Notes under the pieces: model-generated
What the model saw: only the letters and a program-made list of their open reading frames with translations
Database searches by the model: none
Told to the model about the DNA's origin: nothing
Made by a program: the position numbers and the translations under genes
From: a candidate division WOR-3 bacterium
Lineage (GTDB): Bacteria; Hydrothermota; 32-111
Length of the DNA stretch: 64,000 nucleotides
Assembly (NCBI GenBank): GCA_039804205.1
Contig: JBDRZY010000003.1
Location: 23,857 to 87,856, forward strand
Direction of reading: 5' to 3'
Shown: positions 1 through 64,000 of the stretch, in pieces
Layout: the number at the start of each line of letters is the position of its first letter
How positions within the stretch are numbered: the stretch's first letter is position 1

Positions 1-111
1 TGCCTCCTGAAGCGTGTTTAGGGTGTTTGACGGGCATTGTACTTGGAGCACTTTTCGCTTATTTTGTTCCTATTGGTAGTTTATCTTTCTTTTTATAAAA
101 AGGAGTATTTT

Positions 112-570
112 ATGAAAATTTTTAAATGTTCAGTTTGTGGTTATATCCATAAAGGAGATAATCCTCCTGATTTTTGCCCAAACTGTAGATCTCCAAAAGA
201 GAAATTTGTTGAGGTTGAAAAAGAGGATCCAACAAGAATATTTTTGTTCTATGGTGAAAAGGTATCATATTCTGACAAAATAGAAATAAATCCTTTCTTT
301 GATGGTTTAGAAATTTTGTCTCCCTTCATATACAATATGCCTGTTGGTTCAAAAGTTCCATTACATAAACATCCTGAAAATGATGAATTGTTTTTTGTTT
401 TAAGAGGAAAAATTAAATTTTACATTGACGGAAAGTTTCAAATTTTACAACAAGGTGATATGGCCTATGCTTCAAAGGGAGTTGTTCATAATTTTGAAAA
501 TATTTCCGATGAACCTGGAATATTTCTATCTGTAAAAAGTCCAAAACCCGTAACAACAGAATTTGTTTAA
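112..570 (+). CDS. rubredoxin-like zinc-ribbon / cupin-domain fusion protein
   Basis: ORF track 37..570. The N-terminus has two Cys knuckles (CSVCGY...CPNC) typical of a rubredoxin-type metal site. The C-terminus has cupin motifs (HKHPENDELFFVLRGK ... GDMAYASKGVVHNFEN). Start moved to ATG 112 because AAAGGAG (99-105) sits 6 nt upstream and the 25 residues before it look like non-coding read-through. Confidence 0.6.
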   Translation: MKIFKCSVCGYIHKGDNPPDFCPNCRSPKEKFVEVEKEDPTRIFLFYGEKVSYSDKIEINPFFDGLEILSPFIYNMPVGSKVPLHKHPENDELFFVLRGKIKFYIDGKFQILQQGDMAYASKGVVHNFENISDEPGIFLSVKSPKPVTTEFV

Positions 571-575
571 ACCTC

Positions 576-604
576 TTGACTGTTATTAGTTTGAAAGATA
601 AAAT
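576..604 (+). promoter_or_regulatory. sigma-70-like promoter of the giant repeat-protein gene (TTGACT-17-TAAAAT)
   Basis: TTGACT at 576-581, 17-nt spacer, TAAAAT at 599-604. A strong RBS GAGAGGAGG (613-621) lies 5 nt before ATG 627. Confidence 0.45.
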
Positions 605-626
605 TATTCTCTGAGAGGAGGTCTCG

Positions 627-3600
627 ATGAGAAAAATATCTCTATTTATTCTTTTATCTTTATTTACAATCGCTGTTTTTTCAGCTTCCTTTAATTTAAG
701 AACTCCAAATGGAAATGAGAATTATATAGTTGGAAATCAGATGCCTATACACTGGGATATTACTGGAAGTGCCGCATCAGCAAGATTGGAATATTCAATC
801 GATGGTGGTACAAACTGGGTTTTAATATACAGTTCAACACAGAATGATGGAGATTATCTCTGGACAGTTCCGAACAATCCTTCACTTACATGTAAAATAA
901 GAATTTCAAATCCATCAGATCCAAACGACTTTGATGTTAGTGATACTTTTTTTGTTATATCAAGACCTGAGATATTTATTAAAAAACCAGTTCAGAATGA
1001 TATTCTTATTATCGGAGAAAATTATCCGATCCACTGGGATTGGACAGGTGTTTTTTCAAATGTAAAACTTGAATACACAACTGACGGTGGCACAAACTGG
1101 ACGGTTATTACGAGTTCTACTCCAAACGATGGAGAATATATTTGGAGTGTTCCTAACTTTCCATCAACTCAGTGTAAAATAAGGATAACGAACACTACCG
1201 ATCCAAACTCTTTTGCTGTAACTGAAAACACTTTTACCATCGCAAACAATAGTTTAACTTTGATAACTCCGAATGGTGGAGAACAGTACATTACAGGGAA
1301 ATATTATCCGATATACTGGCTTTGGAGTGGATCTTTTACAAGTGTTAAACTTGAATATTCTGCTGATTCTGGAAACATCTGGAACAGTATAACAACTTCA
1401 ACCACAAATGATGGAAGTCATAACTGGTTGATTCCTTCGATAAATCCATCATCAAAATGTTTACTGAAGATTACGAACGTTTCAAATCCAGCTGTTTATG
1501 ATATATCCGATTATCCTTTTTCAATACTTTCAACTTCCCTTACTCTTTTAACACCAAATGGAGGCGAAACTTTTGTGGCTGGGACAAAAGCGAACATAAG
1601 TTGGGATTGGGAAGGGTCTATCGCTAATGTTAAACTGGAATATTCATCTGATGGTGGAGTGAACTGGAACTCTATAACAACATCTACAGCATGTGATGGA
1701 AGTTATCTATGGACTGTTCCGAATATTTCAACGAACAATCTTTTAATAAAAATAACAAATGTTAACGATGTGAACTGTTACGATATTTCAAATTCCCAAT
1801 CAAGTATAGTGACAGCACAGATAGATATAACTTATCCAAATGGTGGTGAACAGTTGATAGTTGGCGAAAAGTATCCTATAAACTGGAATTGGAGTGGGTC
1901 GTTTGCTAATGTGAAGATAGAGTATTCTACCAATAACGGTTCAAGCTGGTCGACAATCGATGCTTCAGATCCGAATGATGGTTCTTTTTTCTGGACTGTT
2001 CCTATAACACCATCATCTCAATGTCTTATAAAAATCTCTGATGCTGCAAATTCTTCTGTTTATGATATATCCAATTTTTCTTTCACGATAAAAAAACCTG
2101 AAATAAAGATAATCAAGATCAATGGGAATGATACACTCATAGCTTCAAACAAATATCCTATTGTCTGGCAAACAGAGGGAACCATTTCAAATGTTAATAT
2201 TGAATATTCAACCAACAATGGAACAACATGGAACACTATTGTAACAAATACTCCAAATGATGGAAGTTATGTCTGGACTGTTCCCTCAACACCATCTTCA
2301 AGTTATCGTTTGAAAATCATAAATTCTTCAGATGTGACATCGTACGATATAAGTGATACAACTTTTGTTGTAAAATCACCTCAGATAAACCTTATATCAC
2401 CTAATGGTGGCGAGACATATAAAACTGGAGAAAAGTATCCCATTTTATGGAGCAGCAATAGCGATTTTTCATCTGTAAATATAGATTATTCTTCCGATAA
2501 CGGAACAACATGGAACTCGATAGTTTTATCTGAAACCAATGATGGTTCATATGTCTGGAATGTTCCTTCAAATTTAACTCCTTCAACAAATTACAGGGTA
2601 AGGATAAGAAATAGCTCTGATAACAATTCTTTTGATATTTCTGATAACACATTTACAATCTCCTCACCTTCTATAAAAATTATATCTCCAGATTCAGGTG
2701 TTTCACTTCTGTCTGGAGAAAAAGTTTCAATAAATTATACCTATGATGCAAATTTTCCTAATGTAAAAATTGAATATTCAGAAGATAATGGTTTGACATG
2801 GAATGTTATTACTAATAGTACTTCAAATACTGGAACTTATATCTGGACCATCCCTAACTTAAATTCAAATGATTGTTTCCTAAAAGTTTTAAATTTGTCT
2901 GATACATTGAATTCCTTTGCTGTTTCAAAAAAATTCTCTATTTCCAAACCAACGATTACGATTAAATCACCAAAATCAAACGATTCACTTTTGGTAGGAA
3001 ATGTATATCAAATTGTATGGATCAATAATGGAGAAATCTCAAATGTTAAAATAGAATATTCTACCGACAATGGCTCTACATGGAATATCATAGTTAGTTC
3101 AACTGTCAATGAAGGTTCATATTACTGGACAATACCTTCAACAATAAGTTCAAATGTTTTAATAAAAGTTTCGGATGTTTCCGATCCTTCTAATTATGCT
3201 GTTAGTGCGAAATTTTCAATCATACCTGCCCAAATTACAATTGTTTCTCCAAACGGTGGAGAAACTGTGATTGCTGGTGAATATTTCCCAATAGAATGGA
3301 ACTGGATAGGTAGTTTTTCTTATGTAAAACTTGAATACTCAACAGATGGTGGATCAACATGGAACAAAATTGTTAATTCTGATACTTTAAATGATGGTTC
3401 TTTTATATGGGCTGTTCCTTCAACAGCAGTCAGTTCAAATGTCCTTTTTAGAGTTTCAAACAATCAGGATCCAACAAACACTTTTGATATTTCCAATGGA
3501 GTTTTTTCAATAGTTTCTCCTTCAATCACCATCATCTCTCCTAATGGAGGGGAGAGTTTGGTTGGTGGAGAGGTTTATCCAATCAGGTGGAGAAGTCAGG

Positions 3601-6600
3601 GTGCTTTTGCAAATGTTATGATAGAATATTCAACAGATGGAATAAACTGGATTTCAATAGATCCCTCAGATCCAAACGATGGTGTATTCAACTGGACGGT
3701 TCCTTCTATTGTCTCTTCGAATGTAAAAATTCGATTAACAAGTACAACCGATGGAAACACTCAGGATATTTCTGATAACAACTTTTCAATAGTATCACCA
3801 AATTTAACCATACTGTCACCCAACGGTGGAGAAAATTTTGTTTCAGGTGATATTTTACCTATCCACTGGAAAAATAATGGAATAGTTTCAAATGTAAAAA
3901 TTGAGTATTCAACAAACAATGGTAATACATGGAATACAGTTATTTCGTCAACCACAAATAATGGATATTACAGATGGACAATACCTTCGCTTGTAGTTTC
4001 AGATTCTGTAAAATTAAGAGTTATAAGTACATCAGATTCTCTAACAAAAGATATAACTGACGGATTGGTTTCTATTAAAAGACCAACGATAAAAGTTTTA
4101 ACCCCAAATGGTTCTGAAAATTTGACTGTAGGAGAATATACTCCAATTCACTGGGAAAATGATGGCCAATTTTCAAATGTTAAAATAGAGTATTCAACTG
4201 ATGGGGGAACAGTCTGGAAAACTATTTCATCTTCAGAAACAAATGATGGTAATTATATCTGGAAAGTTCCGAACGATGTTTCAAACAACTGTATGATTAG
4301 AGTAACAAACACCTCTGATAACCTTTCCTATGACATAAGTGATAACAAATTTTCAATTCTAAAACCTACAGTTTCGATATTCAATCCAGATTCAGCAGCG
4401 GTACTGGTTGTTGGAAACAGATATCCAATTTACTGGAATTGGACTGGAACAGTTGATAGTGTGATCATAGAATTATACTATAAAGTTTCAGGAATCGTTC
4501 AAAGTACATTCATCTCGACAGCGACCTTAAACACGGGAAGTTTTATTTTTACGGTTCCAAATTATGTAAGTGACAGTTGCTGGATAAAGGTTACAAGTAC
4601 CGCAAACGATTCTGTATATTCTTTGTCAAAGGTCTTTTCAATAAAAAGACCAATCTATAACATAGTACAACCAAATGGAGGAGAAAAATTTTATCGTGGT
4701 GAAAAACTTGAAATTAACTGGAACTGGATCGGTGGACCTGATTCTGTTTCATTGTTCTATTCTCTCGATGGAGGATTGAACTACAGTGCAATTTCTACTG
4801 TAAAAAATGCTGGTTCTTATTTATGGAAAGCACCTCATTATTCTTTCAATACATATAAAATCAAGGTCATGTCAACCAAGGATAACTATGCTTACGATGA
4901 ATCGAACAATAATTTTTCAGTGAGTTATCCTATAATGAATATTGATCAACCAGTAGTTGGTGATATATGTTATTATAACAATTATTTTCCAATTTATACA
5001 ACGAACAGGGGATTCATCAATTCTGATTCTGTCTTGATTAGAATAACAAGCAATATTTTGGGAACAAAAAATATTGGTATTTTTCCAATAAATGAATATT
5101 TTACTTTTAAAGATACTTTCACTGATACAATTGATACTATTGAAATCAAGATTTATGATAAAACTGGAACATACCTTTACGATACATCTGATAAAGTTCC
5201 GGTTGTTCAATCTCCTTTGAAAGATACGATACTTTTCCCGAATCAAAACGATACAATGTATGTTGATGAAATTTACTATATAATTTGGAATTCATACTCT
5301 TTACTCCCAAGCGATAGTGTTGAACTTTATTATTCTACAGATGGAATAAATTTCATCAAATATGGTTCCAAAACAGCAAACACGAATTATAGATTGTTCC
5401 CACTTCCTCATAATGCTTCTTCAAATAATTTTATTATCAGGCTTGATTTTTATGATTCCTTAAATATCTTTAAAAAGAGTTTAAACGTAAACAATCTTAT
5501 TGTAAAAAAATCTATTTTTGATCTTGTTTATCCTGATAATACGGATACTCTTTATGTTGGTAGGAATCATAACATAATTTGGAGAACAGTAAAAGGTAAA
5601 CCAACTTCTGTTCAAATATATTACAATACTGATGGAATAACATGGAAAGAGGTAAAGAGTCAGGTTCCAGATACAGGATCTTATTTATGGACGATTCCAA
5701 ATGAACCAACTTCAAACGCTGTAATCAGAATAGAAGAATATGGAGATAATCAGGTAACTGCATATTCACAGAGTTTTGTAATAAAACCGCAGGAAATTTT
5801 TATAACCTCACCTTTATCGAATGATACTTTTGTATCTGGAAGGGACTATCATATAAGTTGGTATAACCTTGGTGGAGTTGATTCTGTAAACATATATTAT
5901 TCAATCGACGGTGGTTCAAACTGGATATATATCGCCAAACAAGTGAATTCCAACTCCTATAAATGGACAGTTCCAAATTATTCTTCCAATAAAGCACTTG
6001 TAAAAGTTGAATTCACAAGAAACAGCAATGTGTTTGGTGTTTCGGATACATTTACCATAATCCCTCAAAACATTTTGGTCACATATCCTGATAGTTCAAC
6101 TATATGGTATGCTGGGAACAAATATTATATAACATGGGATTATACAGGTAACTTTTCAAATGTTAAAATAACTTATTCAATTGATAATGGTAAGAATTGG
6201 AATGTTATCACTAACTCAACAACAAACTCTCAAAACTATCTATGGACTTTACCTCAAATTTATTCAGATTCTGTTCTGGTAAAAGTATCCAATACTGATG
6301 ATACAACAAAGTTTGATGTTTCTTCTCCGTTTAGAGTGATTCCACAACAGATAACAGTAAAGTATCCATTTTCAACTGAAAGTTTGATTTCTGGTAGACA
6401 ATACAACATTACCTGGGTTTACAAAGGACTTTTTGATACATCGATAGTTGAATATTCTACCAACAATGGAATAAACTGGAACACACTCGGTAAAACTCTT
6501 GCATCGAACAGATACTATCTCTGGACAACTCCAGATGTAAAGAGTGATTCAACTCTTATAAGGATAGTCAACAAAGATAATACCTCAATTCTTGGAGTTT

Positions 6601-9600
6601 CAGAATTGTTCTCAATTTCAAATAAAATCATAACGATAAGTTCACCGAAATTAAATGATGAATACATAGTTGGAGAAAAGGCACTGATCACTTTTGATTT
6701 TTTGGGTTCTTCAAACGATTCAGTTATAATTTCATACTCAACCGATGGTGGAACAATATGGACACAAATTGATACGATTCCATCTTCCACTCAATATCTT
6801 GAATGGACTATTCCAAATGTTATAAGTTCAAATTGCTTTATTAAGATAACCTGTTTAAGGTTAACATCATCATCAGCAACAAGTGAAAGATTTTCGATAA
6901 TTCCTCAAACAATAAATGTTACCTCACCTCTTTCAAGTTCAGAATGGATTGCTGGTAGGAAATACTATATAACATGGAATTATACTGGAAGTTTTTCGAA
7001 TGTTGATCTTGAGTATTCAACAAATGGTGGCTCCACATGGCAGACGATCACTACAACAACGAACTCGAAATATTACCTCTGGACTCTACCGAACATCTCT
7101 TCTTCCAATTCTCTTGTAAGGGTGAAAAATAGTTCAAATACTTCTGTATTTGGTGTTTCTCCTATTTTTACCATGAAATATCCATCGATAACTGTTGTTT
7201 CGCCCGGATTATCGGATACTCTACTCTGTGGAAAATATTATTATATTACCTGGTATTCTAACATGGGAAGTGGTGATAGTGTTGTTATTTCTTATTCAAA
7301 GAATGGAGGAACAACCTACACAATCATAGATACCATAAGTGCTACACAAAAATACTTTAAGTGGAAGGTCCCTGAAATCGGAGCAACAAACTGTTTAGTT
7401 AAAGTAACAGGTTATGAATCACCTGTTATTGAGGGGTATTCAAAGCAGTTTGTGATAAAGGATCAATCAATAACCATAACATATCCAGATATAAATGATA
7501 CGATTTTGTCTCTTTCACCTTTCTATATTACATGGGATTATACTGGTGGACTAGATACACTTGTTGGTGAATACTCTTTTGATAATGGTTCAAACTGGAC
7601 TACATTCTCAAATTCAATTGTTGCATCGAATCAAAATTATCTGTTTAATCCTTTCCCGATTTCAAACTCTTTACAGACCCTTATCAGATTGAAAAATAAA
7701 GCGAATGTTCTCGTTCAGGGTGTTTCCAATCAAATTGTAACAGTATATCCAGTAATAGACATAACATCGTTTAAGCCAAATTCATCATTTACTGTTGGAA
7801 GTAAAATATTTATCACATGGAAAAACAATGGTCTTATTGATAAAGTAAACATTTATTATTCTATTGATAATGGAGCAAGCTGGAATTTGATAGTTTCATC
7901 TTATACCAATTCTGGATATTATGAGTGGACTGTGCCCAATTACATATCCGATAGTTGTTTTATTAAAGTCAGTTATACATCTCTTGAAAATGTATATGAT
8001 GTTTCTGAAAAATTTTCTATAATACCTCAAACCATAGTTCTCTTTTCTCCAGTATTCAACGATTCTTTGATGGTGTCAAAAACTTACCCGATAACCTGGT
8101 ATAACACTGGAACAATCGGTAATATAATGCTTGAATACTCACTTGATGGTGGATCAATCTGGAATACGATAACAGGTTCAACAGTGAACAACAAGTATTA
8201 TGAATGGACTTTACCAACAACCTTATCTTCAACTTCGAATGGTTTGATAAGAGTAAGTAATGTCGGAAACCTTAATGTTTTTGATCTTTCTGATAATTTT
8301 AGAATTATACCTCAAAAACTCGAAATAACATATCCAACCTTAAACTCTCAATTCTTTGTGAGTAGAAAATATATAATAACCTGGAAAACAATTGGAACCA
8401 TATCCACTGTTAACCTCTATTATTCTCTGGATAATGGTGCAAATTGGATTTCTCTTGCTTCTAATTTAACAAACAACGGTTATTATGAATGGACGGTTCC
8501 AGATGTTAATTCAAACCTTGTTCTTATAAGGGTAACCAATTCGAATAACGAATCTGTTTATGATGATAGTGAAGTGTTCTCGATCGTTCCCCAACTTGTT
8601 CTTGTTAACTCTCCGATCTCTACAGATAGATGGATAGTTGGAAGAAAATATTTTATAACGTGGACAAATATTGGAACAATTTCAAAGGTAAGAATAGAGT
8701 ATTCATATAATGATGGTGTCAACTGGAACATGGTGGTGGATAACCTTTCGAATACAAACTCTTATGAATGGACGATTCCAAATACACCTTCTGAAAACTG
8801 CTTTGTAAAAGTATCGAATTATGATAATACGAGTGTATACGGAACAAGTTCAAAATTCTCTATCCCGTTACAAACGATAGAGGTTCTTTCTCCAAAAATC
8901 ACAGATGATTATATTTCTGGCAATAAATATTTTATTACATGGAAATATACTGGAACAATCTCCAATGTTGATATTCAGTATTCAAAGGATAACGGAGCGA
9001 CATGGATATATGTGGCAACAGGTGTTGCCAACAATGGTTATTATGAATGGACGGTTCCAACCGAAGATTCTGATAACTGTTTGATAAAAGTTTTGAACAG
9101 TAGTAACAACAATGTTTATGGCGTATCAGAAAGGTTTACAATTTTACCTCAAGATATAACAGTAACATCTCCAAGTTCTTCTGATACGATGATCGCGGGA
9201 AGGAAATACTATATCACATGGAGAAACACAGGTGCTTTTACAAACTGTGATATTTTCTATTCAACGGATCTTGGTTTGCAATGGAGATCAATAGCATCAG
9301 GTGTTTCAAATACAGGTTATTATGAATGGACGATACCTGATATTGGTGTGTCCGACATGGCTTTAATAAAAATATCAAACTCCTCTCAATCAACGATCTA
9401 TGGAATATCAGATACTTTTGTTATTTCAAAACCTGTTGTAAAATTCACCTCTCCTGTTCTAGGAAATGTATTTCAAACAACAAAAAAATACTTTTTAACA
9501 TGGACAACTCTTGGAACTATTTTACAGTACAATCTTGAGATCTCTTATGATAAGGGTGTTTCTTGGATTCAGATTGTTGCAAACCAGAACAATAGCGGGA

Positions 9601-10028
9601 ACTATGAATGGACTGTTCCATCAGGTATGTATTCCGATAGTTGTATGCTTAAACTGACATCAAGTTCAAACAGTTCAATCTATTATTACTCGGATCTGTT
9701 CTCTATAGTCTCATATTCGAACATGGATAACATTTCTGTGTTGAAAAACAAAACCATTAAATATTTTAACACAAAACTCAATAACAGTATGAAAGAGAAA
9801 ATTCTATTTGTGGAGATTCCGGAGGATTGTTATTCTCAAATAGAAATTTTTGATCTTACTGGAAGAAGTGTTGGAAAAATTTATGATGGAAAGATCGATT
9901 CTGGAGTACATAGATTTGAACTTGAAAATTATCTGAACAGTAAGGGAATCTACTTCATAAAAGTTATATCAAAAAAAGATGGAAAAACTCTTTATGAAAG
10001 AAATATTAAAATGTTGAATTTGAGATGA
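627..10028 (+). CDS. giant (3,133 aa) secreted surface protein: signal peptide, ~33 tandem ~88-aa Ig-like modules, C-terminal T9SS sorting domain
   Basis: ORF track. The N-terminus MRKISLFILLSLFTIAVFSAS is a signal peptide. The repeating module consensus is [LI]TSPNGGE..(x)..YPI.W...G...NVK[IL]EYS[TS]DGG.TWN.I..ST.NDGSY.WTVP....C.IK[IV]...D....DISD..FSI, which resembles the Kre9/KNH-like GPI-anchored Ig-fold family. The last ~80 aa (IEIFDLTGRSVGKIYDGKIDSGVHRFELENYLNSKGIYFIKVISKKDGKTLYERNIKML) match the Por-secretion-tail (T9SS CTD) pattern. Confidence 0.85.
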   Translation: MRKISLFILLSLFTIAVFSASFNLRTPNGNENYIVGNQMPIHWDITGSAASARLEYSIDGGTNWVLIYSSTQNDGDYLWTVPNNPSLTCKIRISNPSDPNDFDVSDTFFVISRPEIFIKKPVQNDILIIGENYPIHWDWTGVFSNVKLEYTTDGGTNWTVITSSTPNDGEYIWSVPNFPSTQCKIRITNTTDPNSFAVTENTFTIANNSLTLITPNGGEQYITGKYYPIYWLWSGSFTSVKLEYSADSGNIWNSITTSTTNDGSHNWLIPSINPSSKCLLKITNVSNPAVYDISDYPFSILSTSLTLLTPNGGETFVAGTKANISWDWEGSIANVKLEYSSDGGVNWNSITTSTACDGSYLWTVPNISTNNLLIKITNVNDVNCYDISNSQSSIVTAQIDITYPNGGEQLIVGEKYPINWNWSGSFANVKIEYSTNNGSSWSTIDASDPNDGSFFWTVPITPSSQCLIKISDAANSSVYDISNFSFTIKKPEIKIIKINGNDTLIASNKYPIVWQTEGTISNVNIEYSTNNGTTWNTIVTNTPNDGSYVWTVPSTPSSSYRLKIINSSDVTSYDISDTTFVVKSPQINLISPNGGETYKTGEKYPILWSSNSDFSSVNIDYSSDNGTTWNSIVLSETNDGSYVWNVPSNLTPSTNYRVRIRNSSDNNSFDISDNTFTISSPSIKIISPDSGVSLLSGEKVSINYTYDANFPNVKIEYSEDNGLTWNVITNSTSNTGTYIWTIPNLNSNDCFLKVLNLSDTLNSFAVSKKFSISKPTITIKSPKSNDSLLVGNVYQIVWINNGEISNVKIEYSTDNGSTWNIIVSSTVNEGSYYWTIPSTISSNVLIKVSDVSDPSNYAVSAKFSIIPAQITIVSPNGGETVIAGEYFPIEWNWIGSFSYVKLEYSTDGGSTWNKIVNSDTLNDGSFIWAVPSTAVSSNVLFRVSNNQDPTNTFDISNGVFSIVSPSITIISPNGGESLVGGEVYPIRWRSQGAFANVMIEYSTDGINWISIDPSDPNDGVFNWTVPSIVSSNVKIRLTSTTDGNTQDISDNNFSIVSPNLTILSPNGGENFVSGDILPIHWKNNGIVSNVKIEYSTNNGNTWNTVISSTTNNGYYRWTIPSLVVSDSVKLRVISTSDSLTKDITDGLVSIKRPTIKVLTPNGSENLTVGEYTPIHWENDGQFSNVKIEYSTDGGTVWKTISSSETNDGNYIWKVPNDVSNNCMIRVTNTSDNLSYDISDNKFSILKPTVSIFNPDSAAVLVVGNRYPIYWNWTGTVDSVIIELYYKVSGIVQSTFISTATLNTGSFIFTVPNYVSDSCWIKVTSTANDSVYSLSKVFSIKRPIYNIVQPNGGEKFYRGEKLEINWNWIGGPDSVSLFYSLDGGLNYSAISTVKNAGSYLWKAPHYSFNTYKIKVMSTKDNYAYDESNNNFSVSYPIMNIDQPVVGDICYYNNYFPIYTTNRGFINSDSVLIRITSNILGTKNIGIFPINEYFTFKDTFTDTIDTIEIKIYDKTGTYLYDTSDKVPVVQSPLKDTILFPNQNDTMYVDEIYYIIWNSYSLLPSDSVELYYSTDGINFIKYGSKTANTNYRLFPLPHNASSNNFIIRLDFYDSLNIFKKSLNVNNLIVKKSIFDLVYPDNTDTLYVGRNHNIIWRTVKGKPTSVQIYYNTDGITWKEVKSQVPDTGSYLWTIPNEPTSNAVIRIEEYGDNQVTAYSQSFVIKPQEIFITSPLSNDTFVSGRDYHISWYNLGGVDSVNIYYSIDGGSNWIYIAKQVNSNSYKWTVPNYSSNKALVKVEFTRNSNVFGVSDTFTIIPQNILVTYPDSSTIWYAGNKYYITWDYTGNFSNVKITYSIDNGKNWNVITNSTTNSQNYLWTLPQIYSDSVLVKVSNTDDTTKFDVSSPFRVIPQQITVKYPFSTESLISGRQYNITWVYKGLFDTSIVEYSTNNGINWNTLGKTLASNRYYLWTTPDVKSDSTLIRIVNKDNTSILGVSELFSISNKIITISSPKLNDEYIVGEKALITFDFLGSSNDSVIISYSTDGGTIWTQIDTIPSSTQYLEWTIPNVISSNCFIKITCLRLTSSSATSERFSIIPQTINVTSPLSSSEWIAGRKYYITWNYTGSFSNVDLEYSTNGGSTWQTITTTTNSKYYLWTLPNISSSNSLVRVKNSSNTSVFGVSPIFTMKYPSITVVSPGLSDTLLCGKYYYITWYSNMGSGDSVVISYSKNGGTTYTIIDTISATQKYFKWKVPEIGATNCLVKVTGYESPVIEGYSKQFVIKDQSITITYPDINDTILSLSPFYITWDYTGGLDTLVGEYSFDNGSNWTTFSNSIVASNQNYLFNPFPISNSLQTLIRLKNKANVLVQGVSNQIVTVYPVIDITSFKPNSSFTVGSKIFITWKNNGLIDKVNIYYSIDNGASWNLIVSSYTNSGYYEWTVPNYISDSCFIKVSYTSLENVYDVSEKFSIIPQTIVLFSPVFNDSLMVSKTYPITWYNTGTIGNIMLEYSLDGGSIWNTITGSTVNNKYYEWTLPTTLSSTSNGLIRVSNVGNLNVFDLSDNFRIIPQKLEITYPTLNSQFFVSRKYIITWKTIGTISTVNLYYSLDNGANWISLASNLTNNGYYEWTVPDVNSNLVLIRVTNSNNESVYDDSEVFSIVPQLVLVNSPISTDRWIVGRKYFITWTNIGTISKVRIEYSYNDGVNWNMVVDNLSNTNSYEWTIPNTPSENCFVKVSNYDNTSVYGTSSKFSIPLQTIEVLSPKITDDYISGNKYFITWKYTGTISNVDIQYSKDNGATWIYVATGVANNGYYEWTVPTEDSDNCLIKVLNSSNNNVYGVSERFTILPQDITVTSPSSSDTMIAGRKYYITWRNTGAFTNCDIFYSTDLGLQWRSIASGVSNTGYYEWTIPDIGVSDMALIKISNSSQSTIYGISDTFVISKPVVKFTSPVLGNVFQTTKKYFLTWTTLGTILQYNLEISYDKGVSWIQIVANQNNSGNYEWTVPSGMYSDSCMLKLTSSSNSSIYYYSDLFSIVSYSNMDNISVLKNKTIKYFNTKLNNSMKEKILFVEIPEDCYSQIEIFDLTGRSVGKIYDGKIDSGVHRFELENYLNSKGIYFIKVISKKDGKTLYERNIKMLNLR

Positions 10029-10029
10029 T

Positions 10030-10560
10030 ATGAAAAAAGAACAACCAGTAATCTTTTTAGATGGTAAAAAGGTCATACTCTCTCCAATTGAAGATGATGA
10101 CCTTTTTACCATTCAAAAAATTCTGAACGATCCTGATGTAAGAAAGAACCTTGCTGAAAGATTCCCACGAAACAGGATCATGTTAAAGGAGTTAATTTCT
10201 TTAAATAAAGAAAAAAAGGGAATTTTTTTAAAAATTGTTGAAAAAGAAAATTTTGAAACTGTTGGATTGATAAGTTTATCCGATTTTAATTGGCCAAACA
10301 GGAGAGCGATGCTTGCGATAGCTATTGGTAAAAATTTTCAGAATAAAGGATATGGAACCGAGTCGACAAAACTACTTGTTGATTACGGTTTTAAAAATCT
10401 ACAACTACATAAAATCTGTCTTGAGGTTTATGATTTTAATAAAAACGCTATAAAAATGTATAAAAAATTGGGTTTTAAACGGGAAGGAATTTTTAAAAAA
10501 CATTCGTTCAAAGATGGGAAATACGTTGATCTAATATTTATGTCCCTTTTAAATGAGTAG
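10030..10560 (+). CDS. GNAT family N-acetyltransferase (RimJ/RimL-like)
   Basis: ORF track. It has the GNAT core QNKGYGTESTKLLVDYGF...ICLEVYDFNKNAIKMYKKLGFKREG. Its ATG lies 1 nt after the TGA of the giant gene, indicating translational coupling. Confidence 0.7.
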   Translation: MKKEQPVIFLDGKKVILSPIEDDDLFTIQKILNDPDVRKNLAERFPRNRIMLKELISLNKEKKGIFLKIVEKENFETVGLISLSDFNWPNRRAMLAIAIGKNFQNKGYGTESTKLLVDYGFKNLQLHKICLEVYDFNKNAIKMYKKLGFKREGIFKKHSFKDGKYVDLIFMSLLNE

Positions 10561-11095
10561 AAAAAAATTTTTTTTATTTATCTTTTTTATTTTAACGAAT
10601 TTGATTTATGGAGATCCGATCGTTTTCTATCCTGGATCAGAAGAGAAGAGTGAACCTTTTGACAATATTTTCATTTTTAATTCGTCAGGTTTATGTTCTC
10701 TTGTAATAAAAGATCTAACAGGTTTTTACGATTTTGGAAAAGATGTTCTGATAAATTCAAAACCATTTTTAAAGGTTGACGTATCAGACAGAAATTACAT
10801 TGTTCTTGATACTTTTTTCTATTTATCAACCAAAAAATCTTTTGCGTGGTATCTTGAAAGTTATGAGAATGGTGTTTTGGAAAGGAGTAATATCCTTTTT
10901 TTCAACACTGGTGATGTTAATATACCATGTACATCAAATCAGAGTAAAGATGATTATCTTTCTATAATTTTTAAAATTTTTGGTATTGCAGGTTTTCATC
11001 CGACCGGAAGAGTATGGGTGAATGGAATAGAAATGGATATAAAAGATTTAAATTTTTATGATATTAAAAGTATAAGATGGAAAACAAAAAGATAA
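10553..11095 (+). CDS. hypothetical secreted protein (signal peptide)
   Basis: ORF track. The N-terminus is hydrophobic (FFLFIFFILTNLIYG). No family recognised. Overlaps the GNAT gene by 8 nt. Confidence 0.5.
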   Translation: MSRKKFFLFIFFILTNLIYGDPIVFYPGSEEKSEPFDNIFIFNSSGLCSLVIKDLTGFYDFGKDVLINSKPFLKVDVSDRNYIVLDTFFYLSTKKSFAWYLESYENGVLERSNILFFNTGDVNIPCTSNQSKDDYLSIIFKIFGIAGFHPTGRVWVNGIEMDIKDLNFYDIKSIRWKTKR

Positions 11096-11721
11096 TAATT
11101 CCCTTGATTTTAACACTATCGACTTTTTTTGTATTTTCAAAGGAAATAGGGGTTGTTAAAAATTCAAAAGGTTTTGTTTTCCAGAATGTGGGTGAGGAAA
11201 AAGAACCGTTAAAGAAAGGGGATATAATAAAAGATAGTTTCAACGTATCACTTGATAGATTTTCGTTGTTGGATGTTGTTTTGATTGACGGAAAAAGTGA
11301 AATGTCTGTTGTTGGAAATAGTGAATTTTCAACAAACATTTTTGAAATTTCTGATCAAACCGTTTTCAGATTAAATCTTAACTATGGAAACTTTTTCATT
11401 AAAACTTTTCAAAAAAATTTTCAGTTAAAAATTTTTGATACATTTATTTTTTTAGATAGTTCATATTTTTTCGTTGATTTAACGGATTCATTGGCGGAAA
11501 TTTTTATCATTTATTGTAAAAATTTCGAAGTTGAAAATGAGTACGGTAAACTAAGTGGGTCGAAAAATGAACAGATAATTTTAAGAAAGGGAGAAAACCC
11601 ATATAAACTTGAATCAGAAAAGAAAATTTCTAAACCAAAAATCTATAATGGTGAAAATATTATAGAAATAGAGTTGGAAAACTACAAAAATGATACGATT
11701 TATGTTCATATTGAAAACTAA
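11077..11721 (+). CDS. secreted FecR-domain-like protein
   Basis: ORF track. Signal peptide present. The segment VVLIDGKSEMSVVGNSEF...QTVFRLNLNYGNFFIKT fits the FecR-domain pattern (L.DGS...L...S......R.V.L..G.a.F.V). Confidence 0.4.
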   Translation: MENKKIIIPLILTLSTFFVFSKEIGVVKNSKGFVFQNVGEEKEPLKKGDIIKDSFNVSLDRFSLLDVVLIDGKSEMSVVGNSEFSTNIFEISDQTVFRLNLNYGNFFIKTFQKNFQLKIFDTFIFLDSSYFFVDLTDSLAEIFIIYCKNFEVENEYGKLSGSKNEQIILRKGENPYKLESEKKISKPKIYNGENIIEIELENYKNDTIYVHIEN

Positions 11722-13720
11722 GAAAATTTTTATCGTGGTTATTTTTGTTTTGTTATGCTTAAAAATTTTCTCTGGATTTATGGTGGATTACTCAAAAATA
11801 GATGAACTTTACAAAGGGGAAAACTTTACGATTTTTTTAATTTTTAAAGAGGATCCGTATAAGATTAGAGAAACATACATAGTTCTTTCAGATTTTAATA
11901 TTGAAAAAAAGTTTAAAATGAATTTTGAGGGTAACAGAGCTTTTATTTCAATACCTTATGATTCGTTACCACAAAAAGATTTCTATTACTATTTTGAAAT
12001 TTTAACAAAAGATAACAGAGTAGAATATCTACCGGAGATAATTCAGGAAAGGATGAAAAATATAGTTAGATTTATTAAAGAAAAAGAATTAAAAAAGGAA
12101 ATCATTTTATTGTTACCTGAAAATGAAGGAAAAATTGATCCTGATAATTTTGTATTTTCAGTTTATATTCCTGAAGGAACAAAAGATGTCAAAATAATAA
12201 TGGATGGAGAGGATATAACAAAAAAATGTTTAACAGGGGAAAAAATATTAACCTATGCACCAGAAAAACTTTTAAAACCGTCAAAATACAGAATAGATGT
12301 TGTAAATGAAGGGAAACTTGTCAAAACTTATCATTTTAACATTTCGAATAAAGATTTTTTTGAGAATCTTTTTAATGGAGAAATATCGTATAACTGCAGG
12401 TACGAAACAAACAATCTGGAAAACTTTTTCAACTCATATTCTGCTTATCTCTATGGTAACGTTGGTAATTTTTTATACAGTTTTAACATACACAATAATG
12501 TGTATTCAGGAGAAAATTTTTGGGACAAAAATAAAATAAACATTCTTCTAAATTTCAAAAAAGTTAATCTGAACTTGTTGGATCTTTATTATTATGATAG
12601 TTTTTCAAATTATGGTTTGATACCTTTAAAAGGATTTTACTTTTCCTATCAAGATTCTTTAACCCGTCTCTCAAATATTACAGCAAAAATAACGGATACT
12701 GAGAAAATTTTTTACATTATGACTTTTGATAAAAAATTGAAATTCTTTGGCTTGGGATTTGAAAACATGGTGTTGAAGGACTCCCTATTTCATATAAACT
12801 TCAAATTAAACAACGATTTATACCTCAACAGAAAGGTAAAACTATTCTACAACATCTCATCCCCATTCGTTTTATTGGAAAAAGATTTTTCAAATGGTAT
12901 GAGGGATTTGAGCAAATTTTCTTATAAAATCGGAAGCGAAATAGATTTAAAAAAATATCATGCTCTAATGTATATGATGAAAATTTCACACTACGATCAC
13001 ACTTTTTCTTATCATGATTACAATAAAATCTTTTTTAAAAATCAAATATTCGTAACAGAAGATCTTATTTTGACAGGAGATCTTGTTGTTAAAAATGATG
13101 AACAGGATAAAATTTTATTTTATAACTCAATCCGTAATGATCTCTTTACAAATTTGAACATTATCTATTCAAATAAAAATCTTCCATCTCTGTTTTTTTC
13201 TATCTCAAATAATATCTTCTCAAATAGAAATTTTGAAAACGATAAAGATTTTGTCTTCAAAACGACGACTGGAACATACTACGATACAAAATTAAAAGAG
13301 TTTGATCTTTTAGGAAAATTTTTTATAAATCAAACAAATTATAAATTTTCTGAAGAAGAAAAAAATCTTTCGACAGAGTATAATTTTTTATTTTCTTCAA
13401 CTTACAAAAGTATTTTTAGAACATCCATGAGTTTGAAAACATTGATAACTGATGAAAAGATAGAGAGGATAATTGATGAAAGATATGGTCTATATATTGG
13501 ATATGTAGATTCTGAAAACAGATTCTCGATGGGATTATTCACACAAATCTTTTTGAAACAAGATTCTGGTGTTTTAAAGAGAATGTTTTTATCTTTTTCC
13601 CCGGATCTGAAGTTGAAATTTAGATTTATAAATCTGAACTTTTATCCGTGTTTATGTCTAAATTTGTTGAGTCATAGTTATTATACATCTTTATCGTTAA
13701 ATTCTTCAACGACATTTTGA
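11690..13720 (+). CDS. hypothetical large exported protein, possible outer-membrane beta-barrel (676 aa)
   Basis: ORF track. N-terminal signal/anchor (IFIVVIFVLLCLKIFSG). Aromatic-rich with alternating hydrophobic residues and a C-terminal Phe (..SSTTF). No family recognised. Confidence 0.45.
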   Translation: MIRFMFILKTKKIFIVVIFVLLCLKIFSGFMVDYSKIDELYKGENFTIFLIFKEDPYKIRETYIVLSDFNIEKKFKMNFEGNRAFISIPYDSLPQKDFYYYFEILTKDNRVEYLPEIIQERMKNIVRFIKEKELKKEIILLLPENEGKIDPDNFVFSVYIPEGTKDVKIIMDGEDITKKCLTGEKILTYAPEKLLKPSKYRIDVVNEGKLVKTYHFNISNKDFFENLFNGEISYNCRYETNNLENFFNSYSAYLYGNVGNFLYSFNIHNNVYSGENFWDKNKINILLNFKKVNLNLLDLYYYDSFSNYGLIPLKGFYFSYQDSLTRLSNITAKITDTEKIFYIMTFDKKLKFFGLGFENMVLKDSLFHINFKLNNDLYLNRKVKLFYNISSPFVLLEKDFSNGMRDLSKFSYKIGSEIDLKKYHALMYMMKISHYDHTFSYHDYNKIFFKNQIFVTEDLILTGDLVVKNDEQDKILFYNSIRNDLFTNLNIIYSNKNLPSLFFSISNNIFSNRNFENDKDFVFKTTTGTYYDTKLKEFDLLGKFFINQTNYKFSEEEKNLSTEYNFLFSSTYKSIFRTSMSLKTLITDEKIERIIDERYGLYIGYVDSENRFSMGLFTQIFLKQDSGVLKRMFLSFSPDLKLKFRFINLNFYPCLCLNLLSHSYYTSLSLNSSTTF

Positions 13721-13725
13721 ATATA

Positions 13726-13753
13726 TTGACTTGAAAAAAAATTATGTTAAGAT
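13726..13753 (+). promoter_or_regulatory. possible promoter of the MCP gene (TTGACT-16-TAAGAT)
   Basis: TTGACT at 13726-13731 and TAAGAT at 13748-13753. The -10 is weak and no clear RBS precedes ATG 13766. Confidence 0.25.
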
Positions 13754-13765
13754 AAACTATAAAAT

Positions 13766-15493
13766 ATGAAAAAGTTGTTAAATGTGTTTACCCTTTCAAC
13801 AAATCTCCCAGCCCTGCTTATAGGTGTTCCATTGCTTGTTATAATGGTTCCCCAGTCGGTTGAATTTACTCAAATCCAAAGGAATATTATTCTGTACCTT
13901 GGTGGGATATTAGGATTGATACTTGCGATAGAATATGAGATTGTCCAGAGGATAAGGTACAGGTTAACAATAAATAACGAAGATATTGAAAAAAAAGAAT
14001 TGAAAGAATACATATTCATGATCAATTCTCCATTTGCCTCGTCAATTCATATGTTTTTACATTTTTTTTCAGGTTCGCTGATAGTCGCTATCATCCTTTT
14101 CTTTACTGATTCACCCATAAAATCAATAATCATTGGTTTTATGGATGGATTTCTTATAGCAATTTTTATGGGTCTTGTGAATATGCAGCTTTCGATACTT
14201 GTTTTTTCAAAAAAATTATCGGAGTATAAACTTTCGCCCGATGATTTTGACAGGATAAAAAAATATTTAAAAAGAATTCCAATAGGATTGAGATTTTTTA
14301 TAACCGTTAATTTTCTTCTGATATTCATAATTTTTATCAGTTTCGTGATCAAACATAATATAATACTTTACGCTATCCTTTTGGTTTTGAGTTTTCTTCT
14401 ATCCTGGATTTTTTTGATGTCGATAGTTCATCCGATAACAAATGTAAGAGAATCGATCAAAAAATTGTTTTCCGAAGAGGGTGAAGTTGGAGAAAACATT
14501 TCAATTTATGTGAACGATGAAATCGGTGATCTCGTATCTGAGTTGAACAAGAGTTTAAAAAGATATGAAAAGTTTATTCAAACATTACTGAATATTGCTG
14601 ATGAACTTACAACAATAACAACCCAACTTGCAGCTACAGGAGAAGAGATAACAGCATCCTCCCAGGAAATTTCCTCAACTGTACAGGAGATCGCACATGA
14701 TATGGAAGAGCAATCCAATAATACAAAAATAGCAAAAAATGATGCGTTAAAAATAAAAACTCTGTCTGAAAGTGTTTCATCAAAGATAAATATGGCGCAA
14801 ACAGCCTCAAAAAAGGCAAATGATGCAACAACGCTTGGTCTCGATAAAGTTGATAAAACGATGACGAATTTTGATTTTATAGTTTTAAATGTCAATAAAG
14901 CACTTGAAAAAATAGAGTTTTTACAAAACCGTTCGGAACAGATCAACGAAATAGTGGAGATCATTACAAAAATTTCAGAACAAACGGATCTACTCGCTTT
15001 AAATGCGGCTATTGAAGCAGCAAGAGTTGGAGAATACGGAAAAGGTTTCGCAGTTGTAGCTGAAGAGATAAGGGAACTTGCCGAACAGTCCGCGAATTCG
15101 ACGGAAAGGATATCACGTCTTATAGATGAAATAAAAGATGATATTAAAAGTACTGCCGAACTGATAAAAAATCAGCACAACAATGTTTCAGAAGGGAAAA
15201 AATTGATGGATGATACAAAGAATGAATTTCAACAGATTTCAAAGGCAATAACTCTCACTGTCAATATGATCAAAGAGATATACTATTCTTCAGAAGAGCA
15301 GATGGAACTTATAAACAAATATATAGAAAAAATTTCAAATATAGCAGAACTTTCAGAGAAGACATCAGCGAACACTGAGGAGATAGCAGCATCGATTGAA
15401 CAACAAACAGCATCTATGGAAGAGATCCTTTCGAATGTTCAAGAAGTTGATAACAAAGCATCCTTCTTAAAAAGTTTTAGAAAGAAAAAATAA
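13766..15493 (+). CDS. methyl-accepting chemotaxis protein with polytopic N-terminal membrane domain
   Basis: ORF track. Several predicted TM helices lie in the first ~230 aa. A HAMP-like segment follows, then the conserved MCP signalling core ([36 protein letters not shown]). Confidence 0.8.
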
Positions 15494-15496
15494 ACC

Positions 15497-15524
15497 TTGA
15501 CTTTCTTTAAAAAAGATTTATAAT
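15497..15524 (+). promoter_or_regulatory. sigma-70 consensus promoter upstream of rho (TTGACT-16-TATAAT)
   Basis: TTGACT at 15497-15502, 16-nt spacer, TATAAT at 15519-15524. ATG of rho is at 15558. Confidence 0.45.
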
Positions 15525-15557
15525 TATTGTTCATTTAATCCCTAAAAAGAAGAGTTT

Positions 15558-16805
15558 ATGAAAATTGATGATTTAAAAAATAAAACTTTTAACGAATTGA
15601 TAGACCTTGCCAAAAGTTTTGAAATTGAAAATGTAAGTACCCTAAAAAAACAGGAACTCATTTTCAAAATACTTGAAAAACAATCAGAACTTAATGGCAA
15701 CATCTATGGAGAAGGAGTCCTTGAAATTTCCTCAGAGGGGTTTGGTTTTTTAAGACAACCGGAATATTCATATACTCCCGGTCCGATGGATATTTATGTT
15801 TCCCCATCGCAGATAAAAAAATTTGGACTTGAAACGGGTGACACAATCTATGGACAGATAAGACCTCCTAAGGATAACGAAAAGTATTTTGCTCTTTTGA
15901 AAATCGAAACAATAAATTATGTTCCCTATGAAGAATCAAGAAAGAGAATACTTTTTGATAATTTAACACCGCTTTATCCAGATGAAAAAATAAATCTTGA
16001 AACAAAAAGCAACGATCTTTCTTTAAGAATAATAAATTTACTGACTCCGATTGGAAAAGGACAAAGATCTTTGATAGTGTCACCACCAAGAGCTGGTAAA
16101 ACAATAATCTTACAAAAGATAGCCAACGCAATATCTGAAAACCATCCTGAAATAAAACTTATAGTTTTACTTATTGACGAAAGACCTGAAGAAGTTACTG
16201 ATATGGAAAGATCTGTGAAGGGAGAAGTTATCTCTTCTACATTCGATGAACCAGCAGATAGACATGTTCAGGTTGCACAGATAGTTATCGAAAGAGCTAA
16301 AAGATTGGTTGAGCAGAAATATGATGTTGTTATCCTTCTTGATTCTATAACAAGACTTGCACGAGCATACAACGTAGTAACCCCACATAGTGGAAGAACG
16401 TTGTCAGGGGGAGTTGATTCGAACGCTCTACATAAACCTAAAAGATTTTTTGGTGCTGCCAGAAATATTGAAAATGGAGGAAGTTTAACCATAATAGCAA
16501 CAGCGTTGATAGAGACAGGATCAAGGATGGATGAGGTAATTTTTGAAGAGTTTAAAGGTACAGGAAATATGGAACTTGTTCTCGATAGGAAACTTGCCGA
16601 TAGAAGAATTTTCCCTGCTATAGATGTAAATAAATCGGGAACAAGAAAAGAAAACCTTCTTCTGACAGAATTTGAACTTTCAAGGGTTTGGGTTTTAAGA
16701 AAACTCTTAAGCGAAATGAACCCGGTTGAAGCAATGGAATTTTTAATAAACAGAATGTCAGCAACTAAAAACAATCAGGAATTTTTGAAAGTGATGACCG
16801 AATAG
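15558..16805 (+). CDS. rho: transcription termination factor Rho
   Basis: ORF track, 415 aa. N-terminal RNA-binding domain. Walker A ([14 protein letters not shown]), [11 protein letters not shown] and the C-terminal RecA-like fold motifs are all present. Confidence 0.9.
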
Positions 16806-16813
16806 GAGGAACA

Positions 16814-17029
16814 ATGAAAAAAGGGATACATCCAGAATATGTTGATGCAACGATACAATGCGCTTGTGGAAACCAGATAAAAACAAGAGCAACAAAAAAA
16901 TTGATAAAGGTTGAAATATGTTCAAAATGTCACCCATTCTTTACTGGAAAGCAGAAATTTGTTGATACAGCGGGAAGGGTTGATAAATATATGAAAAAAT
17001 TTGGAAAAAGCGATAAGAAAGAAAAATAG
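16814..17029 (+). CDS. rpmE: 50S ribosomal protein L31 (zinc-ribbon type)
   Basis: ORF track, 71 aa: MKKGIHPEY...CACGN...[21 protein letters not shown] lies 6 nt upstream. Confidence 0.85.
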
Positions 17030-19588
17030 TTATATTTCTATTTGGTATAATATTTTTATCTCTTCATCGTTATAGAATATTTTACCATTATCTTCAATAA
17101 AGATTTCATTTATATCAACATTTGTTTCTATAACCTGGTCTTTATTTTTCTTTAAAGGATAGTATATACCATAATATTTAATTTTAAAATTTTCAACTAA
17201 AAAACTTCTTTTAAAATCAAAAAGATTTTTTAAATAATTCCCATTTTGTGAAAAATTTTCCTGAATTTTTGTTTCTATATAATTTGAATTGAGTATCGTT
17301 GAAAATAGTGTAAAATGATCGATTAATATTATTGACGATGATGGATCTTTACCACCGGAAAGTATTTTCGCTTCATTTATTGTTACGCCGTATATATCGA
17401 TATCTCCAAAAGCGTTTATTGAAATGTTAACATCTCGATTAACTATACCACTTGCTATTCCAACGCCCACTCTGAACAACGATTTGAACTCAGGAGGAAG
17501 AAGTGCATACTCTATACCTTCATGGATCAATTTTTTTTCGTGAACATCGAAAAACCACTCTCTATAGTTTATGTAATTATCTTTGATGAACTGTTCAGCG
17601 TTTTCTACAAGTTTAAGTGAACATTTTAATGATTCTATTGATGAGGTCGAGGATTCTTTGATTATAAGATCTGAACCCGTTGCTATAGAATGTCTTATCA
17701 GAACATTTTTTGATGAAACGGACTCTTTGAAAAGAGTTCTATAAATTTCTTTTGAGTTTGAACAAAATATTGCGATACCTCCGTCACCGGTTTCTTTTAA
17801 AGGTAATCCAAAATTGTTTTTTATAGTATTATTTATGATATGTTGAAATTTCTTCATAATAAATTTTTGTTTTTCAGCATTGTTCAATTTTGAACTCATA
17901 TAACTTGATCCTCTAATATCATAAACAAGCACACTAACTAGTTTTGAATAATTCTTTTTTATAATGTTTTTTAGCTGTTCAACATCTGTATCTAAAAATC
18001 TTTGAGAAACCCCTTTCTCTGTATTTGAAATGAAAATAACCCTGTTAAAAGGTAAAAGGTTTACAGAGAGATTAAAGTTTAGAAGTTCTTGTTTGCTCTC
18101 CTGGTTTGTCAATTCTATGTTGAAAATTGTAAATGAATCGAAGAGAATCGAAACAATAAATTTGTCGATCAAATTTTCAACGATTTGTAAAAATTTTGAC
18201 TTTAAAAGTTCAAAATTAAATTTCTTTTGAAATTTCGATTCAACAAACAGATCCGAAATAAAATTTATCTCTTTTTGAACAATGCTGTTCTTTTTTTCAC
18301 TATACTCTTTTTTTAATTCTTCAAAAGAATTTTTTACAACTTTTATAATCTGTGGTTTAAATTTTTCAAAAAAGTTTTCAAAATCTTTTGAGTAATCAAA
18401 ATATATTAAAATTGAGAGAATAATATCATTTTTATCAAGTGTACCCTCATTTTTTAATATCTCGATATACTGGTCAAATGTCAGGTTTCTAAGATTTTCA
18501 TTTTTTACCATCTTCTTTTGAAAATTGTTCCATCTTTCTGTCAATTTATTCGCCTGCAATATATTTCCCATTACACTTCTGTTGAAGTCAATTATAAAAC
18601 TATTGATCTTGTTTGTAACCGTTGGATTTACAGGATATTTTATAGAGTCGATGGTTTCCTTTTTTATGTTCGAAGAAAAATTTTCTAAAGCGTCAACCAT
18701 ATCGTTTTTTATCTGTTCAAGTTGTTTTTCAAGGTCATCCTTTTCTTTGAGTAAAAATTCTCTCGTTTGTTTGGATTTTTTGATTATCGATTTTATCACT
18801 ATATCTTTTAATTCATCTCTTAAAAAAGGTAGATAGATGATATTGTCTGGTTTCATTATATCGTCTATTGACCATATAGTCCTGTTTTCATAATATTCAA
18901 TTATTTCCAATTCTTTTTCAAGGCTGGCTGCCGTATTGAACATTTTTAAAAGGTTGATAAATGTGTTCAATGAAAATCCATGTTCGTTAAAGAAACTTTC
19001 CCTTTCGATTTCAAGATCTTTGTTAATAATAGAGTTTCTTGTAAACTTTAAATTATCGAAGATCTTTGTTTGAAACTCTCTGTTAAAAATGTTTGTGGAA
19101 TAAAGTTCGTTTCTTACATCTTTTAAAATCTCTCTTATTCCATTAAGTTTTTCTTCAAAAAGAGTTTCATTGTGATCAAGATTTTCTTTGTGGGTATAAA
19201 ATACGCTGAAAAAAATTTTTAGCACTACGAGTTCAAACAAAAGGGAAGAATTCTGGTTTGTTTCAATAACATTTTTATAAAATTTTTTTATTTGTTGAGA
19301 AACCTCATTTTTATCGAGGGAGTTTAATATGTATAGTTTGAAAAGTGACTGTAACATTTCAAATTGATCAAAAGGAATCAATATAAAAATTTTACCATTC
19401 GATGAGTTGTCTAAAAAAATTTGTATCTGTGAAAGGTTAATGTTTCGATTTTTTAGGAGTATTAAGAGCCTCTGAATATTTTCTTGATACTGTTGTTTCT
19501 GACTAAAATTTTCATCAATATTTGATACAAATTTTGATTGGTTGAAAGTGATTAAAAACAGGTCTTTATATTCTACTTTTAAACCCAT
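17030..19588 (-). CDS. large protein with C-terminal class III nucleotidyl cyclase homology domain (divergent) and ~480-aa N-terminal domain of unknown function
   Basis: ORF track, 852 aa. The C-terminal part aligns to the adenylate/guanylate cyclase pattern: VLVYDIRGSSYMS (metal Asp), KETGDGGIAIF (second Asp), RVGVGIASGIV and YGVTINEAKIL. The last of these corresponds to GdtVNlAsRl, with Lys replacing the transition-state Arg, and there is a ~50-aa insertion. Its ATG overlaps the pyrC stop (TAATG). Confidence 0.5.
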   Translation of the reverse strand: MGLKVEYKDLFLITFNQSKFVSNIDENFSQKQQYQENIQRLLILLKNRNINLSQIQIFLDNSSNGKIFILIPFDQFEMLQSLFKLYILNSLDKNEVSQQIKKFYKNVIETNQNSSLLFELVVLKIFFSVFYTHKENLDHNETLFEEKLNGIREILKDVRNELYSTNIFNREFQTKIFDNLKFTRNSIINKDLEIERESFFNEHGFSLNTFINLLKMFNTAASLEKELEIIEYYENRTIWSIDDIMKPDNIIYLPFLRDELKDIVIKSIIKKSKQTREFLLKEKDDLEKQLEQIKNDMVDALENFSSNIKKETIDSIKYPVNPTVTNKINSFIIDFNRSVMGNILQANKLTERWNNFQKKMVKNENLRNLTFDQYIEILKNEGTLDKNDIILSILIYFDYSKDFENFFEKFKPQIIKVVKNSFEELKKEYSEKKNSIVQKEINFISDLFVESKFQKKFNFELLKSKFLQIVENLIDKFIVSILFDSFTIFNIELTNQESKQELLNFNLSVNLLPFNRVIFISNTEKGVSQRFLDTDVEQLKNIIKKNYSKLVSVLVYDIRGSSYMSSKLNNAEKQKFIMKKFQHIINNTIKNNFGLPLKETGDGGIAIFCSNSKEIYRTLFKESVSSKNVLIRHSIATGSDLIIKESSTSSIESLKCSLKLVENAEQFIKDNYINYREWFFDVHEKKLIHEGIEYALLPPEFKSLFRVGVGIASGIVNRDVNISINAFGDIDIYGVTINEAKILSGGKDPSSSIILIDHFTLFSTILNSNYIETKIQENFSQNGNYLKNLFDFKRSFLVENFKIKYYGIYYPLKKNKDQVIETNVDINEIFIEDNGKIFYNDEEIKILYQIEI

Positions 19589-20871
19589 TACTCTTTTCTC
19601 CGAAATACTATTTTACCTTTCAGTATTGTCATCTCTATGCTTCCAAACAATTTTTTATTAAAAAAAGGAGTGTTTATTGATTTTGACTTGATAAAGCTCC
19701 TGTCAACGGTAATCTCTTTATCTAAATCGACCACAGTAAGGTTTGCCACATTGCCTGTTTTGATATACCTTTCATCGATGTTTAGAATCTTTGCTGGATT
19801 GTATGCTAAAAGTTTTACGATTGTTTTTAAATCAGTTTTGTTTTTTAAAACAAGGTTTGTATATAAAGATGGGAATGATGTTTCAAATCCGATTATTCCA
19901 AAAGGTGCATAGATAAATTCGACCTCCTTTTCGTATACCTGATGGGGAGCATGATCTGTTGCTATTGCATCTATGGACCCATCGTTTATTCCTTTTATCA
20001 GATATTCAACATCGGTTTTTGATTTTAAGGATGGTTTTACTTTAAAATTTGTATCATACATGAAATGAACACTTTCATCAAAAATCAGATGGTGAGGGGT
20101 AACCTCACAGGTTATTTTTTTATTTTTCTTTTTAAAATCCTTGATAAGAGACAATGTATCCTTTGTTGATATATGTGCGATGTGAAGACCGGTTTTTAAA
20201 TATGTTGCAATTTTTAGATTTCTGTAAACCGCTATATCCTCTTCAATGTATGGGATTCCTGAAAGACCTGTTTTGATTGATACATCGGATTCGTTTATCT
20301 GTCCACCTTCAGTAAGATTTTTATCTTCACAATGTACTGAAACAAAAGTATCAAATCTTGAAATGTATCTTAATGCGTTAAAAAACACCCTCGAATTTTT
20401 GGTTCCTGTTCCATCGTCGGAAAAACCTTTAGCACCCGATTTTAACATATCATACATTTCTGTTATTTCTATTGATTCCATATTTTTTGTTAAAGCTCCA
20501 AGTGGATAGATTTCTATTCTTCCGAACTCCTGCTCTCTTTTTTTAATATATGTAATCGATTGGGGATTATCTATAGGGGGTTTTGTGTTTGGCATAATTA
20601 CTATTGAAGTATAACCACCACTCAAAGCTGATTCGCAACCCGTGAATATATCTTCCTTGAATTCTTCGCCGGGTTCTCTCAAATGTGAGTGTAGATCTAC
20701 GAAAGATGGAAAGAGATATTTACCTTTCAAATCTATACCTTCCTGTTTACCCCCATTTTCAATAGAAGTTATAATTCCATTTTTTATCACAACAGTTTTA
20801 TTTTTTTCTATTTTATCGTAATTTACTATATTGCAATTTTTTAAAACAAGATTATTCATTCTTTCCTCCAT
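19588..20871 (-). CDS. pyrC: dihydroorotase
   Basis: ORF track, 427 aa. DLHSHLREPG (HxH metal site) and ATDHAPH are present. Lies downstream of pyrB. Confidence 0.85.
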   Translation of the reverse strand: MEERMNNLVLKNCNIVNYDKIEKNKTVVIKNGIITSIENGGKQEGIDLKGKYLFPSFVDLHSHLREPGEEFKEDIFTGCESALSGGYTSIVIMPNTKPPIDNPQSITYIKKREQEFGRIEIYPLGALTKNMESIEITEMYDMLKSGAKGFSDDGTGTKNSRVFFNALRYISRFDTFVSVHCEDKNLTEGGQINESDVSIKTGLSGIPYIEEDIAVYRNLKIATYLKTGLHIAHISTKDTLSLIKDFKKKNKKITCEVTPHHLIFDESVHFMYDTNFKVKPSLKSKTDVEYLIKGINDGSIDAIATDHAPHQVYEKEVEFIYAPFGIIGFETSFPSLYTNLVLKNKTDLKTIVKLLAYNPAKILNIDERYIKTGNVANLTVVDLDKEITVDRSFIKSKSINTPFFNKKLFGSIEMTILKGKIVFRRKE

Positions 20872-21778
20872 TGAGTAAGTATAATATCGCCATCCTTATA
20901 GCAACTCCATTTGTGACCTGATCGAGGATAACAGATTTCTCACTATCAGCAACATTTCCATCAAGTTCGACGCCTCTGTTGATAGGTCCTGGATGCATTA
21001 TGATGCTTCTGTCTTTTATTCTCAGGTATCTTTCATAGGTCATTGAGTATTCTTTGACATACTCTCTTAAAGATGGGAACAGGCCTTTCTCCTGTCTTTC
21101 AAGTTGCATTCTCAAAATGTAAATGACGTCTTTATCCTGAATGGCTTTATCGATATCGTATTCGATAGTCACATCAAAATCGTTTAAATATAAAGGCATG
21201 AGTGTTGGAGGAGCACAGAGTGTTACCTTTGATCCATACTTTGAAAAGCCCCAGAGAAGTGATCTTGCAACTCTCGAATGGAGAATATCTCCAAGTATCA
21301 GAACTTTTAAATTTTTAAAATCTTTGTAGATTTCTTTAATCGTCATAAAATCAAGTAGCGCCTGTGTTGGATGCTCATGCGTTCCATCTCCCGCATTGAT
21401 AACATTTGAATTGATTCTTTCTGATAAAAATTTAGCTGCTCCTGGAGAACTGTGTCTTATAACAACCATATCCGTTTTCATAGATTCTATATTCTTTGCA
21501 GTATCAAGAAGCGATTCACCTTTCATAACCGATGATGTTTTTGTTGATACATTTACAGAATCAGCGGAAAGATGTTTTTCAGCTAGTGAAAATGAAACCA
21601 GAGTTCTAGTACTTGGCTCAAAAAAAAGATTCACTACCGTTTTTCCTCTCAACGCTGGAACCTTTTTTATTGGTCTTAAAAGTATATCTTTAAAGGAAAA
21701 ACCGTTTTCGATTATAAAATCAATCTCTTCCTTCGTTAATTCTTCGATAGATAATAGATGTTTCTTTGTCCAGTTCAA
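20852..21778 (-). CDS. pyrB: aspartate carbamoyltransferase catalytic subunit
   Basis: ORF track, 308 aa. STRTLVSF (STRT motif) and HPTQALLD (HPxQ motif) are present. Confidence 0.9.
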   Translation of the reverse strand: MNWTKKHLLSIEELTKEEIDFIIENGFSFKDILLRPIKKVPALRGKTVVNLFFEPSTRTLVSFSLAEKHLSADSVNVSTKTSSVMKGESLLDTAKNIESMKTDMVVIRHSSPGAAKFLSERINSNVINAGDGTHEHPTQALLDFMTIKEIYKDFKNLKVLILGDILHSRVARSLLWGFSKYGSKVTLCAPPTLMPLYLNDFDVTIEYDIDKAIQDKDVIYILRMQLERQEKGLFPSLREYVKEYSMTYERYLRIKDRSIIMHPGPINRGVELDGNVADSEKSVILDQVTNGVAIRMAILYLLNGGKNE

Positions 21779-22311
21779 AATTCCTCCTTTTCAACACAAT
21801 CTTTTCCATCGAGTTCTTTTAAAAAGACATTTATGTTATCTTTTTTAGGAATCTCTATCTCTATACCTGAAAAGTCAGGTCTTATTGGAAGTTCGCGTGA
21901 TTTTCTATCGATAAGAACAAAAAGTTTTATGGTTCTTGGTCTTCCAATATCAAGGATTTCGACAAGTGCACTCCTGATGGTTCTTCCAGTAAAAAAAACA
22001 TCATCGAAAAGGTATATAACTTTATCATTTATATCAAAGAGAACTTCTGTTGATCTTACCAATGGTTGATGATCGATTAAGGAAAGATCATCCCTGTAAA
22101 GATTTATATCGATTTTCCCAATCTGTATGTTGAGATTCTTTTTTTTAAGGATTTTTTCAGCCACTCTTTTTGCAATAATATCTCCCCTTTTGATTATGCC
22201 TATAAATGCAACATCTTCTGGATTTTTTTCGTTTTCCAGTATTTGATCAGCCATCTTATCTATAATTTTTGAAATGTCATTTTCGTTCAATATTAAAGTT
22301 TTTTTTGACAT
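21775..22311 (-). CDS. pyrR: bifunctional pyrimidine operon regulator / uracil phosphoribosyltransferase PyrR
   Basis: ORF track, 178 aa. PRTase motif LFDDVFFTGRTIRSAL. Overlaps pyrB by 4 nt. Confidence 0.8.
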   Translation of the reverse strand: MSKKTLILNENDISKIIDKMADQILENEKNPEDVAFIGIIKRGDIIAKRVAEKILKKKNLNIQIGKIDINLYRDDLSLIDHQPLVRSTEVLFDINDKVIYLFDDVFFTGRTIRSALVEILDIGRPRTIKLFVLIDRKSRELPIRPDFSGIEIEIPKKDNINVFLKELDGKDCVEKEEF

Positions 22312-22316
22312 ATTAC

Positions 22317-22778
22317 CTACTTTTTAAAGTTCTGTTTTATAAACTCTATAGATTCATCTATCAAACCTTTTTTTAAAAGTTCAACAACATGTTCAATTTT
22401 TTTTTGATCGATATTTGTACTTTCGGTTGTTAAATCGTCAAAAGTTAAGTCCTGTGTCGAAGAGGTAGTATTGAATAGAAAGGAAGAACCATCAGCAACT
22501 TTCTCTTCATTTTTTTCAAAAATATTCTCTCTGGAAATGTCCTTTGATGGCAGTTTTGTATTGTCTTTCTCAACATTTTCTGTATCTGGAAATATTTCAC
22601 CCTCATCTTTTGAAGTTGGTGATGTTCCCAGATTTTCTATTCCAGAAATTCCTTCATCTTTTTTTTCTTCAACTTTTGGAGTAACTTTTTCCTTTTTCTC
22701 CTGAAAAAGTTTTGCAAACGGATTATCTTTTTCATTTTCTTTGTTTGTCGAAATTTTTTTTAAAAAATCTTCAGACAT
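22317..22778 (-). CDS. hypothetical acidic Glu/Lys-rich protein
   Basis: ORF track, 153 aa of low-complexity acidic sequence with a structured-looking C-terminus. Overlaps the upstream TPR gene by 8 nt and ends 5 nt before pyrR. Confidence 0.4.
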   Translation of the reverse strand: MSEDFLKKISTNKENEKDNPFAKLFQEKKEKVTPKVEEKKDEGISGIENLGTSPTSKDEGEIFPDTENVEKDNTKLPSKDISRENIFEKNEEKVADGSSFLFNTTSSTQDLTFDDLTTESTNIDQKKIEHVVELLKKGLIDESIEFIKQNFKK

Positions 22779-23805
22779 CTATTTCTCCTTCTTTTATGAT
22801 TTTTAGTTTTTCTTTTGCTTCTTCAAGATATGGATTTATTTCCAGAGCTTTGGACCAGTTTTTTACAGCATCATCATATTTTTTCAAAGAATGGAATGCA
22901 TTTCCAAGCATTAAATATGCTTCTGAAAAATCAGGATTCAAATCGATAGCTTTTTTGAAATTTTCCGATGCGAGTTCAAATTGGTTATTCGATAGATACA
23001 TTAAACCAAGATTGTTGTAAACTTCCGCAAAGTCAGGGAAAATTTCAATCGCTTTTTTAAAGTTTTCTTCTGCTTTTTGCTGATTGCCAAGTTTTAGATA
23101 GGTTTGAGCTATATTGTTGTAAATTTCTGGTGATGTTGGATCGAGTTCATTTGCTTTGAGAAAATAATTCAATGCTGTACTGAAGATTCCTCTATAGAAC
23201 AAGAGTAGACCTCTTTCGTTGTAAATCTTAGCTTGCATCATTGCAAATTCAGTTTCCCTTTTCTTTGAAAGGTTTTCCTCATAATCAACGACCTTCATGA
23301 TGGTTTCCGCAATTTTCCCAAGATTTGAAATTAAAGAATCCATTTTAACTAACATATTCTGATTTTTCTCATTGAAATTTTCAATGAGAAGTTTAATATT
23401 TTCCCTTTCTTCAGAGATCAGTTTCGTGATGTTATCAAGGTTGTTTGAAATGTTTTCAAGTTTTGATTCCAGAATCATTATCTGCTCTTTTGAACTATCA
23501 GAATTGTTTTTTATAATTTCTTTCATTTCTGGAAGAATCGATATCGTTTCATTGATCGCTTCGAATCTCAACAATGTTTCTTTAAAATTGTTTGTTATCG
23601 AATCGTTAGAATCTTTTATCTGTTTTAAAAATTCCTTTAAATCTTCTTCTATTTTTTCAAGATTAAAAGATCTTTGTTCATCACTTTTCTTATTTTCACT
23701 TTCACTTTGTTTTGAATAATTTACTTCCTCTTTAGGGATCTCCCTGTTTTCTTCTTCTGGAGTTTGTTCTTCTATCGGATTTTGGTTCTGAAGATTATCT
23801 TCCAT
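22771..23805 (-). CDS. coiled-coil + TPR-repeat protein
   Basis: ORF track, 344 aa. The N-terminal half shows a coiled-coil heptad pattern. The C-terminal half has ~5 TPR units (e.g. AEVYNNLGLMYLSNNQFELASENFKKAIDLNP). Confidence 0.65.
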   Translation of the reverse strand: MEDNLQNQNPIEEQTPEEENREIPKEEVNYSKQSESENKKSDEQRSFNLEKIEEDLKEFLKQIKDSNDSITNNFKETLLRFEAINETISILPEMKEIIKNNSDSSKEQIMILESKLENISNNLDNITKLISEERENIKLLIENFNEKNQNMLVKMDSLISNLGKIAETIMKVVDYEENLSKKRETEFAMMQAKIYNERGLLLFYRGIFSTALNYFLKANELDPTSPEIYNNIAQTYLKLGNQQKAEENFKKAIEIFPDFAEVYNNLGLMYLSNNQFELASENFKKAIDLNPDFSEAYLMLGNAFHSLKKYDDAVKNWSKALEINPYLEEAKEKLKIIKEGEIDV

Positions 23806-23818
23806 ATATACTCCTTTT

Positions 23819-26800
23819 TTAAATTATAATCCTATAATCAGAGAAGAGGTTTTTATAATATTTTGTTTTGGTTAACTCTGAAGAGAATCCAATGTCCATT
23901 TTTTTATTTCTTAACATACCTTCTATTTCACCATAGTATCCGAGTTTTTTCATCAAATTTATCAGATGGTTTAAATGTTTCGTTTCTGAAGAATCTCTTA
24001 GTTTTGATCCTATTTCTAAAGCGTATGTAATGTTACCAATTCTCTCATAATTCAACGAAAGTATATAGGTCCTCTCATAATCTAAATTTTTGTCTTTAAA
24101 TTTTCTGTTGAGCAGATTTATGGATTCATAATATCTTTGTTGTTTGTATAAATTGAAAGCGTATTCGATTCTCATTTTCTCATCATCAATTTTTTCTTTT
24201 TGGAATAATTTTTCAATTTTTGATCCCTTTTTACTTTTTTCCTCTTCATACATCTGGAAGATTATCTCATAGTAAAGGTCGATGTTCAAATTTTTTAAAA
24301 AGGAGATTATTTCATTCTTCTTTTCTTGGTTTCCCAAAAATCTGAATGCCTGAGCAAGCAAAATCCCATATCTGATCTTTTCTTCATTTTTGGTGGTTTT
24401 CTCATAAATCTCCATCGTTAATTCAATAAGTTTATCAAATTTATTCAGGTCGTAATACAGATGGGAAAGAAGAGATATCATTTTTTGATTTTTTGGATCT
24501 TTACTGAGGATAAGATTTGCTTTTTCTATTATACGATCGTAATCATCAGATTCTGATGTAAGATAGAGGAAATTCAACCAGTTTGACGCATTTTCAAAAT
24601 CATCTTTTTCAAAGTAAAGGTCAACAAGAAATAGTTGTATTTCAAAATTTTTATTTTCAAGTTCTATTATTCTATCGATAATCTCCTCAATATACTTTTT
24701 GTTTATCTTTATAATCTTTGAGTAAAGTTCAACAGCATCAGTTGTTCTATTCAATTTAAGATAAGAATCAGCAAGGGATATCAAAAGAAAAGTGTTGTTA
24801 GGTTCGTTTACAAGCATTTCTTTGTAAAAACTTATTACATTTTCTGTCTCGGAAGGATTTATAAGTTCTATTTGTCTTAAAAGTGTTATCGCCTGCATAT
24901 AATTATGCATATCTTTATAGACCTGAGCGAGCGAAAATCTTGGATCCACCTCATCGGGTTGCTGATTTATTATAAACAGTAGCTGTGATATCACTTTTTC
25001 CTTTAAACCAGTCTCTATAGACATAGCATTGTACAGGTAATCGGAAGCAAGTTTATAAAGACCTTTTTTTGCATAGAAAACTCCGGTTGCATAAAGAATC
25101 TCTCCATTTTCAGATTCCTTTTCAATATAATTTGACATAAGGTTTAAAATCGAATCGAGGTACGAACTATCGATTTCAAAAGTTTCATACATTTTTGAAA
25201 TACCTTTTTCGTACTGGGCTGTTTCAAAATACAGGGTTCCCAGAGAAAAATTAAGTTTTGGATTGTTTATAATGTTTTCGTTCCATTTTTCCAATTCTGA
25301 TATTGCTATGTTTATCTGATTGGGATCGATCTTTACTATTTCAAGTAGTTCATCTATAGCTGAATCGATATTTTTATTCAGATAGTATGCAAGGGAGAGT
25401 GTATAATGGATTCTGAGTGAAAATGGATCATACTTCAACAGATCTTTTAATATGGTGAGCGTATTTTCTGTTAAGGTTTTATCAAGGATTATTGCTTGAT
25501 AAAGAACTGTTGCCGCATCGTTTACCATACCTTTGTTTGCATACGCTTTTCCAAGGAAAAATTTTATTTTACCAATTTTTTGTTGATCAAGTTTTGAAGA
25601 AAGGTTATCAGCTTCCTTTATTATCTTTTCGTAAAATCCCATTTCATCAAGAATATCCATTATGCTTTCAACTATGGAAACGTTTTCTGGATGATTTTTG
25701 TTCAATATATAGAGATTATCAAGAATGTGTCCTAATTTTGTTTTGTCTTTTCTAAGTTTTATAAGAGATTCGTAGGCTTTCCTGTAATCTTTTTTGTCTG
25801 TGAAAAGTTTGAATTCAAAGTCGGCAACGAGTTCATTTTCAGGATAAAAATCTTTAATCCTTCCAAGAAGTTCAAGTAAATCATCCTCTTTTTCGGGAAA
25901 TTTTTCAAACATTTCTTTTAACATTCCAAGAGAGAATTCAAGATCTGAAGCAAGATAGGACATCTCACAGAGGGAAAAATCATATAAAAAAGGATCAAGT
26001 TTTTTTCTTTCAATGCTTTTTAAGATCTTCAAAACTATTGTTGCAACATCTTTATCGTTTTTTGCTGAATTGTAGAACTGAGGGATGATTATATAAAATG
26101 TCTCAGGGTTCGATTTTAAAGTTTCGGTTATCATTACTTCTGATTCTTTGATTTTTCCCAATTTTATTAGAGCGATACTCAGGTTTAATCTTATATCAAC
26201 ATCTGATGGGTTTTTATCGTAGATTGTTTGCAGGTATTTTTTTGCGATAGAGATGTGTTCTTCATTGTTTATTGAAATAAGATATTCACATATCTTTTTC
26301 AGTTTCTCCACCTCGTTCTTATCAAGAAAAATTTGACAGATTGTTTCCAGTGCATCGATATTTTCTGGATCTTTATCAAGAATTTTATTTGCGAGTTTTT
26401 CAACATCGAAAGTATAGGAATTGTTTTTGAAATATACATTTTTGATTATTTTTGCTGATTCATTAAATTCGTTGCTATCGGAAAATATGTTTGCTTTAAG
26501 TAAAAGTATTTCTTCGTTTGACAGGTTTTCATTTTCTATTCGATTTATCGTATTGAGAATAAAATCCTTTTCTTCTTTTTTTAACTCATAAATTTTTTCA
26601 AGATTTGTGAATATTTTTGATATTTCTTTTTTTATAAGGAAAATTTCGACTAAAAGTTTATAACCTTCAACAAATTCTGGAGCACCCTGTATTATCTGAT
26701 ATGTTCTCCTGACGATCTCTTCCGTGACTTCATTTTTATCTTTTATCATTTCATAGATAATATCCAGTGCTTTTTTATAATCTTTTTTTTCTATCGCGAG

Positions 26801-27607
26801 ATCAACAATTGAATATTTACTTGTTTCAGAGATCTCTTTAGTGTCAGTTATATGTTCTTCAATCTTGTTTGATATATCTGTTTTTAATTTAGGATCTATT
26901 GAAGAAGCTTTTTGAAAATAGTTTATCGCTTTATCTTTATCGTTTATCAATATATAAAGATCTCCTATTGCGATATAAGGTTCAGGATTACCGTATGTTG
27001 TTTTTGCAACATTTATATACTCTGAGAGTATATAATCTCTATCCTTAACCTGTGTTCTAAACATCATTTCAAGAATCGGTTTTGCCTCTTTGAAATTTTT
27101 GTTATAAAGATATAAAATGCCCATCGATAAACATATCTCAATATCCTTTTTGTTAAACTGGTCAACCGTTTTTATATTTTTAACATTGATATATAGTTTC
27201 TCGAAGTATCCTATAAGATTTTTTATTTCTTCACCTGATAATGTATCGAAAATTTTTCTAAAAGATTCAAAGTCCCTTTTTTTTATATACATTTCAATAA
27301 GAACGGATGCAGTTTGATCCTTTTGTGATGTTGCCCTGTAATGTAGATCCTCTCCAACATTTATAATCTTGTTTATCTCTTCAGGTGAAAGATAATATGA
27401 ACTTCTCAGGGTATTTACAGATTCAAAGACTTTACCCATCTCAAATTGTGTTTTTGCAAGTTCAAGCAGTATTATGAAATCTGATTTTGAATTTTTAATG
27501 CTCTTTTTTAACAGTTGTTCAGCTTTATCATGTTTACCTTCTATTCTCAGCTTACTACTTCTTTCAATTATTTTTGTGGGATCACCTGAAGAGAAAAGAT
27601 CTAACAT
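23819..27607 (-). CDS. very large TPR-repeat protein (1,262 aa)
   Basis: ORF track. Dozens of TPR-like units of 34 aa with W/LG/Y...A...P spacing run throughout. No signal peptide. Confidence 0.7.
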   Translation of the reverse strand: MLDLFSSGDPTKIIERSSKLRIEGKHDKAEQLLKKSIKNSKSDFIILLELAKTQFEMGKVFESVNTLRSSYYLSPEEINKIINVGEDLHYRATSQKDQTASVLIEMYIKKRDFESFRKIFDTLSGEEIKNLIGYFEKLYINVKNIKTVDQFNKKDIEICLSMGILYLYNKNFKEAKPILEMMFRTQVKDRDYILSEYINVAKTTYGNPEPYIAIGDLYILINDKDKAINYFQKASSIDPKLKTDISNKIEEHITDTKEISETSKYSIVDLAIEKKDYKKALDIIYEMIKDKNEVTEEIVRRTYQIIQGAPEFVEGYKLLVEIFLIKKEISKIFTNLEKIYELKKEEKDFILNTINRIENENLSNEEILLLKANIFSDSNEFNESAKIIKNVYFKNNSYTFDVEKLANKILDKDPENIDALETICQIFLDKNEVEKLKKICEYLISINNEEHISIAKKYLQTIYDKNPSDVDIRLNLSIALIKLGKIKESEVMITETLKSNPETFYIIIPQFYNSAKNDKDVATIVLKILKSIERKKLDPFLYDFSLCEMSYLASDLEFSLGMLKEMFEKFPEKEDDLLELLGRIKDFYPENELVADFEFKLFTDKKDYRKAYESLIKLRKDKTKLGHILDNLYILNKNHPENVSIVESIMDILDEMGFYEKIIKEADNLSSKLDQQKIGKIKFFLGKAYANKGMVNDAATVLYQAIILDKTLTENTLTILKDLLKYDPFSLRIHYTLSLAYYLNKNIDSAIDELLEIVKIDPNQINIAISELEKWNENIINNPKLNFSLGTLYFETAQYEKGISKMYETFEIDSSYLDSILNLMSNYIEKESENGEILYATGVFYAKKGLYKLASDYLYNAMSIETGLKEKVISQLLFIINQQPDEVDPRFSLAQVYKDMHNYMQAITLLRQIELINPSETENVISFYKEMLVNEPNNTFLLISLADSYLKLNRTTDAVELYSKIIKINKKYIEEIIDRIIELENKNFEIQLFLVDLYFEKDDFENASNWLNFLYLTSESDDYDRIIEKANLILSKDPKNQKMISLLSHLYYDLNKFDKLIELTMEIYEKTTKNEEKIRYGILLAQAFRFLGNQEKKNEIISFLKNLNIDLYYEIIFQMYEEEKSKKGSKIEKLFQKEKIDDEKMRIEYAFNLYKQQRYYESINLLNRKFKDKNLDYERTYILSLNYERIGNITYALEIGSKLRDSSETKHLNHLINLMKKLGYYGEIEGMLRNKKMDIGFSSELTKTKYYKNLFSDYRIII

Positions 27608-27738
27608 TTATCCTCCTTCCAAATTCCCATACTCTTTTATTTTATATATAGGTGAAAAAATGTCAATTATTAAAAATATAATTTTTCTTGTTTTTTTTTT
27701 GAAAGTTAATAGAATATTTTAAAACGATAAGGGGATAT

Positions 27739-28797
27739 ATGAAAAAATTTGTTATTTTATTTTTAATTTTTTGTGCATTTTCTCAAACATTGTTATCGTC
27801 TGAAAAATTCTATAGATTTTTGGATTTTGATCTGATAGGTAGAATCGATGGCAAAGAAAAGATTACAAAATCAGAATTTGAAAAGATAGAGGGTTATAAA
27901 ATATACTATGATAATAAAAAAAGACCAATTTCTATAGAAATCTGTTATAAAGGAAAACCTGTTGAAAAAGATATTTTTGATTGGAAAACCAACATTTCAA
28001 AAATAGAGATTTCCTATACTGACACATTTGTGAAGATAGAAGATGACAGTTTGTTTGCTGAAAAAATGGTTTATAGATTCTTTGATAGAAAAAATGAAAG
28101 TGTTAAAATTTTTAATAGGGCTGAAAAAATAGTTTTTGTGACTTTTGATACGAAAAAACATTGTTGTGAAAAGATTATTTCATATTATGAAGATGGGCTG
28201 GGAGAAAAGGTTCCATCTGTTGATTCTGTCCTGATAAAACTCACCACTATCGTTAAGAATAAAAATTCAACTAGATGGGAAGTAAATTTTTATAGTGTTG
28301 GAGAAAAGGGAAATCTATTTTTATCACCTGACATTCTTGGATTTGAAAAGATTGTTAGAATTCAAAAAAATGAAACTATCGTTGATTCGTTAAAATTCTT
28401 TAACAGGGAAGAATACATTGTTTTAAGTACCGAAAAGGTTGAGGAGGGAGATTTCCAGGGTACCAAGAGTCTAAAAATAAAGGAAGATTCTAAAGGTGAT
28501 CTTCAAAAATTTTACGAGTTAATTTTTTATGATGATATTGGATATGAGTTTAAAAAGATTTATCTTGATACACTTTTAAAACCTGTTGACATTGATTCAA
28601 ATTTTGCGACCAGAATAATCAAGAGAAATAGTAATTTTACATATGATAAAGTTGAATATTTTTCTTCAGATCCTCTATTAAAAGCAAAGATGCCTCCTTC
28701 GATGAAATATAATGGGTATCCTTTGTTTAAAATTTTAACAAAGAAATTTGTATACGATAAAGATTACAACCTTTTGGGAGTTGAAAAGATAGAATGA
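27739..28797 (+). CDS. hypothetical secreted protein
   Basis: ORF track, 352 aa. Signal peptide FVILFLIFCAFSQTLLSS. RBS AAGGGG lies 4 nt upstream. Overlaps the following GT4 gene by 4 nt. Confidence 0.5.
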   Translation: MKKFVILFLIFCAFSQTLLSSEKFYRFLDFDLIGRIDGKEKITKSEFEKIEGYKIYYDNKKRPISIEICYKGKPVEKDIFDWKTNISKIEISYTDTFVKIEDDSLFAEKMVYRFFDRKNESVKIFNRAEKIVFVTFDTKKHCCEKIISYYEDGLGEKVPSVDSVLIKLTTIVKNKNSTRWEVNFYSVGEKGNLFLSPDILGFEKIVRIQKNETIVDSLKFFNREEYIVLSTEKVEEGDFQGTKSLKIKEDSKGDLQKFYELIFYDDIGYEFKKIYLDTLLKPVDIDSNFATRIIKRNSNFTYDKVEYFSSDPLLKAKMPPSMKYNGYPLFKILTKKFVYDKDYNLLGVEKIE

Positions 28798-29918
28798 ATA
28801 TTCTAATAATCAATTGGAGAGATTTAAAAAATCCTCTGTATGGTGGTGCTGAAATTCATATAACAAAAATTGCAGAGCACCTTGCTAAAAAACATAAAGT
28901 ATTCTTCTTAACATCTGGTTATAAAGGTGCAAAAGATGAATCGATCAACAATGTTTCCTATATACATACCGGAAACGAATTGTTGTTCAACTATTTTGTT
29001 ACCTTTAAAATAAGAGATTTAGTTAAGGAAAAAAAAATAGATCTTATCATAGAGGATATAAATAAAGTTCCATTTTTTACGCCTTTACTTGTTAAGATTC
29101 CAGTTTTCGTTGTGGTACCCCATATTTTTGGAAAAACGATTTTTAAACAAACGAATTTTATTTTTGGAACCTATGTGTATCTTTTTGAAAAACCTATAAG
29201 GATTGTATATAAAAAATCCTATTTTGAGGTTATTTCAAATTCAACGAGAGATGATCTTTTAAAAAGAGGCATAGATGGGAAAAGGATAAAAGTAATAGAA
29301 TGTGGGATCGATAAAAGATTTTTTGGTTATGATTATCAAAAAAAAGAATACCCTCAGATATGTTATGTTGGAAGGTTGAAAAAATATAAATCTGTTCATC
29401 ACCTTATAAAAGCTTTCAAAAAGGTCAAAGAACAATGTAAGGAATGTGTTTTATACATTGTTGGAATGGGAGATTATGAAACTGAGTTAAAAAAATTGGT
29501 TAAAAGGTTAAGGATAGAGGATGTTATTTTTACAGGATATGTTCCTGAACATGAGAAGATAAAAATTTTACAGGAAAGCTGGATATCAGTATATCCATCC
29601 TATATTGAAGGGTGGGGCATAGTCAACATTGAAGCGAACGCACTTGGAACTCCCGTTATTTCATCAAATGTTTTAGGACTCAAAGATTCGGTTAAAGATG
29701 GATTTTCGGGTTTGCTTTATGAATATGGAAATATAGAACAACTTGCAGAGAAAATACTGACTCTTTTAAAGAATCGGGAAAAACTTAAACAGATGGAAAA
29801 TGATGCTAAAAAATGGGCAAAAAATTTTGATTGGGAAAAAACGAACAATCTTTCAGAAGATTTTATTGAAGATTTCATTACAGAAGTTGTAAAATCCAAA
29901 ACTATTGACAACAAATAG
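28794..29918 (+). CDS. glycosyltransferase family 4 (GT-B)
   Basis: ORF track, 374 aa. C-terminal GT4 signature EGWGIVNIEANALGTPVISSNVLGLKDSV (E-x7-E). Confidence 0.75.
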   Translation: MNILIINWRDLKNPLYGGAEIHITKIAEHLAKKHKVFFLTSGYKGAKDESINNVSYIHTGNELLFNYFVTFKIRDLVKEKKIDLIIEDINKVPFFTPLLVKIPVFVVVPHIFGKTIFKQTNFIFGTYVYLFEKPIRIVYKKSYFEVISNSTRDDLLKRGIDGKRIKVIECGIDKRFFGYDYQKKEYPQICYVGRLKKYKSVHHLIKAFKKVKEQCKECVLYIVGMGDYETELKKLVKRLRIEDVIFTGYVPEHEKIKILQESWISVYPSYIEGWGIVNIEANALGTPVISSNVLGLKDSVKDGFSGLLYEYGNIEQLAEKILTLLKNREKLKQMENDAKKWAKNFDWEKTNNLSEDFIEDFITEVVKSKTIDNK

Positions 29919-29940
29919 TTTAATAATTAAAATATATTTT

Positions 29941-31356
29941 ATGAAAAAAATTTTTTATCTTTTATTTCCCCTAATCACATTCGTTTTTGTTTTTCCACAA
30001 TGGAAAACACCGGTAAAAATATGGGAGTATGGACTCGCTTATTTTCAACCTAATGCTTCCCATCTTTTAGTAAAAGATACCCTTGGCAATTTACATCTTG
30101 GTTGGTACGATACTTCAAAAGATGTTTATTTTTGTATCAGAAAGTATAAATATGATGGAAACGAATGGCTGTATGATGGTATAGTTTATGATAAGCCGGA
30201 AAGTGGAACAGGATACTATCTTCTATCATGGATGCCAACACTGTCTGTTGATGAAGATGGTAGATTTTTGTTTCTCTGGGAAAGCAGACAGGATGGTAAC
30301 TTTAACATCTTTGGAAGATATTTTAATGGTGTTTTACTCTCTTCCATTTTTCAGGTGACAAATACAACTTCAAACTCATGGTATCCCAAATCCTTTTACA
30401 GAAACAAAAAACATCATTTTATCTATTGTGATGATTCAACAGGTGTGTTCAACATATACTATGGTTATTTTGATTCAACTATCCATACTCCTTCAAATAT
30501 AACGAACTCGGATAAAAGTTGTTTAAATTACGATTTTTATGTTTATCCAAATGAGGATATTTCACTTGTATACACTAAAATTAATAATGGATATCAAAAT
30601 ATTTTTAACAAAAGAAGAGTAAACAATCTATGGCAGAATGAAATTTCGATTTTTAGTTTAACAGCTGATATCTATTATCCCAACATAATTTCCGACGGTC
30701 AGAATGAATTTGTGGTTTTTACTATTTTGTTAAATGGATTGAGTCAACTTTATATTTCAAAATATTCGAATGGTATATGGTCAACACCTAAACTTTTGTC
30801 CGACGATAATTCGAATATCTATTATCCAACCGGTCTTATTTTGAACAACAAAATTCATCTGTTTTATGTTTCAGATAACTATTATTATGGAGAATTGTAT
30901 GAACTGGTTTATGACATATCAAATGAGGTTGTCGACAGCATAAAACTTATCGCTCGTCATGATACTTCTTATATTGCTACACCACAATGCATTCTGGATA
31001 AAGATGAAAACATTCATCTTGTTTATATACTTAACGATAAAACTCCCGCATCATCGTTCTGGCCTAACAACATTTACTGGACCTACTATACGGATTCCAA
31101 AAAATATTCTATGAATGAAGATTACAAAAAACCATACAAGTTGAGTAAAGAGAAAACAAAGATGGTTTTCGATTTTATAAATCAGGGAAATTACAGAATC
31201 TCTGTTTATGATGTATCCGGTAAAATGGTTGATAAATATTCAGTCTACTCGAAGAAGTTCATTTTAGATCAATCAAAATTTAAAACTGGAATTTATTTTT
31301 TAACTGTTGAAGAAGGTGAAAAAAGATGGAAAGAAAAGTTTTACAATTTAAAATAG
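29941..31356 (+). CDS. secreted beta-rich protein with C-terminal T9SS sorting domain
   Basis: ORF track 29905..31356. Start moved to ATG 29941 (MKKIFYLLFPLITFVFVF is a signal peptide). Repeated Y/W-rich strands suggest a propeller-like fold. The last ~65 aa (MVFDFINQGNYRISVYDVSGKMVDKYSV...GIYFLTVEE) match the T9SS CTD pattern. Confidence 0.6.
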   Translation: MKKIFYLLFPLITFVFVFPQWKTPVKIWEYGLAYFQPNASHLLVKDTLGNLHLGWYDTSKDVYFCIRKYKYDGNEWLYDGIVYDKPESGTGYYLLSWMPTLSVDEDGRFLFLWESRQDGNFNIFGRYFNGVLLSSIFQVTNTTSNSWYPKSFYRNKKHHFIYCDDSTGVFNIYYGYFDSTIHTPSNITNSDKSCLNYDFYVYPNEDISLVYTKINNGYQNIFNKRRVNNLWQNEISIFSLTADIYYPNIISDGQNEFVVFTILLNGLSQLYISKYSNGIWSTPKLLSDDNSNIYYPTGLILNNKIHLFYVSDNYYYGELYELVYDISNEVVDSIKLIARHDTSYIATPQCILDKDENIHLVYILNDKTPASSFWPNNIYWTYYTDSKKYSMNEDYKKPYKLSKEKTKMVFDFINQGNYRISVYDVSGKMVDKYSVYSKKFILDQSKFKTGIYFLTVEEGEKRWKEKFYNLK

Positions 31357-34300
31357 TTGTTCTTCTTTTTATCATATTAGGTTTTTCTCATTTATTTTCT
31401 TCATTTAATTATAGTTTTTCAGAAGAGAGTATAACCGTGAATTATTTTCCAAAAGAAAATGATTCTACAAAAGTTCTAATACTTCCACCTGTTGATTTTT
31501 CTTTAAATCTATATCCATCAAATTTAAAAGATATCGTTTTGGGAAAACCTTTCTTTTTTAAAGATTTTCAACTGCTTCCTTTAAAACCTTATAAAGAAAA
31601 ATATACTGTTACAGTTAGTTTCAAAAAAACAAAGAGTAGTGGAAAAATTATCTATCCTGATATAAAAACTGAAAAATTGTTAACATCTATAGCGATTAAT
31701 GGTAAAGATTTAAAAAATTTCATAAAGCCGAGGATAACAAAACAGGTTAAATCTTTAAGTTATGATGGAACACCTCTTGCAAAAATTAAAATAGGAGAAA
31801 ATGGACTCTACAGAATATACTATGATGATATCAAGAATAAAACTGGTATAGATCTCTCGACCTTTGATCCAAAAACTATAAAGGTTTACAACAGAAATAT
31901 TCAGATACCGATAAATATATATGGGACCAGTGATAATGTTTTTGGAGCAGGAGATTATTTTGAATTTTATGGTGAAAGAAAAAAAGGTGAGAACACTTAC
32001 TTTGATAAATTTCAACTCCAAAATGTATATGTTATAGTTGCTGGTGGAGGAAACGGGATAAGGTATGTTTTGGATAACCAGTTTATCGATGATTCTTTAA
32101 TAGATTCCACTATCAGTTCATATCTCTGTGAAGAACATATTGAAAATGATTCCTTTTATCAACCACTTGGGGGAAGAACAACAATTGATACATCCGACCT
32201 CTGGTTTATGTACTCAATAAATGAAACGACTCCTTATGAGAAGTACATAAATTTTTATGATTATGATACTCTTTATCAGAGTTTCAATTTTTCAGCATAT
32301 TTTCATGGATTTTCCTATAATCTTCTTTTGAATCCTGATCATGTTTTGGGTTTCTATATTAACGATTCTCTTGTTGATACTATAAAATGGGATGATCTTT
32401 CTCCATATAAATACTTAAAAAATTCTTTACAGTTTACAGGGGATTCTTGTAAGATTAAATTTCAACTCATAGGTGGTGACACGATAGGTGTTGGTCTAAA
32501 CTATTTTGAATATTCATACATGAGAAATCTTATTGTAAAAAATGGAAAACTTGACTTTAAAATCTCGAATCTGAATTTTGGTTCATACAAATTTCACATT
32601 AAAGGTCTCACTTCGACCGATATTAAAATATACAGGAAAGATTTGAAGAATATAACCAATTTCATAACGGTTTATGATCCAGTCCTTGGAAACTATGACC
32701 TTTATTTTACCGATCAGATTTTTACTTCTTCGGTTAACTATTCAGTGTATCAAAACACCTCTTTTCTTAAACCCGACACCATAGAGACCTTCAATTTCAA
32801 CAATCTCGATTCTCCGACAAATGCAGGAAATTATGTTATCATCGTTGATCAGAATCTGAAAGAAAAAGCGAAAGAATTCGCTGAACTTTTTTCATCGGAA
32901 AACAAAGTTTTTCTTGTTGGAACTGAAGAGATTTATGATGAGTTCAATTATGGAATGAGAGGTGTTAGGCCTATCAAAGATTTTTTGATCTCAGCATATA
33001 ATAACTGGAGTGTTCCACCAACACATGTTCTCCTTTTGGGTGATGGATCTTATGACAATAATAACCATTTAAAAATTTTTGATTACAGTATACCTGCAGC
33101 ATACTACTATGAAAATTCAGCATATTCAAGAGCTCTCATAGCATCTGACAACTATTATGCAACCATAGTGGGAGACGATCCTGTTGAGGATATATCGATT
33201 TCAAGGTTCCCTGTAAGAAACGAAAATGAAATTGATATCGCTATAGAAAAGGTTAAACATTATCTTGATTGGAAAAATTCAGGAATATTCAATCTAAAAT
33301 TTATATTTGCATACGATACAACCCCTCCTGGCGCTGGACTTCCTTCCTATGTTGATGCAAAGTACCAGTCACTCAAACTTGCATCGATGATGCCTGATTA
33401 TATTGGTGTTGATTTTATGGCCAATCTTTACGATAACAACGGTGATTTCATAAACCAGTTGAATTATGGAGCATCGATTTTGAACATATATGCCCATGGA
33501 GCTTCCCAATCTATAGGTAGTGGAGTTTATATCAGGTTAACCGATGTTTTGAGAATGAACAACATCAACAGGTTGCCTTTTGTGAAAGTTTATTCCTGTG
33601 ATACAGGTTATTATGATGAACTTTTGAGGGATCAACAGTCAATAGGGGAGGCATTCGTTCTCGCTCCTTTTGGTGGAGCGATTGCGTATTATGGATCAGC
33701 GACTGCAAGTACTGATAATCTTAACAACAGTTTGGGAGAATCAAATTTCAGACAGATCGCTTTCAATGGTATAAAAAACATTGGAGATATAATACTTTAT
33801 GGTGAGTTAAACTTTTTTATCAACAGCAGTGCTTTTGGTAGTTCAAATCTGGATGATCCTAATGTTTACGAGATAAAAAATTATGGGTTACTGGGAGTGA
33901 ATCTTCTGGATTTAAAGATACCTGATATCTCTGAAAAAACATGTTCACTTTCTTCTTATCAGATAGCACCCAAAGATACTCTTGTTGTTATACATTCAGA
34001 TTCGAATCTTAAGGATGGGTTCCTTGAGAGTGTTCTTATCGATACAGAGAGAAGAATGTTGATTTTTGATCATTCAAATCTTGTGAATGGCTATGGAGAA
34101 AATACTCTATATCTACCAGATTCTCTTCCCAATTCAACTATGGTTTTAGCAACAGTTGCTTTTACTGATGATACCTCAGTTCTTTATCTATCATATCCGA
34201 CTGTTGGAGGAGATGGTGTTAAAAGTTTTTCTATATCTCCTTCAAATCCTGATACCCTAACAGAAATCAGAATATATGCGAAGGTAGGTGGGAAAAACAT

Positions 34301-35831
34301 AAAAAATCTTTCAGCGAATTATAAATACCCAAATTCTACCTATTATTATACTGCAAATATGGTTCAGGATTCTGTTGATAGTTTACTTTTTTACACAAAT
34401 CTGTTACCACCGATAAAAGCAAAAAAAAGTTCGTACGATTATTTTTACTACTATATCTCTTATTCTGACTCAACAGAAAATATGAATTTTACAACTTTCA
34501 CAAAAAAGCTGTTGATTCCTCCTTATCCCGATGCGAAGGTTCTCCAAAAACCTTATCTGTCATTCAAAGATAAAAGTCCGGCAATAACAGTAAGAATTTC
34601 GAATGGTGGAGAAAGGGATATCAGTTCTATGCCAGTCCATTTTTATCATATAGATCAAAACGATGATACTCTTTTAATAGGGATTGATACTGTTTCGTTG
34701 AAAGGAGGAGAAACAAAAGAATCGAAGGTCAAAATTTCTAAAAATTATTTTGGAGAAAAAATCTATGTGTTTGCTGCAAAGGACACCTTAAGTTTCCCAG
34801 ACAGGAATTTTACGAACAACAGGGTAATTGAATCAGATTTTGATTACATTTACTCGTATATATATGGAAAACAGCCTTTTGATTCATCAATAACATATCA
34901 TTCCCTTTGTATTTTTAACAATGGACAGACAGACGATGATACGAATCTCATAATTGTTTCAAGGGACTCGTTAAAAAAGACAGATCAAAACATAGAAATA
35001 TTGAACATTGATAAACAACAGATGGATGTCTATAGAATAGATATTTTAAATCCTGATTATAGAAATGTTCTTTCACTTTATCCAGATTCAGAACTTCTCC
35101 CTGCGAATGTTTTAATGTACGATTCTCTTTCAAATAAGTTTGTTTTGAAGGGAGAGAAAAGAGAAGATACGATTCTTTTTGTATTTGAAAGGAATACTGA
35201 AAGATTTGTTATCGGGAGATGGAATGATACTGTTCCACCGGTTGTAAAAATCTTTGTCGAAAACAAAGAGGTCTACTATTCTACAATACTTGTTAACAAT
35301 ATAGATTTTGGAATTACCGTTGAGGATAATGAGGGAATCGACACCAGAAGTTTTTTGATTATGATGGATGATGATACTCTTTCTTCTGAAACTGATTATA
35401 AGGTTACAGAGGAAACAGTAAAAAAAACAATGCCAGTAAAAATTTCAAAATTTCTTGAAAATGGAGAACATACTCTTAAAGTTTACTGTAAAGATATTTA
35501 TGGAAATTCAACAGAAAAGGTGTTTGATTTTCAAGTTTCAAACCAGTTTAAGATCATCAATGTTGCAAATTTCCCGAACCCTGTTGTTGGGAAAAACACG
35601 AGGATAGTTTGTGAACTATCAAAAAATCCACAGTCAGCAATACTCAAAATATATAAATCAAGTGGTGAACATTTTAAAACTTATAATCTCTCATTTCTTA
35701 AAGATAGGTTTGTTTATGTTGATATCCAGATCGATGATTATAAAAATGGAACATATTTTTACTGTATAGAAGCAGAAAGTGATGGAGAAAGAGTGAAATC
35801 AAAAATCCAAAAGATGAGTGTAATAAGATGA
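31326..35831 (+). CDS. porU: PorU-like T9SS C-terminal signal peptidase candidate (peptidase C25/clan CD domain + own CTD)
   Basis: ORF track, 1,501 aa. Signal peptide present. The central region fits the C25/gingipain family (VIIVDQNLKEKAKEF...HVLLLGDGSYDNNNH...ISISRFPV). A His/Cys dyad is present (NIYAHGASQS ... VKVYSCDTGYYDE). The C-terminus FPNPVVGKNTRIVCEL...GTYFYCIEAESDGERVKSK has the T9SS CTD signature. The next gene is a FadL-like barrel, reproducing the porU-porV pairing. Confidence 0.55.
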   Translation: MERKVLQFKIVVLLFIILGFSHLFSSFNYSFSEESITVNYFPKENDSTKVLILPPVDFSLNLYPSNLKDIVLGKPFFFKDFQLLPLKPYKEKYTVTVSFKKTKSSGKIIYPDIKTEKLLTSIAINGKDLKNFIKPRITKQVKSLSYDGTPLAKIKIGENGLYRIYYDDIKNKTGIDLSTFDPKTIKVYNRNIQIPINIYGTSDNVFGAGDYFEFYGERKKGENTYFDKFQLQNVYVIVAGGGNGIRYVLDNQFIDDSLIDSTISSYLCEEHIENDSFYQPLGGRTTIDTSDLWFMYSINETTPYEKYINFYDYDTLYQSFNFSAYFHGFSYNLLLNPDHVLGFYINDSLVDTIKWDDLSPYKYLKNSLQFTGDSCKIKFQLIGGDTIGVGLNYFEYSYMRNLIVKNGKLDFKISNLNFGSYKFHIKGLTSTDIKIYRKDLKNITNFITVYDPVLGNYDLYFTDQIFTSSVNYSVYQNTSFLKPDTIETFNFNNLDSPTNAGNYVIIVDQNLKEKAKEFAELFSSENKVFLVGTEEIYDEFNYGMRGVRPIKDFLISAYNNWSVPPTHVLLLGDGSYDNNNHLKIFDYSIPAAYYYENSAYSRALIASDNYYATIVGDDPVEDISISRFPVRNENEIDIAIEKVKHYLDWKNSGIFNLKFIFAYDTTPPGAGLPSYVDAKYQSLKLASMMPDYIGVDFMANLYDNNGDFINQLNYGASILNIYAHGASQSIGSGVYIRLTDVLRMNNINRLPFVKVYSCDTGYYDELLRDQQSIGEAFVLAPFGGAIAYYGSATASTDNLNNSLGESNFRQIAFNGIKNIGDIILYGELNFFINSSAFGSSNLDDPNVYEIKNYGLLGVNLLDLKIPDISEKTCSLSSYQIAPKDTLVVIHSDSNLKDGFLESVLIDTERRMLIFDHSNLVNGYGENTLYLPDSLPNSTMVLATVAFTDDTSVLYLSYPTVGGDGVKSFSISPSNPDTLTEIRIYAKVGGKNIKNLSANYKYPNSTYYYTANMVQDSVDSLLFYTNLLPPIKAKKSSYDYFYYYISYSDSTENMNFTTFTKKLLIPPYPDAKVLQKPYLSFKDKSPAITVRISNGGERDISSMPVHFYHIDQNDDTLLIGIDTVSLKGGETKESKVKISKNYFGEKIYVFAAKDTLSFPDRNFTNNRVIESDFDYIYSYIYGKQPFDSSITYHSLCIFNNGQTDDDTNLIIVSRDSLKKTDQNIEILNIDKQQMDVYRIDILNPDYRNVLSLYPDSELLPANVLMYDSLSNKFVLKGEKREDTILFVFERNTERFVIGRWNDTVPPVVKIFVENKEVYYSTILVNNIDFGITVEDNEGIDTRSFLIMMDDDTLSSETDYKVTEETVKKTMPVKISKFLENGEHTLKVYCKDIYGNSTEKVFDFQVSNQFKIINVANFPNPVVGKNTRIVCELSKNPQSAILKIYKSSGEHFKTYNLSFLKDRFVYVDIQIDDYKNGTYFYCIEAESDGERVKSKIQKMSVIR

Positions 35832-36796
35832 GAAAAATTTTGATTTTTTTTATCATTTCTTTAAATTTAAAAATTTTTTCAAGTGATTTCCTATCCATTT
35901 TACCAACACCTGTTGGAGAAGGAGGTAAGGGTGCTGTTCTGACTTTCAGTTCTTCAAGGTTACCACTCTTTTACTTTAACCCTTCAAACTCTTCAAATAT
36001 GTTTGGTCAGCCAAGAAAAAGTTTTGTGCTTTTTTATGAACATAAATTTTTATTTTCTAATATATCAGATTATAACAACTTCTCGTTTCTGTTACCCGAA
36101 ATCAAAGGAGTGAATTTTGGTTTTCAAGTTTTAAACCAGAATATAAACGATATTCCGATCTATCCAGAATATTCTGATTCTGTTTCGTTTGTTCCCGAAG
36201 GATTTTTTTCAGATAACTGCTTTGCTGGAATTTTTAATTTTTCATACAGGACGAATGGACACAAAGATGAAAACTTTTATGAGTGGAGTTTTGGTGGAAA
36301 CATAAAATCGTTATATCAGAAATTGTATACGAATAGAGGTATAGGGTTTGGAATTGATCTTGGAATAACCGTTAAATTTTCATTTGATCATTTTAAATCG
36401 AAAATTCCTGGAATATTCTCCTTTTCATTCGTTTATAAAGATGTTGCAAAAACAAGAATTGTATGGGATACTGATTCCAACACTGTAAACTTGATAAAAG
36501 ACAGATTCTTTACAGCCCTATCCTATTCTATCGATATCCATAAAATAAAATCGAACATTTTTTCAGAAGTATCCTATGATCTTAATGATAAAAAACTCAT
36601 GACATCTTTGATTTATACCTATTCAAACATTATAGGTTTCAATATAGGTTACAACCAAAATCTTTTTGAAAGATCGGACATAAAAAATACTGGGTTCGGA
36701 GTATTTTTAAATATCTTGAATGGTTCAATTTATTATTCTCTATCAATATTTGAAATAGGTAACACGAACTCTATTGGAATCTCATATTTATTCTAA
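35828..36796 (+). CDS. porV: PorV/PorQ-family-like outer-membrane beta-barrel
   Basis: ORF track, 322 aa. Signal peptide present. Alternating-hydrophobic beta-strand pattern with a C-terminal aromatic (ISYLF). Sits immediately 3' of the porU-like gene with a 4-nt overlap. At 322 aa it is shorter than typical PorV, so PorQ-like is an alternative. Confidence 0.4.
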   Translation: MRKILIFFIISLNLKIFSSDFLSILPTPVGEGGKGAVLTFSSSRLPLFYFNPSNSSNMFGQPRKSFVLFYEHKFLFSNISDYNNFSFLLPEIKGVNFGFQVLNQNINDIPIYPEYSDSVSFVPEGFFSDNCFAGIFNFSYRTNGHKDENFYEWSFGGNIKSLYQKLYTNRGIGFGIDLGITVKFSFDHFKSKIPGIFSFSFVYKDVAKTRIVWDTDSNTVNLIKDRFFTALSYSIDIHKIKSNIFSEVSYDLNDKKLMTSLIYTYSNIIGFNIGYNQNLFERSDIKNTGFGVFLNILNGSIYYSLSIFEIGNTNSIGISYLF

Positions 36797-37740
36797 TGGA
36801 AATAAATGATATTTTGACTTTATCGGAAAATAAAAACTTTTTTGTAATATCAGGGAACTATTCTGAGGATATAAAAAGTATTATACAAAAGTTGAAAGAA
36901 AAATATATATCAACTGGTGCTGAGGATTTTGATTACTTCGAATTTTATATTGATGAGAATAACGAAGAAGAATTTTATAGTAAGATTTTAACACCTCCAT
37001 TTATCTCTGAAAAAAAAATTTTTGTCTTCAAAGATGGTTTAAAGATTTCTAAAAATTTTGCCGAAAGAATAGATGATTTAGCCTCTGGGCTTGAAAAAAA
37101 TATAATACTTATAATTCTTTGCATTGATGAAGAGGAACTTGCCCCATATGAGATAAAAAAAGTTTCTGAACAAAAATTCAAAAACGCACTTCATTTTTTT
37201 GTTGAGATGGATCCTCGCTTTCTTAAAAATATAAACATAAAACGAATAGTTGAGTTTGGAAAAGTTAGAGATATGGAAATAACTGATCTCATGGCACAAA
37301 AATTACTCGACTTTACTGATGGAAATATTTATTCTGTTTTTAACATAATCAACTCTTCATACATGAAAGGAGAAATTTTAACTTTAGATGATATTCAGAA
37401 ATTACAGGATAAAGTTGAATTTTACGATTCATACATTTTCGATTTTCTTAACAATCTATCGGAAAAAAGATTAAAGGAAACAATAATGTCGTATAGAAAA
37501 TGTCTTGAATGGAAACTTCTGACTAACGATGGACTTGTTATGATGCTTTTAAAACAATTCTCTGAAGCAAAAAAAAATGAAAAAAGCAAATTTAAAAATT
37601 GGGATGAAAAAGTGTTGAAAAAAAGTTTTGAAATAGTATATAATCTTTTAAGGGATCTAAGAAAATTCAATCAAAGGTATGGAACATTGTTAGTAGAAGA
37701 ATCTCTCATAAAAATAATAAAGGGGGAAGAATGGACTTAA
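36796..37740 (+). CDS. holA: DNA polymerase III delta subunit-like (HolA-like)
   Basis: ORF track, 314 aa. The N-terminal pattern FFVISGNYSEDIKSII...ILTPPFISEKKIFVFKDGLKIS fits the HolA N-terminal domain. Start overlaps the porV-like stop (TAATG). Confidence 0.4.
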   Translation: MEINDILTLSENKNFFVISGNYSEDIKSIIQKLKEKYISTGAEDFDYFEFYIDENNEEEFYSKILTPPFISEKKIFVFKDGLKISKNFAERIDDLASGLEKNIILIILCIDEEELAPYEIKKVSEQKFKNALHFFVEMDPRFLKNINIKRIVEFGKVRDMEITDLMAQKLLDFTDGNIYSVFNIINSSYMKGEILTLDDIQKLQDKVEFYDSYIFDFLNNLSEKRLKETIMSYRKCLEWKLLTNDGLVMMLLKQFSEAKKNEKSKFKNWDEKVLKKSFEIVYNLLRDLRKFNQRYGTLLVEESLIKIIKGEEWT

Positions 37741-38585
37741 AAAGTTTGATCTCAGAGAAAGAGGAACTTGAAAATAGAATGAAAAAACTTGAAGGAATGA
37801 AGGGACAGATAAAACTTGCGATCTATGAGAAGATCAAAAATGAATATGAAGAGAAATTGAAAAACATATTTGAACAGATTAAAAAGGATGCAGAATTTGT
37901 CAAAAGTGAGATAGAAAAGATAAATATAAATGAAAAAGAAATCAATGAAAAAATAAGCGGTTTAGAACTTGAAATAGAAGAATTAAATGTTAGAAGTATA
38001 CTTGGAGAGATTACATTAAAAGAGTTTGAAGAAAAAAAACAAATACTGGATAACAGAAAGAATGAATTAAATGATCAACTGAGAAAACTTCAGGAAGAGA
38101 AAAAGGAGTTAACCAAAATATTACCTGAAGAAAAAATGCCGATGGAACCTTCTCTGGAGCAGTTTAGAGAAAAAATAATTTATGAAAACAATCTGGTATA
38201 TCCTGAAAGTAAAATCGAAGCAAATTTTCCACCTATAGGAGAAAATATAAATGAAAATGTCCAACCGGAAGAACTGGACAGCAATTTATCTGAAAATATC
38301 AAATCTGCGATAGATAATATAATTCAACCTGACATTGTTAAAGAAGAAAAATTTTCTTTAGGGGAAGATCTCCCCAAAGAGGAAAAAATGGTTAAAGATA
38401 ATCCTCTTGAGATGAACAACAAAAAATATAAGAGTGAGGATGATCTTGTTTTTGAAAAAGATTTTGATGTCAACGTTAAGGAAGAAAACATTGAAACGAT
38501 TGAAGGTCTTGTATGTCCCAAATGTGGTCATATTAACAGATCAGATCTGTTTAACTGTGAGAAATGTGGAGCTGAACTTCTTTAA
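37731..38585 (+). CDS. coiled-coil protein with C-terminal zinc ribbon
   Basis: ORF track, 284 aa. About 140 aa of heptad-rich E/K sequence. Terminal CPKCGHINRSDLFNCEKCGAEL (CxxC-x11-CxxC). No TM segment. Confidence 0.5.
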   Translation: MDLKSLISEKEELENRMKKLEGMKGQIKLAIYEKIKNEYEEKLKNIFEQIKKDAEFVKSEIEKININEKEINEKISGLELEIEELNVRSILGEITLKEFEEKKQILDNRKNELNDQLRKLQEEKKELTKILPEEKMPMEPSLEQFREKIIYENNLVYPESKIEANFPPIGENINENVQPEELDSNLSENIKSAIDNIIQPDIVKEEKFSLGEDLPKEEKMVKDNPLEMNNKKYKSEDDLVFEKDFDVNVKEENIETIEGLVCPKCGHINRSDLFNCEKCGAELL

Positions 38586-39940
38586 TGGTGATTAGAAGTG
38601 TCACTTTTTATACCATATCAAATTACATAAATATTTTTTTATCGTTCATCCAGGGTTTTTTTCTTGTCAAAATGCTTTCACTCCAACAGATGGGAGAATT
38701 CAGTCAATTCAAAATTATCTTAAATTATCTTTTACTGTTCAATTTTGGTTTAACAAATTCTTTTCTTATCCTTCTTCCAAAAGTATCTGATAAAGAAAAA
38801 GAAATTTACAAAAATAAAATCTTTACAATAAATTCTTTAATTTTTCTTGTTATTTCTTTATTCCTGTCCCTTTTAGTTTTATTCCTTAAAAAAGAAATCT
38901 TTCTTTTTTTGTCCTTAACGCTCTTTTTTTATTCTGCAAAGGAGATACCCTTATACTATTTGAAATCCACAGGAGATTTTTCTAAATATTCAATAAATCT
39001 TGTTCTTTCACAGATCATACTTTTGGTTTTAACAATAGTTTTGACTTATTTTTTTGGTTTGAACGGAGCATACATTAGTTTTATTTTTTATTCCTTGTTA
39101 TCATTTGCTGTTGGTGTTATGTTTACAAAAGGTATTCGTTTTGAAACTTTCAATTTCGAGAATCTTTTGTTTTTTTTAAGAAAAGGATTTTCTATCTATT
39201 TCGTGGGACTTTTAAACCAGATAATCTCCAGTTTTGAAAGATTATTTTTAAGTTTTATTCTCATTAAAGAAACTTTTGCAATATATTCAACCGCAGTGTT
39301 TTTCCTTTCATTCGTTCAGATGTTACCTGTTTCGATAGTTCAATATTTTTTACCCGATTTTGTAAAAAATATAGATAAGTATTCTTGTAAAAGATTGAAT
39401 TTCTTTTTTATAACTATTTCGGTATTGACTTTTTTCTTTATAACCGTTTCATACGTTTTTTTGAAAATCGTTACAGGAAAGTTTTTAACGAATTATGTTG
39501 AATCGGTTAACATATTTTTAATACTTTCAATAACGATTTTTTTTGATATATTTTTTTACATAATGTTCAACAAACTCCTCTCAATAGAGAAGTTGAAATA
39601 CTATAACTACCTTCAAATCGCTGGTTCACTTTTGATTTTATCTGGTGTTTTAATTTTCTACATTTTTGAAAAAAAAATTGACATCGTTAAATTTTCATAT
39701 TATTTTTTAACTTTGAAAACTCTTTATTTTTTTATTTGGATACTTTTATCAAAATTTATTTTGAAAGCAAAAATTTTGAATTTGTTTTCTCTCGCTACCG
39801 TGCTGCTTTTTTCTTTGTTGATATTCTCATTTGAAAAATTGAATCTAAATCTTTTGATAGGTATAATCATTTTTATATGTTTTATATTTATTTTTGAGGG
39901 GAAAAAACTTGTATTATGGATGAGAAAAAATTTGAACTGA
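38585..39940 (+). CDS. Wzx-type polysaccharide flippase (polytopic membrane protein)
   Basis: ORF track, 451 aa with ~12 predicted TM helices. Lies in a glycosyltransferase operon. Start overlaps the preceding stop (TAATG). Confidence 0.6.
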   Translation: MVIRSVTFYTISNYINIFLSFIQGFFLVKMLSLQQMGEFSQFKIILNYLLLFNFGLTNSFLILLPKVSDKEKEIYKNKIFTINSLIFLVISLFLSLLVLFLKKEIFLFLSLTLFFYSAKEIPLYYLKSTGDFSKYSINLVLSQIILLVLTIVLTYFFGLNGAYISFIFYSLLSFAVGVMFTKGIRFETFNFENLLFFLRKGFSIYFVGLLNQIISSFERLFLSFILIKETFAIYSTAVFFLSFVQMLPVSIVQYFLPDFVKNIDKYSCKRLNFFFITISVLTFFFITVSYVFLKIVTGKFLTNYVESVNIFLILSITIFFDIFFYIMFNKLLSIEKLKYYNYLQIAGSLLILSGVLIFYIFEKKIDIVKFSYYFLTLKTLYFFIWILLSKFILKAKILNLFSLATVLLFSLLIFSFEKLNLNLLIGIIIFICFIFIFEGKKLVLWMRKNLN

Positions 39941-40767
39941 ATCTTATAGTTGTTTTATTTAAAAGAAAAAATGCCGAGCAATTTTTTATACATAATTACA
40001 AAATTTTAAAAGGAGGTAATGTCAAACTAATATTGGTAGATAATGGTGATAATGAAAGTGTTATTCCGAAAGGTTTAGAAACAACATATGTAAAAAATCA
40101 GGAAAATTATGGCTATGGTAAATCTGTAAACATTGCCTCATCTTTTGTCGAAACAGATTATTTTCTTGTATCGAATGATGATATTATTTTTGAGAGAGAA
40201 TTTTTTAAAAAACTCGAATGGAAGATAAAGGAGTATAAAGAAAAAGGTTATTCGATTGTTGGGTTCAATATTTTTTCAAATGTAAGTTTCAGGAAAGGTA
40301 TTCAAAAAAAATGTTATGATCCTTTTGTTATTCTCTATCACTTTTCATTTTTACCTTTTATTCTTTCACTTTTCGATAAAAAGAGTAATGGATATTTGGG
40401 TGTGTGGGAAGGGATTCATTTTTATAAAAGTTCAAAAGAGGTCTGTGGAGTTAACGGATCTTTGATGCTTATAGAAAAAAAATCTTTTGAAAAAGTTGGT
40501 AAATTTGATCCTGGATTTTTTTTAACCTATGAGGAAACAGATCTTTTTTTAAGATTCAGAAAACAGGGTTTTAAAATATTTTATGAGTCAGAATTAAAAG
40601 CGTTTCACAAACATAACCTTTCTGCATCAAGAGAATCTTTGAATTATTCTTTTAAATCTATGGATTATTTCCTTGAAAAACATTATGGGCAAAAGATAAA
40701 AAAACTTATAAATATCTATTTAAAAATATTTTTATTTTTTAAAAAAATGGTAAAATTAAACCGATGA
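39916..40767 (+). CDS. glycosyltransferase family 2
   Basis: ORF track, 283 aa. LNLIVVLFKR...KLILVDNGDNESV (DxD-type nucleotide-sugar site) followed by the GT-A catalytic region. Confidence 0.65.
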   Translation: MDEKKFELNLIVVLFKRKNAEQFFIHNYKILKGGNVKLILVDNGDNESVIPKGLETTYVKNQENYGYGKSVNIASSFVETDYFLVSNDDIIFEREFFKKLEWKIKEYKEKGYSIVGFNIFSNVSFRKGIQKKCYDPFVILYHFSFLPFILSLFDKKSNGYLGVWEGIHFYKSSKEVCGVNGSLMLIEKKSFEKVGKFDPGFFLTYEETDLFLRFRKQGFKIFYESELKAFHKHNLSASRESLNYSFKSMDYFLEKHYGQKIKKLINIYLKIFLFFKKMVKLNR

Positions 40768-42080
40768 GAAGGTTAGGAGTTTCAAATATCTTTAAATTGT
40801 TATCGATTTTTATGGCAATATCTTTTTATACGTTCTTTGCGGTTAAGGAAAAAAATTTATTTTTCGTTTTTCCTTTGGTGCTGTTTTTCATTATAGTTGT
40901 TTTTGATATAAAAAGTAAAAACAGTATTTCCTTTTTGTTTTTCTTATTGTTCTACGGATTCTTTTCGAGATTGTTTTATTTTTTCACAGCAGGGTATACC
41001 TATAATCTTGTTTTTCTTATACCTTTTTTCTATATTATTTTCTTTTTAAAAGAGATTTTTTATTCATTTTTGGATTTAACAAAGGAATTAAAACTATTTT
41101 TTTTACTCCATTTCCTTATAATACTTTACATGATAATTTTACCGCTAAAAACAGACATTTTTGATTTTTTCGTCCTTCTGAATCTTTACATTCTTCCTTT
41201 TTTCTTTTTTTTAAATTTTAAAAATTTTACTGTTGTGTTCAACAGGTTTCTTGTTTATCTTTTTCCTTTAACATTTTTTTATGCAGTGTTACAGTATTTT
41301 AACATTTATTTTTTGTCTGATATTTATTATGTTAAGAATGTCTCATTTTATCAATATACTTCCTTAAAACTTGGTAACTATTATAGACCCTTCTCAACTT
41401 TTTCATCTGTTGAAGAATTTTCCTGTTTTCTTGTTTTATCATTTATTCTTTTTCTTAAAAATAAAAATAGATTATCTATCGCTTTTTCTTTGATTTCGTT
41501 TTTTCTTGTAATACTTTTTTCGTTTCGAACGGCTATGTTTCTTGCAATATTTATGTTTTTTATTTTTCTTCTATTTGAAAAAAGGTATAAAACTTTTTTT
41601 GTTGTTTTTTTACTTTTTTTTATCTTAACTGAATCTTTATTAATTTTTGTTAAGATTGATACAACCGTGTATAAAGATGACAGCAGGCTTGAAACAATAT
41701 TAAAGCATAATGTCGAACCTTTCATAAGGAATTTTGAGACATATTCTCTGAAAAACAGAATACAAAAGGTAAAAAATGATATGGTTAATTTAAAGAGGAA
41801 ACCTTTTGGAGACGGTTTGTATCTTTCGAGTAAAGCTCTTGATAAAAATATCGATAAGAATAAGTATGAAACGAGTTTTCTGAATCTTCTATTCTCTGGT
41901 GGGTTTGTTTTCGTTTTATATTTTGTTCTTTCAGTTTGGATACTTTTTAGAAAGATCAATATTTTTACAATTTTTTACATTCTCCTTTTCCTCCTTTCAT
42001 CGTTGTTCAATTTTCATTTTGTTTTACCGGTCATTTTAAAAGTTTTGTTTGAGGAGTATGATGGATACAGAATCGATTAA
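40764..42080 (+). CDS. O-antigen ligase / Wzy-like polysaccharide polymerase (polytopic membrane protein)
   Basis: ORF track, 438 aa with ~10 TM helices. A larger periplasmic loop (residues ~290-370) is typical of Wzy/WaaL-family proteins. Confidence 0.5.
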   Translation: MRRLGVSNIFKLLSIFMAISFYTFFAVKEKNLFFVFPLVLFFIIVVFDIKSKNSISFLFFLLFYGFFSRLFYFFTAGYTYNLVFLIPFFYIIFFLKEIFYSFLDLTKELKLFFLLHFLIILYMIILPLKTDIFDFFVLLNLYILPFFFFLNFKNFTVVFNRFLVYLFPLTFFYAVLQYFNIYFLSDIYYVKNVSFYQYTSLKLGNYYRPFSTFSSVEEFSCFLVLSFILFLKNKNRLSIAFSLISFFLVILFSFRTAMFLAIFMFFIFLLFEKRYKTFFVVFLLFFILTESLLIFVKIDTTVYKDDSRLETILKHNVEPFIRNFETYSLKNRIQKVKNDMVNLKRKPFGDGLYLSSKALDKNIDKNKYETSFLNLLFSGGFVFVLYFVLSVWILFRKINIFTIFYILLFLLSSLFNFHFVLPVILKVLFEEYDGYRID

Positions 42081-43341
42081 AGAATATCAGATAAAAAAAT
42101 ATATTTTGTCAGTTGAAAAAGTTGAACATTTTTTAAATCTCTATCCTGAATTTAAGAATTTAAAATATTCTTTGTTATGGGCGACTTTTGACAGTGTATC
42201 AAGAAAATTTTTATACAGGAAAAAAAAGAAAAATTTGTTTTCAATAAATCTAAAAATTAAAGATCCAAAAGGACCATTTTTTTTGAGTTTTGGAAACCTT
42301 CCATCGAGTATACGGGATAAATTTTTTGAAAAAAAGATAAATAATATAACTATAAAAATCACAAACAGTCCTTTTGGATTTTTTGATGGACAAAATCTTG
42401 TTTATTCGAGAATAGGAAGATTTCCGATTTCGATTAAAATAGTTGATAGAGGATACGAAATGGAGAATCTTTATAAAGATATAGTTCAGGACAATTATTA
42501 CGATCTTGAAAGATTTAACAAATTACTTCAAAAATATTTTTCAAAAAATTTACCTTTATTCGTGTTGGTGGATGAAGACAGAACAAAATTCAAACAGATT
42601 CTTGTAGAATATTTCAAAATGCAGGGTGTAAAAACATTTGTTTTTCAACATGGTATTACACCAATTTCTGAAAGTGGTTTACCTATGATAAAAGAATCTT
42701 TTGCTCCTTTGAATGCTGATTTTTTCGTGTGCTGGGGAAATGCCTCGTATCTTTATTTAAAGAATTTTATTCCTGAAAACAGGATAATAATAGGAGGTAA
42801 TCCTGATTTTGAGATCAACTGTGATAAAACTGAGAGGGACATAGATCTCCTTTTGATAGATCAACAGTTTATAGGGTTTGAAGAGGAATTTGAATATGTT
42901 TATAAAAAAATTGCAGAAATGCTTGAAGGTTTAAAGATCAACTATAAAGTATATCTAAGGAATGAGTACAACTTTCATTTTTTGAAAAAAATTTTTTCAG
43001 AAAGTAAACTTATAAGATGGAAAAAAGGAAAAATTAAGGAATTCATAGGAAGATCTAAAATTATTACAGGTTTTTATTCAACAGCACTTCTTGAAGCGAT
43101 GTTTTTCTGTAAACCTGTAATGGTGATAGATTTTCTTAACAGAGGAGATTTTTTAGGATTGACAAAAAGTGGAATGGCGGAGATAGTTTCAGATGAAGAT
43201 GATTTTATAAGATTGTATAAAAGATTTTCTGAAAAAAGTTTTGATAAGGATTATGTTGGGAACAGATTGAAATTTTTTGTAGAACATTTTGGTGAAACTT
43301 CCTCAAATTTTATAGTTGAAAAAATTTTGGAAAGATTATGA
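42049..43341 (+). CDS. polysaccharide biosynthesis protein, GT-B-like fold (TagF/capsule-synthesis-like), uncertain
   Basis: ORF track, 430 aa. The C-terminal Rossmann-like segment (GFYSTALLEAMFFCKPVMVIDF) resembles GT-B enzymes. No confident family call. Confidence 0.35.
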   Translation: MRSMMDTESIKEYQIKKYILSVEKVEHFLNLYPEFKNLKYSLLWATFDSVSRKFLYRKKKKNLFSINLKIKDPKGPFFLSFGNLPSSIRDKFFEKKINNITIKITNSPFGFFDGQNLVYSRIGRFPISIKIVDRGYEMENLYKDIVQDNYYDLERFNKLLQKYFSKNLPLFVLVDEDRTKFKQILVEYFKMQGVKTFVFQHGITPISESGLPMIKESFAPLNADFFVCWGNASYLYLKNFIPENRIIIGGNPDFEINCDKTERDIDLLLIDQQFIGFEEEFEYVYKKIAEMLEGLKINYKVYLRNEYNFHFLKKIFSESKLIRWKKGKIKEFIGRSKIITGFYSTALLEAMFFCKPVMVIDFLNRGDFLGLTKSGMAEIVSDEDDFIRLYKRFSEKSFDKDYVGNRLKFFVEHFGETSSNFIVEKILERL

Positions 43342-44369
43342 AAAGAATTACTTTTGTTGATCTCTCCCCCTATAGAGGTGGAGCTGAAATATCACTCGAA
43401 AAGTTGATAAATATTCTTGTTGAGGATTTTGATATTAAAGTGTTAGTTGCAGATAAGAGGATATGGAATTTTAATAAAAATGTTAAAATTGAAAAAATCT
43501 CCATAAAAAGAGAAACTCTTCTTTTAAAAAAAGATTTAAAGAATCTTATTCTTTTTTTAAAGGAATCTGTGGATGCCTTAAAAATGATTGATTTGACATC
43601 CGATATGATCATCACAAACACTTTTAAATCACATATTTTGATTTTTTTTTACAAATTAAAATATCGCAATTTCAAATGGATCATTTTCGAAAGAGATATG
43701 TACGAAAACGGAATGATAAAAGTATTAAAAAGATTTATTTACACTTTTTCATACCAAACAGTTTTTAACTCCAATTTTTTAAAAACAAGGTATGGATTAA
43801 AAAACGGAAAAGTTTTGTACAATATCGTTGACAGAGTGGAAGAGTGTGCGAAGGATTTTAAAATATTTTTGTATTTCGGTGATCCAACATATGAAAAAGG
43901 ATATGATAGGATTTTTGAAGTTTTTGAAAGGATTAAAAGTGTTATGGGCGATGCCAAATTGATAGTTATAAAAAAGGAAACAGGTTTTTTTGGAATCGAA
44001 TACATGAAAAAGCACGATTTCAAAGAAGTGATTTTTAAAAATTATGAAGAAGTTGAAAATGTTTTGTCGATCGCTTCTTTTTTATTATTTTTTAACAGGA
44101 GAACAGAAACTTTTTCGAGAGTTGTAGCGGAAAGTATGGCGTCTGGTGTAATTCCTTTACTTTTGAAGGGAAATGGTATGGATGATTATGTGAAAACTGG
44201 TTATAACGGATTAGTTTTTGAATATTATGATCCTGAAGTTATCGTAAAAAAATTTTTTGATTTTTACAGTAAAGAAGATCTAACAAAAATTTCTAAAAAC
44301 TGTCAAAGAGTTGTTTTGAAATGCTTTTCAAGTGGAAAGATAAAGAAAGATTTTATAAGTTTATTGTAG
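43338..44369 (+). CDS. glycosyltransferase family 4-like (GT-B)
   Basis: ORF track, 343 aa. RVVAESMASGVIPLL...GYNGLVFEY resembles the GT4 C-terminal donor-binding domain. Confidence 0.55.
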   Translation: MKRITFVDLSPYRGGAEISLEKLINILVEDFDIKVLVADKRIWNFNKNVKIEKISIKRETLLLKKDLKNLILFLKESVDALKMIDLTSDMIITNTFKSHILIFFYKLKYRNFKWIIFERDMYENGMIKVLKRFIYTFSYQTVFNSNFLKTRYGLKNGKVLYNIVDRVEECAKDFKIFLYFGDPTYEKGYDRIFEVFERIKSVMGDAKLIVIKKETGFFGIEYMKKHDFKEVIFKNYEEVENVLSIASFLLFFNRRTETFSRVVAESMASGVIPLLLKGNGMDDYVKTGYNGLVFEYYDPEVIVKKFFDFYSKEDLTKISKNCQRVVLKCFSSGKIKKDFISLL

Positions 44370-44392
44370 GTGGGAAGGAGATTCCTTCCCAC
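44370..44392. terminator. bidirectional intrinsic-terminator-like GC-rich hairpin between convergent GT4 and ftsZ genes
   Basis: GTGGGAAGGA (44370-44379), loop GAT, TCCTTCCCAC (44383-44392): a perfect 10-bp stem. It is the only strongly GC-rich palindrome in this AT-rich region and sits in the 43-nt gap between two convergent stop codons. The U-tracts on both sides are weak. Confidence 0.55.
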
Positions 44393-44412
44393 CATGGGGG
44401 AGGTAAAAAGTT

Positions 44413-45528
44413 TTAATCACTTGCTCTTCTTAGGAATGCAGGTTTTTCGATATCCTCTTCCTTTGAATAGTTTCTTTTTACTGTAAATTTATCTTCAAAA
44501 CTTTCCTTAACATCTCTATTTTCAGGGAAAAGTTCTAAAGCTTCAGCTTTTTCAGGTTTTTTATCAATATTCCCATTTATACCTGTAGCAACGATTGTGA
44601 TTCTAACTTCATCTTCGATATTGTTATCGTAAATTACACCCCATGTCAGATTAATGTCGTTATTGTTTGTTCTTTTCTTGATTATCTCTATAGCATCCTC
44701 AACATCTCCCCATGCGAGTCTTTCTGGTCCTGTTATCGATAAGAGAATTGCAGACGCTTTGTCTATGGATGCATCTTCAAGAATTGGACAATCGAGAGCT
44801 ATCTGTGCAGCACTTGCTCCTTTATCATCTCCTTTTGCACTTCCGACACCGATTATAGCATCACCTCTATGGGACATTATACTTTTAACATCCGCAAAAT
44901 CTCTGTTGATGTATCCCGCTCTCGTAATGATGTCAGATATCCCCTTTGTTGCCTGATATAGAACGTTGTCTGCACTTTCAAACAACATGTTCAAAGGTGT
45001 GGATCTATCACATATCATTTTTAATTTTTCGTTTGGGACGACGATCATGGTATCAACTATCTCTTTCAACTTTTTTATTCCTATATCAGCTGCCTCATTT
45101 CTTTTCCTACCTTCAAAAAGGAAAGGTCTTGTAACAATTGCAATCGTTAGGATTCCAAGTTCTTTAGCAATTTCAGCGACAACAGGGCTTGCACCTGTTC
45201 CGGTTGCACCCCCCATACCAGCTGTTATAAAAACAAGATCACTTCCTTCAAGAACCTTTTTTATTTCATCTTTGTTTTCCTCAGCTGCTTTTTTCCCAAT
45301 CTCAGGGTCTCCGCCTCCACCGAGACCTTTTGCGATCGATTTTCCAATTTGAATTTTTGTTGGTGCTTTTGACAAACTCAAAATCTGAAGATCCGTGTTT
45401 ATTGAAATGAAGTCAACGCCCGTAAATTTGTAGTTTATCATTCTATTGACAGCGTTTCCTCCAGCACCTCCGATTCCCAGCACTTTTATTTTGGCTGGTT
45501 GAATTTGATCGTTAACTGGCATAAACAT
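44413..45528 (-). CDS. ftsZ: cell division GTPase FtsZ
   Basis: ORF track, 371 aa. Tubulin signature GMGGATGTGASP. Last gene of the dcw cluster. Confidence 0.95.
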   Translation of the reverse strand: MFMPVNDQIQPAKIKVLGIGGAGGNAVNRMINYKFTGVDFISINTDLQILSLSKAPTKIQIGKSIAKGLGGGGDPEIGKKAAEENKDEIKKVLEGSDLVFITAGMGGATGTGASPVVAEIAKELGILTIAIVTRPFLFEGRKRNEAADIGIKKLKEIVDTMIVVPNEKLKMICDRSTPLNMLFESADNVLYQATKGISDIITRAGYINRDFADVKSIMSHRGDAIIGVGSAKGDDKGASAAQIALDCPILEDASIDKASAILLSITGPERLAWGDVEDAIEIIKKRTNNNDINLTWGVIYDNNIEDEVRITIVATGINGNIDKKPEKAEALELFPENRDVKESFEDKFTVKRNYSKEEDIEKPAFLRRASD

Positions 45529-45542
45529 TTTTCTCCCCCTTT

Positions 45543-46766
45543 TTATAATTTAAAAAGATCTTTTATCGTGTTATAGATTTTTGAAAAGGAACCTGAAAAA
45601 TTTATTCTCTTTTTATTTGAATATCCTCTGTTTGAGTATCTGGGAGTTATATACTCCAGAATACCACAGGCTACAGCAAACGAAGGATCTTTGATCTGCT
45701 CCGACATTCCTACGTTCAATTTTGGATATCCTATCTTTACAGGCAGATTCATTTTTCTTTCAAATCTTTCTTTGATCCCTTTTAGATTTGCTGTTCCACC
45801 TGTTAAGACGAGTCCGGCGTTCAATTTGTCAAAGAGTTGTGATGATGCCAGAGATTGTTGTATAAACTCTATAAGTTCATCAACCCTTGGAGCTATTATT
45901 TCATAAAGTTCTAGAGAACTTATCTCTCTTTCCTCGTTATCAGTTAAACCTTTTACTTTAAATCTTTCGTCTGGATTTATATTATCTTTGATACAACTTC
46001 CATATTTCTTTTTAACATTTTCAGATTCACTGTTTGTTAACCTCAAACCGATAGAGATATCTTTTGTTATATTCATACCACCTATCTCTATCGTATCGAT
46101 CTCTCTGATAACCGAATCGGTAAAAGTGGTAATCTTTGTTGTTCCTCCTCCGATATCTATTAGAGCGACTCCAAGTTCTTTTTCCTCTTCAGAAAGAACA
46201 GAATATGAAGCGGCAATATGTTGTGAAATGTAATCCTCAACTCTATAACCGGCTCTCTCTATAACGTTACTATAGTTTTGAATTATAAGAGATGGAATAG
46301 TTATAACCATCGTTTCGCATAAAAGTTTTGATCCAATAAGTCCAATCGGATTTTTTATGTTCTCCTGAGTGTCAACTGTAAAATTTCTTTCGATAACATG
46401 TATAATAGGATTATCTCCTATGGACATAACTTTGCTCTGATTTATAGCTCTTATAACATCGTTTTCTGTTATTATTGAATTTTGTTTGGGTAAAGCTATC
46501 GTTCCCTTTCCCGTAATACCTTTTGTTTCAACTCCACCGATGGAAGCGAATAGGTTATCGGGTTTAAGTCCTGCCATAACTTCTGCTTTTAACATAGAAT
46601 CTTTTATTGCTGCAACAGTGGATTCGACATCGGTAATTTTCGATTTGTACATTTTATGTTTTGATGATTCTCCAACTCCTCGAAGATTTATGGTATTTTC
46701 TTCTTCAATTGTTGCAATAAGAGTTTTAACTGTGGATGTTCCGATATCCAATACAGTGATAACCAT
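45543..46766 (-). CDS. ftsA: cell division protein FtsA
   Basis: ORF track, 407 aa. Actin-like ATPase fold (VLDIGTSTVK..., DIGGGTT). Immediately upstream of ftsZ. Confidence 0.9.
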   Translation of the reverse strand: MVITVLDIGTSTVKTLIATIEEENTINLRGVGESSKHKMYKSKITDVESTVAAIKDSMLKAEVMAGLKPDNLFASIGGVETKGITGKGTIALPKQNSIITENDVIRAINQSKVMSIGDNPIIHVIERNFTVDTQENIKNPIGLIGSKLLCETMVITIPSLIIQNYSNVIERAGYRVEDYISQHIAASYSVLSEEEKELGVALIDIGGGTTKITTFTDSVIREIDTIEIGGMNITKDISIGLRLTNSESENVKKKYGSCIKDNINPDERFKVKGLTDNEEREISSLELYEIIAPRVDELIEFIQQSLASSQLFDKLNAGLVLTGGTANLKGIKERFERKMNLPVKIGYPKLNVGMSEQIKDPSFAVACGILEYITPRYSNRGYSNKKRINFSGSFSKIYNTIKDLFKL

Positions 46767-46783
46767 ATTTACCTCTCTTTCAT

Positions 46784-47524
46784 TTATTTTTTTACATATA
46801 TTCCATTTTTAAATCTTAAATCTATTGTTCTATATTCGATATTTTCAAAATCTTTCAACTTTGGTATTCTATCACCTTTATTTATGATTAAAGATTTATT
46901 ACTTCTTGTATAAACTTTTATTCCTCTATCTGTGAAACATATTTTTTTTATGTTGTCCTTTTCTCTGATAATATCGGGAAAGATCGTTGGAAGACCTGGA
47001 ATGTCATAAACCGATCTGATATTTTTTTCAAAGGTTTCAACAAATATATAATTTGCTGCAGAGTATTTATTACTTATCCCCACTTCCATATCCTGGTATA
47101 CAACAATATTATCTTCCACCAACAGAAGGGGTATCTTTCTGTAAACTATGATTTCAAGTTTTGAAGGAAAACTCTTTTTTATGTTTTTTAATTTAAAGTC
47201 ACTATAATTTCTATCCACAATCTCCTTGATCTTTTCGCCTTCTATTTTAAAAATGTTTTCTCCCACTAAATTTTTGAAAGGTTTATCGTCAATGTAAATT
47301 TTTTCATTAACGACTTTTATCTCTATGTCCTTTACTCTGAAAATCTTCATATTGATGAACTTATTTGATAAGAAAACGAGTGTTGCTGCGCTTAACATTA
47401 TCAGTACCAAAAGTTTTAAGGTTTTCACAAAAAAACTTTTGATCTTTTTTATACCTTTACTTTTTTTCTTTTCTTTCTCTCTTAGAAGAAGATCGTATCT
47501 TCCGTTATAGTATTTCAACTTCAA
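46784..47524 (-). CDS. ftsQ: cell division protein FtsQ/DivIB-like
   Basis: ORF track, 246 aa. Basic N-terminus, a single TM segment (LLVLIMLSAATLVFL), then a POTRA-like region. Sits between murB and ftsA. Confidence 0.65.
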   Translation of the reverse strand: MKLKYYNGRYDLLLREKEKKKSKGIKKIKSFFVKTLKLLVLIMLSAATLVFLSNKFINMKIFRVKDIEIKVVNEKIYIDDKPFKNLVGENIFKIEGEKIKEIVDRNYSDFKLKNIKKSFPSKLEIIVYRKIPLLLVEDNIVVYQDMEVGISNKYSAANYIFVETFEKNIRSVYDIPGLPTIFPDIIREKDNIKKICFTDRGIKVYTRSNKSLIINKGDRIPKLKDFENIEYRTIDLRFKNGIYVKK

Positions 47525-48326
47525 GCTCCAGTTTTACTCTTTTTTTACTATAAACTTTTTTTCGTATTAAAGAGATCATCTTTAAAAAGCTTTTTGCATC
47601 ACCGGTGCCTCTATTGACTATGAAGTTTGTATGTTTTTCTGAAACACAGATATCGTTGATGCAAAAACCTCTCATTCCAACATCATCAACAAGTTTCCAC
47701 GCTGGAAGATCGGGAGATGGATTTTTGAAAGTCGAGCCCAAAGTTTTGATATCTTTAGGTTGATTTTTACTTCTGAGTTTTGCGAATTCTTCAATATTTT
47801 TAAGAATTCTGGACTTTTTATTTTTTTCAAATTGAAAGGTTGCAAAAATAACAGGATAGTCAACGTTTGATTTTCGATAAGAAAAAACAAGATCTTTTTT
47901 ATCTTTTTTTCCATCGATGGTTTCTAATGAAATAAGGTTGTTAGAAATATTTTTTCCAAAAGCTCCAGCATTCATTTTAATCATACCACCTATTGTTCCC
48001 GGTATTCCAACGAGTTCCTCAAATCCAGATAAATTCTCTTTGATCAAAAAGTTCAGAAAATTTACAAAGAGTACTCCGCCGCCAACTCTGATTTTTTCAT
48101 CATCAAGTTTTTCTATTTTTAAAAAGTCACCACCGAGTTTATAAAAAGTGTATCCGTATCTTTTTTTAGAAAAAAGAATTTTTGAGCAGTTCCCGAGAAT
48201 TTTTGTTTTTTGTAAACCGTTGATTTCCAAAAGATCTTTTAGATTCTCAACAACAAATAGTTTTCCTTTATGTCCTATTCCGATGTAAGATATTTTTGAA
48301 AAGTCAAAATTTTTATAGATTTTCAT
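47505..48326 (-). CDS. murB: UDP-N-acetylenolpyruvoylglucosamine reductase
   Basis: ORF track, 273 aa. FAD-binding segment GGGVLFVNFLNF..IPGTIGGMIKMNAGAFG. Confidence 0.8.
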   Translation of the reverse strand: MKIYKNFDFSKISYIGIGHKGKLFVVENLKDLLEINGLQKTKILGNCSKILFSKKRYGYTFYKLGGDFLKIEKLDDEKIRVGGGVLFVNFLNFLIKENLSGFEELVGIPGTIGGMIKMNAGAFGKNISNNLISLETIDGKKDKKDLVFSYRKSNVDYPVIFATFQFEKNKKSRILKNIEEFAKLRSKNQPKDIKTLGSTFKNPSPDLPAWKLVDDVGMRGFCINDICVSEKHTNFIVNRGTGDAKSFLKMISLIRKKVYSKKRVKLELEVEIL

Positions 48327-49701
48327 TCTTGATTTCCTCTACGAAAGCGCGTGAATAATTGTTTATATCTCCCGCACCTATGAAGAGAAATACAGTTTTT
48401 TCCTTTATGAAATCTTTTAAAAAATCTTTTATTGTATTTTTATCTTCAACATAGTGAACATCTTCACTTTTCAACTTTTTAATCTCTTCGTAAAGGTTTG
48501 CTCCCGATACTCCCTTTATTGGCAATTCTCGTGCTGGATATATATCTGTAACTATCGTTATATCAGATTTTGATAGAATCTCGGCAAACTGGTTTAAAAG
48601 CTTAATCGTTCTTGAATACAGATGTGGTTGAAAGATCGTTATTAGTTTATAATCCCCCATATTCTTTGCGGAACTTATAACGGTAAATATTTCATTTGGA
48701 TGATGTGCGTAATCGTCTATAACATAGATATCTTTTTCTTCATTTTTATAAATGATTTCAAATCGTCTTTTTACACCTGTAAAATCTTTTATTCCCTCAA
48801 ATATTGTTTTGTAAGGTATACCCATCTCGATTGCAACAGCGACCGCAGCAAGAGAGTTTAAAATGTTATGTTTTCCAGGGATGTTTAACTGGATTTCCCC
48901 TATAGGCATATTTTTAAAAACCATAGTGTATGAAGAGTTTAAAACTCCCATTTTCACATTGATCGCTTTGACATCAGCTTTTCTTAAAAAACCATAGGTG
49001 ATGATCTTCTTTTCAATTTTTGGAATAATCTCATTATTGTTAAGATCATCTATGCAGATAACAACACAACCATAGAAGGGAACAGAGTTGGCAAATTTTA
49101 CAAAATGTTCTTTTATTTCATTTATATCGGTATAGTTATCGAGATGATCTTCATCTATATTGGTTATAACAGCTATCGACGGGAATAATTTTAAGAATGA
49201 CTTATCGCTTTCATCAGCTTCAGCTATAAGATAATCTCCCTTTCCTAAAGTAGCGTTCGAATCAGAGAATATTTTCACCTGTCCTCCAATTATCAAAGTT
49301 GGATCGAGTTTTGCTTTTTTGAAAATTGACGCGATTAATGAAGTTGTTGTGGTCTTTCCGTGTGTTCCAGCAACACCGATTGAAAACTTCATTCTCATGA
49401 GTTCAGCGAGCATTTCCGCTCTCTGTATCACAGGTATTTTTTCTTTGATAGCATAAACGAGTTCAACGTTGTCCATCTTTACAGCGGATGAATAAACCAC
49501 AACATCTGCATTGACAACATTTTCCCATCTGTGTCCGATATAAACTGTAATCCCGATATCTCTGAGATGTTGTATGATTGGCGAATCTTTGATGTCCGAT
49601 CCAGTTATCTTATAACCCATTCCAGCAAGAACTTCAGCGATTCCACTCATTCCTATTCCACCTATTCCAACAAAATGAATGTTTTCAATATTTCTAAACA
49701 T
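48313..49701 (-). CDS. murC: UDP-N-acetylmuramate--L-alanine ligase
   Basis: ORF track, 462 aa. N-terminal VGIGGIGMSGIA and the Mur ligase P-loop GTHGKTTTTSL. Confidence 0.9.
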   Translation of the reverse strand: MFRNIENIHFVGIGGIGMSGIAEVLAGMGYKITGSDIKDSPIIQHLRDIGITVYIGHRWENVVNADVVVYSSAVKMDNVELVYAIKEKIPVIQRAEMLAELMRMKFSIGVAGTHGKTTTTSLIASIFKKAKLDPTLIIGGQVKIFSDSNATLGKGDYLIAEADESDKSFLKLFPSIAVITNIDEDHLDNYTDINEIKEHFVKFANSVPFYGCVVICIDDLNNNEIIPKIEKKIITYGFLRKADVKAINVKMGVLNSSYTMVFKNMPIGEIQLNIPGKHNILNSLAAVAVAIEMGIPYKTIFEGIKDFTGVKRRFEIIYKNEEKDIYVIDDYAHHPNEIFTVISSAKNMGDYKLITIFQPHLYSRTIKLLNQFAEILSKSDITIVTDIYPARELPIKGVSGANLYEEIKKLKSEDVHYVEDKNTIKDFLKDFIKEKTVFLFIGAGDINNYSRAFVEEIKNENL

Positions 49702-50713
49702 ATTGTTTTACCATCCCGATCTGTTTATATAAATTGTTAGAGGAAAATTTATTTTCATTTTTAATGGTTAATAGTTTTTCAACAGCAAATGTTAAATTTT
49801 CTTTTGATAATTTTTTTTCTCGAATTACCACAAATCGGTTTGGATCAAGATTAATTTTTTTAATGTTGATTATCTGTTCTTTGTTCGATGCATTTTCAAA
49901 AGGTATGAAGATCGCTTTTTTATTTAATGCTTTTATTTCAGCAACAGAAATTGCTCCACTTCTTGAAATGACTATATCTGATAAAGAATAAAGATAACCC
50001 ATGTTTTCATAGAAGGGGAGTACTGTAATATTTTTATATTCTTTAAACTCCCCATAATGATTTCCCGCAATGAGAATTATATTGTATTTTTCATTTAAAG
50101 GATAAAGGAAATCCAAAATTTTTTTTGCGACATTTTTAGCACCCTGACTTCCACCAAATATAAGGATCGTTTTTTTATCTGTATCGATAGCAAAATTGCT
50201 ATCTTTTGAAAATTTAAAGATGTTCTCTCTCAATATATGGCCTATATGAACTATTTTTCTGTTGTTTACATATCTGAAAGGCGCAGGGAATCCAGTGAAA
50301 ATTTTATAAGAGAAAGATGAAAATATTCTGTTAGTTTTTCCAATTACAGCATCCTGTTCAAGAATTATAAGTTTTTTCCCGAGTAATAATGTTGCAAGAC
50401 CCACTGAAAAAGAAATATAGTTTCCGGTTATTATAACTGTTCTTGGATTTATTGATGATAGAGTTCTTATTGAATTGAAGAGCAAAGAAGGGAATTTTAA
50501 AATGTAAAAAAATGGTCTAAAAGATTTTATATCAAGAACAATTGGATTGAGATCAAAAGTTTTATATATTTTTCTCTCTATATCTCTGTTTCCACAGATA
50601 TAAAAAACATCATAACCTACCAAGTTTTTTCCTAAAGTTATGGCAGGTATTATATGACCTCCAGTGCCACCAGCACAGATGACTATTTTTCGATTTTGTT
50701 TTTTAAAACTCAT
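49694..50713 (-). CDS. murG: undecaprenyldiphospho-muramoylpentapeptide beta-N-acetylglucosaminyltransferase
   Basis: ORF track, 339 aa. GGTGGHIIPAI and the C-terminal GT28 domain. Confidence 0.85.
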   Translation of the reverse strand: MSFKKQNRKIVICAGGTGGHIIPAITLGKNLVGYDVFYICGNRDIERKIYKTFDLNPIVLDIKSFRPFFYILKFPSLLFNSIRTLSSINPRTVIITGNYISFSVGLATLLLGKKLIILEQDAVIGKTNRIFSSFSYKIFTGFPAPFRYVNNRKIVHIGHILRENIFKFSKDSNFAIDTDKKTILIFGGSQGAKNVAKKILDFLYPLNEKYNIILIAGNHYGEFKEYKNITVLPFYENMGYLYSLSDIVISRSGAISVAEIKALNKKAIFIPFENASNKEQIINIKKINLDPNRFVVIREKKLSKENLTFAVEKLLTIKNENKFSSNNLYKQIGMVKQYV

Positions 50714-51770
50714 TATACCTCTCTATGTTGACAAGTAAACCGAGCAGGATGAGATTTATCAACATCGATGTTCCACCGTACGAGATAAAGGGAAGTGTAA
50801 CCCCTGTTGATGGAAACATCTGAAGTGATATCGCAATGTGAAACATAGCTTTTATAAAGATTGTAAAAGATATGGAAAAAGCGAGGATGTAAAAAAATCT
50901 GTTTATATACATATTCTTTTTCGAAATTTCCTTACCAAGTTTAAAAAGGAAAATGTATATCAGTATGATGAAGATACTTCCCAGAAAACCTGTTTCCTCT
51001 GCTATTGTTGTAAAGATATAATCACTCTGTATCTCCGGTATGAAAAGAAGTTTCATCTGTCCAGATCCTATCCCTTTTCCAAAAAGTCCACCGTTTGCTA
51101 TCGCAAGAACCGAATCGGATATCTGTGAATTGTCTGGAACTTTGTTCAAAAACATCTTTATTCTTAAAAGAGCGTGTGGATATTTTAAAATTATTATTGG
51201 AGAAACTAAGATCGTAAACAAAATTATAGACAGGGTGTATCCAGCGGGAATTTCACTGTATATCATTATAACGATCAGGATTATCATCAGAGTCAAAGCA
51301 TACGATATGTTCGGTTCTATAGCTATTAGACCAATTACTATGAAAGAAAAGAAAATCGGGATAACTATATCTTTTTGATTCTTTATACTTGAAAATTTTT
51401 TTGAAACGTATAAAAGCAGGGCGAGTTCAGCGAATTCTGATGGTTGAAATGAAAAAGAAGAAAATCTTAACCATCTTCTTGCACCATTTATTGGTGTTGT
51501 AAAAAGAACCACTATAAGAAGTATAATCGATATGATCAAAATATAAAAAAACACTTTCTCGTTAATCTTTCTTATATCAATATTACTTATGGCTATTGCA
51601 ACGAAGAGCCCTACGATTACCCAGCATATCTGTCTTGTTAAAAAATAGTATGGATTGTTTTTAAAGGATTTGTTCTGGTAACTTAAAAATGTTGTAGCGG
51701 AAGTCAAAATAACAAGTCCACATATTAAAAGTAGTAAAACTATAAAATAAATTTTATGGATGTCTCTCAT
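50703..51770 (-). CDS. ftsW: peptidoglycan glycosyltransferase FtsW (SEDS family)
   Basis: ORF track, 355 aa with ~10 TM helices. Canonical dcw position between murD and murG. Confidence 0.8.
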   Translation of the reverse strand: MRDIHKIYFIVLLLLICGLVILTSATTFLSYQNKSFKNNPYYFLTRQICWVIVGLFVAIAISNIDIRKINEKVFFYILIISIILLIVVLFTTPINGARRWLRFSSFSFQPSEFAELALLLYVSKKFSSIKNQKDIVIPIFFSFIVIGLIAIEPNISYALTLMIILIVIMIYSEIPAGYTLSIILFTILVSPIIILKYPHALLRIKMFLNKVPDNSQISDSVLAIANGGLFGKGIGSGQMKLLFIPEIQSDYIFTTIAEETGFLGSIFIILIYIFLFKLGKEISKKNMYINRFFYILAFSISFTIFIKAMFHIAISLQMFPSTGVTLPFISYGGTSMLINLILLGLLVNIERYNEF

Positions 51771-53106
51771 ATTTTTTTACTATTTCTTTAAATTTGTTAC
51801 CTCTATCAATAAAATCTTTAAACATATCAAACGAACTGAACCCCGGAGAAAAGTTTACAATTTCTCCGTCTTCGATTTCAAGAGATTTTTTTACAGCATC
51901 ATCCAGTGAATCCGCGGAATAAAATTTACTGTAACCATTTTTAAGAAGCTTTTCTATAATAATATCTTTTACTTCTCCTATAACCACAACAAAAACAGCA
52001 TGCTTTTTTATAGTATCCATTATCGTTTCTACATTGAAATTTTTATTTCTTCCGCCGAGTATTATGATCTGTTTTTTTCCCAGTGATTCTACAGATTTAA
52101 TGAACGCTTCAGGATTCGTGCACATTGAATTGTTGTAGATTTTTTTGTTATTTATCTGTCCAACAAATTCAAGCCTGTGTTCGATACCTTTTAATTGTGA
52201 AAAGTCATCAGGAGTGATTTTCATTTCTTTATCAGATATCAGGAATGTTGAAAGAATAGCAAAAATTAAATTTTGTCTGTTATGTATCCCGATGAGATTG
52301 AATTTTTTAATATCGAATATCAGTTCTCTTTTGTCGATCCTTAGAATCACGCTTTCATCATTTAAAAAACCTCCATTTTCAATTTCTTCCTTAACTGAAA
52401 CAAAGAAAGTATTTTGATCTTTCTGAGTTCTCAAAAATTCGTTATCATAATTTAAGATTTTATAACCATCTTTTTTTACACTCTTCAAAAGTTTTAATTT
52501 TGTGTTGAGATAATCTTGAAATGAAGAGTATCTATCAAGGTGATCATCGGATATTGATGTTATGATTCCTATGTTCGGTGAAAATTTTGAAATGTTTTCA
52601 AGTTGGAATGATGATATTTCAACAACTATGATGGCATCTTTTGAAGGGTTTTCGATTACGATTTCACTTAAAGATTTCCCTGGACTTATGTTTCCTCCAA
52701 GATAGGCTTTTTTGCCGTTCAACTTTAAAAGCTGGTATGTTAAAAATGCTGTCGTTGATTTACCGTTTGTTCCCGTAATTGCAATAACTTTATTTTTTAA
52801 AAATCTTGCTGCTATCTCGATTTCAGAAAAGATTGGAATTTTTTGGTTTCTTGCTTTTTTTATTATTTCAATATTGTTATCAACTCCTGGACTTATTACA
52901 ATAATATCACTTGAAAGAAGTTTTTCTGAATGTCCTATCTCATACTCCAGATTGTAATCTGCAATTATTTTTAACTGGTCCTTGTTCATATTTTTGTTTT
53001 CACTAACAAAAATATTCGCACCCTTTGCTTTTAAAATTTTTGCAACATTTTGCCCACTTCTTCCAAATCCAACGATTCCTATTTTTTTATTCTCAAACTC
53101 GTTCAT
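51754..53106 (-). CDS. murD: UDP-N-acetylmuramoylalanine--D-glutamate ligase
   Basis: ORF track, 450 aa. N-terminal Rossmann segment IGIVGFGRSG and the P-loop ITGTNGKSTT. Confidence 0.9.
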   Translation of the reverse strand: MNEFENKKIGIVGFGRSGQNVAKILKAKGANIFVSENKNMNKDQLKIIADYNLEYEIGHSEKLLSSDIIVISPGVDNNIEIIKKARNQKIPIFSEIEIAARFLKNKVIAITGTNGKSTTAFLTYQLLKLNGKKAYLGGNISPGKSLSEIVIENPSKDAIIVVEISSFQLENISKFSPNIGIITSISDDHLDRYSSFQDYLNTKLKLLKSVKKDGYKILNYDNEFLRTQKDQNTFFVSVKEEIENGGFLNDESVILRIDKRELIFDIKKFNLIGIHNRQNLIFAILSTFLISDKEMKITPDDFSQLKGIEHRLEFVGQINNKKIYNNSMCTNPEAFIKSVESLGKKQIIILGGRNKNFNVETIMDTIKKHAVFVVVIGEVKDIIIEKLLKNGYSKFYSADSLDDAVKKSLEIEDGEIVNFSPGFSSFDMFKDFIDRGNKFKEIVKKYERHP

Positions 53107-53107
53107 A

Positions 53108-54181
53108 TCATCTCACTTTCAAAGTACTCAAAGCTATTATCACAAGAAGGATAGTTATAATCCAGAATCTTATAACTATTTTTGGTTCTGGTATTCCAGA
53201 GAGTTCAAAATGGTGATGCAATGGAGCCATTTTGAAGAATCTCTTTCCTTTCGTTATTTTGAAATAGTATATCTGTATCAATGAGGATAACGCTTCAACA
53301 GCGAACAACCCACCACCTATGAGTAAAAGTATTTCCTGTTTTGATATTATCGCAATAGTTGCAAGAAGTCCTCCAAGTGTGATGGAACCCGTATCTCCCA
53401 TAAAAATTTCTGCTGGATAAGAGTTAAACCAGAGAAATCCAAGGGATGCAGATGCACAGGTTAGAACGAACACGGAGAGTTCCCCGATGTTTTTGATATA
53501 AAGAATGTTGAGATAGTTACTGAACACTTTGTTTCCCATGATATAGGTTACTATCGCAAACAATGTGAAAACGATAGCAAGCATTCCAGAGGCAAGGCCA
53601 TCAAGTCCATCCGTTAAATTTACTGCGTTTGTTGTTCCAAGAAGAACTATTATGATGAATGGAAGATACATTAAAGAGAGATTGAAAAGAATATTTTTTA
53701 TAAAAAGAATATTTGTTTGATATTTAAAATTATAGTAATCGGGATTTTTTGCGATGAATACAAAAATTAAAATTGAGATGATAAACTGAAAGATAAGTTT
53801 GTATTTTGGTATCAATCCCTTTTTGTTTTTAAACTTTAAAATATCATCCGTAAACCCGAGAATGAAAAATAAAAAAGTTATCATCAGAATAAATTTGATA
53901 TAAATGTTTGAAAGATCAGCCCACAGAATAGTGCCCAGCAGAATAGAGAGAATGATTATTATCCCGCCCATCGTTGGAGTTCCTTCTTTTTTATAATGTT
54001 GTTTTGGTCCATCCTCTCTTATCTTTTCGGTAACTGAAAATCTTTTCAAAAGATTAACAAGTTTTCTTCCCAAGATGAATATGAAAAAAAGAGATGTTAT
54101 AGAAGACATGGCAGCCCTGAATGTTATATATTTGAACAGAGCCACATCATTAAAGATGGAGGATAAAATAGTTGTTATCAT
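53108..54181 (-). CDS. mraY: phospho-N-acetylmuramoyl-pentapeptide transferase
   Basis: ORF track, 357 aa. Polytopic, with NAVNLTDGLDGLA and the MraY motifs. Confidence 0.9.
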   Translation of the reverse strand: MITTILSSIFNDVALFKYITFRAAMSSITSLFFIFILGRKLVNLLKRFSVTEKIREDGPKQHYKKEGTPTMGGIIIILSILLGTILWADLSNIYIKFILMITFLFFILGFTDDILKFKNKKGLIPKYKLIFQFIISILIFVFIAKNPDYYNFKYQTNILFIKNILFNLSLMYLPFIIIVLLGTTNAVNLTDGLDGLASGMLAIVFTLFAIVTYIMGNKVFSNYLNILYIKNIGELSVFVLTCASASLGFLWFNSYPAEIFMGDTGSITLGGLLATIAIISKQEILLLIGGGLFAVEALSSLIQIYYFKITKGKRFFKMAPLHHHFELSGIPEPKIVIRFWIITILLVIIALSTLKVR

Positions 54182-55512
54182 GTTAAATATTCCTTTAACT
54201 TTTTTACTATTTCAAACATTTCGAAATGGTGAGAACCTTTAACGAGTATTGAATCACCTTCCCGAATAAAACCTTTTAAAAAATCTATAATTTTCTCCTT
54301 TTCCTCAAAATGGTATTTTTCTCCGATGAAAATTGAGTCAATGAATTTGGAATGGTTTCCCAATGTTATTAATACATCGATTTTATTTTCATTTAATATC
54401 TCTCCAATTTTTTTGTGTAACCTTTCAGATTCTTTTCCGAGTTCAAGCATGTCAGAGAGAACAGCAATTTTTCTTGAATTAAATTTTGAGAGCACCTCGA
54501 TCCCATTTTTCATCGATGCTGGATTTGCATTGTATGAATCATCAATTATCGTGATTTTATCTATTGAAATGATGTTCATTCTGTTTTCAGATGGATAGAA
54601 ACCTTCAAGACCTTTTTCAATGTCGATCTCAATAACATTTTCAAAAAACTTTTTTAAAGTGTAAACGATAAGAAAAGAATATATACCACCGATTCCCGGA
54701 ATGTTAATTTTAAATTCCCTTCCATCTATAAATATTTTTGAATATGTTCGCTCGATTTCAAATTTTTCTGGAAAAACATTATTTTCATTTTTTATACCAA
54801 AGGTTATGAACTTTAAATTTTTTGGAAGTTTATTTAAAATGTAAGAGTTATCACCATTTATCACGATAGGATAATTTCCCTTGAAATTTTTTAAAATTTC
54901 GAATTTAGATTCGATAAGATGATCGAAAGATTCAAAATTGCCTATATGTGATTCATTTATATTTGTAATTATTACTATATCAGGGCCAACAGTATCACTC
55001 AGTAAAGAGAGTTCTCCTTTGTTATTCATCCCCATCTCAAGGATTAAATATCTTGTTTTTTCCCCAACCCGGAATATATTTAAAGGAACTCCGATAAGAT
55101 TGTTTGTATTGCCTTTTGTTGCGATCTTATTATCGTTATTTATAACTGAAAAGATCATATCTTTGGTTGTTGTTTTTCCATTTGAACCTGTTATTCCTAT
55201 TTTTAGGGGCTGGAATTTTTTTAAATATTCTTTTGCCAAATCGTTTAGTGCCAGTATGGTATCTTTTACTTTGATATACGGTAAACCGGTCAGATCTTTT
55301 TCACTTAATGTTAGAATCGCACCTTTGTTGAAACTATCCTGTATGAAATCGTGACCATCAAACTTTTCTCCCTTTATTGGCACGAATAGACAGTTTTTTG
55401 TAATATTTCTACTGTCCGTTGAAACATCTTCAACAGAGATAGTAAAATCTTTTATGTTAACAGGTTTTCCTTTTGTGGCATTTTTGATAAATTCAAAGTT
55501 AATTTTTTCCAT
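54178..55512 (-). CDS. murF: UDP-MurNAc-tripeptide--D-alanyl-D-alanine ligase
   Basis: ORF track, 444 aa. P-loop GITGSNGKTTTKDM. Sits between murE and mraY. Confidence 0.85.
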   Translation of the reverse strand: MEKINFEFIKNATKGKPVNIKDFTISVEDVSTDSRNITKNCLFVPIKGEKFDGHDFIQDSFNKGAILTLSEKDLTGLPYIKVKDTILALNDLAKEYLKKFQPLKIGITGSNGKTTTKDMIFSVINNDNKIATKGNTNNLIGVPLNIFRVGEKTRYLILEMGMNNKGELSLLSDTVGPDIVIITNINESHIGNFESFDHLIESKFEILKNFKGNYPIVINGDNSYILNKLPKNLKFITFGIKNENNVFPEKFEIERTYSKIFIDGREFKINIPGIGGIYSFLIVYTLKKFFENVIEIDIEKGLEGFYPSENRMNIISIDKITIIDDSYNANPASMKNGIEVLSKFNSRKIAVLSDMLELGKESERLHKKIGEILNENKIDVLITLGNHSKFIDSIFIGEKYHFEEKEKIIDFLKGFIREGDSILVKGSHHFEMFEIVKKLKEYLT

Positions 55513-55517
55513 ATTTT

Positions 55518-56969
55518 TTACGATTTCATAAAACCTTTCACAATTTCACTGTCATCGAAATGGTATTTCTTATTCTTAATTATTTGATAATCTTCATGAC
55601 CTTTGCCTGCTATTATGATTGAATCCTTATCACCTGCATGGGAAAAAGCAAGTTTTATAGCATTTTTTCTATTAACTTCAACTATATAATTTTTTTCAAT
55701 TATCCCTTCAATGATATCATCGATTATTCTGTTGGGATCTTCATTCCTTGGATTATCTGAAGTCAGGATAACTATATCTGAAAGGTGGGAGGCTATTTTA
55801 CCCATTATTGGTCTTTTCTCTTTGTCCCGATCTCCTCCACAACCAAAAACGGTAATGATTTTTCCTGGTGTCAATCTTCTTACGGTTTTTATCAATCTTT
55901 CCAATGAATCTGGAGAATGTGCGTAATCGATTATGATTTTAAAACCCCTTTTATCATAGTATATTTCGTATCTTCCCTTTACAGGATTAGCTTTTTCTAA
56001 ACCTTCTTTTATTTTTTCTACAGGAATTTTAAGAGAGTAGCATGTGAGAAAAGCTGATGCACAATTGTATATATTTGGTTCACCTATAAGTTTTGTTTTT
56101 ATCTGATAGTTTTTATTTTCTTGTTTATCAACGATCATGAAGATTGAACCATCGAGTGAAATCTTTTCGATTTTTATTTGAAACCTTGCATCCTGATTTT
56201 TTATTCCGAAGGTAAAAATATTTTTCGTTTTGGATGATTCCAGAAAAAATTTTGAATTCGGATCATCGAGGTTTATTATACTACTTCCATTTTCTTTTAC
56301 TAAAGAGAACAGGATCAATTTAGAGTTTCTATAATCTTCCATCGTTTTATGAAAATCGAGATGATCCTGAGTAAGATTTGTGAATATAACTGACTCAAAA
56401 GTTATACCATCTATTCTGTTCAATTTGAGTCCATGACTCGAAACTTCCATAACCGCATAATCAACCTCTTCATCAACCATACGTTTGAAAAGTTTTATCA
56501 AGGTTAGCGTGTTTGGTGTGGTGTTTATGGATTCAAATTCTTTATTGTTTATTATTGTTTTTATTGTTCCTATAAGACCAGTTTTGTAATCTATGTCTAA
56601 AATAGATTTGATCAAATATGTTGTGGTTGTTTTTCCGTTTGTTCCCGTTACTCCTATAGTTTTTATTTTGTTGAAAGGATTATCATAAAATTTCTTTGCG
56701 ATTTTTTTTGTATCTTTTTGTATATCTTTTGAAATTATTATTGGGATATCTAAATTTTCTTTTGGTTTTTCTTCGGTCAAAACTGCCAGAGCACCTTGTT
56801 TTATTGCATCTTTTATAAATAGATTCCCATTGTAATTGTTTCCTCTTATCGCAACAAAAAGGGAACCTTTTATCACTTTCCTTGAATCGTCAGTGATATC
56901 ACTTATCTCAACATTTTTTAAGTTCAATGTTTCGATATCAAGATCTTTTAGCAAATCTTTTAGTTCCAT
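55518..56969 (-). CDS. murE: UDP-MurNAc-L-Ala-D-Glu--2,6-diaminopimelate (or L-Lys) ligase
   Basis: ORF track, 483 aa. P-loop GVTGTNGKTTTTYL and the Mur ligase C-terminal domain. Confidence 0.85.
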   Translation of the reverse strand: MELKDLLKDLDIETLNLKNVEISDITDDSRKVIKGSLFVAIRGNNYNGNLFIKDAIKQGALAVLTEEKPKENLDIPIIISKDIQKDTKKIAKKFYDNPFNKIKTIGVTGTNGKTTTTYLIKSILDIDYKTGLIGTIKTIINNKEFESINTTPNTLTLIKLFKRMVDEEVDYAVMEVSSHGLKLNRIDGITFESVIFTNLTQDHLDFHKTMEDYRNSKLILFSLVKENGSSIINLDDPNSKFFLESSKTKNIFTFGIKNQDARFQIKIEKISLDGSIFMIVDKQENKNYQIKTKLIGEPNIYNCASAFLTCYSLKIPVEKIKEGLEKANPVKGRYEIYYDKRGFKIIIDYAHSPDSLERLIKTVRRLTPGKIITVFGCGGDRDKEKRPIMGKIASHLSDIVILTSDNPRNEDPNRIIDDIIEGIIEKNYIVEVNRKNAIKLAFSHAGDKDSIIIAGKGHEDYQIIKNKKYHFDDSEIVKGFMKS

Positions 56970-58683
56970 TTTCGATTATCTCCCTGTCTTTATCCTTTTC
57001 TACAAGGAACCTGTAATCGTCGAGGTTTATTATTCTTTTTAAAACATCTGAAAACATTGGAGCCGTTGTCTCACTTGCCCAATACTGGTTTTTGGGTTCA
57101 TCGAGAAGTGTCAAGATCGTAAATTCGGGGTCATCGACGGGAAAGAAACCAACAAAGGAAGAGATATAGTATCCTTTTTTATAACCTGTGTTTTCAACAT
57201 ATTTTTCTGCAGTTCCAGTTTTCCCCGCAATTTTTATCCCATCCACTTTTGCTTTAGTTCCAGTTCCATTTTCAACTACAGATAACAATAACTCTTTCAG
57301 TTTTAATGCGACATTCTTTTGAAGTATTTTTTCTTTAACATTTTTACACTCTGTCCTGTTATCGATTTCTTTAACTATTTTTGGATTTATATAAATACCA
57401 TCGTTTGCTATGCAATTGTATGCAGCAACAAGTTGTAATGCAGTCACACTGATTCCCTGTCCAAAACAGAGATTAGCAAAATTTATTTCTCTACATTTCT
57501 CTACAGGTGTTATTTGTCCAGATTGTTCTCCTGGAAAACCCGAGTATGTCTTCGAAAGGAATTTAAACCTTTTTATCATACTATAAACTTTTTCTTTCCC
57601 TAATTTTTTGCCAAGGTTAACGAACGCTATATTACTTGAAACAGTAAAAGATTCTTTGAAATTCAATTTTCCAAAATCGTGTGAATCGGTAATCCTTCTC
57701 TTTGAGATTATCAAAGTATCTTCATCTTCCTGTTTTAATATGATAGATGTATCAACTCCTGCTTCTATCGCTGCTGCAGTTACAACAATTTTGAAAACTG
57801 AACCTGGTTCAAACAGGTTTACGGCTCCATAGTTTTGATAGGTGGAAATATCACCCAAACCATGAAGATTCGAATTATATGATGGGTACTCCGCTATCGC
57901 AAAAATTTCACCCGTTTTACTTTCCAAAACTATAACTAAAGCTTTTTTTGCTGAAAATTTTTCACAATATTCTTTTGCAATGTTATAACACGCTTCCTGA
58001 AATCTATAATCGAGTGTTAAAATTATATCTTTTCCTTTTTTCGCTGGTTTATCTTCATTTAAAGGATGTTTATATATTTTTCCATTTGGTTTTTTTTGGT
58101 AAGTTATATAACCACTTCTACCTTTTAAGATCTTGTCATACTTGTATTCAATCCCTTCAAGTCCGGTATCATCCACACCTACAAAACCAACAACATTTGA
58201 GAAAACTTCTGGTTTATTATAATATCGAGTTTTTTCTTCTTTAACTATTATACTTGGATACCTGTTTTTTAATTTTAGAGCTATATTTTCATCAACATTG
58301 AATTTTATAGGAATCCACTCTTTCTTTGAACTCAGTTTTTTTAATGCTGTATAATAATCAACTATACAGTTTTCCGAAAGAATCCTTGCCACATTTTCTT
58401 TATCTTTAACGAGTTTTTTTGATACATAAATATTGTAAGAGTTAATACTGGTTGCAATTACATATCCTTTTCTATCTTTTATGAGTCCTCTTTCAGCTTT
58501 ATCAAAAAATTTTATTGAACTTTTTTTTCTATACAGATCATCAAGAGAATAATGTAGAACTATCTGTTTGTAAAACAGGTTCAAAACCAAAGTAATAACG
58601 AATATGGTTGTAAAAATGCTCAACAAATTTTTAAGAAAAATGTTTACACTTTTTTCTTTTTTATTTTTTAGATAACCATTCAT
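56938..58683 (-). CDS. ftsI: peptidoglycan transpeptidase FtsI / class B PBP
   Basis: ORF track, 581 aa. N-terminal TM anchor. SVFK (SxxK), SSN and KTGT motifs (GSVFKIVV, TVSSNIAFV, AGKTGTAEK). Confidence 0.85.
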   Translation of the reverse strand: MNGYLKNKKEKSVNIFLKNLLSIFTTIFVITLVLNLFYKQIVLHYSLDDLYRKKSSIKFFDKAERGLIKDRKGYVIATSINSYNIYVSKKLVKDKENVARILSENCIVDYYTALKKLSSKKEWIPIKFNVDENIALKLKNRYPSIIVKEEKTRYYNKPEVFSNVVGFVGVDDTGLEGIEYKYDKILKGRSGYITYQKKPNGKIYKHPLNEDKPAKKGKDIILTLDYRFQEACYNIAKEYCEKFSAKKALVIVLESKTGEIFAIAEYPSYNSNLHGLGDISTYQNYGAVNLFEPGSVFKIVVTAAAIEAGVDTSIILKQEDEDTLIISKRRITDSHDFGKLNFKESFTVSSNIAFVNLGKKLGKEKVYSMIKRFKFLSKTYSGFPGEQSGQITPVEKCREINFANLCFGQGISVTALQLVAAYNCIANDGIYINPKIVKEIDNRTECKNVKEKILQKNVALKLKELLLSVVENGTGTKAKVDGIKIAGKTGTAEKYVENTGYKKGYYISSFVGFFPVDDPEFTILTLLDEPKNQYWASETTAPMFSDVLKRIINLDDYRFLVEKDKDREIIENGTKRFAKRS

Positions 58684-58918
58684 AATCTTTTCCTGCAGGA
58701 TACTTCAAATTTAAAGTATCAAAAGCAATCTTCTCCAATCTTGTTATGGATGTTAGGTAATCGATTTTCAACAAAAGTTCGTTTTTTTTCTTTAGATTTT
58801 CTTTCAAATCCCGTCTTAAAATATCGTTTGAATTTGTTAATTTTAGAATATAGAATCTCGTTAAAGGGAAAAGTAGAAGATAGATAAAAGTAATAATTAT
58901 AAAAAAAACTCTTTTCAT
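58661..58918 (-). CDS. ftsL: cell division protein FtsL-like
   Basis: ORF track, 85 aa. Single TM segment then a short coiled-coil. Sits between rsmH and ftsI. Confidence 0.6.
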   Translation of the reverse strand: MKRVFFIIITFIYLLLFPLTRFYILKLTNSNDILRRDLKENLKKKNELLLKIDYLTSITRLEKIAFDTLNLKYPAGKDYEWLSKK

Positions 58919-59754
58919 ACTCTTTCGAAAACTCTCATCTTTGCTGATTTTGCTCTTTTGTTGTTAACGATCTCTTCGAATGTTGGTTTTAACACCTTTT
59001 TGAAAACTGGAATAAAATCTTTTGAGTTTTTAAAAAAATTCTTGACCAGCCTATCCTCGATCGAATGGTAAGTGATGATAACTACTCTCGATTTTGGATT
59101 TGTATATTCTGATAATTTGTTCAAGAGAACTTCAAGTGAGTTCAGTTCATCGTTGACAAAAATTCTAAAAGCCATAAAAACTCGTTTTAAACCTTTTGAA
59201 ACGTCCTTTCCTTTTTTCCCTTTAATTATTGCATCTTTCAGGTCAAAAGTTGTTTTTAACTCATCTTTCTGGATCTTTTTGAAGATTTCCTTTGCAATAT
59301 TTTCAGAGTCGTATTCTTCAGAGTAATCTTTTATAATTGAAGCGATCTGTGATATGCTCATTTTAAAAATCTCTGAGAATCTATTTTTTTCTTCAGGATC
59401 CATTCTCAGATCGAGAGGTGCATTGTATCTATAAGAAAAACCACGGGAAGGTGTATCATATTGATAGGATGAAACACCGAGATCTAAAAGTATTCCATCG
59501 AATTTAAAGTCAAAAGAAATATCTTTAAAGTTCATTTTTAAAATAATAACGTTTTTGTTTTCTTTAAAAATCTTTTTCAAATGTTCTATAGCAAAAGGAT
59601 CTCTGTCAACAAGTATCAACTTCCCTCTTTCTGATAATTTTTCAAGAATCTTTTTTGAGTGTCCCCCAAAACCTGCTGTCAGATCTAAATATGTTCCATC
59701 TTCCCGTATTTTTAAATTTTCTATTACACTTCCCACCATTACGGGTTGATGCAT
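58915..59754 (-). CDS. rsmH: 16S rRNA (cytosine1402-N4)-methyltransferase
   Basis: ORF track, 279 aa. YLDLTAGFGGHS SAM-binding motif. Confidence 0.9.
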   Translation of the reverse strand: MHQPVMVGSVIENLKIREDGTYLDLTAGFGGHSKKILEKLSERGKLILVDRDPFAIEHLKKIFKENKNVIILKMNFKDISFDFKFDGILLDLGVSSYQYDTPSRGFSYRYNAPLDLRMDPEEKNRFSEIFKMSISQIASIIKDYSEEYDSENIAKEIFKKIQKDELKTTFDLKDAIIKGKKGKDVSKGLKRVFMAFRIFVNDELNSLEVLLNKLSEYTNPKSRVVIITYHSIEDRLVKNFFKNSKDFIPVFKKVLKPTFEEIVNNKRAKSAKMRVFERV

Positions 59755-59756
59755 AA

Positions 59757-60098
59757 TCAGATTTTCAATTCAATAAAATTTTTTGCTGAAACGAGATCTT
59801 TTGTTGTGTCGTACACTATATCATAATCAAAGAGCGAAATAATCGTAAGTATATAGGGATCTCTGCATACGATTTTTAATGGTAGACATCTCCTTAAAAA
59901 TAATCTCTTTATCCCTCTTAAAAGTAATCCTATTTTGTAATGTGTATTTTTCAAATTTCTCAAATCTATTATCAGAGGTTTGTTTTGATCCGCCAACATC
60001 TGTAAAGTTTCTCTCAAATTTTTAAGATCGTTTAAATCTATGTTTCCAGTTATTTTTAGGAGAGAATATGATACCTTTTTTTCAAGATAGAGTTTCAT
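59757..60098 (-). CDS. STAS-domain protein (anti-sigma-factor-antagonist-like fold) inserted in dcw cluster
   Basis: ORF track, 113 aa. The pattern LLKITGNIDLNDLKNLRETLQMLADQNKPLIIDLRNL ... LKIVCRDPYILTIISLFDYDIVYDTTKDLVSAKNF matches the SpoIIAA/STAS layout. The usual phosphorylatable DSSG serine is absent (NTHYKIG). Its ATG overlaps the mraZ stop (TAATG) and its stop lies 2 nt before the rsmH ATG. Confidence 0.5.
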   Translation of the reverse strand: MKLYLEKKVSYSLLKITGNIDLNDLKNLRETLQMLADQNKPLIIDLRNLKNTHYKIGLLLRGIKRLFLRRCLPLKIVCRDPYILTIISLFDYDIVYDTTKDLVSAKNFIELKI

Positions 60099-60535
60099 TA
60101 TAAACCTACCTTTTTGAATAGATCAATTTTTTCTGATAAAAGTTTTCTGTTGAACTCTTCATGTATCTCTGGATTCCAGAAATCAAGTTTATCTTTCGCT
60201 CCAACTATTTTTACTTCGTTCTTCAAGTGTGCATGATCCAATAACTGTTGTGGAATTGATATTCTCCAGACAGAATCTCTTACTACCTTTCTTGAGTTTG
60301 CGAAGATTGTATTTATGATGATGCTTTTTTCCTCTTCTGATTCGAGTTTTTCAATTTTTTCTTCAAGTTTCAAAAAGGAAATTTCAGGATAGATATGCAA
60401 AACCTTTTCTCTGCCAGGTATTATGAAGAATACTTTTGAGTTGAGATTCTCTCTGAATACTGATGGAATGATTATTCTACCATTCTCTTCGATGTTAACA
60501 ATTTTAAATCCGATGAATCTCAACTTTGTTTCCAT
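60098..60535 (-). CDS. mraZ: transcriptional regulator MraZ
   Basis: ORF track 60098..60565. The segment FIGFKIVNIEENGRIIIPSVFRE aligns with the MraZ N-terminus ([23 protein letters not shown]). Start moved to ATG 60533-60535 (METK...) for three reasons. It gives a 145-aa product. GGAG lies 4 nt upstream. The longer ORF start would sit directly on the -10 element. Confidence 0.8.
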   Translation of the reverse strand: METKLRFIGFKIVNIEENGRIIIPSVFRENLNSKVFFIIPGREKVLHIYPEISFLKLEEKIEKLESEEEKSIIINTIFANSRKVVRDSVWRISIPQQLLDHAHLKNEVKIVGAKDKLDFWNPEIHEEFNRKLLSEKIDLFKKVGL

Positions 60536-60540
60536 GGTAC

Positions 60541-60575
60541 TCCATTTTTTACCATTTTTTACCATATTTTACCTT
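60541..60575 (-). promoter_or_regulatory. candidate MraZ operator: three and a half direct repeats TGGTAAAAAA with 10-bp periodicity in the mraZ leader
   Basis: Plus strand reads tccatttttt accatttttt accatatttt acc. On the mraZ sense strand this is GGTAAAATA TGGTAAAAAA TGGTAAAAAA TGGA. The repeats lie between the putative -10 and the mraZ RBS. Known MraZ boxes are GTGG-core direct repeats spaced about one helical turn apart. Confidence 0.45.
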
Positions 60576-60593
60576 TTTACTCCATTTTGTCAA
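60566..60593 (-). promoter_or_regulatory. mraZ/dcw promoter (TTGACA-16-TAAAAT on minus strand)
   Basis: Minus-strand TTGACA is the complement of tgtcaa at 60588-60593. TAAAAT is the complement of atttta at 60566-60571. Confidence 0.4.
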
Positions 60594-60615
60594 TAGGAAA
60601 ATTAAAAATTTTTTA

Positions 60616-60643
60616 TTGACTTGGAAAAAAACTTTCTTATAAT
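60616..60643 (+). promoter_or_regulatory. promoter of the M23 peptidase gene (TTGACT-16-TATAAT), divergent from the mraZ promoter
   Basis: TTGACT at 60616-60621 and TATAAT at 60638-60643. ATG is at 60651, which implies a very short leader. Confidence 0.4.
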
Positions 60644-60650
60644 AAATTTT

Positions 60651-61574
60651 ATGAAAAAAAGAATTTCGATAATATTACACAACGAGTATATTTCTTCCGG
60701 TAAACCTGTAATTCTCAGTTTTGAAGTTCAAAAATTAAAAATATTCTTTTTAACTTTATCTTTTCTTCTCTTGTTTTCTTCGTCAGTTCTTGTGTTCTCG
60801 TTTGTTAACAATCTGAATCCCGAATCTCTAATTGAAATCTATTCGAAAAGAGATTTTTACATTTCATCGATTACAAAGAATCTGAATATTCTTGAGCAGA
60901 ATATCCAGAAGATGAATGTGTTGATAGATTATGAAAAAAAACTTAGAATTCTTGCAAGTCTTGATCCCTTATCAGACGATATAAGGCAACTCGGTCTTGG
61001 TGGTTATCAGATAGAGGATTCAAGGTTTAAAAAATTTGATCCTCTAACAAAAAGGTTGATAACAAATGTGGATCAAAAAATTATGCACCTTGATAAGGTT
61101 ATAGATTTCGAAAAAAAGAACTTTTCAAAAATAGAAAACGCACTTCAGGAAAAATATAACCTTTTAAAACATACTCCATCAATAGTTCCAACGAATGGAA
61201 CGATCATGAGTGGTTTTGGATACAGGCTGGACCCATTTACAAAAACACCTGAGTTCCATACTGGTCTTGATATAGCCAACCAGTCTGCTCCTCCAATTTA
61301 TGCTTCAGCAGATGGAGAAGTTATCTTTGCTGATTATTTGCCTGGATATGGAAAAACATTGAAAATCGATCATGGTTATGGATATATAACAGTTTATGCA
61401 CACCTCAATTCTTTTAAGGTAAAAGTTGGTGATAAAGTAAAAAGGCATCAACTTATCGGTTATATGGGTAGTACTGGAAGATCAACCGGTACACATCTCC
61501 ATTATGAGGTTAGGATAGCCAACGATAAAGTTAATCCTTTGAATTTCATCGATTTTGATTCTATTGTTGAATAG
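60651..61574 (+). CDS. M23 family metallopeptidase (LytM domain) with N-terminal coiled coil, EnvC-like
   Basis: ORF track 60621..61574, which opens at a TTG. ATG 60651 is the likely start (MKKRISIIL...). LytM motifs: HTGLDIA ... DHGYGYITVYAHL ... GSTGRSTGTHLHYEVR. Confidence 0.8.
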   Translation: MKKRISIILHNEYISSGKPVILSFEVQKLKIFFLTLSFLLLFSSSVLVFSFVNNLNPESLIEIYSKRDFYISSITKNLNILEQNIQKMNVLIDYEKKLRILASLDPLSDDIRQLGLGGYQIEDSRFKKFDPLTKRLITNVDQKIMHLDKVIDFEKKNFSKIENALQEKYNLLKHTPSIVPTNGTIMSGFGYRLDPFTKTPEFHTGLDIANQSAPPIYASADGEVIFADYLPGYGKTLKIDHGYGYITVYAHLNSFKVKVGDKVKRHQLIGYMGSTGRSTGTHLHYEVRIANDKVNPLNFIDFDSIVE

Positions 61575-62513
61575 ATGGATGTTAGAGGGAAAATCTTTTT
61601 AGCTCCCCTTGCAGGAATAACGGATACATATTTTAGAAGGATATGTAAAAGGTTTGGAGCTGATTTCACATACAGTGAACTGATTTCTGCGGATGGGTTA
61701 TATAGAAACTCAAAAAAAACTTTTCTGTTAACATATTTTACTGAAGAGGAAAGACCTTTCGGAATTCAGATTTTCGGTAAGGATCCGGAAATTCTTTCAA
61801 ATGCAACGATGAAACTGAATGAACTTTCTCCTGATTTCATAGATGTAAATCTTGGATGTTCAGTAAAAAAAGTTATCAAACAGGGATATGGTTCCGCTTT
61901 ACTGAAAGATTTCAGAAACCTGAAGGATGCAATAATCTCTGTTGTTTCTTCGACAAGATTGCCAGTATCATGTAAGATGCGTTTAGGATTCAATGCCGAT
62001 AAAGGGATAAAGATTGCTCAAATACTTCAGGATTGTGGAGTCAGTTTTATAACTGTTCATGGAAGGATAGCAACATCTTTGTTCTCCGGAAAAGCTGACT
62101 GGGATTCGATAAAACTTGTTAAGGAAAACGTTAATATTCCGGTTGTTGGAAACGGTGATATACAAACTCCAGAGGATGCTCTAAGGTTATGGGAAGAATC
62201 AAAAGTTGATTCGATCATGATTGGAAGAGCAACTCTTGGAAATCCATGGATTTTTAAACAGATAAAAGATTTTTTAAAAAATGGGAAATATGAGATACCA
62301 TCACTTGAAGAAAAGGTGAAAATTTTAAAAGAACATTATAAACTTGCAACCGATGATGGAAAGAAGAAAGAAAACATTTATATTATGAGAAAGCATTTTC
62401 ACTGGTATTTGAAAGGTGTAAAAAATATAAAGTTTTTCAAAGAAAGGATTAACAGAACAACCGACTATTCAGAGATAATGGAGATGTTGGACAACATATT
62501 AAAGAATGGATAA
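61575..62513 (+). CDS. dus: tRNA-dihydrouridine synthase
   Basis: ORF track, 312 aa. LAPLAGITD, DVNLGCSVKKV and the TIM-barrel FMN-site pattern. Confidence 0.8.
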   Translation: MDVRGKIFLAPLAGITDTYFRRICKRFGADFTYSELISADGLYRNSKKTFLLTYFTEEERPFGIQIFGKDPEILSNATMKLNELSPDFIDVNLGCSVKKVIKQGYGSALLKDFRNLKDAIISVVSSTRLPVSCKMRLGFNADKGIKIAQILQDCGVSFITVHGRIATSLFSGKADWDSIKLVKENVNIPVVGNGDIQTPEDALRLWEESKVDSIMIGRATLGNPWIFKQIKDFLKNGKYEIPSLEEKVKILKEHYKLATDDGKKKENIYIMRKHFHWYLKGVKNIKFFKERINRTTDYSEIMEMLDNILKNG

Positions 62514-63237
62514 GATTTTTTTCAATTATGATAGAATTGCGAATTTATACGACTCTTTTATGAGTATGGTTCCATATAAAATCTGGGCTGAAAACATTTA
62601 CAATGTTTGTAAAAGTTTTAAAATAAAAGGTGTTGAGTTGATCGATTTGGGTGCTGGAACAGGAAATCTTTCCAAATATCTTTCTGATTATGGATTCAAT
62701 GTAACTCTTGTTGATATTTCAATTGAAATGTTAAAAGAAGCACAGAAGAAAAATTACAGAAATTCTTCAACTTTCGTTTGTTGTGATATTGTTAACCTCA
62801 GTATCAAAAAAAGTTTTGATATCGCGATCTGTATGTATGATACGGTGAACCATATATCAGCAGAAAATATAACAGGTTGTTTTTTAAATGTGTTCAACAT
62901 CCTCAAAAATGATGCAATTTTTGTTTTCGATTTTAACACCGAATTTGGACTTGAACTTATGTCGAAAAATTCTCAGATTAGAGATGGAAATGGTTTCATT
63001 TCTTTCTGGGAGACCGAATACGATCAGAAAAGTAAAATATGCACTTTGAATTTAAAGATTGAGTATTTTAACAAAAAAACTGAATCTTTTGTATTTAGCG
63101 AAAGAGCACTATTTCCAGAAGAGTTGGAGAATGATCTGAAGGAAGTGGGTTTTCGATCGGTTGACTTTTACGATTTTTCAACGATGAAAAAATTGAGCGA
63201 TTACTCCGAAAGAGGTCTTGTTGTATGCAGAAAGTGA
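62506..63237 (+). CDS. class I SAM-dependent methyltransferase
   Basis: ORF track, 243 aa. Motif [16 protein letters not shown] and post-I acidic residue (TLVDIS). Confidence 0.7.
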
Positions 63238-64000
63238 CTTTTCTTGATTTACACCTACATTCGAAGTATTCGCTCGCATCATCTAAAAATGGAGATATAA
63301 AAAATTTTTCAGAGTTTGCAAAAATAAAAGGAATCGATGTTATTGGAAGTTCTGATATACTTCATCCCATGATGCTGGAAGATGCAAAAAAGAATCTGAA
63401 GGAGGTTGGATACGGTGTTTATGTTTACAACGGAACAAAAGTTTTGCTTACCACGGAAATCTCTTTATTCTATAAAGAGGAAACTGGTAAAAAGATCCAT
63501 CTTGTATTAATATTTCCAGATTTTGAAAAAATCCACAGAACAAAAAAAATACTTTCTGATTGTTCAAATTTTGATAGTGATGGTAGAGGTATTGTTAAGA
63601 AAGATTTGAAGGAAACTGTTGAAATATTGAAAAATATCTCAGAAGATATTCTGATAATACCTGCACATATTTGGACACCACATTTTGGTCTGTTTGGTTT
63701 TAAATCGGGATACTCTTATTTACCTGTTAAAAAGGAATTTTTTTCCGCACTTGAAACAGGTCTATCTTCAGATCCTTTTATGTGTGTATCGGTAGATATG
63801 ATTAAAAATTTTACTTTCGTTTCATTCTCGGATTCTCACTCACCAGAAAATATTGGGAGAGAATCCACAATTCTCGAAAAATGGGAAGATGACATAAGAT
63901 TTCTAAAAGATGTTTTTGACAATAACAAAATATTTGGAACAGTGGAGTTTTATCCACAGGAGGGAAAATATTTTCTATCTGGTCACAGGAAATGTGATTT
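63225..64000 (+). CDS. PHP-domain phosphoesterase, COG1379/EndoQ-like (5' partial, runs off window)
   Basis: Not in the ORF track because no stop occurs before the window end. My manual translation from ATG 63225 is open through position 64000: [20 protein letters not shown]...[15 protein letters not shown]...[14 protein letters not shown]...LSGHRKCD. It shows PHP-type His/Asp metal motifs (DLHLHS, SDSHS) and the start of a Cys-containing C-terminal segment. It overlaps the methyltransferase stop in another frame. Confidence 0.4.

Follow-up and report, generated by a model that had tools for sequence, protein, structure and literature searches.

What is made by the largest gene in this 64-kb window, the whole stretch of DNA from an uncultured WOR-3 bacterium that was analyzed here? 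The gene is a single ATG-to-stop open reading frame (ORF) encoding 3,133 amino acids (351 kDa). [quoted passage not shown] An earlier note on this DNA had read it as a Sec-exported, T9SS-tagged giant of Ig-like modules that is ancient and under selection, and this main reading is supported by the module fold, the CTD match, and dN/dS. We consider it likely that the gene encodes a T9SS-routed giant cell-surface fiber of this WOR-3 (Caldifarciminota) bacterium. The features discussed below are listed in Table 1.

Table 1. Features of the giant gene and of other genes in the window
Feature	Position	Strand	Basis or remarks
Promoter-like site TTGACT-17 nt-TAAAAT	576..604	+	In the 56-nt gap 5' of the giant gene; consensus scan (10/12) and sequence reading
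Ribosome-binding site GAGAGGAGG (GAGGAGG)	612..620	+	6 nt 5' of the giant-gene ATG; read from sequence
Giant gene, 3,133 aa	627..10028	+	ATG-to-stop ORF
Predicted Sec-type signal peptide MRKISLFILLSLFTIAVFSA	627..686	+	No lipobox Cys; read from sequence
Modules M1-M13, coherent N-terminal group	687..4367	+	Mean pairwise identity, 45%
Modules M14-M19, divergent center	4368..6068	+	Profile scores and identities
Hypervariable mosaic allele segment	4716..5420	+	aa ~1364-1598: C-terminal half of M15, all of M16, most of M17
Modules M20-M32, looser C-terminal group	6069..9716	+	Mean identity 37% inside the group, 35% to M1-M13
C-terminal region, aa 3031-3133	9717..10025	+	Type A T9SS sorting domain; core aa 3064-3121, nt 9816-9989
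GNAT (RimJ/RimL-type) acetyltransferase, cassette gene 2	10030..10560	+	Acetyltransf_3, 79.2 bits; start codon 1 nt past the giant stop
Small secreted protein, 180 aa, cassette gene 3	10553..11095	+	Signal peptide visible; no Pfam/NCBIfam hit
Small secreted protein, 214 aa, cassette gene 4	11077..11721	+	No Pfam/NCBIfam hit
Secreted protein, 676 aa, putative large outer-membrane beta-barrel, cassette gene 5	11690..13720	+	Invariant C-terminal Phe
Second T9SS type A CTD cargo, 483 aa	29905..31356	+	Directly 5' of the PorU-like gene; PF18962, 31.9 bits (cutoff 27); TIGR04183, 29.7 bits (cutoff 23)
PorU-like C25 cysteine peptidase, 1,501 aa, candidate T9SS sortase	31326..35831	+	Peptidase_C25, 181.8 bits
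Secreted protein, 322 aa, ending in SYLF	35828..36796	+	Overlaps the PorU-like stop codon; read from sequence

The ORF is real, as had been claimed, and is preceded by a promoter-like site and a ribosome-binding site. The promoter-like site is a consensus match only; shuffled sequence yields sites of this kind at least as often. A scan for terminator-like sites, which likewise are no commoner than in shuffled sequence, found none between the giant and GNAT genes, and an Rfam scan of the window returned no RNA family. The N terminus has the basic n-region, hydrophobic core, and small-residue c-region of a predicted Sec-type signal peptide; this type is kept across orthologues, and its sequence is not.

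A search of the protein with a profile made from 13 seed modules returned 32 contiguous module matches spanning aa 21 to 3030. Thirty of the 32 modules matched with E values of 1e-13 to 1e-45, M17 matched at 3e-8, and the M16 slot gave a fragmentary match (0.27). The head-to-tail protein repeat that had been described is therefore present, with the unit corrected from ~88 aa to ~94 aa (range, 92 to 97) and the count from ~33 to 32. The array is acidic (pI 4.7), Ser, Thr, and Asn together make up 34% of its residues, and the Asp-box motif S-x-D-x-G-x-T-W occurs in ~26 of the 32 modules.

The modules differ along the array. M1 to M13 follow the consensus SPNGGE..YPI.W..G.F.NVKIEYS.DGG.TW..I..ST.NDGSY.WTVP and are the best conserved among orthologues. 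YYITW, GYYEWT[VI]P, and an IPQ junction recur in M20 to M32. The degenerate middle stretch that had been noticed corresponds to M16 (aa 1436 to 1532), which has lost the Asp-box and carries insertions, and less so to M14 to M18; these are the most divergent modules. The proposal of two distinct sub-arrays stands for the coherent M1-M13 group but not for a clean split, as M20 to M32 are scarcely closer to each other than to M1 to M13. Two discrete module families were also rejected because average-linkage clustering split off M16, M17, M18, and M21/25, not two halves. The two flavors are a tight N-terminal group and a loose C-terminal one. One Cys at a fixed position in almost every module had been reported as well; the column is filled in 13 of the 32 modules and 16 contain no Cys, and a Cys-based or disulfide role for the modules was discarded on this count.

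The module array is ancient. Tandem Repeats Finder detected no DNA-level module array, only trivial 9- to 12-nt hits, indicating that the repeat exists at the protein level only. The best identity between any two modules is 63% for DNA and 57% for protein, and synonymous sites between modules are saturated. Where residues are identical between modules, the same codon is used in 46.7% of cases, compared with 44.7% expected from codon usage. The earlier note had pointed to differing PNGGE codons; we located its three quoted 15-mers at nt 1269, 1554, and 2400, and no two of the eight PNGGE motifs use the same 15-mer. Its view that the array is old and kept by selection agrees with the low DNA identity, the saturated synonymous sites, and the dN/dS given below.

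Could the gene nevertheless be an artifact, either of assembly, through collapse or expansion of a repeat, or of gene calling, through a spurious long ORF in AT-rich DNA? The DNA does come from a metagenome-assembled genome, and an exact look-up of the protein returned no record. However, a 99.6% identical 3,133-aa gene call is present at locus L005, and the 32-module gene recurs in other assemblies as orthologues of 51 to 99.6% identity, with equal gene length called in six of them (3,131 to 3,148 aa). Repeats as diverged as these, which Tandem Repeats Finder does not see as an array, the low dN/dS, and a module fold predicted at pLDDT 97 speak against an artifact too. This objection, which the earlier note had raised against itself, has a negligible chance of being correct and is refuted.

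We compared the array with four full-length orthologues, P0001, P0002, P0003, and P0004 (91, 80, 70, and 51% identity to the giant protein, respectively). Each has 32 modules with near-identical boundaries, and the positional counterpart was the best match for 32/32, 32/32, 32/32, and 29/32 modules, respectively. The array is frozen: selection fixes how many modules there are and in which order, and the sequence at each position is conserved in its own right. This comparison of copy number across related genomes bears out the suggestion that length is set by module number. The strong divergence of the module sequences implies that the array is recombinationally stable, and the invariant module number suggests that function depends on the length of the fiber and the order of its modules. 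A variable-length "periscope"-type repeat protein was rejected on the basis of the DNA divergence of the modules, the lack of a Tandem Repeats Finder array, and the constant count of 32.

The giant gene is under purifying selection, with a whole-gene dN/dS of 0.107 against P0001 and per-module values of 0.00 to 0.35. Constraint is strongest in M1 to M6 (0.00 to 0.04), and M1 to M4 are still 64 to 69% identical in P0004. The hypervariable segment (Table 1) differs sharply. Compared with P0001, its nucleotide identity is 60 to 76% and its third-position identity 40 to 64% (40 to 45% in the core, aa 1411 to 1598), versus ~90% and ~80%, respectively, for the rest of the gene. One sub-piece (aa 1505 to 1551) is nearer P0002 than P0001. 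This mid-fiber segment, M15 to M17, appears to be exchanged between lineages.

An AF2 model of M13 is a nine-strand beta-sandwich (pLDDT 97.2) in which the Asp-box forms a hairpin between the strands at residues 31 to 37 and 45 to 52. The nearest folds are FnIII-like and Ig-like domains (Foldseek best match, E 1.5e-3 and TM ~0.5), consistent with the Ig-like modules that had been proposed. The hit to Pfam Kre9_KNH (PF10342) that had been anticipated was obtained at 79.6 bits (cutoff, 24.6), and three stretches each pass alone. Membership in this family is indicated by the gathering score together with the Ig-like beta-sandwich, and the same domain is precomputed for nearly all homologues of the protein. 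The fungal members, Kre9/KNH and Ser-Thr-rich GPI-anchored proteins, are alike in their Pfam match and secreted or surface location, but they have one domain and a GPI anchor (PMC8079714, among other fungal papers), whereas the giant protein combines 32 domain copies with a bacterial signal peptide and a T9SS tag. All of the PF10342 papers that we found concern fungi, and the database name "GPI-anchored" on bacterial homologues is misleading.

Hits to Reelin_subrepeat-B, CHB_HEX_C, and BNR are all due to the Asp-box motif, here YS.D.G.TW. A PDB sequence search with the whole protein found no match, and one with the module profile found Asp-box matches only, covering the 17- to 36-residue motif region. 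Asp-box proteins such as sialidase beta-propellers and reelin subrepeats share the motif hairpin with the giant protein, but the likeness is limited to that region, and the predicted fold of the giant module is a single beta-sandwich. A sialidase or beta-propeller reading was rejected, since each Asp-box sits in its own 94-aa sandwich and not in a propeller blade.

The fold comparison also bears on whether the protein is a multivalent glycan-binding fiber, its modules being weak carbohydrate-binding units that act by avidity on polysaccharide or glycan-coated surfaces. The nearest folds include cellulase FnIII-like modules, a porphyran-binding CBM, and glycoside hydrolase Ig domains, and Pfam groups the module with a domain of fungal cell-wall proteins. 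However, the fold likeness is generic, as the modest Foldseek values indicate, and no polysaccharide-utilization genes adjoin the giant gene. Moreover, the near-invariant residues (P7, I21, W23, G27, Y36, S37, G41, W59, P62, and S85), when mapped by inference, look structural or part of the Asp-box rather than like a binding site. We regard a glycan-binding fiber as very unlikely.

The preferred reading, a T9SS-routed surface fiber, depends on the C terminus, which carries the sorting-domain motifs IEIFDLTGRSV and KGIYFIKV. TIGR04183 (type A) scored 28.2 bits against a cutoff of 23, only when the last 102 aa were scanned alone, and Pfam Por_Secre_tail (PF18962) reached 24.1 bits, just under its cutoff of 27. 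The whole-protein scan gave only a sub-threshold type C sorting model (20 bits; cutoff, 40). The TIGR04183 hit that had been predicted was therefore found under the restricted scan and its Pfam counterpart was not; assignment of the C-terminal end as a T9SS sorting domain holds, on evidence that is borderline. We then used an independent CTD profile made from 46 annotated homologues. It matched the giant protein with an E value of 1.8e-7 and its four orthologues all at ~1e-10. Among the 189 ORFs of the window, it matched three, the giant, the 483-aa cargo, and the PorU-like protein, and alignment of these CTDs revealed a common D..G and G.YF motif pattern.

The genes for the last two proteins lie 20 to 21 kb downstream of the giant gene. 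The 483-aa protein is named "T9SS type A sorting domain-containing protein" by NCBI, and its neighbor is named "C25 family cysteine peptidase" only. The NCBIfam T9SS_sortase PorU model matched this peptidase at 209 bits (E 8.5e-62), under the curated equivalog cutoff of 420, and its best PDB sequence match is PorU (6za2; E 9.7e-10). The CTD profile matches its aa 1417 to 1501, giving it a CTD-like C terminus of its own. The 322-aa protein encoded next may be a PorV-like outer-membrane partner; neither it nor an 852-aa protein had a family hit, and it also had no PDB hit. In the scanned parts of the 64-kb window, none of SprA/Sov, PorK/L/M/N, PorV, and PorZ was identified. The phyla listed as having a T9SS do not include WOR-3 (PMC11285876). 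Our literature search found no paper naming WOR-3 together with "type IX secretion," and the WOR-3 genome and isolate papers examined do not discuss secretion or the cell surface.

PMC11285876, PMC4804311, and PMC5053529 describe what the CTD and PorU do and the step of anchoring to A-LPS. On this model, Sec would carry the giant protein over the inner membrane by means of its signal peptide, and the T9SS would read the type A CTD and move the protein over the outer membrane. By analogy with Porphyromonas gingivalis, the PorU-like C25 sortase would then remove the CTD and the new C terminus would be joined to a surface glycolipid. Joining at that end would place M32 nearest the cell and M1 at the distal tip. 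The mature protein would be a linker-free chain of 32 Asp-box FnIII/Ig-like modules, ~110 to 130 nm long at 3.5 to 4 nm per module. No distinct ligand-binding domain was found in the protein, and the distal M1 to M6, as the most constrained modules, would be the best candidates for a contact function. The protein might act as an adhesin, as the earlier note had proposed; the evidence is neutral on the S-layer-like fiber that the note had offered beside it. The protein is probably the dominant surface structure of this bacterium.

Many type A cargos of other bacteria are released, not anchored. The protein might be a matrix or biofilm scaffold that is exported by the T9SS, loses its CTD, and is shed into a mesh or sheath. 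The export evidence is the same for both fates, and sequence does not separate anchoring from release; the protein is also acidic, uniform, and rich in Ser, Thr, and Asn, as a matrix protein might be. Yet a strict module number and position-specific conservation would be expected less of a bulk matrix than of a structure with a set length and polarity. No oligomerization or cross-linking domain was found, and no more than 13 of the 32 modules have the conserved Cys. We consider a shed scaffold rather unlikely.

Directly downstream of the giant gene are, in order, the GNAT gene, the genes for two small secreted proteins, and the gene for a putative outer-membrane barrel, making a five-gene cassette with the giant gene. 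The neighbors of the giant gene are a cupin, GNAT, three proteins without a family match in Pfam and NCBIfam searches (180 aa, 214 aa, and the barrel), a methyl-accepting chemotaxis protein, and Rho. Synteny of the cassette is held at L001, L002, L005, L006, L007, and L008, and the five-gene order is kept in every assembly examined, including that of the 51% orthologue, where both outer flanks are different. Homologues of the barrel (nine hits) are confined to this lineage, and each one looked up sits after a giant gene of 3,131 to 3,148 aa. The barrel was modeled with low confidence (mean pLDDT, 56.6), and only the fold class is therefore claimed. Sequence change is much faster in the cassette proteins than in the giant: within one genome pair, identity is 48% for the barrel and 77% for the giant. 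No GNAT/barrel cassette adjoins the genes of the distant giants P0005 and P0009, which makes the cassette specific to this lineage.

This conservation raises the alternative that the cassette, not the T9SS, handles the giant protein, with the putative barrel and the two small secreted proteins forming a dedicated export or anchoring device and the C terminus being a terminal Ig-like or FlgD_ig-like domain. The fixed gene order with changed outer flanks and the lineage-restricted barrel are in keeping with this, and the C terminus of P0004 is annotated FlgD_ig. Against it, the barrel matched no specific transporter family and its model is weak, its rate of divergence and that of its partners far exceeds the giant's, and the giant CTD passes TIGR04183 with motifs common to the bona fide CTD cargo and the PorU-like protein of the window. 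Nor does a cassette device exclude the T9SS; SprB, a T9SS cargo, reportedly also requires a dedicated PorP-like barrel, SprF. Handling by the cassette instead of the T9SS is, in our estimate, unlikely.

A broader proposal can be put forward only tentatively, and we think it improbable on balance. The giant would be the shaft of a lineage-specific five-gene WOR-3 fiber system (fiber, GNAT, two small secreted proteins, and dedicated barrel), a fixed-length ruler of 32 non-interchangeable modules with M15 to M17 as a specificity or antigenic cassette swapped between lineages by recombination. Its export would run through a divergent T9SS, a system that has yet to be described in this phylum. The basic class of the protein is unaffected by all this: it is a T9SS-tagged repetitive surface protein, and such proteins are common and already annotated.

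SprB, the gliding adhesin of Flavobacterium johnsoniae, is like the giant a very large, repetitive, filamentous T9SS cargo, and the comparison is one of analogy only. The sprCDBF operon encodes SprB beside accessory genes, and the conserved downstream barrel of the WOR-3 cassette recalls SprF. SprB itself ends in a type B CTD, contains a repeat family of its own, and relies on the gliding machinery, whereas the giant CTD matches type A. A SprB-type gliding adhesin was rejected because Pfam and NCBIfam searches of the protein, its C terminus, and the downstream genes gave no SprB repeat, type B CTD (TIGR04131), or PorP/SprF family hit at the thresholds applied; the region has a methyl-accepting chemotaxis protein gene rather than gliding genes.

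Tandem-Ig adhesins of type I secretion systems (T1SS), such as SiiE of Salmonella (53 BIg domains) and the RTX adhesin MpIBP, share the same design of dozens of beta-sandwich extenders reaching away from the outer membrane, as described in PMC6272769 and PMC7493085. SiiE-type arrays have diverged repeats, as in the giant, whereas the repeats of MpIBP are identical copies. These adhesins carry an RTX/T1SS signal at the C terminus and a retention module at the N terminus, along with linkers that bind Ca2+ and separate ligand-binding domains. No such element was detected in the giant. The cell-proximal end of these adhesins is the N terminus, in contrast to the C terminus proposed here. An RTX/T1SS giant adhesin (SiiE, LapA, or MpIBP type) was rejected, there being no RTX or T1SS family hit and no ABC, MFP, or TolC gene among the neighbors.

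The closest known designs are giant "T9SS type A sorting domain-containing" or "Ser-Thr-rich GPI-anchored membrane family" proteins of Ignavibacteriota, Bacteroidota, and Omnitrophota, e.g., P0009 (4,833 aa), P0026 (5,413 aa), and P0058 of Sporocytophaga (4,059 aa). They are built from the same 94-aa Asp-box Kre9_KNH-type module without linkers, in 20 to 59 copies, and most have PF18962 at the C terminus. They differ from the WOR-3 protein in sequence (26 to 36% identity), in module number (39 to 59 versus 32), and in gene neighborhood. The CTD profile detected no CTD in some close architectural relatives (Omnitrophota proteins; P0005/P0006/P0015), and so an array of these modules need not go with the T9SS. 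About 36,000 representative proteins carry the module, and the literature searched contained no experimental study of the bacterial giants; the family is very large and lacks a characterized bacterial member. Three features make the locus a useful way into it: the frozen array, one mosaic segment inside a strongly constrained fiber, and the co-conserved outer-membrane barrel cassette. The other giants, too, keep a constant module number within each orthologous group: a 46-module class aligns colinearly at 40% identity and a 50-module class at 35 to 40%. Arrays invariant down to 35 to 51% identity in several lineages are the reverse of what is seen in variable-length repeat adhesins, which are better known.

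The giant repeat protein described in the earlier note is real in its essentials. It is encoded by a single ORF of 3,133 aa, preceded by a promoter-like element and a strong GAGGAGG ribosome-binding site, and a search profile derived from 13 seed modules matched 32 contiguous copies without linkers (M1 to M32, numbered from the N terminus). Thirty of these gave E-values from 1e-13 to 1e-45; M17 was weak (E 3e-8) and the M16 slot was fragmentary (0.27), and both could be aligned. The number of modules had been put at about 33 and the period at 88 aa, whereas the measured period is 92 to 97 aa (about 94). Nor is there one cysteine in almost every module, as had been supposed: 13 of the 32 have a Cys in the conserved column, and 16 modules have no Cys at all. 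The two module flavours do exist as differences in consensus (PNGGE/YPI.W/NDGSY versus YYITW/GYYEW/IPQ), but they are not two clean families: mean identity is 45% within M1-13, 37% within M20-32 and 35% between these groups, and M16, M17, M18 and M21/25 split off first on clustering. The full ORF corresponds to 351 kDa, and the mature chain has an acidic pI of 4.7, with Ser, Thr and Asn together making up 34%.

Features of the giant gene, its surroundings and the PorU-like locus (nucleotide positions in the window)
Feature	Position (nt)	Strand	Position (aa)	Remark
Rubredoxin-like-cupin gene	37..570	+		directly upstream of giant gene
Promoter-like element	576-604			TTGACT-17-TAAAAT, upstream of giant gene
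Giant gene	627..10028	+		ATG 627, stop 10028
Module array			21-3030	32 modules
Hypervariable segment	4716-5420	+	1364-1598	half of M15, all of M16, most of M17
First difference patch, L005 copy	8391..8774		2589-2716	
Second difference patch, L005 copy	9435..9497		2937-2957	
Sorting domain (CTD) match			3064-3121	custom profile
Downstream cassette genes	10030..13720	+		GNAT, two small secreted proteins, 676-aa protein
852-aa protein	17030..19588	-		
TPR-repeat proteins	22771..27607	-		two adjoining genes
Glycosyltransferase and polysaccharide genes	28794..29918, 38585..44369	+		flank PorU-like locus
483-aa protein	29905..31356	+		type A CTD cargo; both curated CTD cut-offs passed
PorU-like C25 peptidase	31326..35831	+		1,501 aa; C25 181.8 bits; CTD-like C terminus
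322-aa secreted protein	35828..36796	+		C-terminal Phe; overlaps stop codon of PorU-like gene
Cell-division/cell-wall cluster	44413..59754	-		ftsZ, ftsA ... mraW/rsmH

No DNA-level repeat array was seen in the giant gene by TRF. Protein identity reaches 57% in the closest pair of modules, and no two modules exceed 63% identity in DNA. Residues shared by two modules are encoded by the same codon in 46.7% of cases versus the 44.7% expected from the codon usage of the gene, indicating that synonymous sites between modules are saturated. The codon strings that the earlier note had quoted for PNGGE were located at nt 1269, 1554 and 2400, and the PNGGE motifs all differ as 15-mers (8/8). That the giant gene is an artefact of repeat collapse or expansion is excluded, since a gene of equal length is called in other metagenome-derived assemblies. 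The module array is ancient and no artefact.

Four full-length orthologues were compared with the giant protein: P0001 (91% identity, 3,135 aa), P0002 (80%, 3,131 aa), P0003 (70%, 3,131 aa) and P0004 (51%, 3,148 aa). Each has 32 modules with boundaries almost unchanged. The best match of a module was the one at the same position for 32/32 modules in P0001, P0002 and P0003 and for 29/32 in P0004, so the modules are not interchangeable spacers. Every position has a conserved identity of its own, with no gain, loss, shuffling or homogenisation. Selection on the giant gene is evident in a dN/dS of 0.107 against P0001 over the whole gene (Nei-Gojobori; dS 0.47), falling to 0.00 to 0.04 in M1-M6. 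M1-M4 also form the best-conserved block in P0004 (64 to 69%), and these modules would be distal if the protein is anchored via its C terminus. Frozen arrays occur in unrelated lineages too: among the more distant homologues, colinearity is kept at 40% identity in a 46-module class of 4,827 to 4,836 aa (P0009/12/17/18/27/35) and at 35 to 40% in a 50-module class of 5,205 to 5,236 aa (P0014/21/22/23/24/28/31/34/40).

One mid-fibre segment departs from this pattern. Nucleotide identity to P0001 is 60 to 76% in this hypervariable segment versus about 90% over the rest of the gene, and third-position identity is 40 to 64% (40 to 45% in the core, aa 1411-1598) versus about 80%. Because dS in the segment is saturated as well as dN raised, the comparison suggests that recombination introduced or preserved an old, divergent allele, and relaxed constraint on the protein is less likely as the sole cause. 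Further inspection revealed a mosaic pattern, in which aa 1505-1551 share 79% nt identity with P0002 and 62% with P0001; recombination or a long-standing allelic cassette is suggested by this. We hypothesize that the segment is a specificity site, or an antigenic or phage-exposed one. A smaller sign of exchange is the dS of only 0.066 between M08 and its P0001 counterpart. In addition, the 99.6% identical copy at locus L005 of a related assembly (GCA_039804125.1) differs at 11 amino acids clustered in two patches; in the second, the residues agree with P0001, suggesting recent allelic exchange.

AlphaFold2, supplied with an alignment of 31 modules, predicted a nine-strand all-beta domain (mean pLDDT 97.2), and Foldseek returned no PDB structural match to it at E <=1e-3 (best, 1.5e-3). 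The model is that of a generic FnIII/Ig sandwich without a close solved relative. Pfam analysis of the giant protein gave Kre9_KNH (PF10342) at 79.6 bits (cut-off, 24.6), which makes it a member of that domain family; the papers that mention PF10342 are fungal only. Reelin_subrepeat-B scored higher, at 173 bits, and the source of this score is the Asp-box. The same short motif, YS.D.G.TW, is responsible for the CHB_HEX_C and BNR scores and for the PDB sequence matches to reelin and sialidases. It occurs in about 26 of the 32 modules and lies, in the model, in the hairpin joining the strands at residues 31-37 and 45-52. A sialidase-type propeller is therefore ruled out. The module family comprises 36,328 representative proteins at E <=1e-3 and 16,919 at <=1e-10; the longest arrays have 59 modules and the longest proteins 6,941 aa. 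The giant protein shares its architecture with a large set of database proteins and is of ordinary size for this common, experimentally uncharacterised class. Its interest lies in the frozen 32-module array and the mosaic segment, and further in a cassette that is specific to the lineage and includes a putative outer-membrane barrel, and in the T9SS-type export indicated in WOR-3.

The last 102 aa alone passed the NCBIfam type A sorting domain model TIGR04183 (28.2 bits versus 23), and the C terminus narrowly missed Pfam PF18962 (24.1 versus 27). The giant protein is thereby a member of the T9SS type A CTD (C-terminal sorting domain) class. A custom CTD profile was made from the C termini of 46 PF18962-annotated homologues. 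Among the 189 window ORFs of at least 60 aa, it matched three: the giant, the 483-aa protein, named by NCBI a T9SS type A sorting domain protein, and the 1,501-aa C25 peptidase. The last scored 209 bits (E 8.5e-62) with the NCBIfam PorU sortase model, below the 420-bit equivalog cut-off, and its top PDB match is PorU (6za2), with gingipain R behind. PorU carries an uncleaved CTD (PMC11285876), which fits the CTD-like tail of the peptidase. The CTD matches and the PorU-like peptidase together lend local genomic support to the T9SS reading of the giant protein. Species incompatibility is known for T9SS signals (PMC11285876). The adjacent 322-aa secreted protein, which had no family or PDB match, could be a PorV-like partner. 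Within the window no further core T9SS components were seen. The source is a metagenome-assembled genome of candidate division WOR-3 (NCBI: Caldifarciminota), to which the assemblies GCA_039804125.1, GCA_039804185.1, GCA_002441125.1, GCA_030017465.1, GCA_973313645.1 and GCA_050239825.1 are related; WOR-3 is not among the phyla credited with T9SS in PMC11285876, and secretion is not mentioned in the WOR-3 literature examined. Taken together, the PorU-like peptidase, the CTD cargo and the secreted neighbour suggest a divergent T9SS in WOR-3. GT4 and GT2 glycosyltransferase genes and flippase-like polysaccharide-biosynthesis genes flank the PorU-like locus, and these could build a surface glycan for attachment of T9SS cargo.

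By analogy, the best-supported account is that the giant protein would be exported by Sec, translocated by the T9SS through its type A CTD, relieved of the CTD by the PorU-like sortase and attached to a surface glycolipid. For the CTD, PorU and A-LPS, the roles assumed here are those established in P. gingivalis (PMC4804311, PMC5053529, PMC11285876). The result would be a 32-module fibre of approximately 110 to 130 nm, if each FnIII-like domain spans 3.5 to 4 nm, and M1 would lie at the distal end. Whereas the sequence features and the selection are observed, the route of export, the anchoring, the dimensions and any role in adhesion are inferred. Rival readings are that the protein is released as a matrix protein or that it acts as a multivalent glycan-binding chain. 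It would work like giant tandem-Ig surface fibres such as SprB, SiiE and the RTX adhesins but belongs to none of these groups: in family scans and module comparison it lacked SprB repeats, a type B CTD, an RTX/T1SS signal and near-identical repeats.

Downstream, the start codon of a GNAT (RimJ/RimL-type) acetyltransferase lies 1 nt past the stop codon of the giant gene. Behind it come three genes that overlap and encode secreted proteins of 180, 214 and 676 aa. This five-gene order is retained in 6/6 other assemblies, including the P0004 locus, which has different genes on both outer sides; the cassette was not found beside the distant giants of Ignavibacteriota. For the 676-aa protein only nine homologues were detected, and those with a named source belong to WOR-3 or to unclassified bacteria; its C-terminal Phe is invariant. 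The protein is likely to be an outer-membrane barrel and, more speculatively, might anchor or export the fibre; in the rival form of this proposal, the barrel handles the giant protein instead of the T9SS or besides it. The cassette proteins diverge faster than the fibre: in a genome pair with Rho at 98% and ATCase at 95% identity, the giant is at 77%, GNAT at 78%, the 214-aa protein at 64%, the 180-aa protein at 53% and the barrel at 48%.

On the other side of the giant gene, a fusion of rubredoxin-like (RUBY_RBDX) and cupin domains is syntenic in close relatives and missing from the locus of the 51% orthologue. Neither Pfam nor NCBIfam gave a match for the 852-aa protein; in related WOR-3 assemblies it lies beside rpmE/rho, with its position conserved and 79 to 83% identity. 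The two TPR-repeat proteins, one of them of 1,262 aa, consist almost wholly of TPR units. The cell-division and cell-wall cluster is ordinary, which confirms the chromosomal context.

Follow-up and report, generated by a model that had tools for sequence, protein, structure and literature searches.

The 852-aa protein encoded at 17030..19588 on the minus strand of the window (the whole 64-kb stretch of DNA that was analysed) has a genuine, though highly divergent, domain of the adenylate/guanylate-cyclase type, which belongs to an unannotated family and is referred to here as the cyclase-homology domain (CHD). The best explanation of the fold, residue pattern, family distribution and gene neighbourhoods established here is that the CHD protein is a non-canonical adenylyl-cyclase-type signalling protein with GGDEF-module ancestry, the GGDEF partner having apparently been lost in the window's clade. 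We put the probability of this reading at about 0.5.

A divergent cyclase domain and its active site

The protein divides into three regions.

Residues 1-534 (17987..19588, minus strand): almost wholly alpha-helical, function unassigned
Residues 535-780 (17249..17986, minus strand): class III CHD, with a short helix before it and three insertions
Residues 781-852 (17033..17248, minus strand): C-terminal segment, beta-rich by secondary structure

The full-length protein had no Pfam, NCBIfam or PDB sequence match (the PDB being searched with phmmer and by profile); its sole NCBIfam hit was LipJ at E 0.077, and PF00211 gave no match even at E <= 1, let alone at its gathering score. The N-terminal half, which the earlier note had called unrecognised, indeed remains so, its ~530 aa matching nothing in Pfam, NCBIfam or PDB sequence searches. 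No transmembrane segment was found in residues 1-534, which include two very long helices (residues 258-317 and 323-367). There are sixteen full-length homologues at 41-95% identity, and a family search in 1.84e9 proteins returned 48 representatives. The family ranges over WOR-3, TA06, Stahlbacteria, Edwardsbacteria, Cloacimonadota and UBP2, and conservation along the protein is highest in the CHD.

A cyclase fold had been predicted from the sequence motifs, and Foldseek, hhalign and the family profile agree in supporting it. With a structural model of pLDDT 85, the top 50 Foldseek matches were all cyclases, the best structural neighbours of the palm-type fold being solved class III cyclases. 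hhalign of the CHD gave 97.9% (E 2.6e-12) across 168 columns, that is, the whole domain, and the family profile reached the bona fide PF00211 proteins P0062 (E 1.6e-4) and P0063 (E 2.6e-4) among 1.84e9 sequences. Some Foldseek alignments exceeded 300 columns, and in the model part of residues 781-852 may complete the cyclase sheet. The four motifs first quoted for the protein (YDIRG, KETGD, FRVGVGIASG and DIYGVTINEAKI) are all present; they span residues 553-743 and therefore lie in the last 300 aa, not the last 250 as originally placed. Similarly, the domain is interrupted as proposed, but by three insertions instead of one of ~50 aa: hhalign places them at about 615-650, about 683-700 and about 716-727, for a total of about 60-70 residues, and one of them holds an invariant, family-specific LLPPEFK..F motif.

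We compared active-site positions in a residue table of ~108 family members from 80 loci, with both copies of tandem paralogues included. The positions in the window are as follows.

17918..17920, minus strand: codon of D557 (in YDIRGS), the first metal-binding Asp, invariant in the ~108 members
17783..17797, minus strand: K598-E-T-G-D602, with D602 the second metal-binding Asp and K598 at Asp-4, the purine-specifying position
17363..17398, minus strand: D731-IYGVTI-N738-EA-K741-I742, holding the adenine Asp, the catalytic Asn and the Arg position

D557, R559, G560, S561, K598, G601, D602, D731 and G734 are kept in all ~108 members. In the hhalign alignment D557 and D602 fall on the Asp residues of TDIKGS and KTMGD in P0062, and both metal-binding residues are thus retained. 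K598 and D731 (the latter at Asn-7) align with the corresponding Lys and Asp in P0062, and every family member tabulated has both. The positions of this pair set the substrate specificity of class III cyclases, Lys/Asp being the combination for ATP. The adenine-type pair thus argues against a pyrimidine cyclic nucleotide as product, which the earlier note had considered, in a substrate assignment that rests on two aligned residues only.

The transition-state residues give a different picture. N738 of the window protein aligns with the Asn of VNVASR, and the same position is N, D, R, S, A, G or H across the family. The canonical Arg position (Asn+4) is I742, and is hydrophobic (Ile, Leu or Phe) in every member. 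An Arg-to-Lys change had been read at this site; the Arg is indeed missing, but it is Ile that stands in its place, the neighbouring K741 being at Asn+3 and confined to two clades. Loss of the transition-state Arg strongly lowers the activity of characterised class III cyclases. Against an active cyclase there are, then, the absence of Arg in every member, the variable catalytic Asn and a PF00211 score below threshold. Relative to the class III adenylyl cyclases used for comparison (P. aeruginosa CyaB 3r5g, S. platensis CyaC 1wc1, mammalian AC C1 1cs4/1cjk and M. tuberculosis Rv1625c 7yzi), the CHD shows only about 15% identity, no PF00211 match, three insertions and Ile/Leu/Phe for the canonical Arg throughout the family, and the 852-aa protein adds a unique ~530-aa helical N-terminus.

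The gene cluster and the question of PyrR control

The CHD gene closes a minus-strand cluster, whose features are listed here together with its convergent neighbour.

27639..27666, minus strand: sigma-70-like promoter match TTGACA-16-TAAAAT, 11/12 positions, a consensus match only
22771..27607, minus strand: two TPR-repeat genes (344 aa and 1262 aa), head of the tightly packed cluster
22317..22778, minus strand: 153-aa gene, function unassigned, ending 5 nt upstream of pyrR
21775..22311, minus strand: pyrR, PyrR / uracil phosphoribosyltransferase family (Pfam and NCBIfam)
20852..21778, minus strand: pyrB, aspartate carbamoyltransferase catalytic subunit (Pfam and NCBIfam)
19588..20871, minus strand: pyrC, dihydroorotase (Pfam and NCBIfam)
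17030..19588, minus strand: 852-aa open reading frame, the CHD gene, last of the cluster
16814..17029, plus strand: rpmE, ribosomal protein L31, convergent (Ribosomal_L31 in relatives)

The ORF coordinates confirm the packed order of pyrR, pyrB, pyrC and the 852-aa gene, the TAATG junction and the convergent rpmE that had been described at this locus. pyrR and pyrB overlap by 4 nt and pyrB and pyrC by 8-20 nt, depending on the choice of pyrC start; the pyrC stop and the start of the 852-aa gene have one base in common (gag TAATG ggt), and the stops of rpmE and the 852-aa gene are 0 nt apart. The seven minus-strand genes, TPR-TPR-x-pyrR-pyrB-pyrC-CHD, are separated by gaps of <=13 nt, and from this spacing alone we infer that the CHD gene, the last of them, most likely shares their transcript. 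The promoter match at 27639..27666, which lies upstream of the first TPR gene and is the best and only strong one of the region, is a candidate start for the seven-gene transcript. The 153-aa gene is kept in the window's clade at 31-89% identity (loci L001-L017), and Cloacimonadota-type loci without pyr genes (L025 and L044) have the TPR-TPR pair upstream of their CHD gene as well.

Translational coupling to the pyrimidine genes had been regarded as a special feature of this gene. However, about 29 of the window's 42 pairs of same-strand neighbours overlap (with longest-ORF calling), and overlaps of -1 or -4 link the CHD family to any upstream gene (mltG, tldD or a creatininase-like gene) as well as to a downstream GGDEF gene, so the overlap is generic. 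Nor did the proposal that the CHD gene is under the PyrR regulator hold. The PyrR-family protein scores 179.8 bits against the NCBIfam PyrR equivalog NF003549 (cut-off 138), and Rfam searches detected no PyrR-binding RNA in the window, whether the gathering score or E <= 10 was the limit, and 8 related loci were likewise without one. A core-motif search for the PyrR RNA site stayed at chance level, and a single CCAGAGAG was unstructured and not conserved. pyrR is also not first in its cluster, and the 5-nt gap after the 153-aa gene leaves no leader space for attenuation. The locus is like a Bacillus-type PyrR-attenuated pyr operon in that a PyrR-family gene heads pyrB-pyrC in overlapping frames, but it differs in having no detectable PyrR-binding RNA element, in the three genes that precede pyrR with gaps of <=13 nt, and in ending with a signalling gene where the Bacillus type has more pyr genes.

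Neighbourhoods across the family

Linkage of the CHD gene to pyrRBC recurs in relatives (32/80 loci), but it does not define the family: no pyr genes were present in the fetched flank of 48/80 loci (up to 8 kb, some contigs being truncated), where the upstream genes are instead ruvX-mltG, rhomboid-creatininase or TPR-TPR-tldD, and the dominant neighbour is a GGDEF gene. Where the pyr linkage exists it persists down to about 25-39% identity, with other synteny gone. In a neighbour-joining tree, the window's clade, a distant clade with the order pyrRBC-CHD-GGDEF-udk and a Cloacimonadota clade (TPR-TPR-x-tldD-CHD-GGDEF) form one subfamily. Because all pyr-linked loci belong to this one subfamily, a single ancestral arrangement suffices to explain the linkage.

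The commonest neighbour of the CHD family is an overlapping downstream GAF-GGDEF gene, found on the same strand at 55 loci, mostly with an overlap of -4 or -1. Its Pfam architecture is REC-GAF-GGDEF or GAF-GAF-GGDEF. The best solved relative of the partner GAF is 5w10, the Lcd1 GAF (E 7e-35); next come Anabaena CyaB2, with its cAMP-binding GAFs, and the PDE GAFs. Lcd1 of Leptospira interrogans is a cAMP-activated diguanylate cyclase (PMC8846402), PDB 5W10 being the structure of its GAF domain (PMC11800159). At the 55 related loci the downstream partner shares the GAF-GGDEF design of Lcd1, and the likeness of its GAF suggests a cAMP-to-c-di-GMP relay, although the identity of 28-40% to the Lcd1 GAF, seen in 55/55 partners, is no proof of cAMP binding. 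Such a partner, with a cNMP-type GAF, implies a nearby source of a cNMP. These loci differ from Lcd1 in that the operon of the partner also encodes a putative cAMP source, and in that a receiver domain or another GAF is present in many partners. The window itself lacks the partner: no GAF, GGDEF or REC gene lies within its 64 kb, and it is the 55 related loci alone that suggest the relay.

Taken as a mechanism, the preferred reading would run as follows. The protein would be a cytoplasmic signalling protein in which a class III catalytic domain comes after a helical N-terminal region, the latter probably serving for input or dimerisation. The catalytic domain keeps DIRGS (the triphosphate-loop motif), the metal Asp pair and the adenine-type Lys/Asp, with a hydrophobic residue for Arg. 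Across the family, the CHD gene and its overlapping downstream GAF-GGDEF diguanylate cyclase gene would constitute a two-gene module, which in one subfamily came to lie behind pyrR-pyrB-pyrC, often with a uridine-kinase-family gene next. The window's clade would have kept the pyrRBC-CHD order and lost the GGDEF and kinase genes, with the convergent rpmE-rho in their place. There the CHD protein would bind nucleotide and probably be a weakly or non-canonically active cyclase, whose product would act on a receptor encoded elsewhere.

Competing readings and their meaning

A doubtful but realistic alternative is that the CHD is a pseudo-cyclase, binding Mg-ATP or another NTP without turnover. It would then sense nucleotides as a regulatory subunit or a scaffold, and in relatives the diguanylate cyclase next to it is one enzyme that it could serve. 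The missing Arg would fit. However, degenerate cyclase subunits such as mammalian C2 and the sGC subunits usually lack the Asp pair, which is kept here, and none of the metal Asp, triphosphate-loop or Lys/Asp residues varies in ~108 sequences, including both tandem-paralogue copies. The conserved partner with its cNMP-type GAF also speaks against it. The ATP-binding pseudo-cyclase of P. aeruginosa (6yii) is structurally less similar to the CHD than active cyclases are, and the CHD family differs from it in having both metal Asp residues and the specificity pair, and in its domain context. We regard as very unlikely a palm-domain enzyme with other chemistry, one that relies on the conserved Asp pair but on neither the Asn nor the Arg of cyclases; it could be a nucleotidyltransferase, an enzyme that makes oligonucleotides or dinucleotides, or a hydrolase like GTP cyclohydrolase III.

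Similarly remote is an enzyme tied to pyrimidines, making cUMP or cCMP or sensing a pyrimidine nucleotide under PyrR control. The pyr linkage is what recommends it, but the 48/80 loci with other upstream genes, the restriction of that linkage to one subfamily, the missing PyrR RNA site (window and 8 related loci) and leader space, the adenine-type Lys/Asp, the lack of any PADLOC or Pycsar match and the generic overlaps all count against it. An improbable variant makes the CHD and GAF-GGDEF proteins a dedicated module coupling pyrimidine supply to second messengers in WOR-3, TA06 and Stahlbacteria-type bacteria, in which the Arg-less CHD would use or sense a pyrimidine nucleotide, or follow a catalytic mechanism new to the known class III cyclases. 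The module so proposed sits between pyrRBC and a uridine-kinase-family gene. Since the family's usual partner appears to be a cAMP-sensing c-di-GMP synthase, the CHD gene probably owes its place beside pyrimidine genes to inherited gene order, a historical context. Pycsar-type defence was also considered and is not supported, in keeping with the earlier judgement on a defence role: no PADLOC family, PycC included, matched the 852-aa protein at E <= 1, and the CHD gene is flanked by pyrC upstream and the convergent rpmE downstream, with no Pycsar effector next to it. Unlike PycC (cUMP synthase 7r65, cytidylate cyclase 8jsf), the CHD has adenine-type specificity residues; its gene is a conserved syntenic core gene of whole lineages across many genomes, not a patchy defence-island gene, and its relatives neighbour a GAF-GGDEF enzyme rather than a Pycsar effector.

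If the non-canonical cyclase reading is true, the class III cyclase superfamily would gain an unannotated and deeply divergent branch, whose gene would be part of the conserved core in several uncultured candidate phyla. Most lineages would hard-wire the CHD to a diguanylate cyclase with a cAMP-type GAF, and the two would form a compact cAMP-to-c-di-GMP relay within one operon. The setting among pyrimidine genes, though probably historical, is a possible metabolic input. The universal loss of Arg alongside perfect metal and specificity residues would mean either that a different catalytic residue is used or that the CHD is a conserved nucleotide-sensing pseudo-enzyme, and either outcome would help to annotate candidate-phylum genomes.

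Cyclase homology of the 852-aa protein

Annotation of the 852-aa protein gave nothing usable from Pfam (no match to PF00211), NCBIfam, PADLOC, phmmer against the PDB or a PDB search with the profile of its family, and a match to the LipJ adenylate cyclase was sub-threshold (E 0.077). A word-indexed search gave 16 clusters (41-95% identity, all ~850 aa, from WOR-3 or unclassified MAGs), and a repeat homologue search from a wide alignment yielded these 16 again and none extra. Exhaustive comparison of the family profile with 1.84 billion representatives gave 48 proteins. P0062 and P0063 scored lowest among them (whole-library E 1.6e-4 and 2.6e-4); both are genuine members of PF00211, and the match falls where their cyclase domain begins. 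With 47 aligned C-terminal-domain sequences as query, hhalign covered the entire cyclase domain of P0062/P0063 (97.9% probability, E 2.6e-12, 168 columns). A second model, of residues 535-852 and built from a deeper alignment, was confident (pLDDT 85.2, pTM 0.87), and each of its best 50 Foldseek matches was a class III cyclase (E from 6e-8, target TM ~0.7). At the level of sequence and predicted fold, homology is established by three independent lines, namely profile search, profile-profile alignment and predicted structure; the domain (residues 535-780) is a genuine, very divergent class III cyclase-homology domain (CHD). The cyclase fold proposed in the earlier note is thus recovered by both hhalign and Foldseek, and all four motifs that it quoted are found in the protein.

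Residues 1-534 are nearly all helical, including two helices of 45-60 residues, and match nothing except generic helical bundles; the last ~70 residues are beta-rich. Membrane anchoring was considered and rejected (hydrophobic window maximum at most 1.67, no transmembrane segment).

Key positions of the CHD, assigned from the hhalign alignment
D557 (YDIRGS): first metal-binding Asp
K598, 4 residues before D602: purine-specifying Lys
D602 (KETGDGG): second metal-binding Asp
D731, 7 residues before N738: adenine-specifying Asp
N738: catalytic Asn
K741: Ser position (Asn+3)
I742: transition-state Arg position (Asn+4)

In Rv1625c and the mammalian cyclases, the positions of K598 and D731 are known to determine specificity. 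The earlier note had described a transition-state Arg replaced by Lys and an insertion of ~50 aa. The Arg is indeed absent, but the canonical position holds a hydrophobic residue and the Lys lies one turn-position earlier; likewise, extra sequence is present, but as three insertions (roughly 615-650, 683-700 and 716-727), the second of which bears a family-invariant LLPPEFK..F motif. Across ~108 family members from 80 loci, Y556, D557, R559, G560, S561, K598, G601, D602, G603, G604, G708, G710, D731 and G734 occur without exception, and both metal-binding Asp residues, whose loss would have told against a cyclase domain, are therefore kept in ~108 of ~108. The residue at the position of N738 differs between clades (N, D, R, S, A, G or H); Lys at 741 is restricted to the window clade and one Cloacimonadota-type clade, and every member has a hydrophobic residue at 742. 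Among window-clade proteins, conservation is highest in the CHD, at 62-99% identity versus 36-92% for the N-terminus.

The pyr gene cluster in the window

ORF calling places the CHD gene at the end of an uninterrupted series of seven minus-strand genes.

Genes of the series, in order of transcription
27607..23819, minus: 1262-aa TPR protein
23805..22771, minus: 344-aa TPR protein
22778..22317, minus: 153-aa protein
22311..21775, minus: pyrR (PyrR by Pfam and NCBIfam)
21778..20852, minus: pyrB (aspartate carbamoyltransferase by Pfam and NCBIfam)
20871..19588, minus: pyrC (dihydroorotase by Pfam and NCBIfam)
19588..17030, minus: 852-aa ORF (CHD gene)

The pyrR-pyrB-pyrC-CHD layout read earlier from the sequence is borne out by the ORFs and family assignments and by the TAATG in which the pyrC stop and the CHD-gene start have one base in common. 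This overlap is nothing special to that junction, since, by longest-ORF calling, the window has 42 pairs of same-strand neighbours, of which ~29 overlap and 35 lie within 5 nt. Downstream come a convergent rpmE, then rho and an MCP gene. The stop codons of rpmE (plus) and the CHD gene (minus) are adjacent, 0 nt apart (17027-17032), with no terminator-like hairpin predicted at this junction, and the two transcripts must therefore overlap or collide. The 153-aa product, encoded directly 5' of pyrR, is acidic and of low complexity and has no family match; its gene is kept in the window clade only (31-89% identity). A ~150-aa gene takes this place in Cloacimonadota loci, and homology between the two was rejected at an hhalign probability of 3.7%.

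The placing of the operon under the PyrR regulator found no support. No PyrR-binding element was matched by Rfam at gathering score in the window, at E <= 10 in 19000-28500, or in eight related pyr-linked loci, and a search for the binding-loop core was at chance level; a single exact 9-mer match, CCAGAGAG, lies inside the 153-aa gene, gives no structure on folding and is missing from close relatives. As pyrR also starts 5 nt beyond the preceding gene, and the one strong promoter-like site precedes the first TPR gene, PyrR attenuation is unsupported at this operon, which may be regulated in other ways. Over the whole window (1-64000), Rfam gave no family at gathering score and no tRNA, riboswitch or leader element.

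Several other features of the window were recorded. A giant 3133-aa ORF (627-10028, plus) carries Reelin subrepeat-B, Kre9/KNH Ig-like, CHB_HEX_C and BNR repeats behind a hydrophobic N-terminal stretch, and its product is probably secreted or surface-located. A 1501-aa protein with a Peptidase_C25 (gingipain-type) domain (31326-35831, plus) is encoded in a tightly overlapping 12-gene plus-strand block (27739-44369). At 44413-60565 (minus) lies a cell-division/cell-wall cluster in which nearly all junctions overlap; FtsZ and FtsA were assigned by Pfam, and the remaining order and sizes, judged by eye only, are typical of mur/fts/mraZ.

Gene neighbourhoods of the family

A scan of one genome per species confirmed 149 stretches with CHD-gene relatives. 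We called ORFs in the best 80 of these loci, from MAGs labelled WOR-3, TA06, Stahlbacteria, Edwardsbacteria, Cloacimonadota and UBP2, then clustered them and mapped the clusters. The linkage to pyr genes noticed in the window extends to its relatives: the window clade (loci L006-L017, plus L001-L005) fully conserves the order TPR-TPR-x-pyrR-pyrB-pyrC-CHD / rpmE-rho-MCP, and 20 more distant loci (24-39% identity) have pyrR-pyrB-pyrC right upstream of the CHD gene, some with an intervening PmbA/TldD gene, in otherwise different synteny. In the distant clade the order is pyrRBC-CHD-GGDEF, followed 3' by a 522-aa phosphoribulokinase/uridine-kinase family gene (the L019-L055 group; for example, 10512-12080 in L029), such that the CHD-GGDEF signalling pair has pyrimidine-related genes on either side. 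The other 48 of the 80 loci have different upstream sets (ruvX-mltG; a rhomboid-family gene with a creatininase-like gene; TPR-TPR-x-tldD) with no pyr genes detected, a few contigs being truncated upstream. Apparent orthologues of both TPR genes (1150-1160 aa and ~620-640 aa) lie 5' of the CHD gene, without intervening pyr genes, in Cloacimonadota-type loci (L025 and L044; also L034, L049 and L050), and the association of the CHD gene with the TPR genes may therefore predate that with pyrRBC.

Outside the window clade the commonest neighbour, at 55 loci, lies 3' of the CHD gene on its strand, in most cases with an overlap of 1 or 4 nt, and encodes REC-GAF-GGDEF or GAF-GAF-GGDEF by Pfam. The best solved relative of its GAF is PDB 5w10 (E 7e-35), which is the GAF of Leptospira Lcd1 (PMC11800159); cAMP binding to that domain activates Lcd1, a diguanylate cyclase (PMC8846402). 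The GAFs ranked next bind cAMP (Anabaena CyaB2) or cNMPs (PDE2, PDE5 and PDE10). All 55 partners resemble Lcd1 in GAF-GGDEF design, with 28-40% identity to its GAF. The 64-kb window itself holds no GAF, GGDEF or REC genes.

Many WOR-3 and Stahlbacteria loci (L035, L039, L053, L057-L085) carry two tandem CHD paralogues, of ~805-837 aa and ~754 aa, that overlap by 4 nt (7128-9545 and 9542-11809 in L057) and precede the GAF-GGDEF gene. In the mammalian C1/C2 pattern one partner carries Asp/Asp and the other Asn/Arg. Complementary degeneration of this kind was rejected here, since both paralogues keep the Asp/Asp/Lys/Asp set and neither has the transition-state Arg; in paralogue A, Arg (R738) takes the place of the catalytic Asn, and Gln that of R706. 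An A/B heterodimer seems likely.

A neighbour-joining tree of the CHD, which serves as a rough guide only, groups the Cloacimonadota-type clade, which has both TPR genes in common with the window clade and no pyr genes, in one subfamily with the window clade and the distant pyr-linked clade; the tandem paralogues A and B and an Edwardsbacteria/UBP2 group fall separately. On this tree, one ancestral pyrRBC-CHD-GGDEF arrangement, with GGDEF-udk later lost in the window clade, would suffice for the pattern.

A proposed cAMP-to-c-di-GMP relay and its rivals

By alignment, the CHD retains everything required for binding a metal-ATP complex and is missing the canonical transition-state Arg. Catalysis may be weak, or may proceed via another basic residue, for which the universal R559 and the clade-specific K741 (window) and R738 (paralogue A) are candidates. 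We favour, with a probability of roughly 0.5, a cAMP-to-c-di-GMP relay as the ancestral function: the CHD protein would supply cAMP, and the Lcd1-like GAF-GGDEF enzyme from the tightly coupled gene would receive it. This reading is preferred because no member, in either tandem paralogue or elsewhere, has lost the metal or specificity residues, and because of that coupling. The main rival, which we hold possible if on the unlikely side, is a non-catalytic pseudo-cyclase that senses ATP.

The linkage of the CHD gene to pyr genes is real. It is limited to a single subfamily and is most simply explained by inheritance of the operon within very compact genomes. A metabolic link stays conceivable given the uridine-kinase-family gene next to the signalling pair in the distant clade, and in E. 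coli pyrimidine metabolism has been linked to c-di-GMP-dependent traits (PMC3281075). We consider a pyrimidine-specific role for the CHD protein improbable. Little weight is likewise given to a palm-domain enzyme with a different chemistry, which would use the conserved Asp pair and do without the cyclase Asn and Arg.

The CHD proteins are no new kind of system and by themselves open no long-standing question. They form an unannotated family, new within a known superfamily, whose signalling logic is recognisable, and would be of interest to those who study cyclic-nucleotide signalling or annotate candidate phyla.

Follow-up and report, generated by a model that had tools for sequence, protein, structure and literature searches.

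In an uncultured member of candidate division WOR-3 (Caldifarciminota in the NCBI taxonomy), three consecutive genes resemble, at great divergence, the type IX module with which Bacteroidota remove C-terminal sorting tags and attach proteins to their surface. We consider it probable that this locus, found in a genome assembled from a metagenome, is the C-terminal domain (CTD)-processing and attachment part, i.e. the cell-surface sorting part, of a type IX-style pathway. The module would extend the known type IX system to a new lineage and would not be a new kind of system. An earlier sequence-only reading of this DNA had proposed the same role within a type IX secretion system (T9SS). The PorU layout, the His/Cys pair, the barrel family and the gene order speak for it, but the curated model cut-offs are missed and the PorU match is not specific. 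Its suspicion of a little-studied lineage outside the Bacteroidota proved correct.

Organization of the locus

The window, i.e. the whole 64-kb stretch of DNA that was analysed, carries the following features of the module.

29905/29941..31356, + strand: gene 1, propeller-CTD protein, 483 aa from TTG or 471 aa from ATG
31165-31341, + strand: T9SS type A CTD of gene 1 (about aa 409-467; PF18962, TIGR04183)
31326..35831, + strand: gene 2, PorU-like C25 cysteine peptidase, 1,501 aa
32832-33896, + strand: C25 domain of gene 2 (aa 503-857; PF01364 Peptidase_C25, 181.8 bits)
33495..33497, + strand: codon of His724, candidate catalytic histidine (IYAHGAS)
33597..33599, + strand: codon of Cys758, candidate catalytic cysteine (VYSCDTG)
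35568..35828, + strand: probable uncleaved CTD of gene 2 (aa 1415-1501, NFPNPV...GTYFYCIEA...KMSVIR; PF18962 sub-threshold)
35828..36796, + strand: gene 3, outer-membrane barrel, 322 aa

The ATG start of gene 1 is the one used by a database protein with 100% identity (P0186). Genes 1 and 2 overlap by 31 nt. The 4-nt overlap reported earlier between genes 2 and 3 is an ATGA, through which the barrel gene is translationally coupled to the C25 gene, and the stop of the barrel gene overlaps the start of holA (TAATG). ORF calls and translations agree with the sequence-only reading on the three consecutive plus-strand genes and on the motifs that it quoted for gene 2 and the barrel: VIIVDQ, LLLGDGSYDNNNH, SRFPVR, IYAHGAS, VYSCDTG, FPNPV...GTYFYCIEA and the barrel end ...ISYLF.

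A PorU-like C25 peptidase

In the gene 2 product, a signal peptide is followed by an N-terminal region of PorU type (about aa 150-500), the C25 domain comes next, and the protein closes with an Ig-like segment and a probable CTD. Its best NCBIfam match is PorU (NF033707; 209 bits, E = 8.5e-62, profile positions 7-708), and this match extends over both the C25 domain and the N-terminal part. All curated cut-offs are missed, with 209 bits against 420 for PorU and 124 bits against 450 for PorU2 (NF052324). The nearest solved structure is P. gingivalis PorU (6za2), in which His724 is aligned to the His of GHGG and Cys758 to the Cys of TATCD, the residue mutated as C690A in PMC5562754. Both residues are invariant in an alignment (A4) reaching from WOR-3 to annotated Raineya PorU, which upholds the earlier description of a PorU-like C25 protein with an intact His/Cys pair. 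The tail of gene 2 aligns to that of Raineya PorU in the same alignment and shows a second, weak match to the tail of 6za2 (10.2 bits). Scanned alone, it matches PF18962 with 19 bits (E = 0.0017; cut-off 27), and the ortholog P0020 has a precomputed PF18962 match.

The 1,501-aa protein could instead be an ordinary degradative C25 cargo, secreted or at the surface, with the barrel as its private anchor or export helper and the other CTD proteins not processed by the pair. Many C25 proteins without an adjoining barrel match the PorU model over the same profile span with scores as good as or above that of gene 2 (225-342 bits), some of them from metagenome-assembled genomes labelled Planctomycetota, Chloroflexota and Acidobacteria. 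Because these proteins score likewise, a PorU-like layout alone does not imply a sortase function. Moreover, a rough neighbour-joining tree does not place the WOR-3 C25 proteins within the canonical PorU clade, a second C25 gene lies near the locus in one relative (L004), and gene 2 exceeds canonical PorU in length by about 350 aa and contains an additional region of some 400 aa. However, gingipains align to gene 2 at aa 605-776 only, the region before the C25 domain aligning to PorU instead. In addition, the C25 propeptide domain PF08126, present in more distant, cargo-like homologs (P0024-P0031), was not found in gene 2 by the Pfam scan. Finally, the tight coupling of the C25 gene with the barrel gene is the porU-porV arrangement, kept across at least seven lineages. 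We therefore regard a degradative cargo as unlikely. Since phyla that lack type IX secretion have sub-threshold PorU matches as well, it is the adjacency of the barrel that carries the argument for a sorting module.

A remote PorV/PorQ-type barrel

Searched against Pfam and NCBIfam, the barrel gave no direct match (E <= 0.1), and it reaches no curated cut-off for PorV, PorV2 or PorQ. A profile of 14 barrel orthologs nonetheless retrieves 448 proteins; 77 of the 82 relatives sampled match the PorV/PorQ (NF033709) and PorV2 (NF052325) models, and the nearest outgroups exceed the PorV/PorQ cut-off of 90 bits (P0046, 117.8 bits; P0047, 106.1 bits). Full-length hhalign comparisons with canonical PorV gave E-values of 7.6e-5 with alignment A1 and 1.5e-36 with alignment A2. 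The AlphaFold model (pLDDT 79.7) has about 14 strands. Profile and predicted fold place the 322-aa barrel in the PorV/PorQ superfamily as a short and remote member, in line with the PorV/PorQ-like barrel of the sequence-only reading.

Organisms that lack T9SS also have members of this superfamily, of the UPF0164 and FadL-like kinds. That the barrel is an uptake channel of the FadL/TodX type, taking in hydrophobic compounds and lying next to a protease gene by chance, is however very improbable: hhalign gives E. coli FadL a probability of 0.3% against a full-length match for PorV, the PorV/PorQ models are matched by nearly all sampled relatives as given above, and a chance adjacency is opposed by the ATGA overlap with the C25 gene and by the synteny of the two genes across phyla.

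The pair could also be a self-contained device for "type IX sorting", of the kind that NCBI labels PorU2/PorV2, acting on CTD proteins with neither the classical SprA translocon nor the PorKLMN motor, or with far fewer such components. The barrel relatives fit PorV2 (best E = 1.9e-71; 77/82) better than PorV (NF033710; best E = 1.2e-17; 64/82), and gene 2 also matches PorU2. A close relative lies on a contig of 1.39 Mb, which suggests a small genome, and SprA, PorK, PorL, PorM and PorN had no match among the scanned ORFs of the window. Yet such an absence from 64 kb is uninformative for a genome of more than 1 Mb, the PorU2 score of gene 2 is far under its cut-off, the barrel has no direct PorV2 match, and the PorU score exceeded the PorU2 score in every long-form protein tested. 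Such a device appears quite improbable.

Conservation of the gene order

In the close relatives from WOR-3/TA06 (L001-L006), the C25 gene is directly followed by a barrel gene of this family. The same order was found in Calditrichia, Kryptonium (Kryptonia), Cloacimonadota, Neomarinimicrobiota (Marinimicrobia), Gemmatimonadetes and canonical Bacteroidota; in the last of these, the barrel scores as a true PorV (404-498 bits). The barrel gene does sit where porV sits, as had been claimed, this order being common to canonical Bacteroidota loci. A WOR-3 genome at greater distance (L016) has both the C25 gene and a homologue of the propeller, but its 19.6-kb locus contains no barrel at any point.

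Proteins with a sorting domain

In the gene 1 product (471 aa), a signal peptide precedes a seven-bladed beta-propeller, and at the C-terminus lies a T9SS sorting domain of type A that exceeds the cut-offs of both PF18962 (32 bits; cut-off 27) and TIGR04183 (29.8 bits; cut-off 23). The secreted, beta-rich protein ending in a CTD that had been described is thereby confirmed. In its AlphaFold model (pLDDT 78), the predicted propeller fold is nearest to the glycan-cleaving propellers GH145 and PL42. Gene 1 keeps its position upstream of the C25 gene in L001-L006; the earlier label of CTD cargo holds for its sorting domain, but it is a partner conserved with the pair in this clade, not an arbitrary cargo.

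627..10028, + strand: repeat-rich surface protein, 3,133 aa (Reelin_subrepeat-B, Kre9_KNH, CHB_HEX_C and BNR matches)

This large protein probably also ends in a type A CTD, judging from its C-terminal 120 aa scanned alone against PF18962 (23.6 bits, E = 6.4e-5; cut-off 27), and is a candidate substrate of the module. From the three CTD proteins counted earlier in the window, gene 1 stands above the cut-off, while the tails of gene 2 and of the 3,133-aa protein are sub-threshold and only probable CTDs.

Surrounding genes

The module is enclosed by a co-directional string of glycan-assembly genes.

28794..29918, + strand: GT4 glycosyltransferase (PF00534, 156 bits; PF13439), directly upstream of gene 1
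38585..44369, + strand: downstream glycan-assembly genes, assigned from Pfam families on syntenic orthologs (L001-L004)
38585-39940, + strand: Wzx-like flippase (PF01943, 27.1 bits, just under the gathering cut-off of 28.2 bits)
39916-40767, + strand: GT2
40764-42080, + strand: Wzy_C-like membrane protein
42049-43341, + strand: gene without assigned function
43338-44369, + strand: GT1-family transferase

PF01943 is listed unmarked on the flippase orthologs in L001-L003, and the syntenic orthologs of the downstream genes (L001-L004) carry PF00535, PF04932 (weak) and PF00534. The position of the GT4 gene is kept in relatives, and the glycan-assembly neighbours are kept down to relatives with 43% barrel identity. 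The downstream genes are a possible source of a surface anchor glycan.

Among the other genes reported in the window, PyrR, MCP, Rho and RsmH were found again, as was MraZ; for FtsZ, the support comes solely from Tubulin/FtsZ_C matches on the syntenic gene in relatives. The 852-aa ORF taken for an EndoQ-like gene matched no family. The sigma-70 consensus promoters do not stand out either, with 101 sites in the 27-45 kb region against 94.6 +/- 8.1 in shuffled sequence.

Proposed mechanism

By analogy with P. gingivalis, with the roles of PorU, PorV, PorZ and PorQ taken from PMC5562754, the module may work as follows. CTD proteins (candidates are the gene 1 propeller, the 3,133-aa protein and the peptidase itself) would be exported, presumably by a SprA/Sov-type translocon encoded elsewhere in the genome. 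At the outer membrane, the PorV-type barrel would bind cargo CTDs, and the peptidase would be tethered to it through its own uncleaved CTD. His724 and Cys758 would cut the CTD off the cargo. The peptidase would then probably transfer the new C-terminus by transpeptidation to a surface glycolipid, an anchor whose synthesis may fall to the glycosyltransferase, flippase and polymerase genes around the module.

Comparison with known systems

Gene 2 resembles PorU, the T9SS C-terminal signal peptidase and sortase (P. gingivalis PG0026; NF033707; 6ZA2), in its C25 fold with His and Cys at the same aligned positions, in the PorU-type region before this domain, in its Ig-like segment and CTD-like tail, and in its place directly upstream of a PorV-family barrel gene. 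It differs in length (1,501 aa vs. about 1,070-1,370 aa in the canonical Bacteroidota PorU ORFs fetched, counted from first Met to stop), in some 150 additional aa at the N-terminus, in a region of ~400 aa (roughly aa 870-1290) absent from Raineya PorU, and in an identity of about 23-24%.

The barrel shares with PorV (F. johnsoniae 6H3I chain F; NF033710/PF19572) and PorQ (NF033711) a FadL-type fold of about 14 strands, and these are the best structural match of its model. Its N-terminal G...NP motif is PorV-like (G34, N51 and P52 are nearly invariant in A2; the N-P pair is invariant in canonical PorV, alignment A5), and its gene is in a porV-like position. However, at 322 aa it is shorter than these (about 390-430 aa), a stretch of some 60-70 residues of canonical PorV has no counterpart in it, and the structural alignment shows 11% identity, an assignment to PorV rather than PorQ not being possible.

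Gene 1, which is genetically tied to a sortase-like gene, recalls P. gingivalis PorZ (NF052228), the subunit that delivers A-LPS in the attachment complex, in its propeller plus CTD. Nevertheless, it has one propeller where PorZ has two, and the PorZ model did not match it in the NCBIfam scan.

Further parallels are the pairs of a long PorU-like and a short PorV-like protein in Cloacimonadota, Calditrichia, Neomarinimicrobiota and Kryptonium (L008, L011, L012, L014, L035, L055 and L081). In these loci, a C25 protein of ~1,560-1,710 aa (first Met to stop) is directly followed by a barrel of 332-354 aa that matches the WOR-3 barrel profile (E = 1e-9 to 1e-36), and all are under the curated cut-offs for PorU, PorU2, PorV and PorV2. 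The WOR-3 pair is more divergent, with a PorU score of 209 bits against 275-340 and no direct match for its barrel, and it alone has the conserved upstream propeller-CTD gene and the downstream holA.

Organization and origin of the module

The module spans 29941-36796 and consists of three co-directional genes, described here with reference to the C-terminal sorting domain (CTD) of type IX secretion (T9SS):

29941-31356, plus strand, gene 1, propeller protein with a CTD, 471 aa from the ATG at 29941
31326-35831, plus strand, gene 2, PorU-like C25 peptidase, 1,501 aa
35828-36796, plus strand, gene 3, barrel, 322 aa

Genes 1 and 2 overlap by 31 nt, genes 2 and 3 share an ATGA overlap, and the stop codon of the barrel gene overlaps the start of holA (TAATG). 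The ATG at 29941 is the start used by a database protein 100% identical to gene 1 (P0186). The G+C content of the module region is about 30%, as in the remaining window. All the motifs quoted in the sequence-only reading were found, including IYAHGAS (His724) and VYSCDTG (Cys758) in gene 2.

The nearest database proteins (identical for genes 1 and 3, 92% identical for gene 2) belong to MAGs that bear the name candidate division WOR-3 bacterium; the name TA06 is given to a relative with 65% identity. The current NCBI taxonomy name for the WOR-3 phylum is Caldifarciminota. As the closest proteins of all three genes come from WOR-3 MAGs, the earlier suspicion of a little-studied lineage outside Bacteroidota was therefore correct. 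PyrR, MCP, Rho, RsmH and MraZ were also confirmed in the window. The gene previously called “EndoQ-like” (an 852-aa ORF, 17030-19588, minus strand) has no family match, its sole Pfam hit being sub-threshold at 18 bits. The remark on sigma-70 promoters is not supported either, sigma-70-like sites being present at chance level; an 11/12 match at 29905-29933, which stops 8 nt before the ATG of gene 1, is not evidence by itself.

A C25 peptidase related to PorU

Gene 2 carries a C25 catalytic domain (Pfam PF01364, Peptidase_C25; 181.8 bits, aa 503-857). Among the NCBIfam models, the PorU sortase NF033707 scores highest (209.1 bits, E 8.5e-62); its positions 7-708 of 1,095 are matched, so that the stretch before the C25 domain is covered. 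This score is below the curated equivalog cut-off of the PorU model (209.1 vs. 420 bits); the controls from Arcicella (PorU) and Gemmatimonadetes reached 1,338 and 627 bits, respectively. Gene 2 is also below the cut-off of the PorU2 model NF052324 (124.5 vs. 450 bits).

The closest solved relative of gene 2 is Porphyromonas gingivalis PorU (6ZA2), and gingipains match its core only (aa 605-776). In the alignment to 6ZA2, His724 lines up with the GHGG motif and Cys758 with the TATCD motif, and both residues are invariant in an alignment of C25 proteins from the WOR-3 orthologs through the annotated Raineya PorU. The catalytic cysteine of P. gingivalis PorU is Cys690, mutated as C690A (PMC5562754), and Cys758 is its counterpart in the alignment to 6ZA2. 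In the C25 alignment, gene 2 also shows two extra parts, one of about 400 aa at roughly aa 870-1290 and one of about 150 aa at the N-terminus.

We then investigated how far a score on the PorU model goes, using C25 proteins without a neighbouring barrel from MAGs labelled Ignavibacteriaceae, Planctomycetota, Chloroflexota, Pyrinomonadaceae and Latescibacterota and from one distant WOR-3. These proteins scored 225-342 bits on NF033707 over the same profile span as gene 2. Such scores indicate that the layout with a PorU N-terminal region followed by a C25 domain belongs to a broad superfamily. Because barrel-less C25 proteins from outside the FCB phyla match the same span, the PorU N-terminal region does not discriminate PorU from other C25 peptidases. 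Identification of gene 2 as PorU from the model score alone was rejected after this control scan. A rough neighbour-joining tree places the WOR-3 C25 proteins in a clade of their own, which lies outside the canonical PorU clade of Bacteroidota and Gemmatimonadetes. With a non-specific sub-threshold score and a separate clade, it is thus the partner barrel and the CTDs that carry most of the case for a PorU-like function. The main rival reading, in which the C25 protein would be a simple surface protease with a private barrel partner, seems rather unlikely to us. For genome surveys, sub-threshold PorU hits are no evidence of type IX secretion, the informative marker being a linked PorV-family barrel.

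The barrel-less C25 genes with a PorU-type N-terminal region are found at loci L010, L013, L022, L049 and L064. They point either to a wide PorU-like superfamily extending beyond the T9SS-bearing phyla or to contamination of some of these bins.

A remote relative of PorV and PorQ

The barrel has no match at E <= 0.1 among the Pfam and NCBIfam models, including NF033709, NF033710, NF033711 and PF19572. It gave no hit on the PorV2 model (NF052325, cut-off 325 bits), and a PDB sequence-profile search returned nothing useful. Its close homologs number only 15, all unannotated, and some orthologs display weak PorV/PorQ-family hits (E 1e-3 to 1e-4). In fold it is an outer-membrane barrel of the FadL type with about 14 strands, and PorV is its closest match. 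A profile built from the barrel orthologs retrieved 448 proteins at E <= 1e-3 from 1.8 billion representatives. In a broader family alignment with 82 sampled relatives, 77 matched both the PorV/PorQ family model (NF033709) and “PorV2” (NF052325), 74 matched PorQ and 64 matched PorV. Moreover, the nearest outgroups of the barrel exceed the PorV/PorQ cut-off. With hhalign, the WOR-3 profile aligned to canonical PorV over 266 columns (E 7.6e-5), and the broader family matched canonical PorV with 99.9% probability (E 1.5e-36). The position of the barrel gene is also that of porV. Given this structure and profile evidence, the barrel is a remote and short member of the PorV/PorQ superfamily, within which PorV and PorQ are not separable by sequence.

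No sequence relationship to FadL/TodX was found: the barrel has no PF03349 hit, hhalign against E. coli FadL gave 0.3%, and the fold alone is shared. In addition, 30 of the 82 sampled relatives (e.g. P0046) also match PF03687 (UPF0164), and one relative, from Candidatus Edwardsbacteria, is annotated as a UPF0164 family protein. We take UPF0164 to be a family of FadL-like outer-membrane proteins of Treponema; on this view, there may be a gradual passage from the PorV/PorQ superfamily to barrels of organisms that lack T9SS.

Distribution of the peptidase-barrel pair

When 185,579 species genomes were scanned with the peptidase alignment, 515 relatives were identified; the best 79 distinct loci were read, and their ORFs were searched with the barrel profiles. 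Among the loci read, a PorV-family barrel lies directly 3' of the C25 gene in the close WOR-3/TA06 relatives (L001-L006), Calditrichia, Kryptonium and Cloacimonadota, and also in Neomarinimicrobiota, Gemmatimonadetes and canonical Bacteroidota. The same search of the loci found no barrel 3' of the long C25 genes of Ignavibacteria/Chlorobi and of MAGs from outside the FCB phyla.

Scores of peptidases on the PorU model (cut-off 420 bits) and of their barrels on PorV or PorV/PorQ family models (family cut-off 90 bits)
Arcicella: PorU model, 1,338 bits; PorV, 404 bits
Gemmatimonadetes: PorU model, 627 bits; PorV/PorQ family, 256 bits
Cloacimonadota, Calditrichia and Marinimicrobia, long forms: PorU model, 275-340 bits; PorV/PorQ family, 74-88 bits, just under 90
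WOR-3 (window): PorU model, 209 bits; barrel, no direct hit

From this gradient of scores, the WOR-3 pair is the most divergent within a series of pairs, each with a long PorU-like and a short PorV-like protein, that are missed by every curated model. This series points to an annotation gap: pairs of this kind outside Bacteroidota fall below every curated model, and their barrels are now “hypothetical” proteins.

Other arrangements were observed at some loci. Bacteroidales MAGs (L046, L058, L060, L069, L072, L084) carry tandem arrays of 2-3 PorU paralogues, each of about 1,150-1,300 aa; at L069 a PorV-family barrel follows the last copy only, and none was seen at the other five loci. In a distant WOR-3 MAG (L016, 7698-13801), a weak propeller homologue (E 4e-17) lies upstream of a 1,409-aa C25 gene, and no barrel was found in the whole 19.6-kb locus, relaxed search settings included. 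The tail of this C25 protein weakly matches the C-terminus of the PorZ model (28 bits). Finally, the relative with 43% identity (L004) has a second C25 peptidase gene (1-401, minus strand; 1,083 aa). This gene, about 5 kb ahead of the module and opposite to it in orientation, is absent from the window.

Sorting domains and neighbouring genes

The sequence-only reading had counted three CTD proteins in the window, of which gene 1 is above threshold and the giant and PorU-like proteins are sub-threshold. Gene 1 encodes a signal peptide and a type A CTD (TIGR04183, 29.8 bits vs. a cut-off of 23; PF18962, 32 vs. 27 bits). The tail of gene 2 (NFPNPV...GTYFYCIEA...KMSVIR) reaches 19 bits on PF18962 as a fragment alone (E 0.0017; sub-threshold vs. 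27). A second, weak 6ZA2 match pairs this tail with the CTD of PorU, and the gene 2 ortholog P0020 has a precomputed PF18962 hit. The giant protein (3,133 aa, 627-10028) has a probable CTD (PF18962, 23.6 bits, E 6.4e-5; sub-threshold vs. 27). With a CTD profile of the clade, to which one Raineya PorU tail was added, the tail of the giant protein went undetected and the window yielded no additional CTD proteins.

The AlphaFold model of gene 1 (pLDDT 78) shows a seven-bladed propeller and a small beta-sandwich. In every close relative, as far as 43% barrel identity, gene 1 directly precedes the C25 gene. The hypothesis that it is PorZ (NF052228) was rejected, as it has neither a match to the PorZ model nor a specific structural similarity.

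The predicted signal peptide of the propeller-CTD protein is followed by an invariant Gln-Trp in 7/7 orthologs (..VFS/P-Q20-W21; window 29941-30010), and the 352-aa ORF upstream presents AFS-Q (27739-27810). Under the “Q-rule” of Bacteroidetes, an N-terminal pyroglutamate is formed after cleavage by signal peptidase I, and both sites recall this rule. The giant protein contains many Reelin-subrepeat-B-like segments (173 bits summed) together with Kre9/KNH Ig-like, chitobiase-C and BNR segments. For several sizeable ORFs of 676, 852, 180 and 214 aa (11690-13720, 17030-19588 minus, 10553-11721), neither Pfam nor NCBIfam gave a significant match.

The module lies in a co-directional string of genes, in the order GT4, gene 1, peptidase, barrel, holA, an unknown gene, a Wzx-like flippase, GT2, a Wzy_C-like protein, an unknown gene and GT1, and this order is kept in the relatives. 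Anchoring to A-LPS in Porphyromonas (PMC5562754) is the basis of an analogy in which the surrounding glycan genes could make the anchor glycan. The holA gene (DNA polymerase III delta, 36796-37740) scores 54.7 bits on TIGR01128, below its 80-bit cut-off, and 30.2 bits on PF06144, above its 21-bit cut-off. Its start inside the barrel stop codon keeps this position in all relatives, and a replication gene is thus embedded in a string of surface-assembly genes.

Core T9SS genes and literature

The search for core T9SS genes drew on ORFs of the 64-kb window, relatives being read as syntenic 20-kb loci. NCBIfam scans of 26 window ORFs, a set lying outside the cell-division cluster (44.4-58.7 kb) and three ORFs at 60.6-63.2 kb, matched neither SprA/Sov nor PorK/L/M/N (GldK/L/M/N). 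No other giant ORF usable as an SprA query was found in the 84 loci of relatives. We consider a reduced “sorting-only” system, the more novel possibility, as quite improbable. If the pathway in these small genomes proves reduced, it could help to establish which parts are the minimum for surface attachment by way of CTDs.

Several FCB phyla have been listed as possible T9SS carriers, WOR-3 not being among them (PMC11285876), and a paper on Cloacimonadota gives no detail on T9SS genes (PMC8542988). Our literature search found no paper joining WOR-3 with T9SS or “type IX secretion”, and nothing relevant on PorU2/PorV2 as a family or on Caldifarciminota.

Interpretation and comparison with known systems

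The three genes and their motifs stood as first described, and the proposal that they form the CTD-processing and attachment part of a T9SS is supported in part. The module probably does perform CTD processing and attachment, with a PorV-type barrel that tethers and feeds a PorU-like cysteine transpeptidase. By analogy with the known system, the candidate PorU-like transpeptidase would cleave the CTD and then carry out transpeptidation to a surface glycolipid, and the PorV-type barrel is proposed to bind cargo CTDs and to dock on the SprA translocon. The PorU/PorV attachment module would in this way be extended to the candidate phylum WOR-3.

A more elaborate scenario, which we regard as unlikely, would be a pared-down CTD sorting pathway in small-genome WOR-3 (one close relative lies on a 1.39-Mb contig). 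A long PorU-like transpeptidase would here be held by a short PorV-type barrel, the single-propeller CTD protein of gene 1 (a GH145/PL42-like fold, always just upstream) would present the glycan in the way that PorZ/PorQ do in Porphyromonas, and the anchor glycan that it feeds would be made by the surrounding operon, possibly without the classical PorK/L/M/N motor. Together with the Cloacimonadota, Calditrichia and Marinimicrobia pairs, this would be a third PorU/PorV lineage missed by the curated models.

Our preferred reading, CTD processing and attachment by the peptidase and its barrel, is expected in kind. Its use lies in the detail, since a barrel subfamily not recognised before comes to light and caution is called for on sub-threshold PorU hits. 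Compared with canonical PorV, the barrel lacks a segment of about 60-70 residues. The module is most likely a strongly divergent variant of the known system, in a lineage where this system is undiscussed.

Follow-up and report, generated by a model that had tools for sequence, protein, structure and literature searches.

The mraZ-rsmH module of the WOR-3 lineage was found, judged from the loci examined, to have a fixed third member, here called gene X, whose product is predicted to be a single-domain STAS protein. In X a known fold is put to a new genomic role, which is strictly conserved and in which the usual switch of its family is lacking. The mraZ-rsmH pair is among the most conserved gene pairs in bacteria, and the position of X between the two, coupled to both, suggests that there is room in the module for a third component that binds protein. 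We tentatively propose that X binds a member of the MraZ/RsmH module, most likely MraZ, independently of phosphorylation. The gene was studied in a window, by which we mean the whole stretch of 64,000 nucleotides of WOR-3 DNA that was analysed, and the features of this window are collected in Table 1.

Table 1. Positions, strands and supporting evidence for features of the 64-kb window.
Feature	Position	Strand	Evidence or remark
Giant ORF, 3133 aa	627-10028	plus	Reelin subrepeat-B, Kre9/KNH Ig-like, CHB_HEX_C, BNR/Asp-box repeats
Sizeable ORFs without Pfam match	10553-13720; 17030-19588; 40764-43341	plus; minus; plus	Pfam
483-aa protein with T9SS C-terminal sorting tail (Por_Secre_tail), then 1501-aa peptidase C25 (gingipain-family)	29905-35831	plus	
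Rest of dcw cluster, ftsL to ftsZ	44413..58918	minus	downstream of rsmH
ORF in ftsQ position, 246 aa, between murB and ftsA	46784-47524	minus	position alone
rsmH (16S rRNA m4C1402 methyltransferase)	58915..59754	minus	Methyltransf_5 1.4e-75; TIGR00006 3.4e-82, 276 bits, cutoff 154
Gene X (single-domain protein with predicted STAS fold, 113 aa)	59757..60098	minus	ORF list and raw sequence
mraZ, 145 aa from probable true start Met11	60098..60535	minus	Pfam MraZ 3.8e-19, TIGR00242 1.6e-20
Shine-Dalgarno-like GGTAGG in last mraZ codons	60105..60110	minus	6 nt 5' of X ATG
Candidate MraZ-binding repeats, six (A/T)GG cores at 10-nt spacing	60532..60585	minus	TRF period 10, 3.7 copies
mra operon promoter, sigma-70-like, TTGACA-16-TAAAAT	60566..60593	minus	11/12 hexamer matches, 16-nt spacer
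M23-peptidase gene, divergent from mraZ	60616-61574	plus	promoter-like TTGACT-16-TATAAT at 60616-60643

Reading frame and coding status of X

X had been predicted to start inside the mraZ stop codon and to end 2 nt before the rsmH ATG, and both junctions were confirmed by the sequence. The ATG of X (60098-60096) shares one base with the mraZ stop codon TAA (60100-60098), which gives TAATG, and the TGA stop codon of X (59759-59757) is followed by the 2-nt gap and the rsmH ATG at 59754. A counterpart of the Shine-Dalgarno-like element, AGG(A/T) in the mraZ 3' end ahead of X, was found in every related locus inspected (junctions of 10 loci).

ORF length alone is not decisive for X, since the AT-rich window (30% GC) contains several spurious overlapping ORFs that exceed 113 aa. 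The gene fills exactly the space between two same-strand genes and is intact in all relatives examined. Amino-acid identity to two relatives amounted to 89% and 74% for X as compared to 83% and 65% for RsmH, and among close relatives X was better conserved than either RsmH or FtsL. The dN/dS ratio of X according to Nei-Gojobori was 0.06-0.09, with dS near saturation, and fell between the values obtained in the same comparison for MraZ (0.02-0.05) and RsmH (0.08-0.20). The homologues found at the same place and this ratio identify X as a true protein-coding gene on which purifying selection is strong.

Distribution and conserved placement

An exhaustive HMMER search of 1.84 billion (1.84e9) cluster representatives at E <= 1e-3 returned nine matches, eight of which were true X clusters of 108-116 aa. 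The ninth, P0006 (906 aa), is a eukaryote-like leucine-rich-repeat (LRR) protein and was discarded as a false positive. Word-indexed homologue searches gave few proteins (3, 11 and 5). X loci were collected from ten genomes at species level, from nine contigs obtained by exact-protein look-up and from four metagenome contigs, these four being all that the metagenome scan contributed; the genome scan employed one strict peptide pattern.

In every locus examined (L001-L023 and L025-L027) the order mraZ-X-rsmH was found on one strand. These loci span three subfamilies and at least 14 divergent lineages, in which identity of X to the window protein drops to approximately 26%. The mraZ/X junction takes the form of TAATG, TGATG, TAAnATG (e.g. 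TAAaATG) or a 4-nt overlap, while the X/rsmH junction ranges from a 4-nt overlap in L019 to a gap of a few nt. X therefore has, in all related loci, the properties of an mra/dcw component, i.e. same strand, conserved position and no intergenic space. The original prediction had asked for conservation in related genomes, and X was kept between mraZ and rsmH in all of those examined; it is accordingly no one-off insertion in one genome, being present across all WOR-3 relatives examined. The single informative outgroup, L024, was retrieved in a search with MraZ, and here mraZ directly abuts rsmH with no X in between. This locus probably lies outside WOR-3, as its RsmH is merely 31% identical.

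Two records aside, named X members and their neighbour genes bear the label of either candidate division WOR-3 or Ca. Stahlbacteria; the NCBI name of the phylum is Caldifarciminota, which includes Ca. Stahlbacteria. The two off-taxon records are titled 'Acetofilamentum sp.' (Bacteroidota; L009, DYMB01000007.1) and 'uncultured Bacteroidales' (L013, CAZJAT010000004.1), and their MraZ proteins are 87% and 37% identical to that of the window, X of the former being 75% identical. A further record, titled 'candidate division TA06' (L008, LGFX01000004.1), also holds a WOR-3-type mraZ-X-rsmH locus. All three titles are probably taxonomic mislabels. Some X members are labelled 'STAS domain-containing protein' or 'anti-anti-sigma regulatory factor' by automated pipelines.

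Rates of divergence within the locus depended on the range considered. At short range MraZ and X were the slowest-evolving genes of the locus: in the MAGs L005 (JBDRZU010000001.1) and L006, identity to the window amounts to 100% and 99% for X and to 99% for MraZ, and RsmH, FtsI, M23 and Dus are at 93-97%. At long range MraZ and X were the fastest, at approximately 35% and 26% identity, respectively, as compared to 45-50% for RsmH and FtsI.

Neighbour genes and the dcw cluster

The Pfam match of MraZ falls in two stretches, corresponding to two half-domains. The listed mraZ ORF reaches 60565, and as the -10 hexamer of the mra promoter ends at 60566, just before the listed ATG, this start is almost certainly wrong; the true start is probably Met11 (ATG 60535). 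The 145 aa obtained in this way agree with the calls in distant relatives; in L019, L021, L022 and L025 the MraZ length is 142-147 aa. If Met11 is the start, the conserved N-terminal peptide 'MVKNGKKW' of the listed mraZ would in fact be operator DNA.

On the 3' side of rsmH the genes follow in the order ftsL, ftsI, murE, murF, mraY, murD, ftsW, murG, murC, murB, an ORF in the ftsQ position, ftsA and ftsZ. The canonical dcw order that had been reported for this DNA was thereby backed by Pfam for 11 genes (ftsI, murE, murF, mraY, murD, ftsW, murG, murC, murB, ftsA and ftsZ), while ftsL was called from its position and a weak match (E 0.1) and ftsQ from position alone. The ORF in the ftsQ position had no Pfam match, to POTRA or to FtsQ, even at E 0.1, and is either a very divergent FtsQ or some other protein.

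The gene order is otherwise the same as in the canonical mraZ-rsmH(mraW)-ftsL-ftsI operon of E. coli, B. subtilis and Mycoplasma. Promoter-proximal repeats of the GTGG/TGGG type at 10-nt spacing and a MraZ with two DXXXR-type half-domains are shared with the canonical operon as well, but in the window an extra, translationally coupled STAS gene splits mraZ from rsmH.

An M23-Dus-methyltransferase-(376 aa)-HIT operon lies back-to-back with mraZ and is kept in most X-bearing lineages (L001-L021), while the Stahlbacteria-like L022 has pyrG upstream of mraZ in its place. The promoter-like element of the M23-peptidase gene overlaps the listed TTG start (60621) of that gene, the true start of which is probably ATG 60651.

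Promoter and candidate MraZ-binding repeats

The TTGACA and TA(A/G)AAT hexamers of the mra promoter were kept in most related loci; in the most distant, L022, TTGACA is retained and the -10 hexamer has diverged. Four of the six repeat cores are ATGG boxes 3' of the -10 hexamer, and the fifth, i.e. last but one, doubles as the mraZ Shine-Dalgarno sequence (GGAG). The pattern RTGGN6RTGGN6RTGG had two overlapping matches at the mra promoter and none elsewhere in the 64 kb, with 0 expected, and 21 of the 27 loci have a match at the corresponding place. The (A/G)TGG boxes, aligned by eye, are conserved across loci. The experimentally defined MraZ-binding repeats of B. subtilis consist of three GTGG[A/T]G units with 4-nt spacers (bioRxiv 10.1101/2022.02.09.479790), and the 10-nt-spaced ATGG boxes of the window match this architecture. 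No terminator-like site was predicted between mraZ and ftsL. Given the 1-nt overlap, the 2-nt gap, the lack of any terminator prediction and the one conserved promoter, which carries the repeats, X is very probably part of a MraZ-autoregulated transcript and co-expressed with MraZ.

Fold and conserved residues of X

Sequence profiles placed X at the border of the STAS family. Out of PF01740 and PF13466, which were both tested, the former matched the window protein with an E-value of 0.0016 and 18.6 bits (gathering score 22.6), and the score against TIGR00377 (ant_ant_sig) was 16.8 bits at a cutoff of 53.45. Pfam STAS matches at E <= 0.01 were obtained for 8 of 16 family members, the best at 2.2e-8, and precomputed PF01740 matches exist for several members. 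The family profile matched TM1442 at an E-value of 2.4e-4, while a single-sequence search of the PDB with X returned a chance match to a response regulator alone (E 1).

A first AlphaFold2 model built from 3 sequences (pLDDT 76, disordered C-terminus) was superseded by one based on an 11-sequence alignment of diverse family members, with a pLDDT of 90.5 and a pTM of 0.85. The latter is composed of beta1 (2-7), beta2 (12-20), alpha1 (22-37), beta3 (42-45) and alpha2 (56-69), followed by beta4 (74-77), alpha3 (81-88), a short helix, beta5 and alpha4 (102-112). The predicted protein thus has the STAS topology beta1-beta2-alpha1-beta3-alpha2-beta4-alpha3-(beta5)-alpha4, with 4-5 strands and four helices. 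Foldseek ranked RsbV, RsfB, SpoIIAA and RsbS at the top when run on the first model, and the structures matching X include RsbS 6JHK and RsfB 8IH8. The nearest structures were all anti-sigma antagonists, RsbS or RsbR, with MlaB-type structures farther away. On the strength of the model, the STAS fold of X and its membership in the STAS superfamily are regarded as established, at borderline sequence thresholds, and the STAS layout that had been read from the 113-aa sequence in the original prediction was borne out. Two outcomes had been named as fatal to that prediction, lack of a STAS fold and a gene absent or disrupted in close relatives; both were checked and neither was observed.

In an alignment of 16 family sequences, M1 (the start), G18, D45, R47, C78 and Y82 were invariant and H53 and A105 nearly so. 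Most of the conserved residues map to the C-terminal sheet edge (end of beta3, N-terminus of alpha2, and beta4-alpha3), which we take to be the face that SpoIIAA and RsbV use on their kinases (1TH8, 6M36). The family has motifs of its own, namely H53-Y54, K-I-(I/V)-C-x-D-P-Y-I-L and Y-D-x-T-(P/K)-D-L-x-S-A-K. The conserved residues are, however, mostly positions conserved in STAS proteins at large and, being generic, do not identify the partner. X is basic (pI 9.6; 8.5-10 in the family), which was considered as a hint of nucleic-acid binding and rejected since the window background is also basic (median 8.4).

The phosphorylation site

Profile alignments place D58-S59 of TM1442 and D-(S/A) of SpoIIAA opposite H53-Y54 of X, the context being YMD58-S59-AG in TM1442 and FMD-(S/A)-SG in SpoIIAA as compared to (h)(i)H53-Y54-(r)(i)(g) in the X family. 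Position 54 is Y, F, Q or I, position 55 has no conserved Ser or Thr, and X hence lacks the D-S-x-G arrangement of a Ser/Thr right after an Asp at the N-terminus of alpha2. The earlier reading of the sequence, in which DSSG is replaced by NTHYKIG and the phosphorylatable Ser is lost, proved correct in the alignments with TM1442 and SpoIIAA. Since the Ser position is taken by Tyr54 (Y/F/Q/I in the family), a kinase-phosphatase switch of the SpoIIAA/RsbV type at the canonical site is, going by these alignments, excluded for the X family as a whole.

In single-domain STAS proteins of the SpoIIAA/RsbV type (1TH8/1TID, 6M36, 4QTP and TM1442 1SBO) a phospho-Ser is found where X has Tyr or Phe. X further differs from these in scoring below TIGR00377, in always lying between mraZ and rsmH and in having no kinase, phosphatase or sigma factor gene nearby. 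No GHKL kinase, PP2C phosphatase or sigma factor was found among the approximately 46 ORFs of the 64-kb window or in the operon contexts of the related loci. Lacking the phospho-site, falling short of TIGR00377 and with no partner genes seen nearby, X is outside the phospho-regulated SpoIIAA/RsbV class.

Control in the absence of Ser phosphorylation exists, as M. tuberculosis RsfA is a redox-controlled STAS regulator with a Cys pair. Both RsfA and the RsbS/RsbR stressosome core resemble our reading of X in that a STAS protein acts by partner binding, but RsfA makes use of its Cys pair and X has one invariant Cys (C78). RsbS is itself phosphorylated and assembles with RsbR; unlike the stressosome, the neighbourhood of X has no RsbR- or RsbT-like gene. 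MlaB and SLC26/SulP STAS proteins are adjacent or fused to transporters, whereas X is stand-alone (108-116 aa) and its neighbours are always mraZ and rsmH, no member of the family being located beside mlaFED or within an SLC26/SulP fusion.

Proposed mechanism

In the mechanism that we propose, X would be transcribed from the MraZ-autoregulated mra promoter, and its translation would be tightly coupled to that of mraZ through the stop/start overlap and internal Shine-Dalgarno sequence and to that of rsmH across the 2-nt gap. Such transcription, together with coupled translation on both sides, would probably tie the amount of X to the amounts of MraZ and RsmH. X would then bind protein through the canonical STAS face, made up of the beta3-alpha2 loop (R47, H53, Y54) and beta4-alpha3 (C78-x-D-P-Y82). 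Its partner would come from within the module, with MraZ as the most likely one, and X, in the role of antagonist or co-regulator, may tune how MraZ represses ftsL, ftsI and the remaining cluster. A partner inside the MraZ/RsmH module is favoured by the linkage, which is absolute even at deep divergence, and by the coupling of translation to both neighbours.

The choice of MraZ was evaluated further by covariation of divergence. In a mirror-tree comparison the divergence of X correlated with that of MraZ at a Pearson r of 0.976. The partial Mantel r was 0.90 given FtsI, for pairs that are phylogenetically non-independent and represent approximately 4 deep clades only, and 0.78 given FtsI, RsmH, M23 and Dus (p = 0.0002). 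As X covaries with Dus to a similar extent (r 0.82) and the comparisons are not independent, we count this as weak support that is suggestive of MraZ as the partner. To our knowledge no complex of a STAS protein with AbrB/MraZ has been described. A toxin-antitoxin-like arrangement, in which the AbrB-fold MraZ would be followed by X as the 'toxin', was also considered and set aside, STAS being no known toxin fold.

In a rough partition of the possible partners, MraZ is a possible, if doubtful, choice, a partner encoded elsewhere is rather unlikely, and RsmH on the one hand and a ligand-sensing or other role on the other are both improbable. The more specific version of our reading, in which X is dedicated to MraZ as its antagonist or co-regulator and sets the strength of dcw repression by binding MraZ stoichiometrically, is put forward with low confidence.

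Alternative roles

In the alternative that survives best, albeit as an unlikely one, X would be an anti-sigma or anti-kinase antagonist of the classical kind and its partner, a GHKL protein similar to RsbW, RsbT or SpoIIAB or a stressosome-like assembly, would be encoded elsewhere in the genome. The position in the dcw cluster would then merely couple expression of X to growth and division, and control would be exerted by means other than Ser phosphorylation, e.g. by redox at Cys78 as in M. tuberculosis RsfA. The invariance of Cys78 is in line with this, as are the nearest structures and a conserved patch on the face that SpoIIAA and RsbV are taken to present to kinases. STAS proteins, however, commonly end beta4 with a small residue or Cys and Cys78 may be structural, the canonical site of X has no phosphorylatable residue, and genes for a GHKL kinase, a PP2C phosphatase or an alternative sigma factor are absent from the 64-kb window. 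The absolute linkage to mraZ and rsmH in three deeply diverged subfamilies moreover points to a partner inside the module.

It is improbable that X partners with RsmH rather than MraZ, as an accessory subunit that modulates methylation of 16S rRNA C1402 or that connects RsmH with MraZ. The 2-nt gap to rsmH, or the 4-nt overlap in L019, does imply coupling by termination-reinitiation, and divergence of X and RsmH is correlated (partial Mantel r 0.45, p 0.004), but this covariation is weaker than that with MraZ. We know of no complex between a STAS protein and a methyltransferase, which also counts against such a role. A functional antagonism within the module has been suggested by work in E. 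coli, where RsmH (MraW) would counteract the toxicity of MraZ, but it was not reproduced in B. subtilis and the results from the two species disagree (bioRxiv 10.1101/2022.02.09.479790).

We are similarly sceptical of X as a sensor of a small molecule or other non-protein ligand, or as a MlaB-like transporter accessory, with no direct role at MraZ or RsmH. Some STAS domains are reported to bind nucleotide, anion or acyl-ACP. The probability that the X ORF was called spuriously or is the remnant of a decaying gene is negligible: the window protein is under the Pfam and TIGRFAM thresholds and long chance ORFs do arise in this AT-rich DNA, but dN/dS is below 0.1, the fold prediction is confident, some family members pass Pfam STAS and none of the 14 or more lineages has a disrupted copy, so that this possibility is counted as refuted.

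Implications of a STAS protein in the mra operon

In the library searched, full-text queries returned no account of an insertion of this kind, no paper that ties STAS proteins to mraZ or dcw, and nothing on the division genes of WOR-3. If X binds MraZ, as in our preferred reading, it would be the first protein-level input to MraZ and offer a direct handle on the long-unexplained linkage of mraZ and rsmH. MraZ would in that case be a partner of a type new to STAS proteins, as it is a transcription factor with AbrB fold in place of a GHKL kinase. Binding to either MraZ or RsmH would widen the range of STAS partners past kinases and transporters and would provide a simple test system, consisting of recombinant proteins and repeat DNA, for the tuning of division-gene transcription. 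X further serves as a clean phylum-level genomic marker for WOR-3, and the cultured WOR-3 strain sy37 (PMC12285271) is a possible system in which to test X.

Other features of the window

ORFs of 180, 214, 676, 852, 438 and 430 aa in the window had no Pfam match at E <= 1e-3. The 3133-aa ORF presumably codes for a huge surface protein, and the proteins with Por_Secre_tail and peptidase C25 suggest that cargo of a type IX-like secretion system is encoded in this WOR-3 genome.
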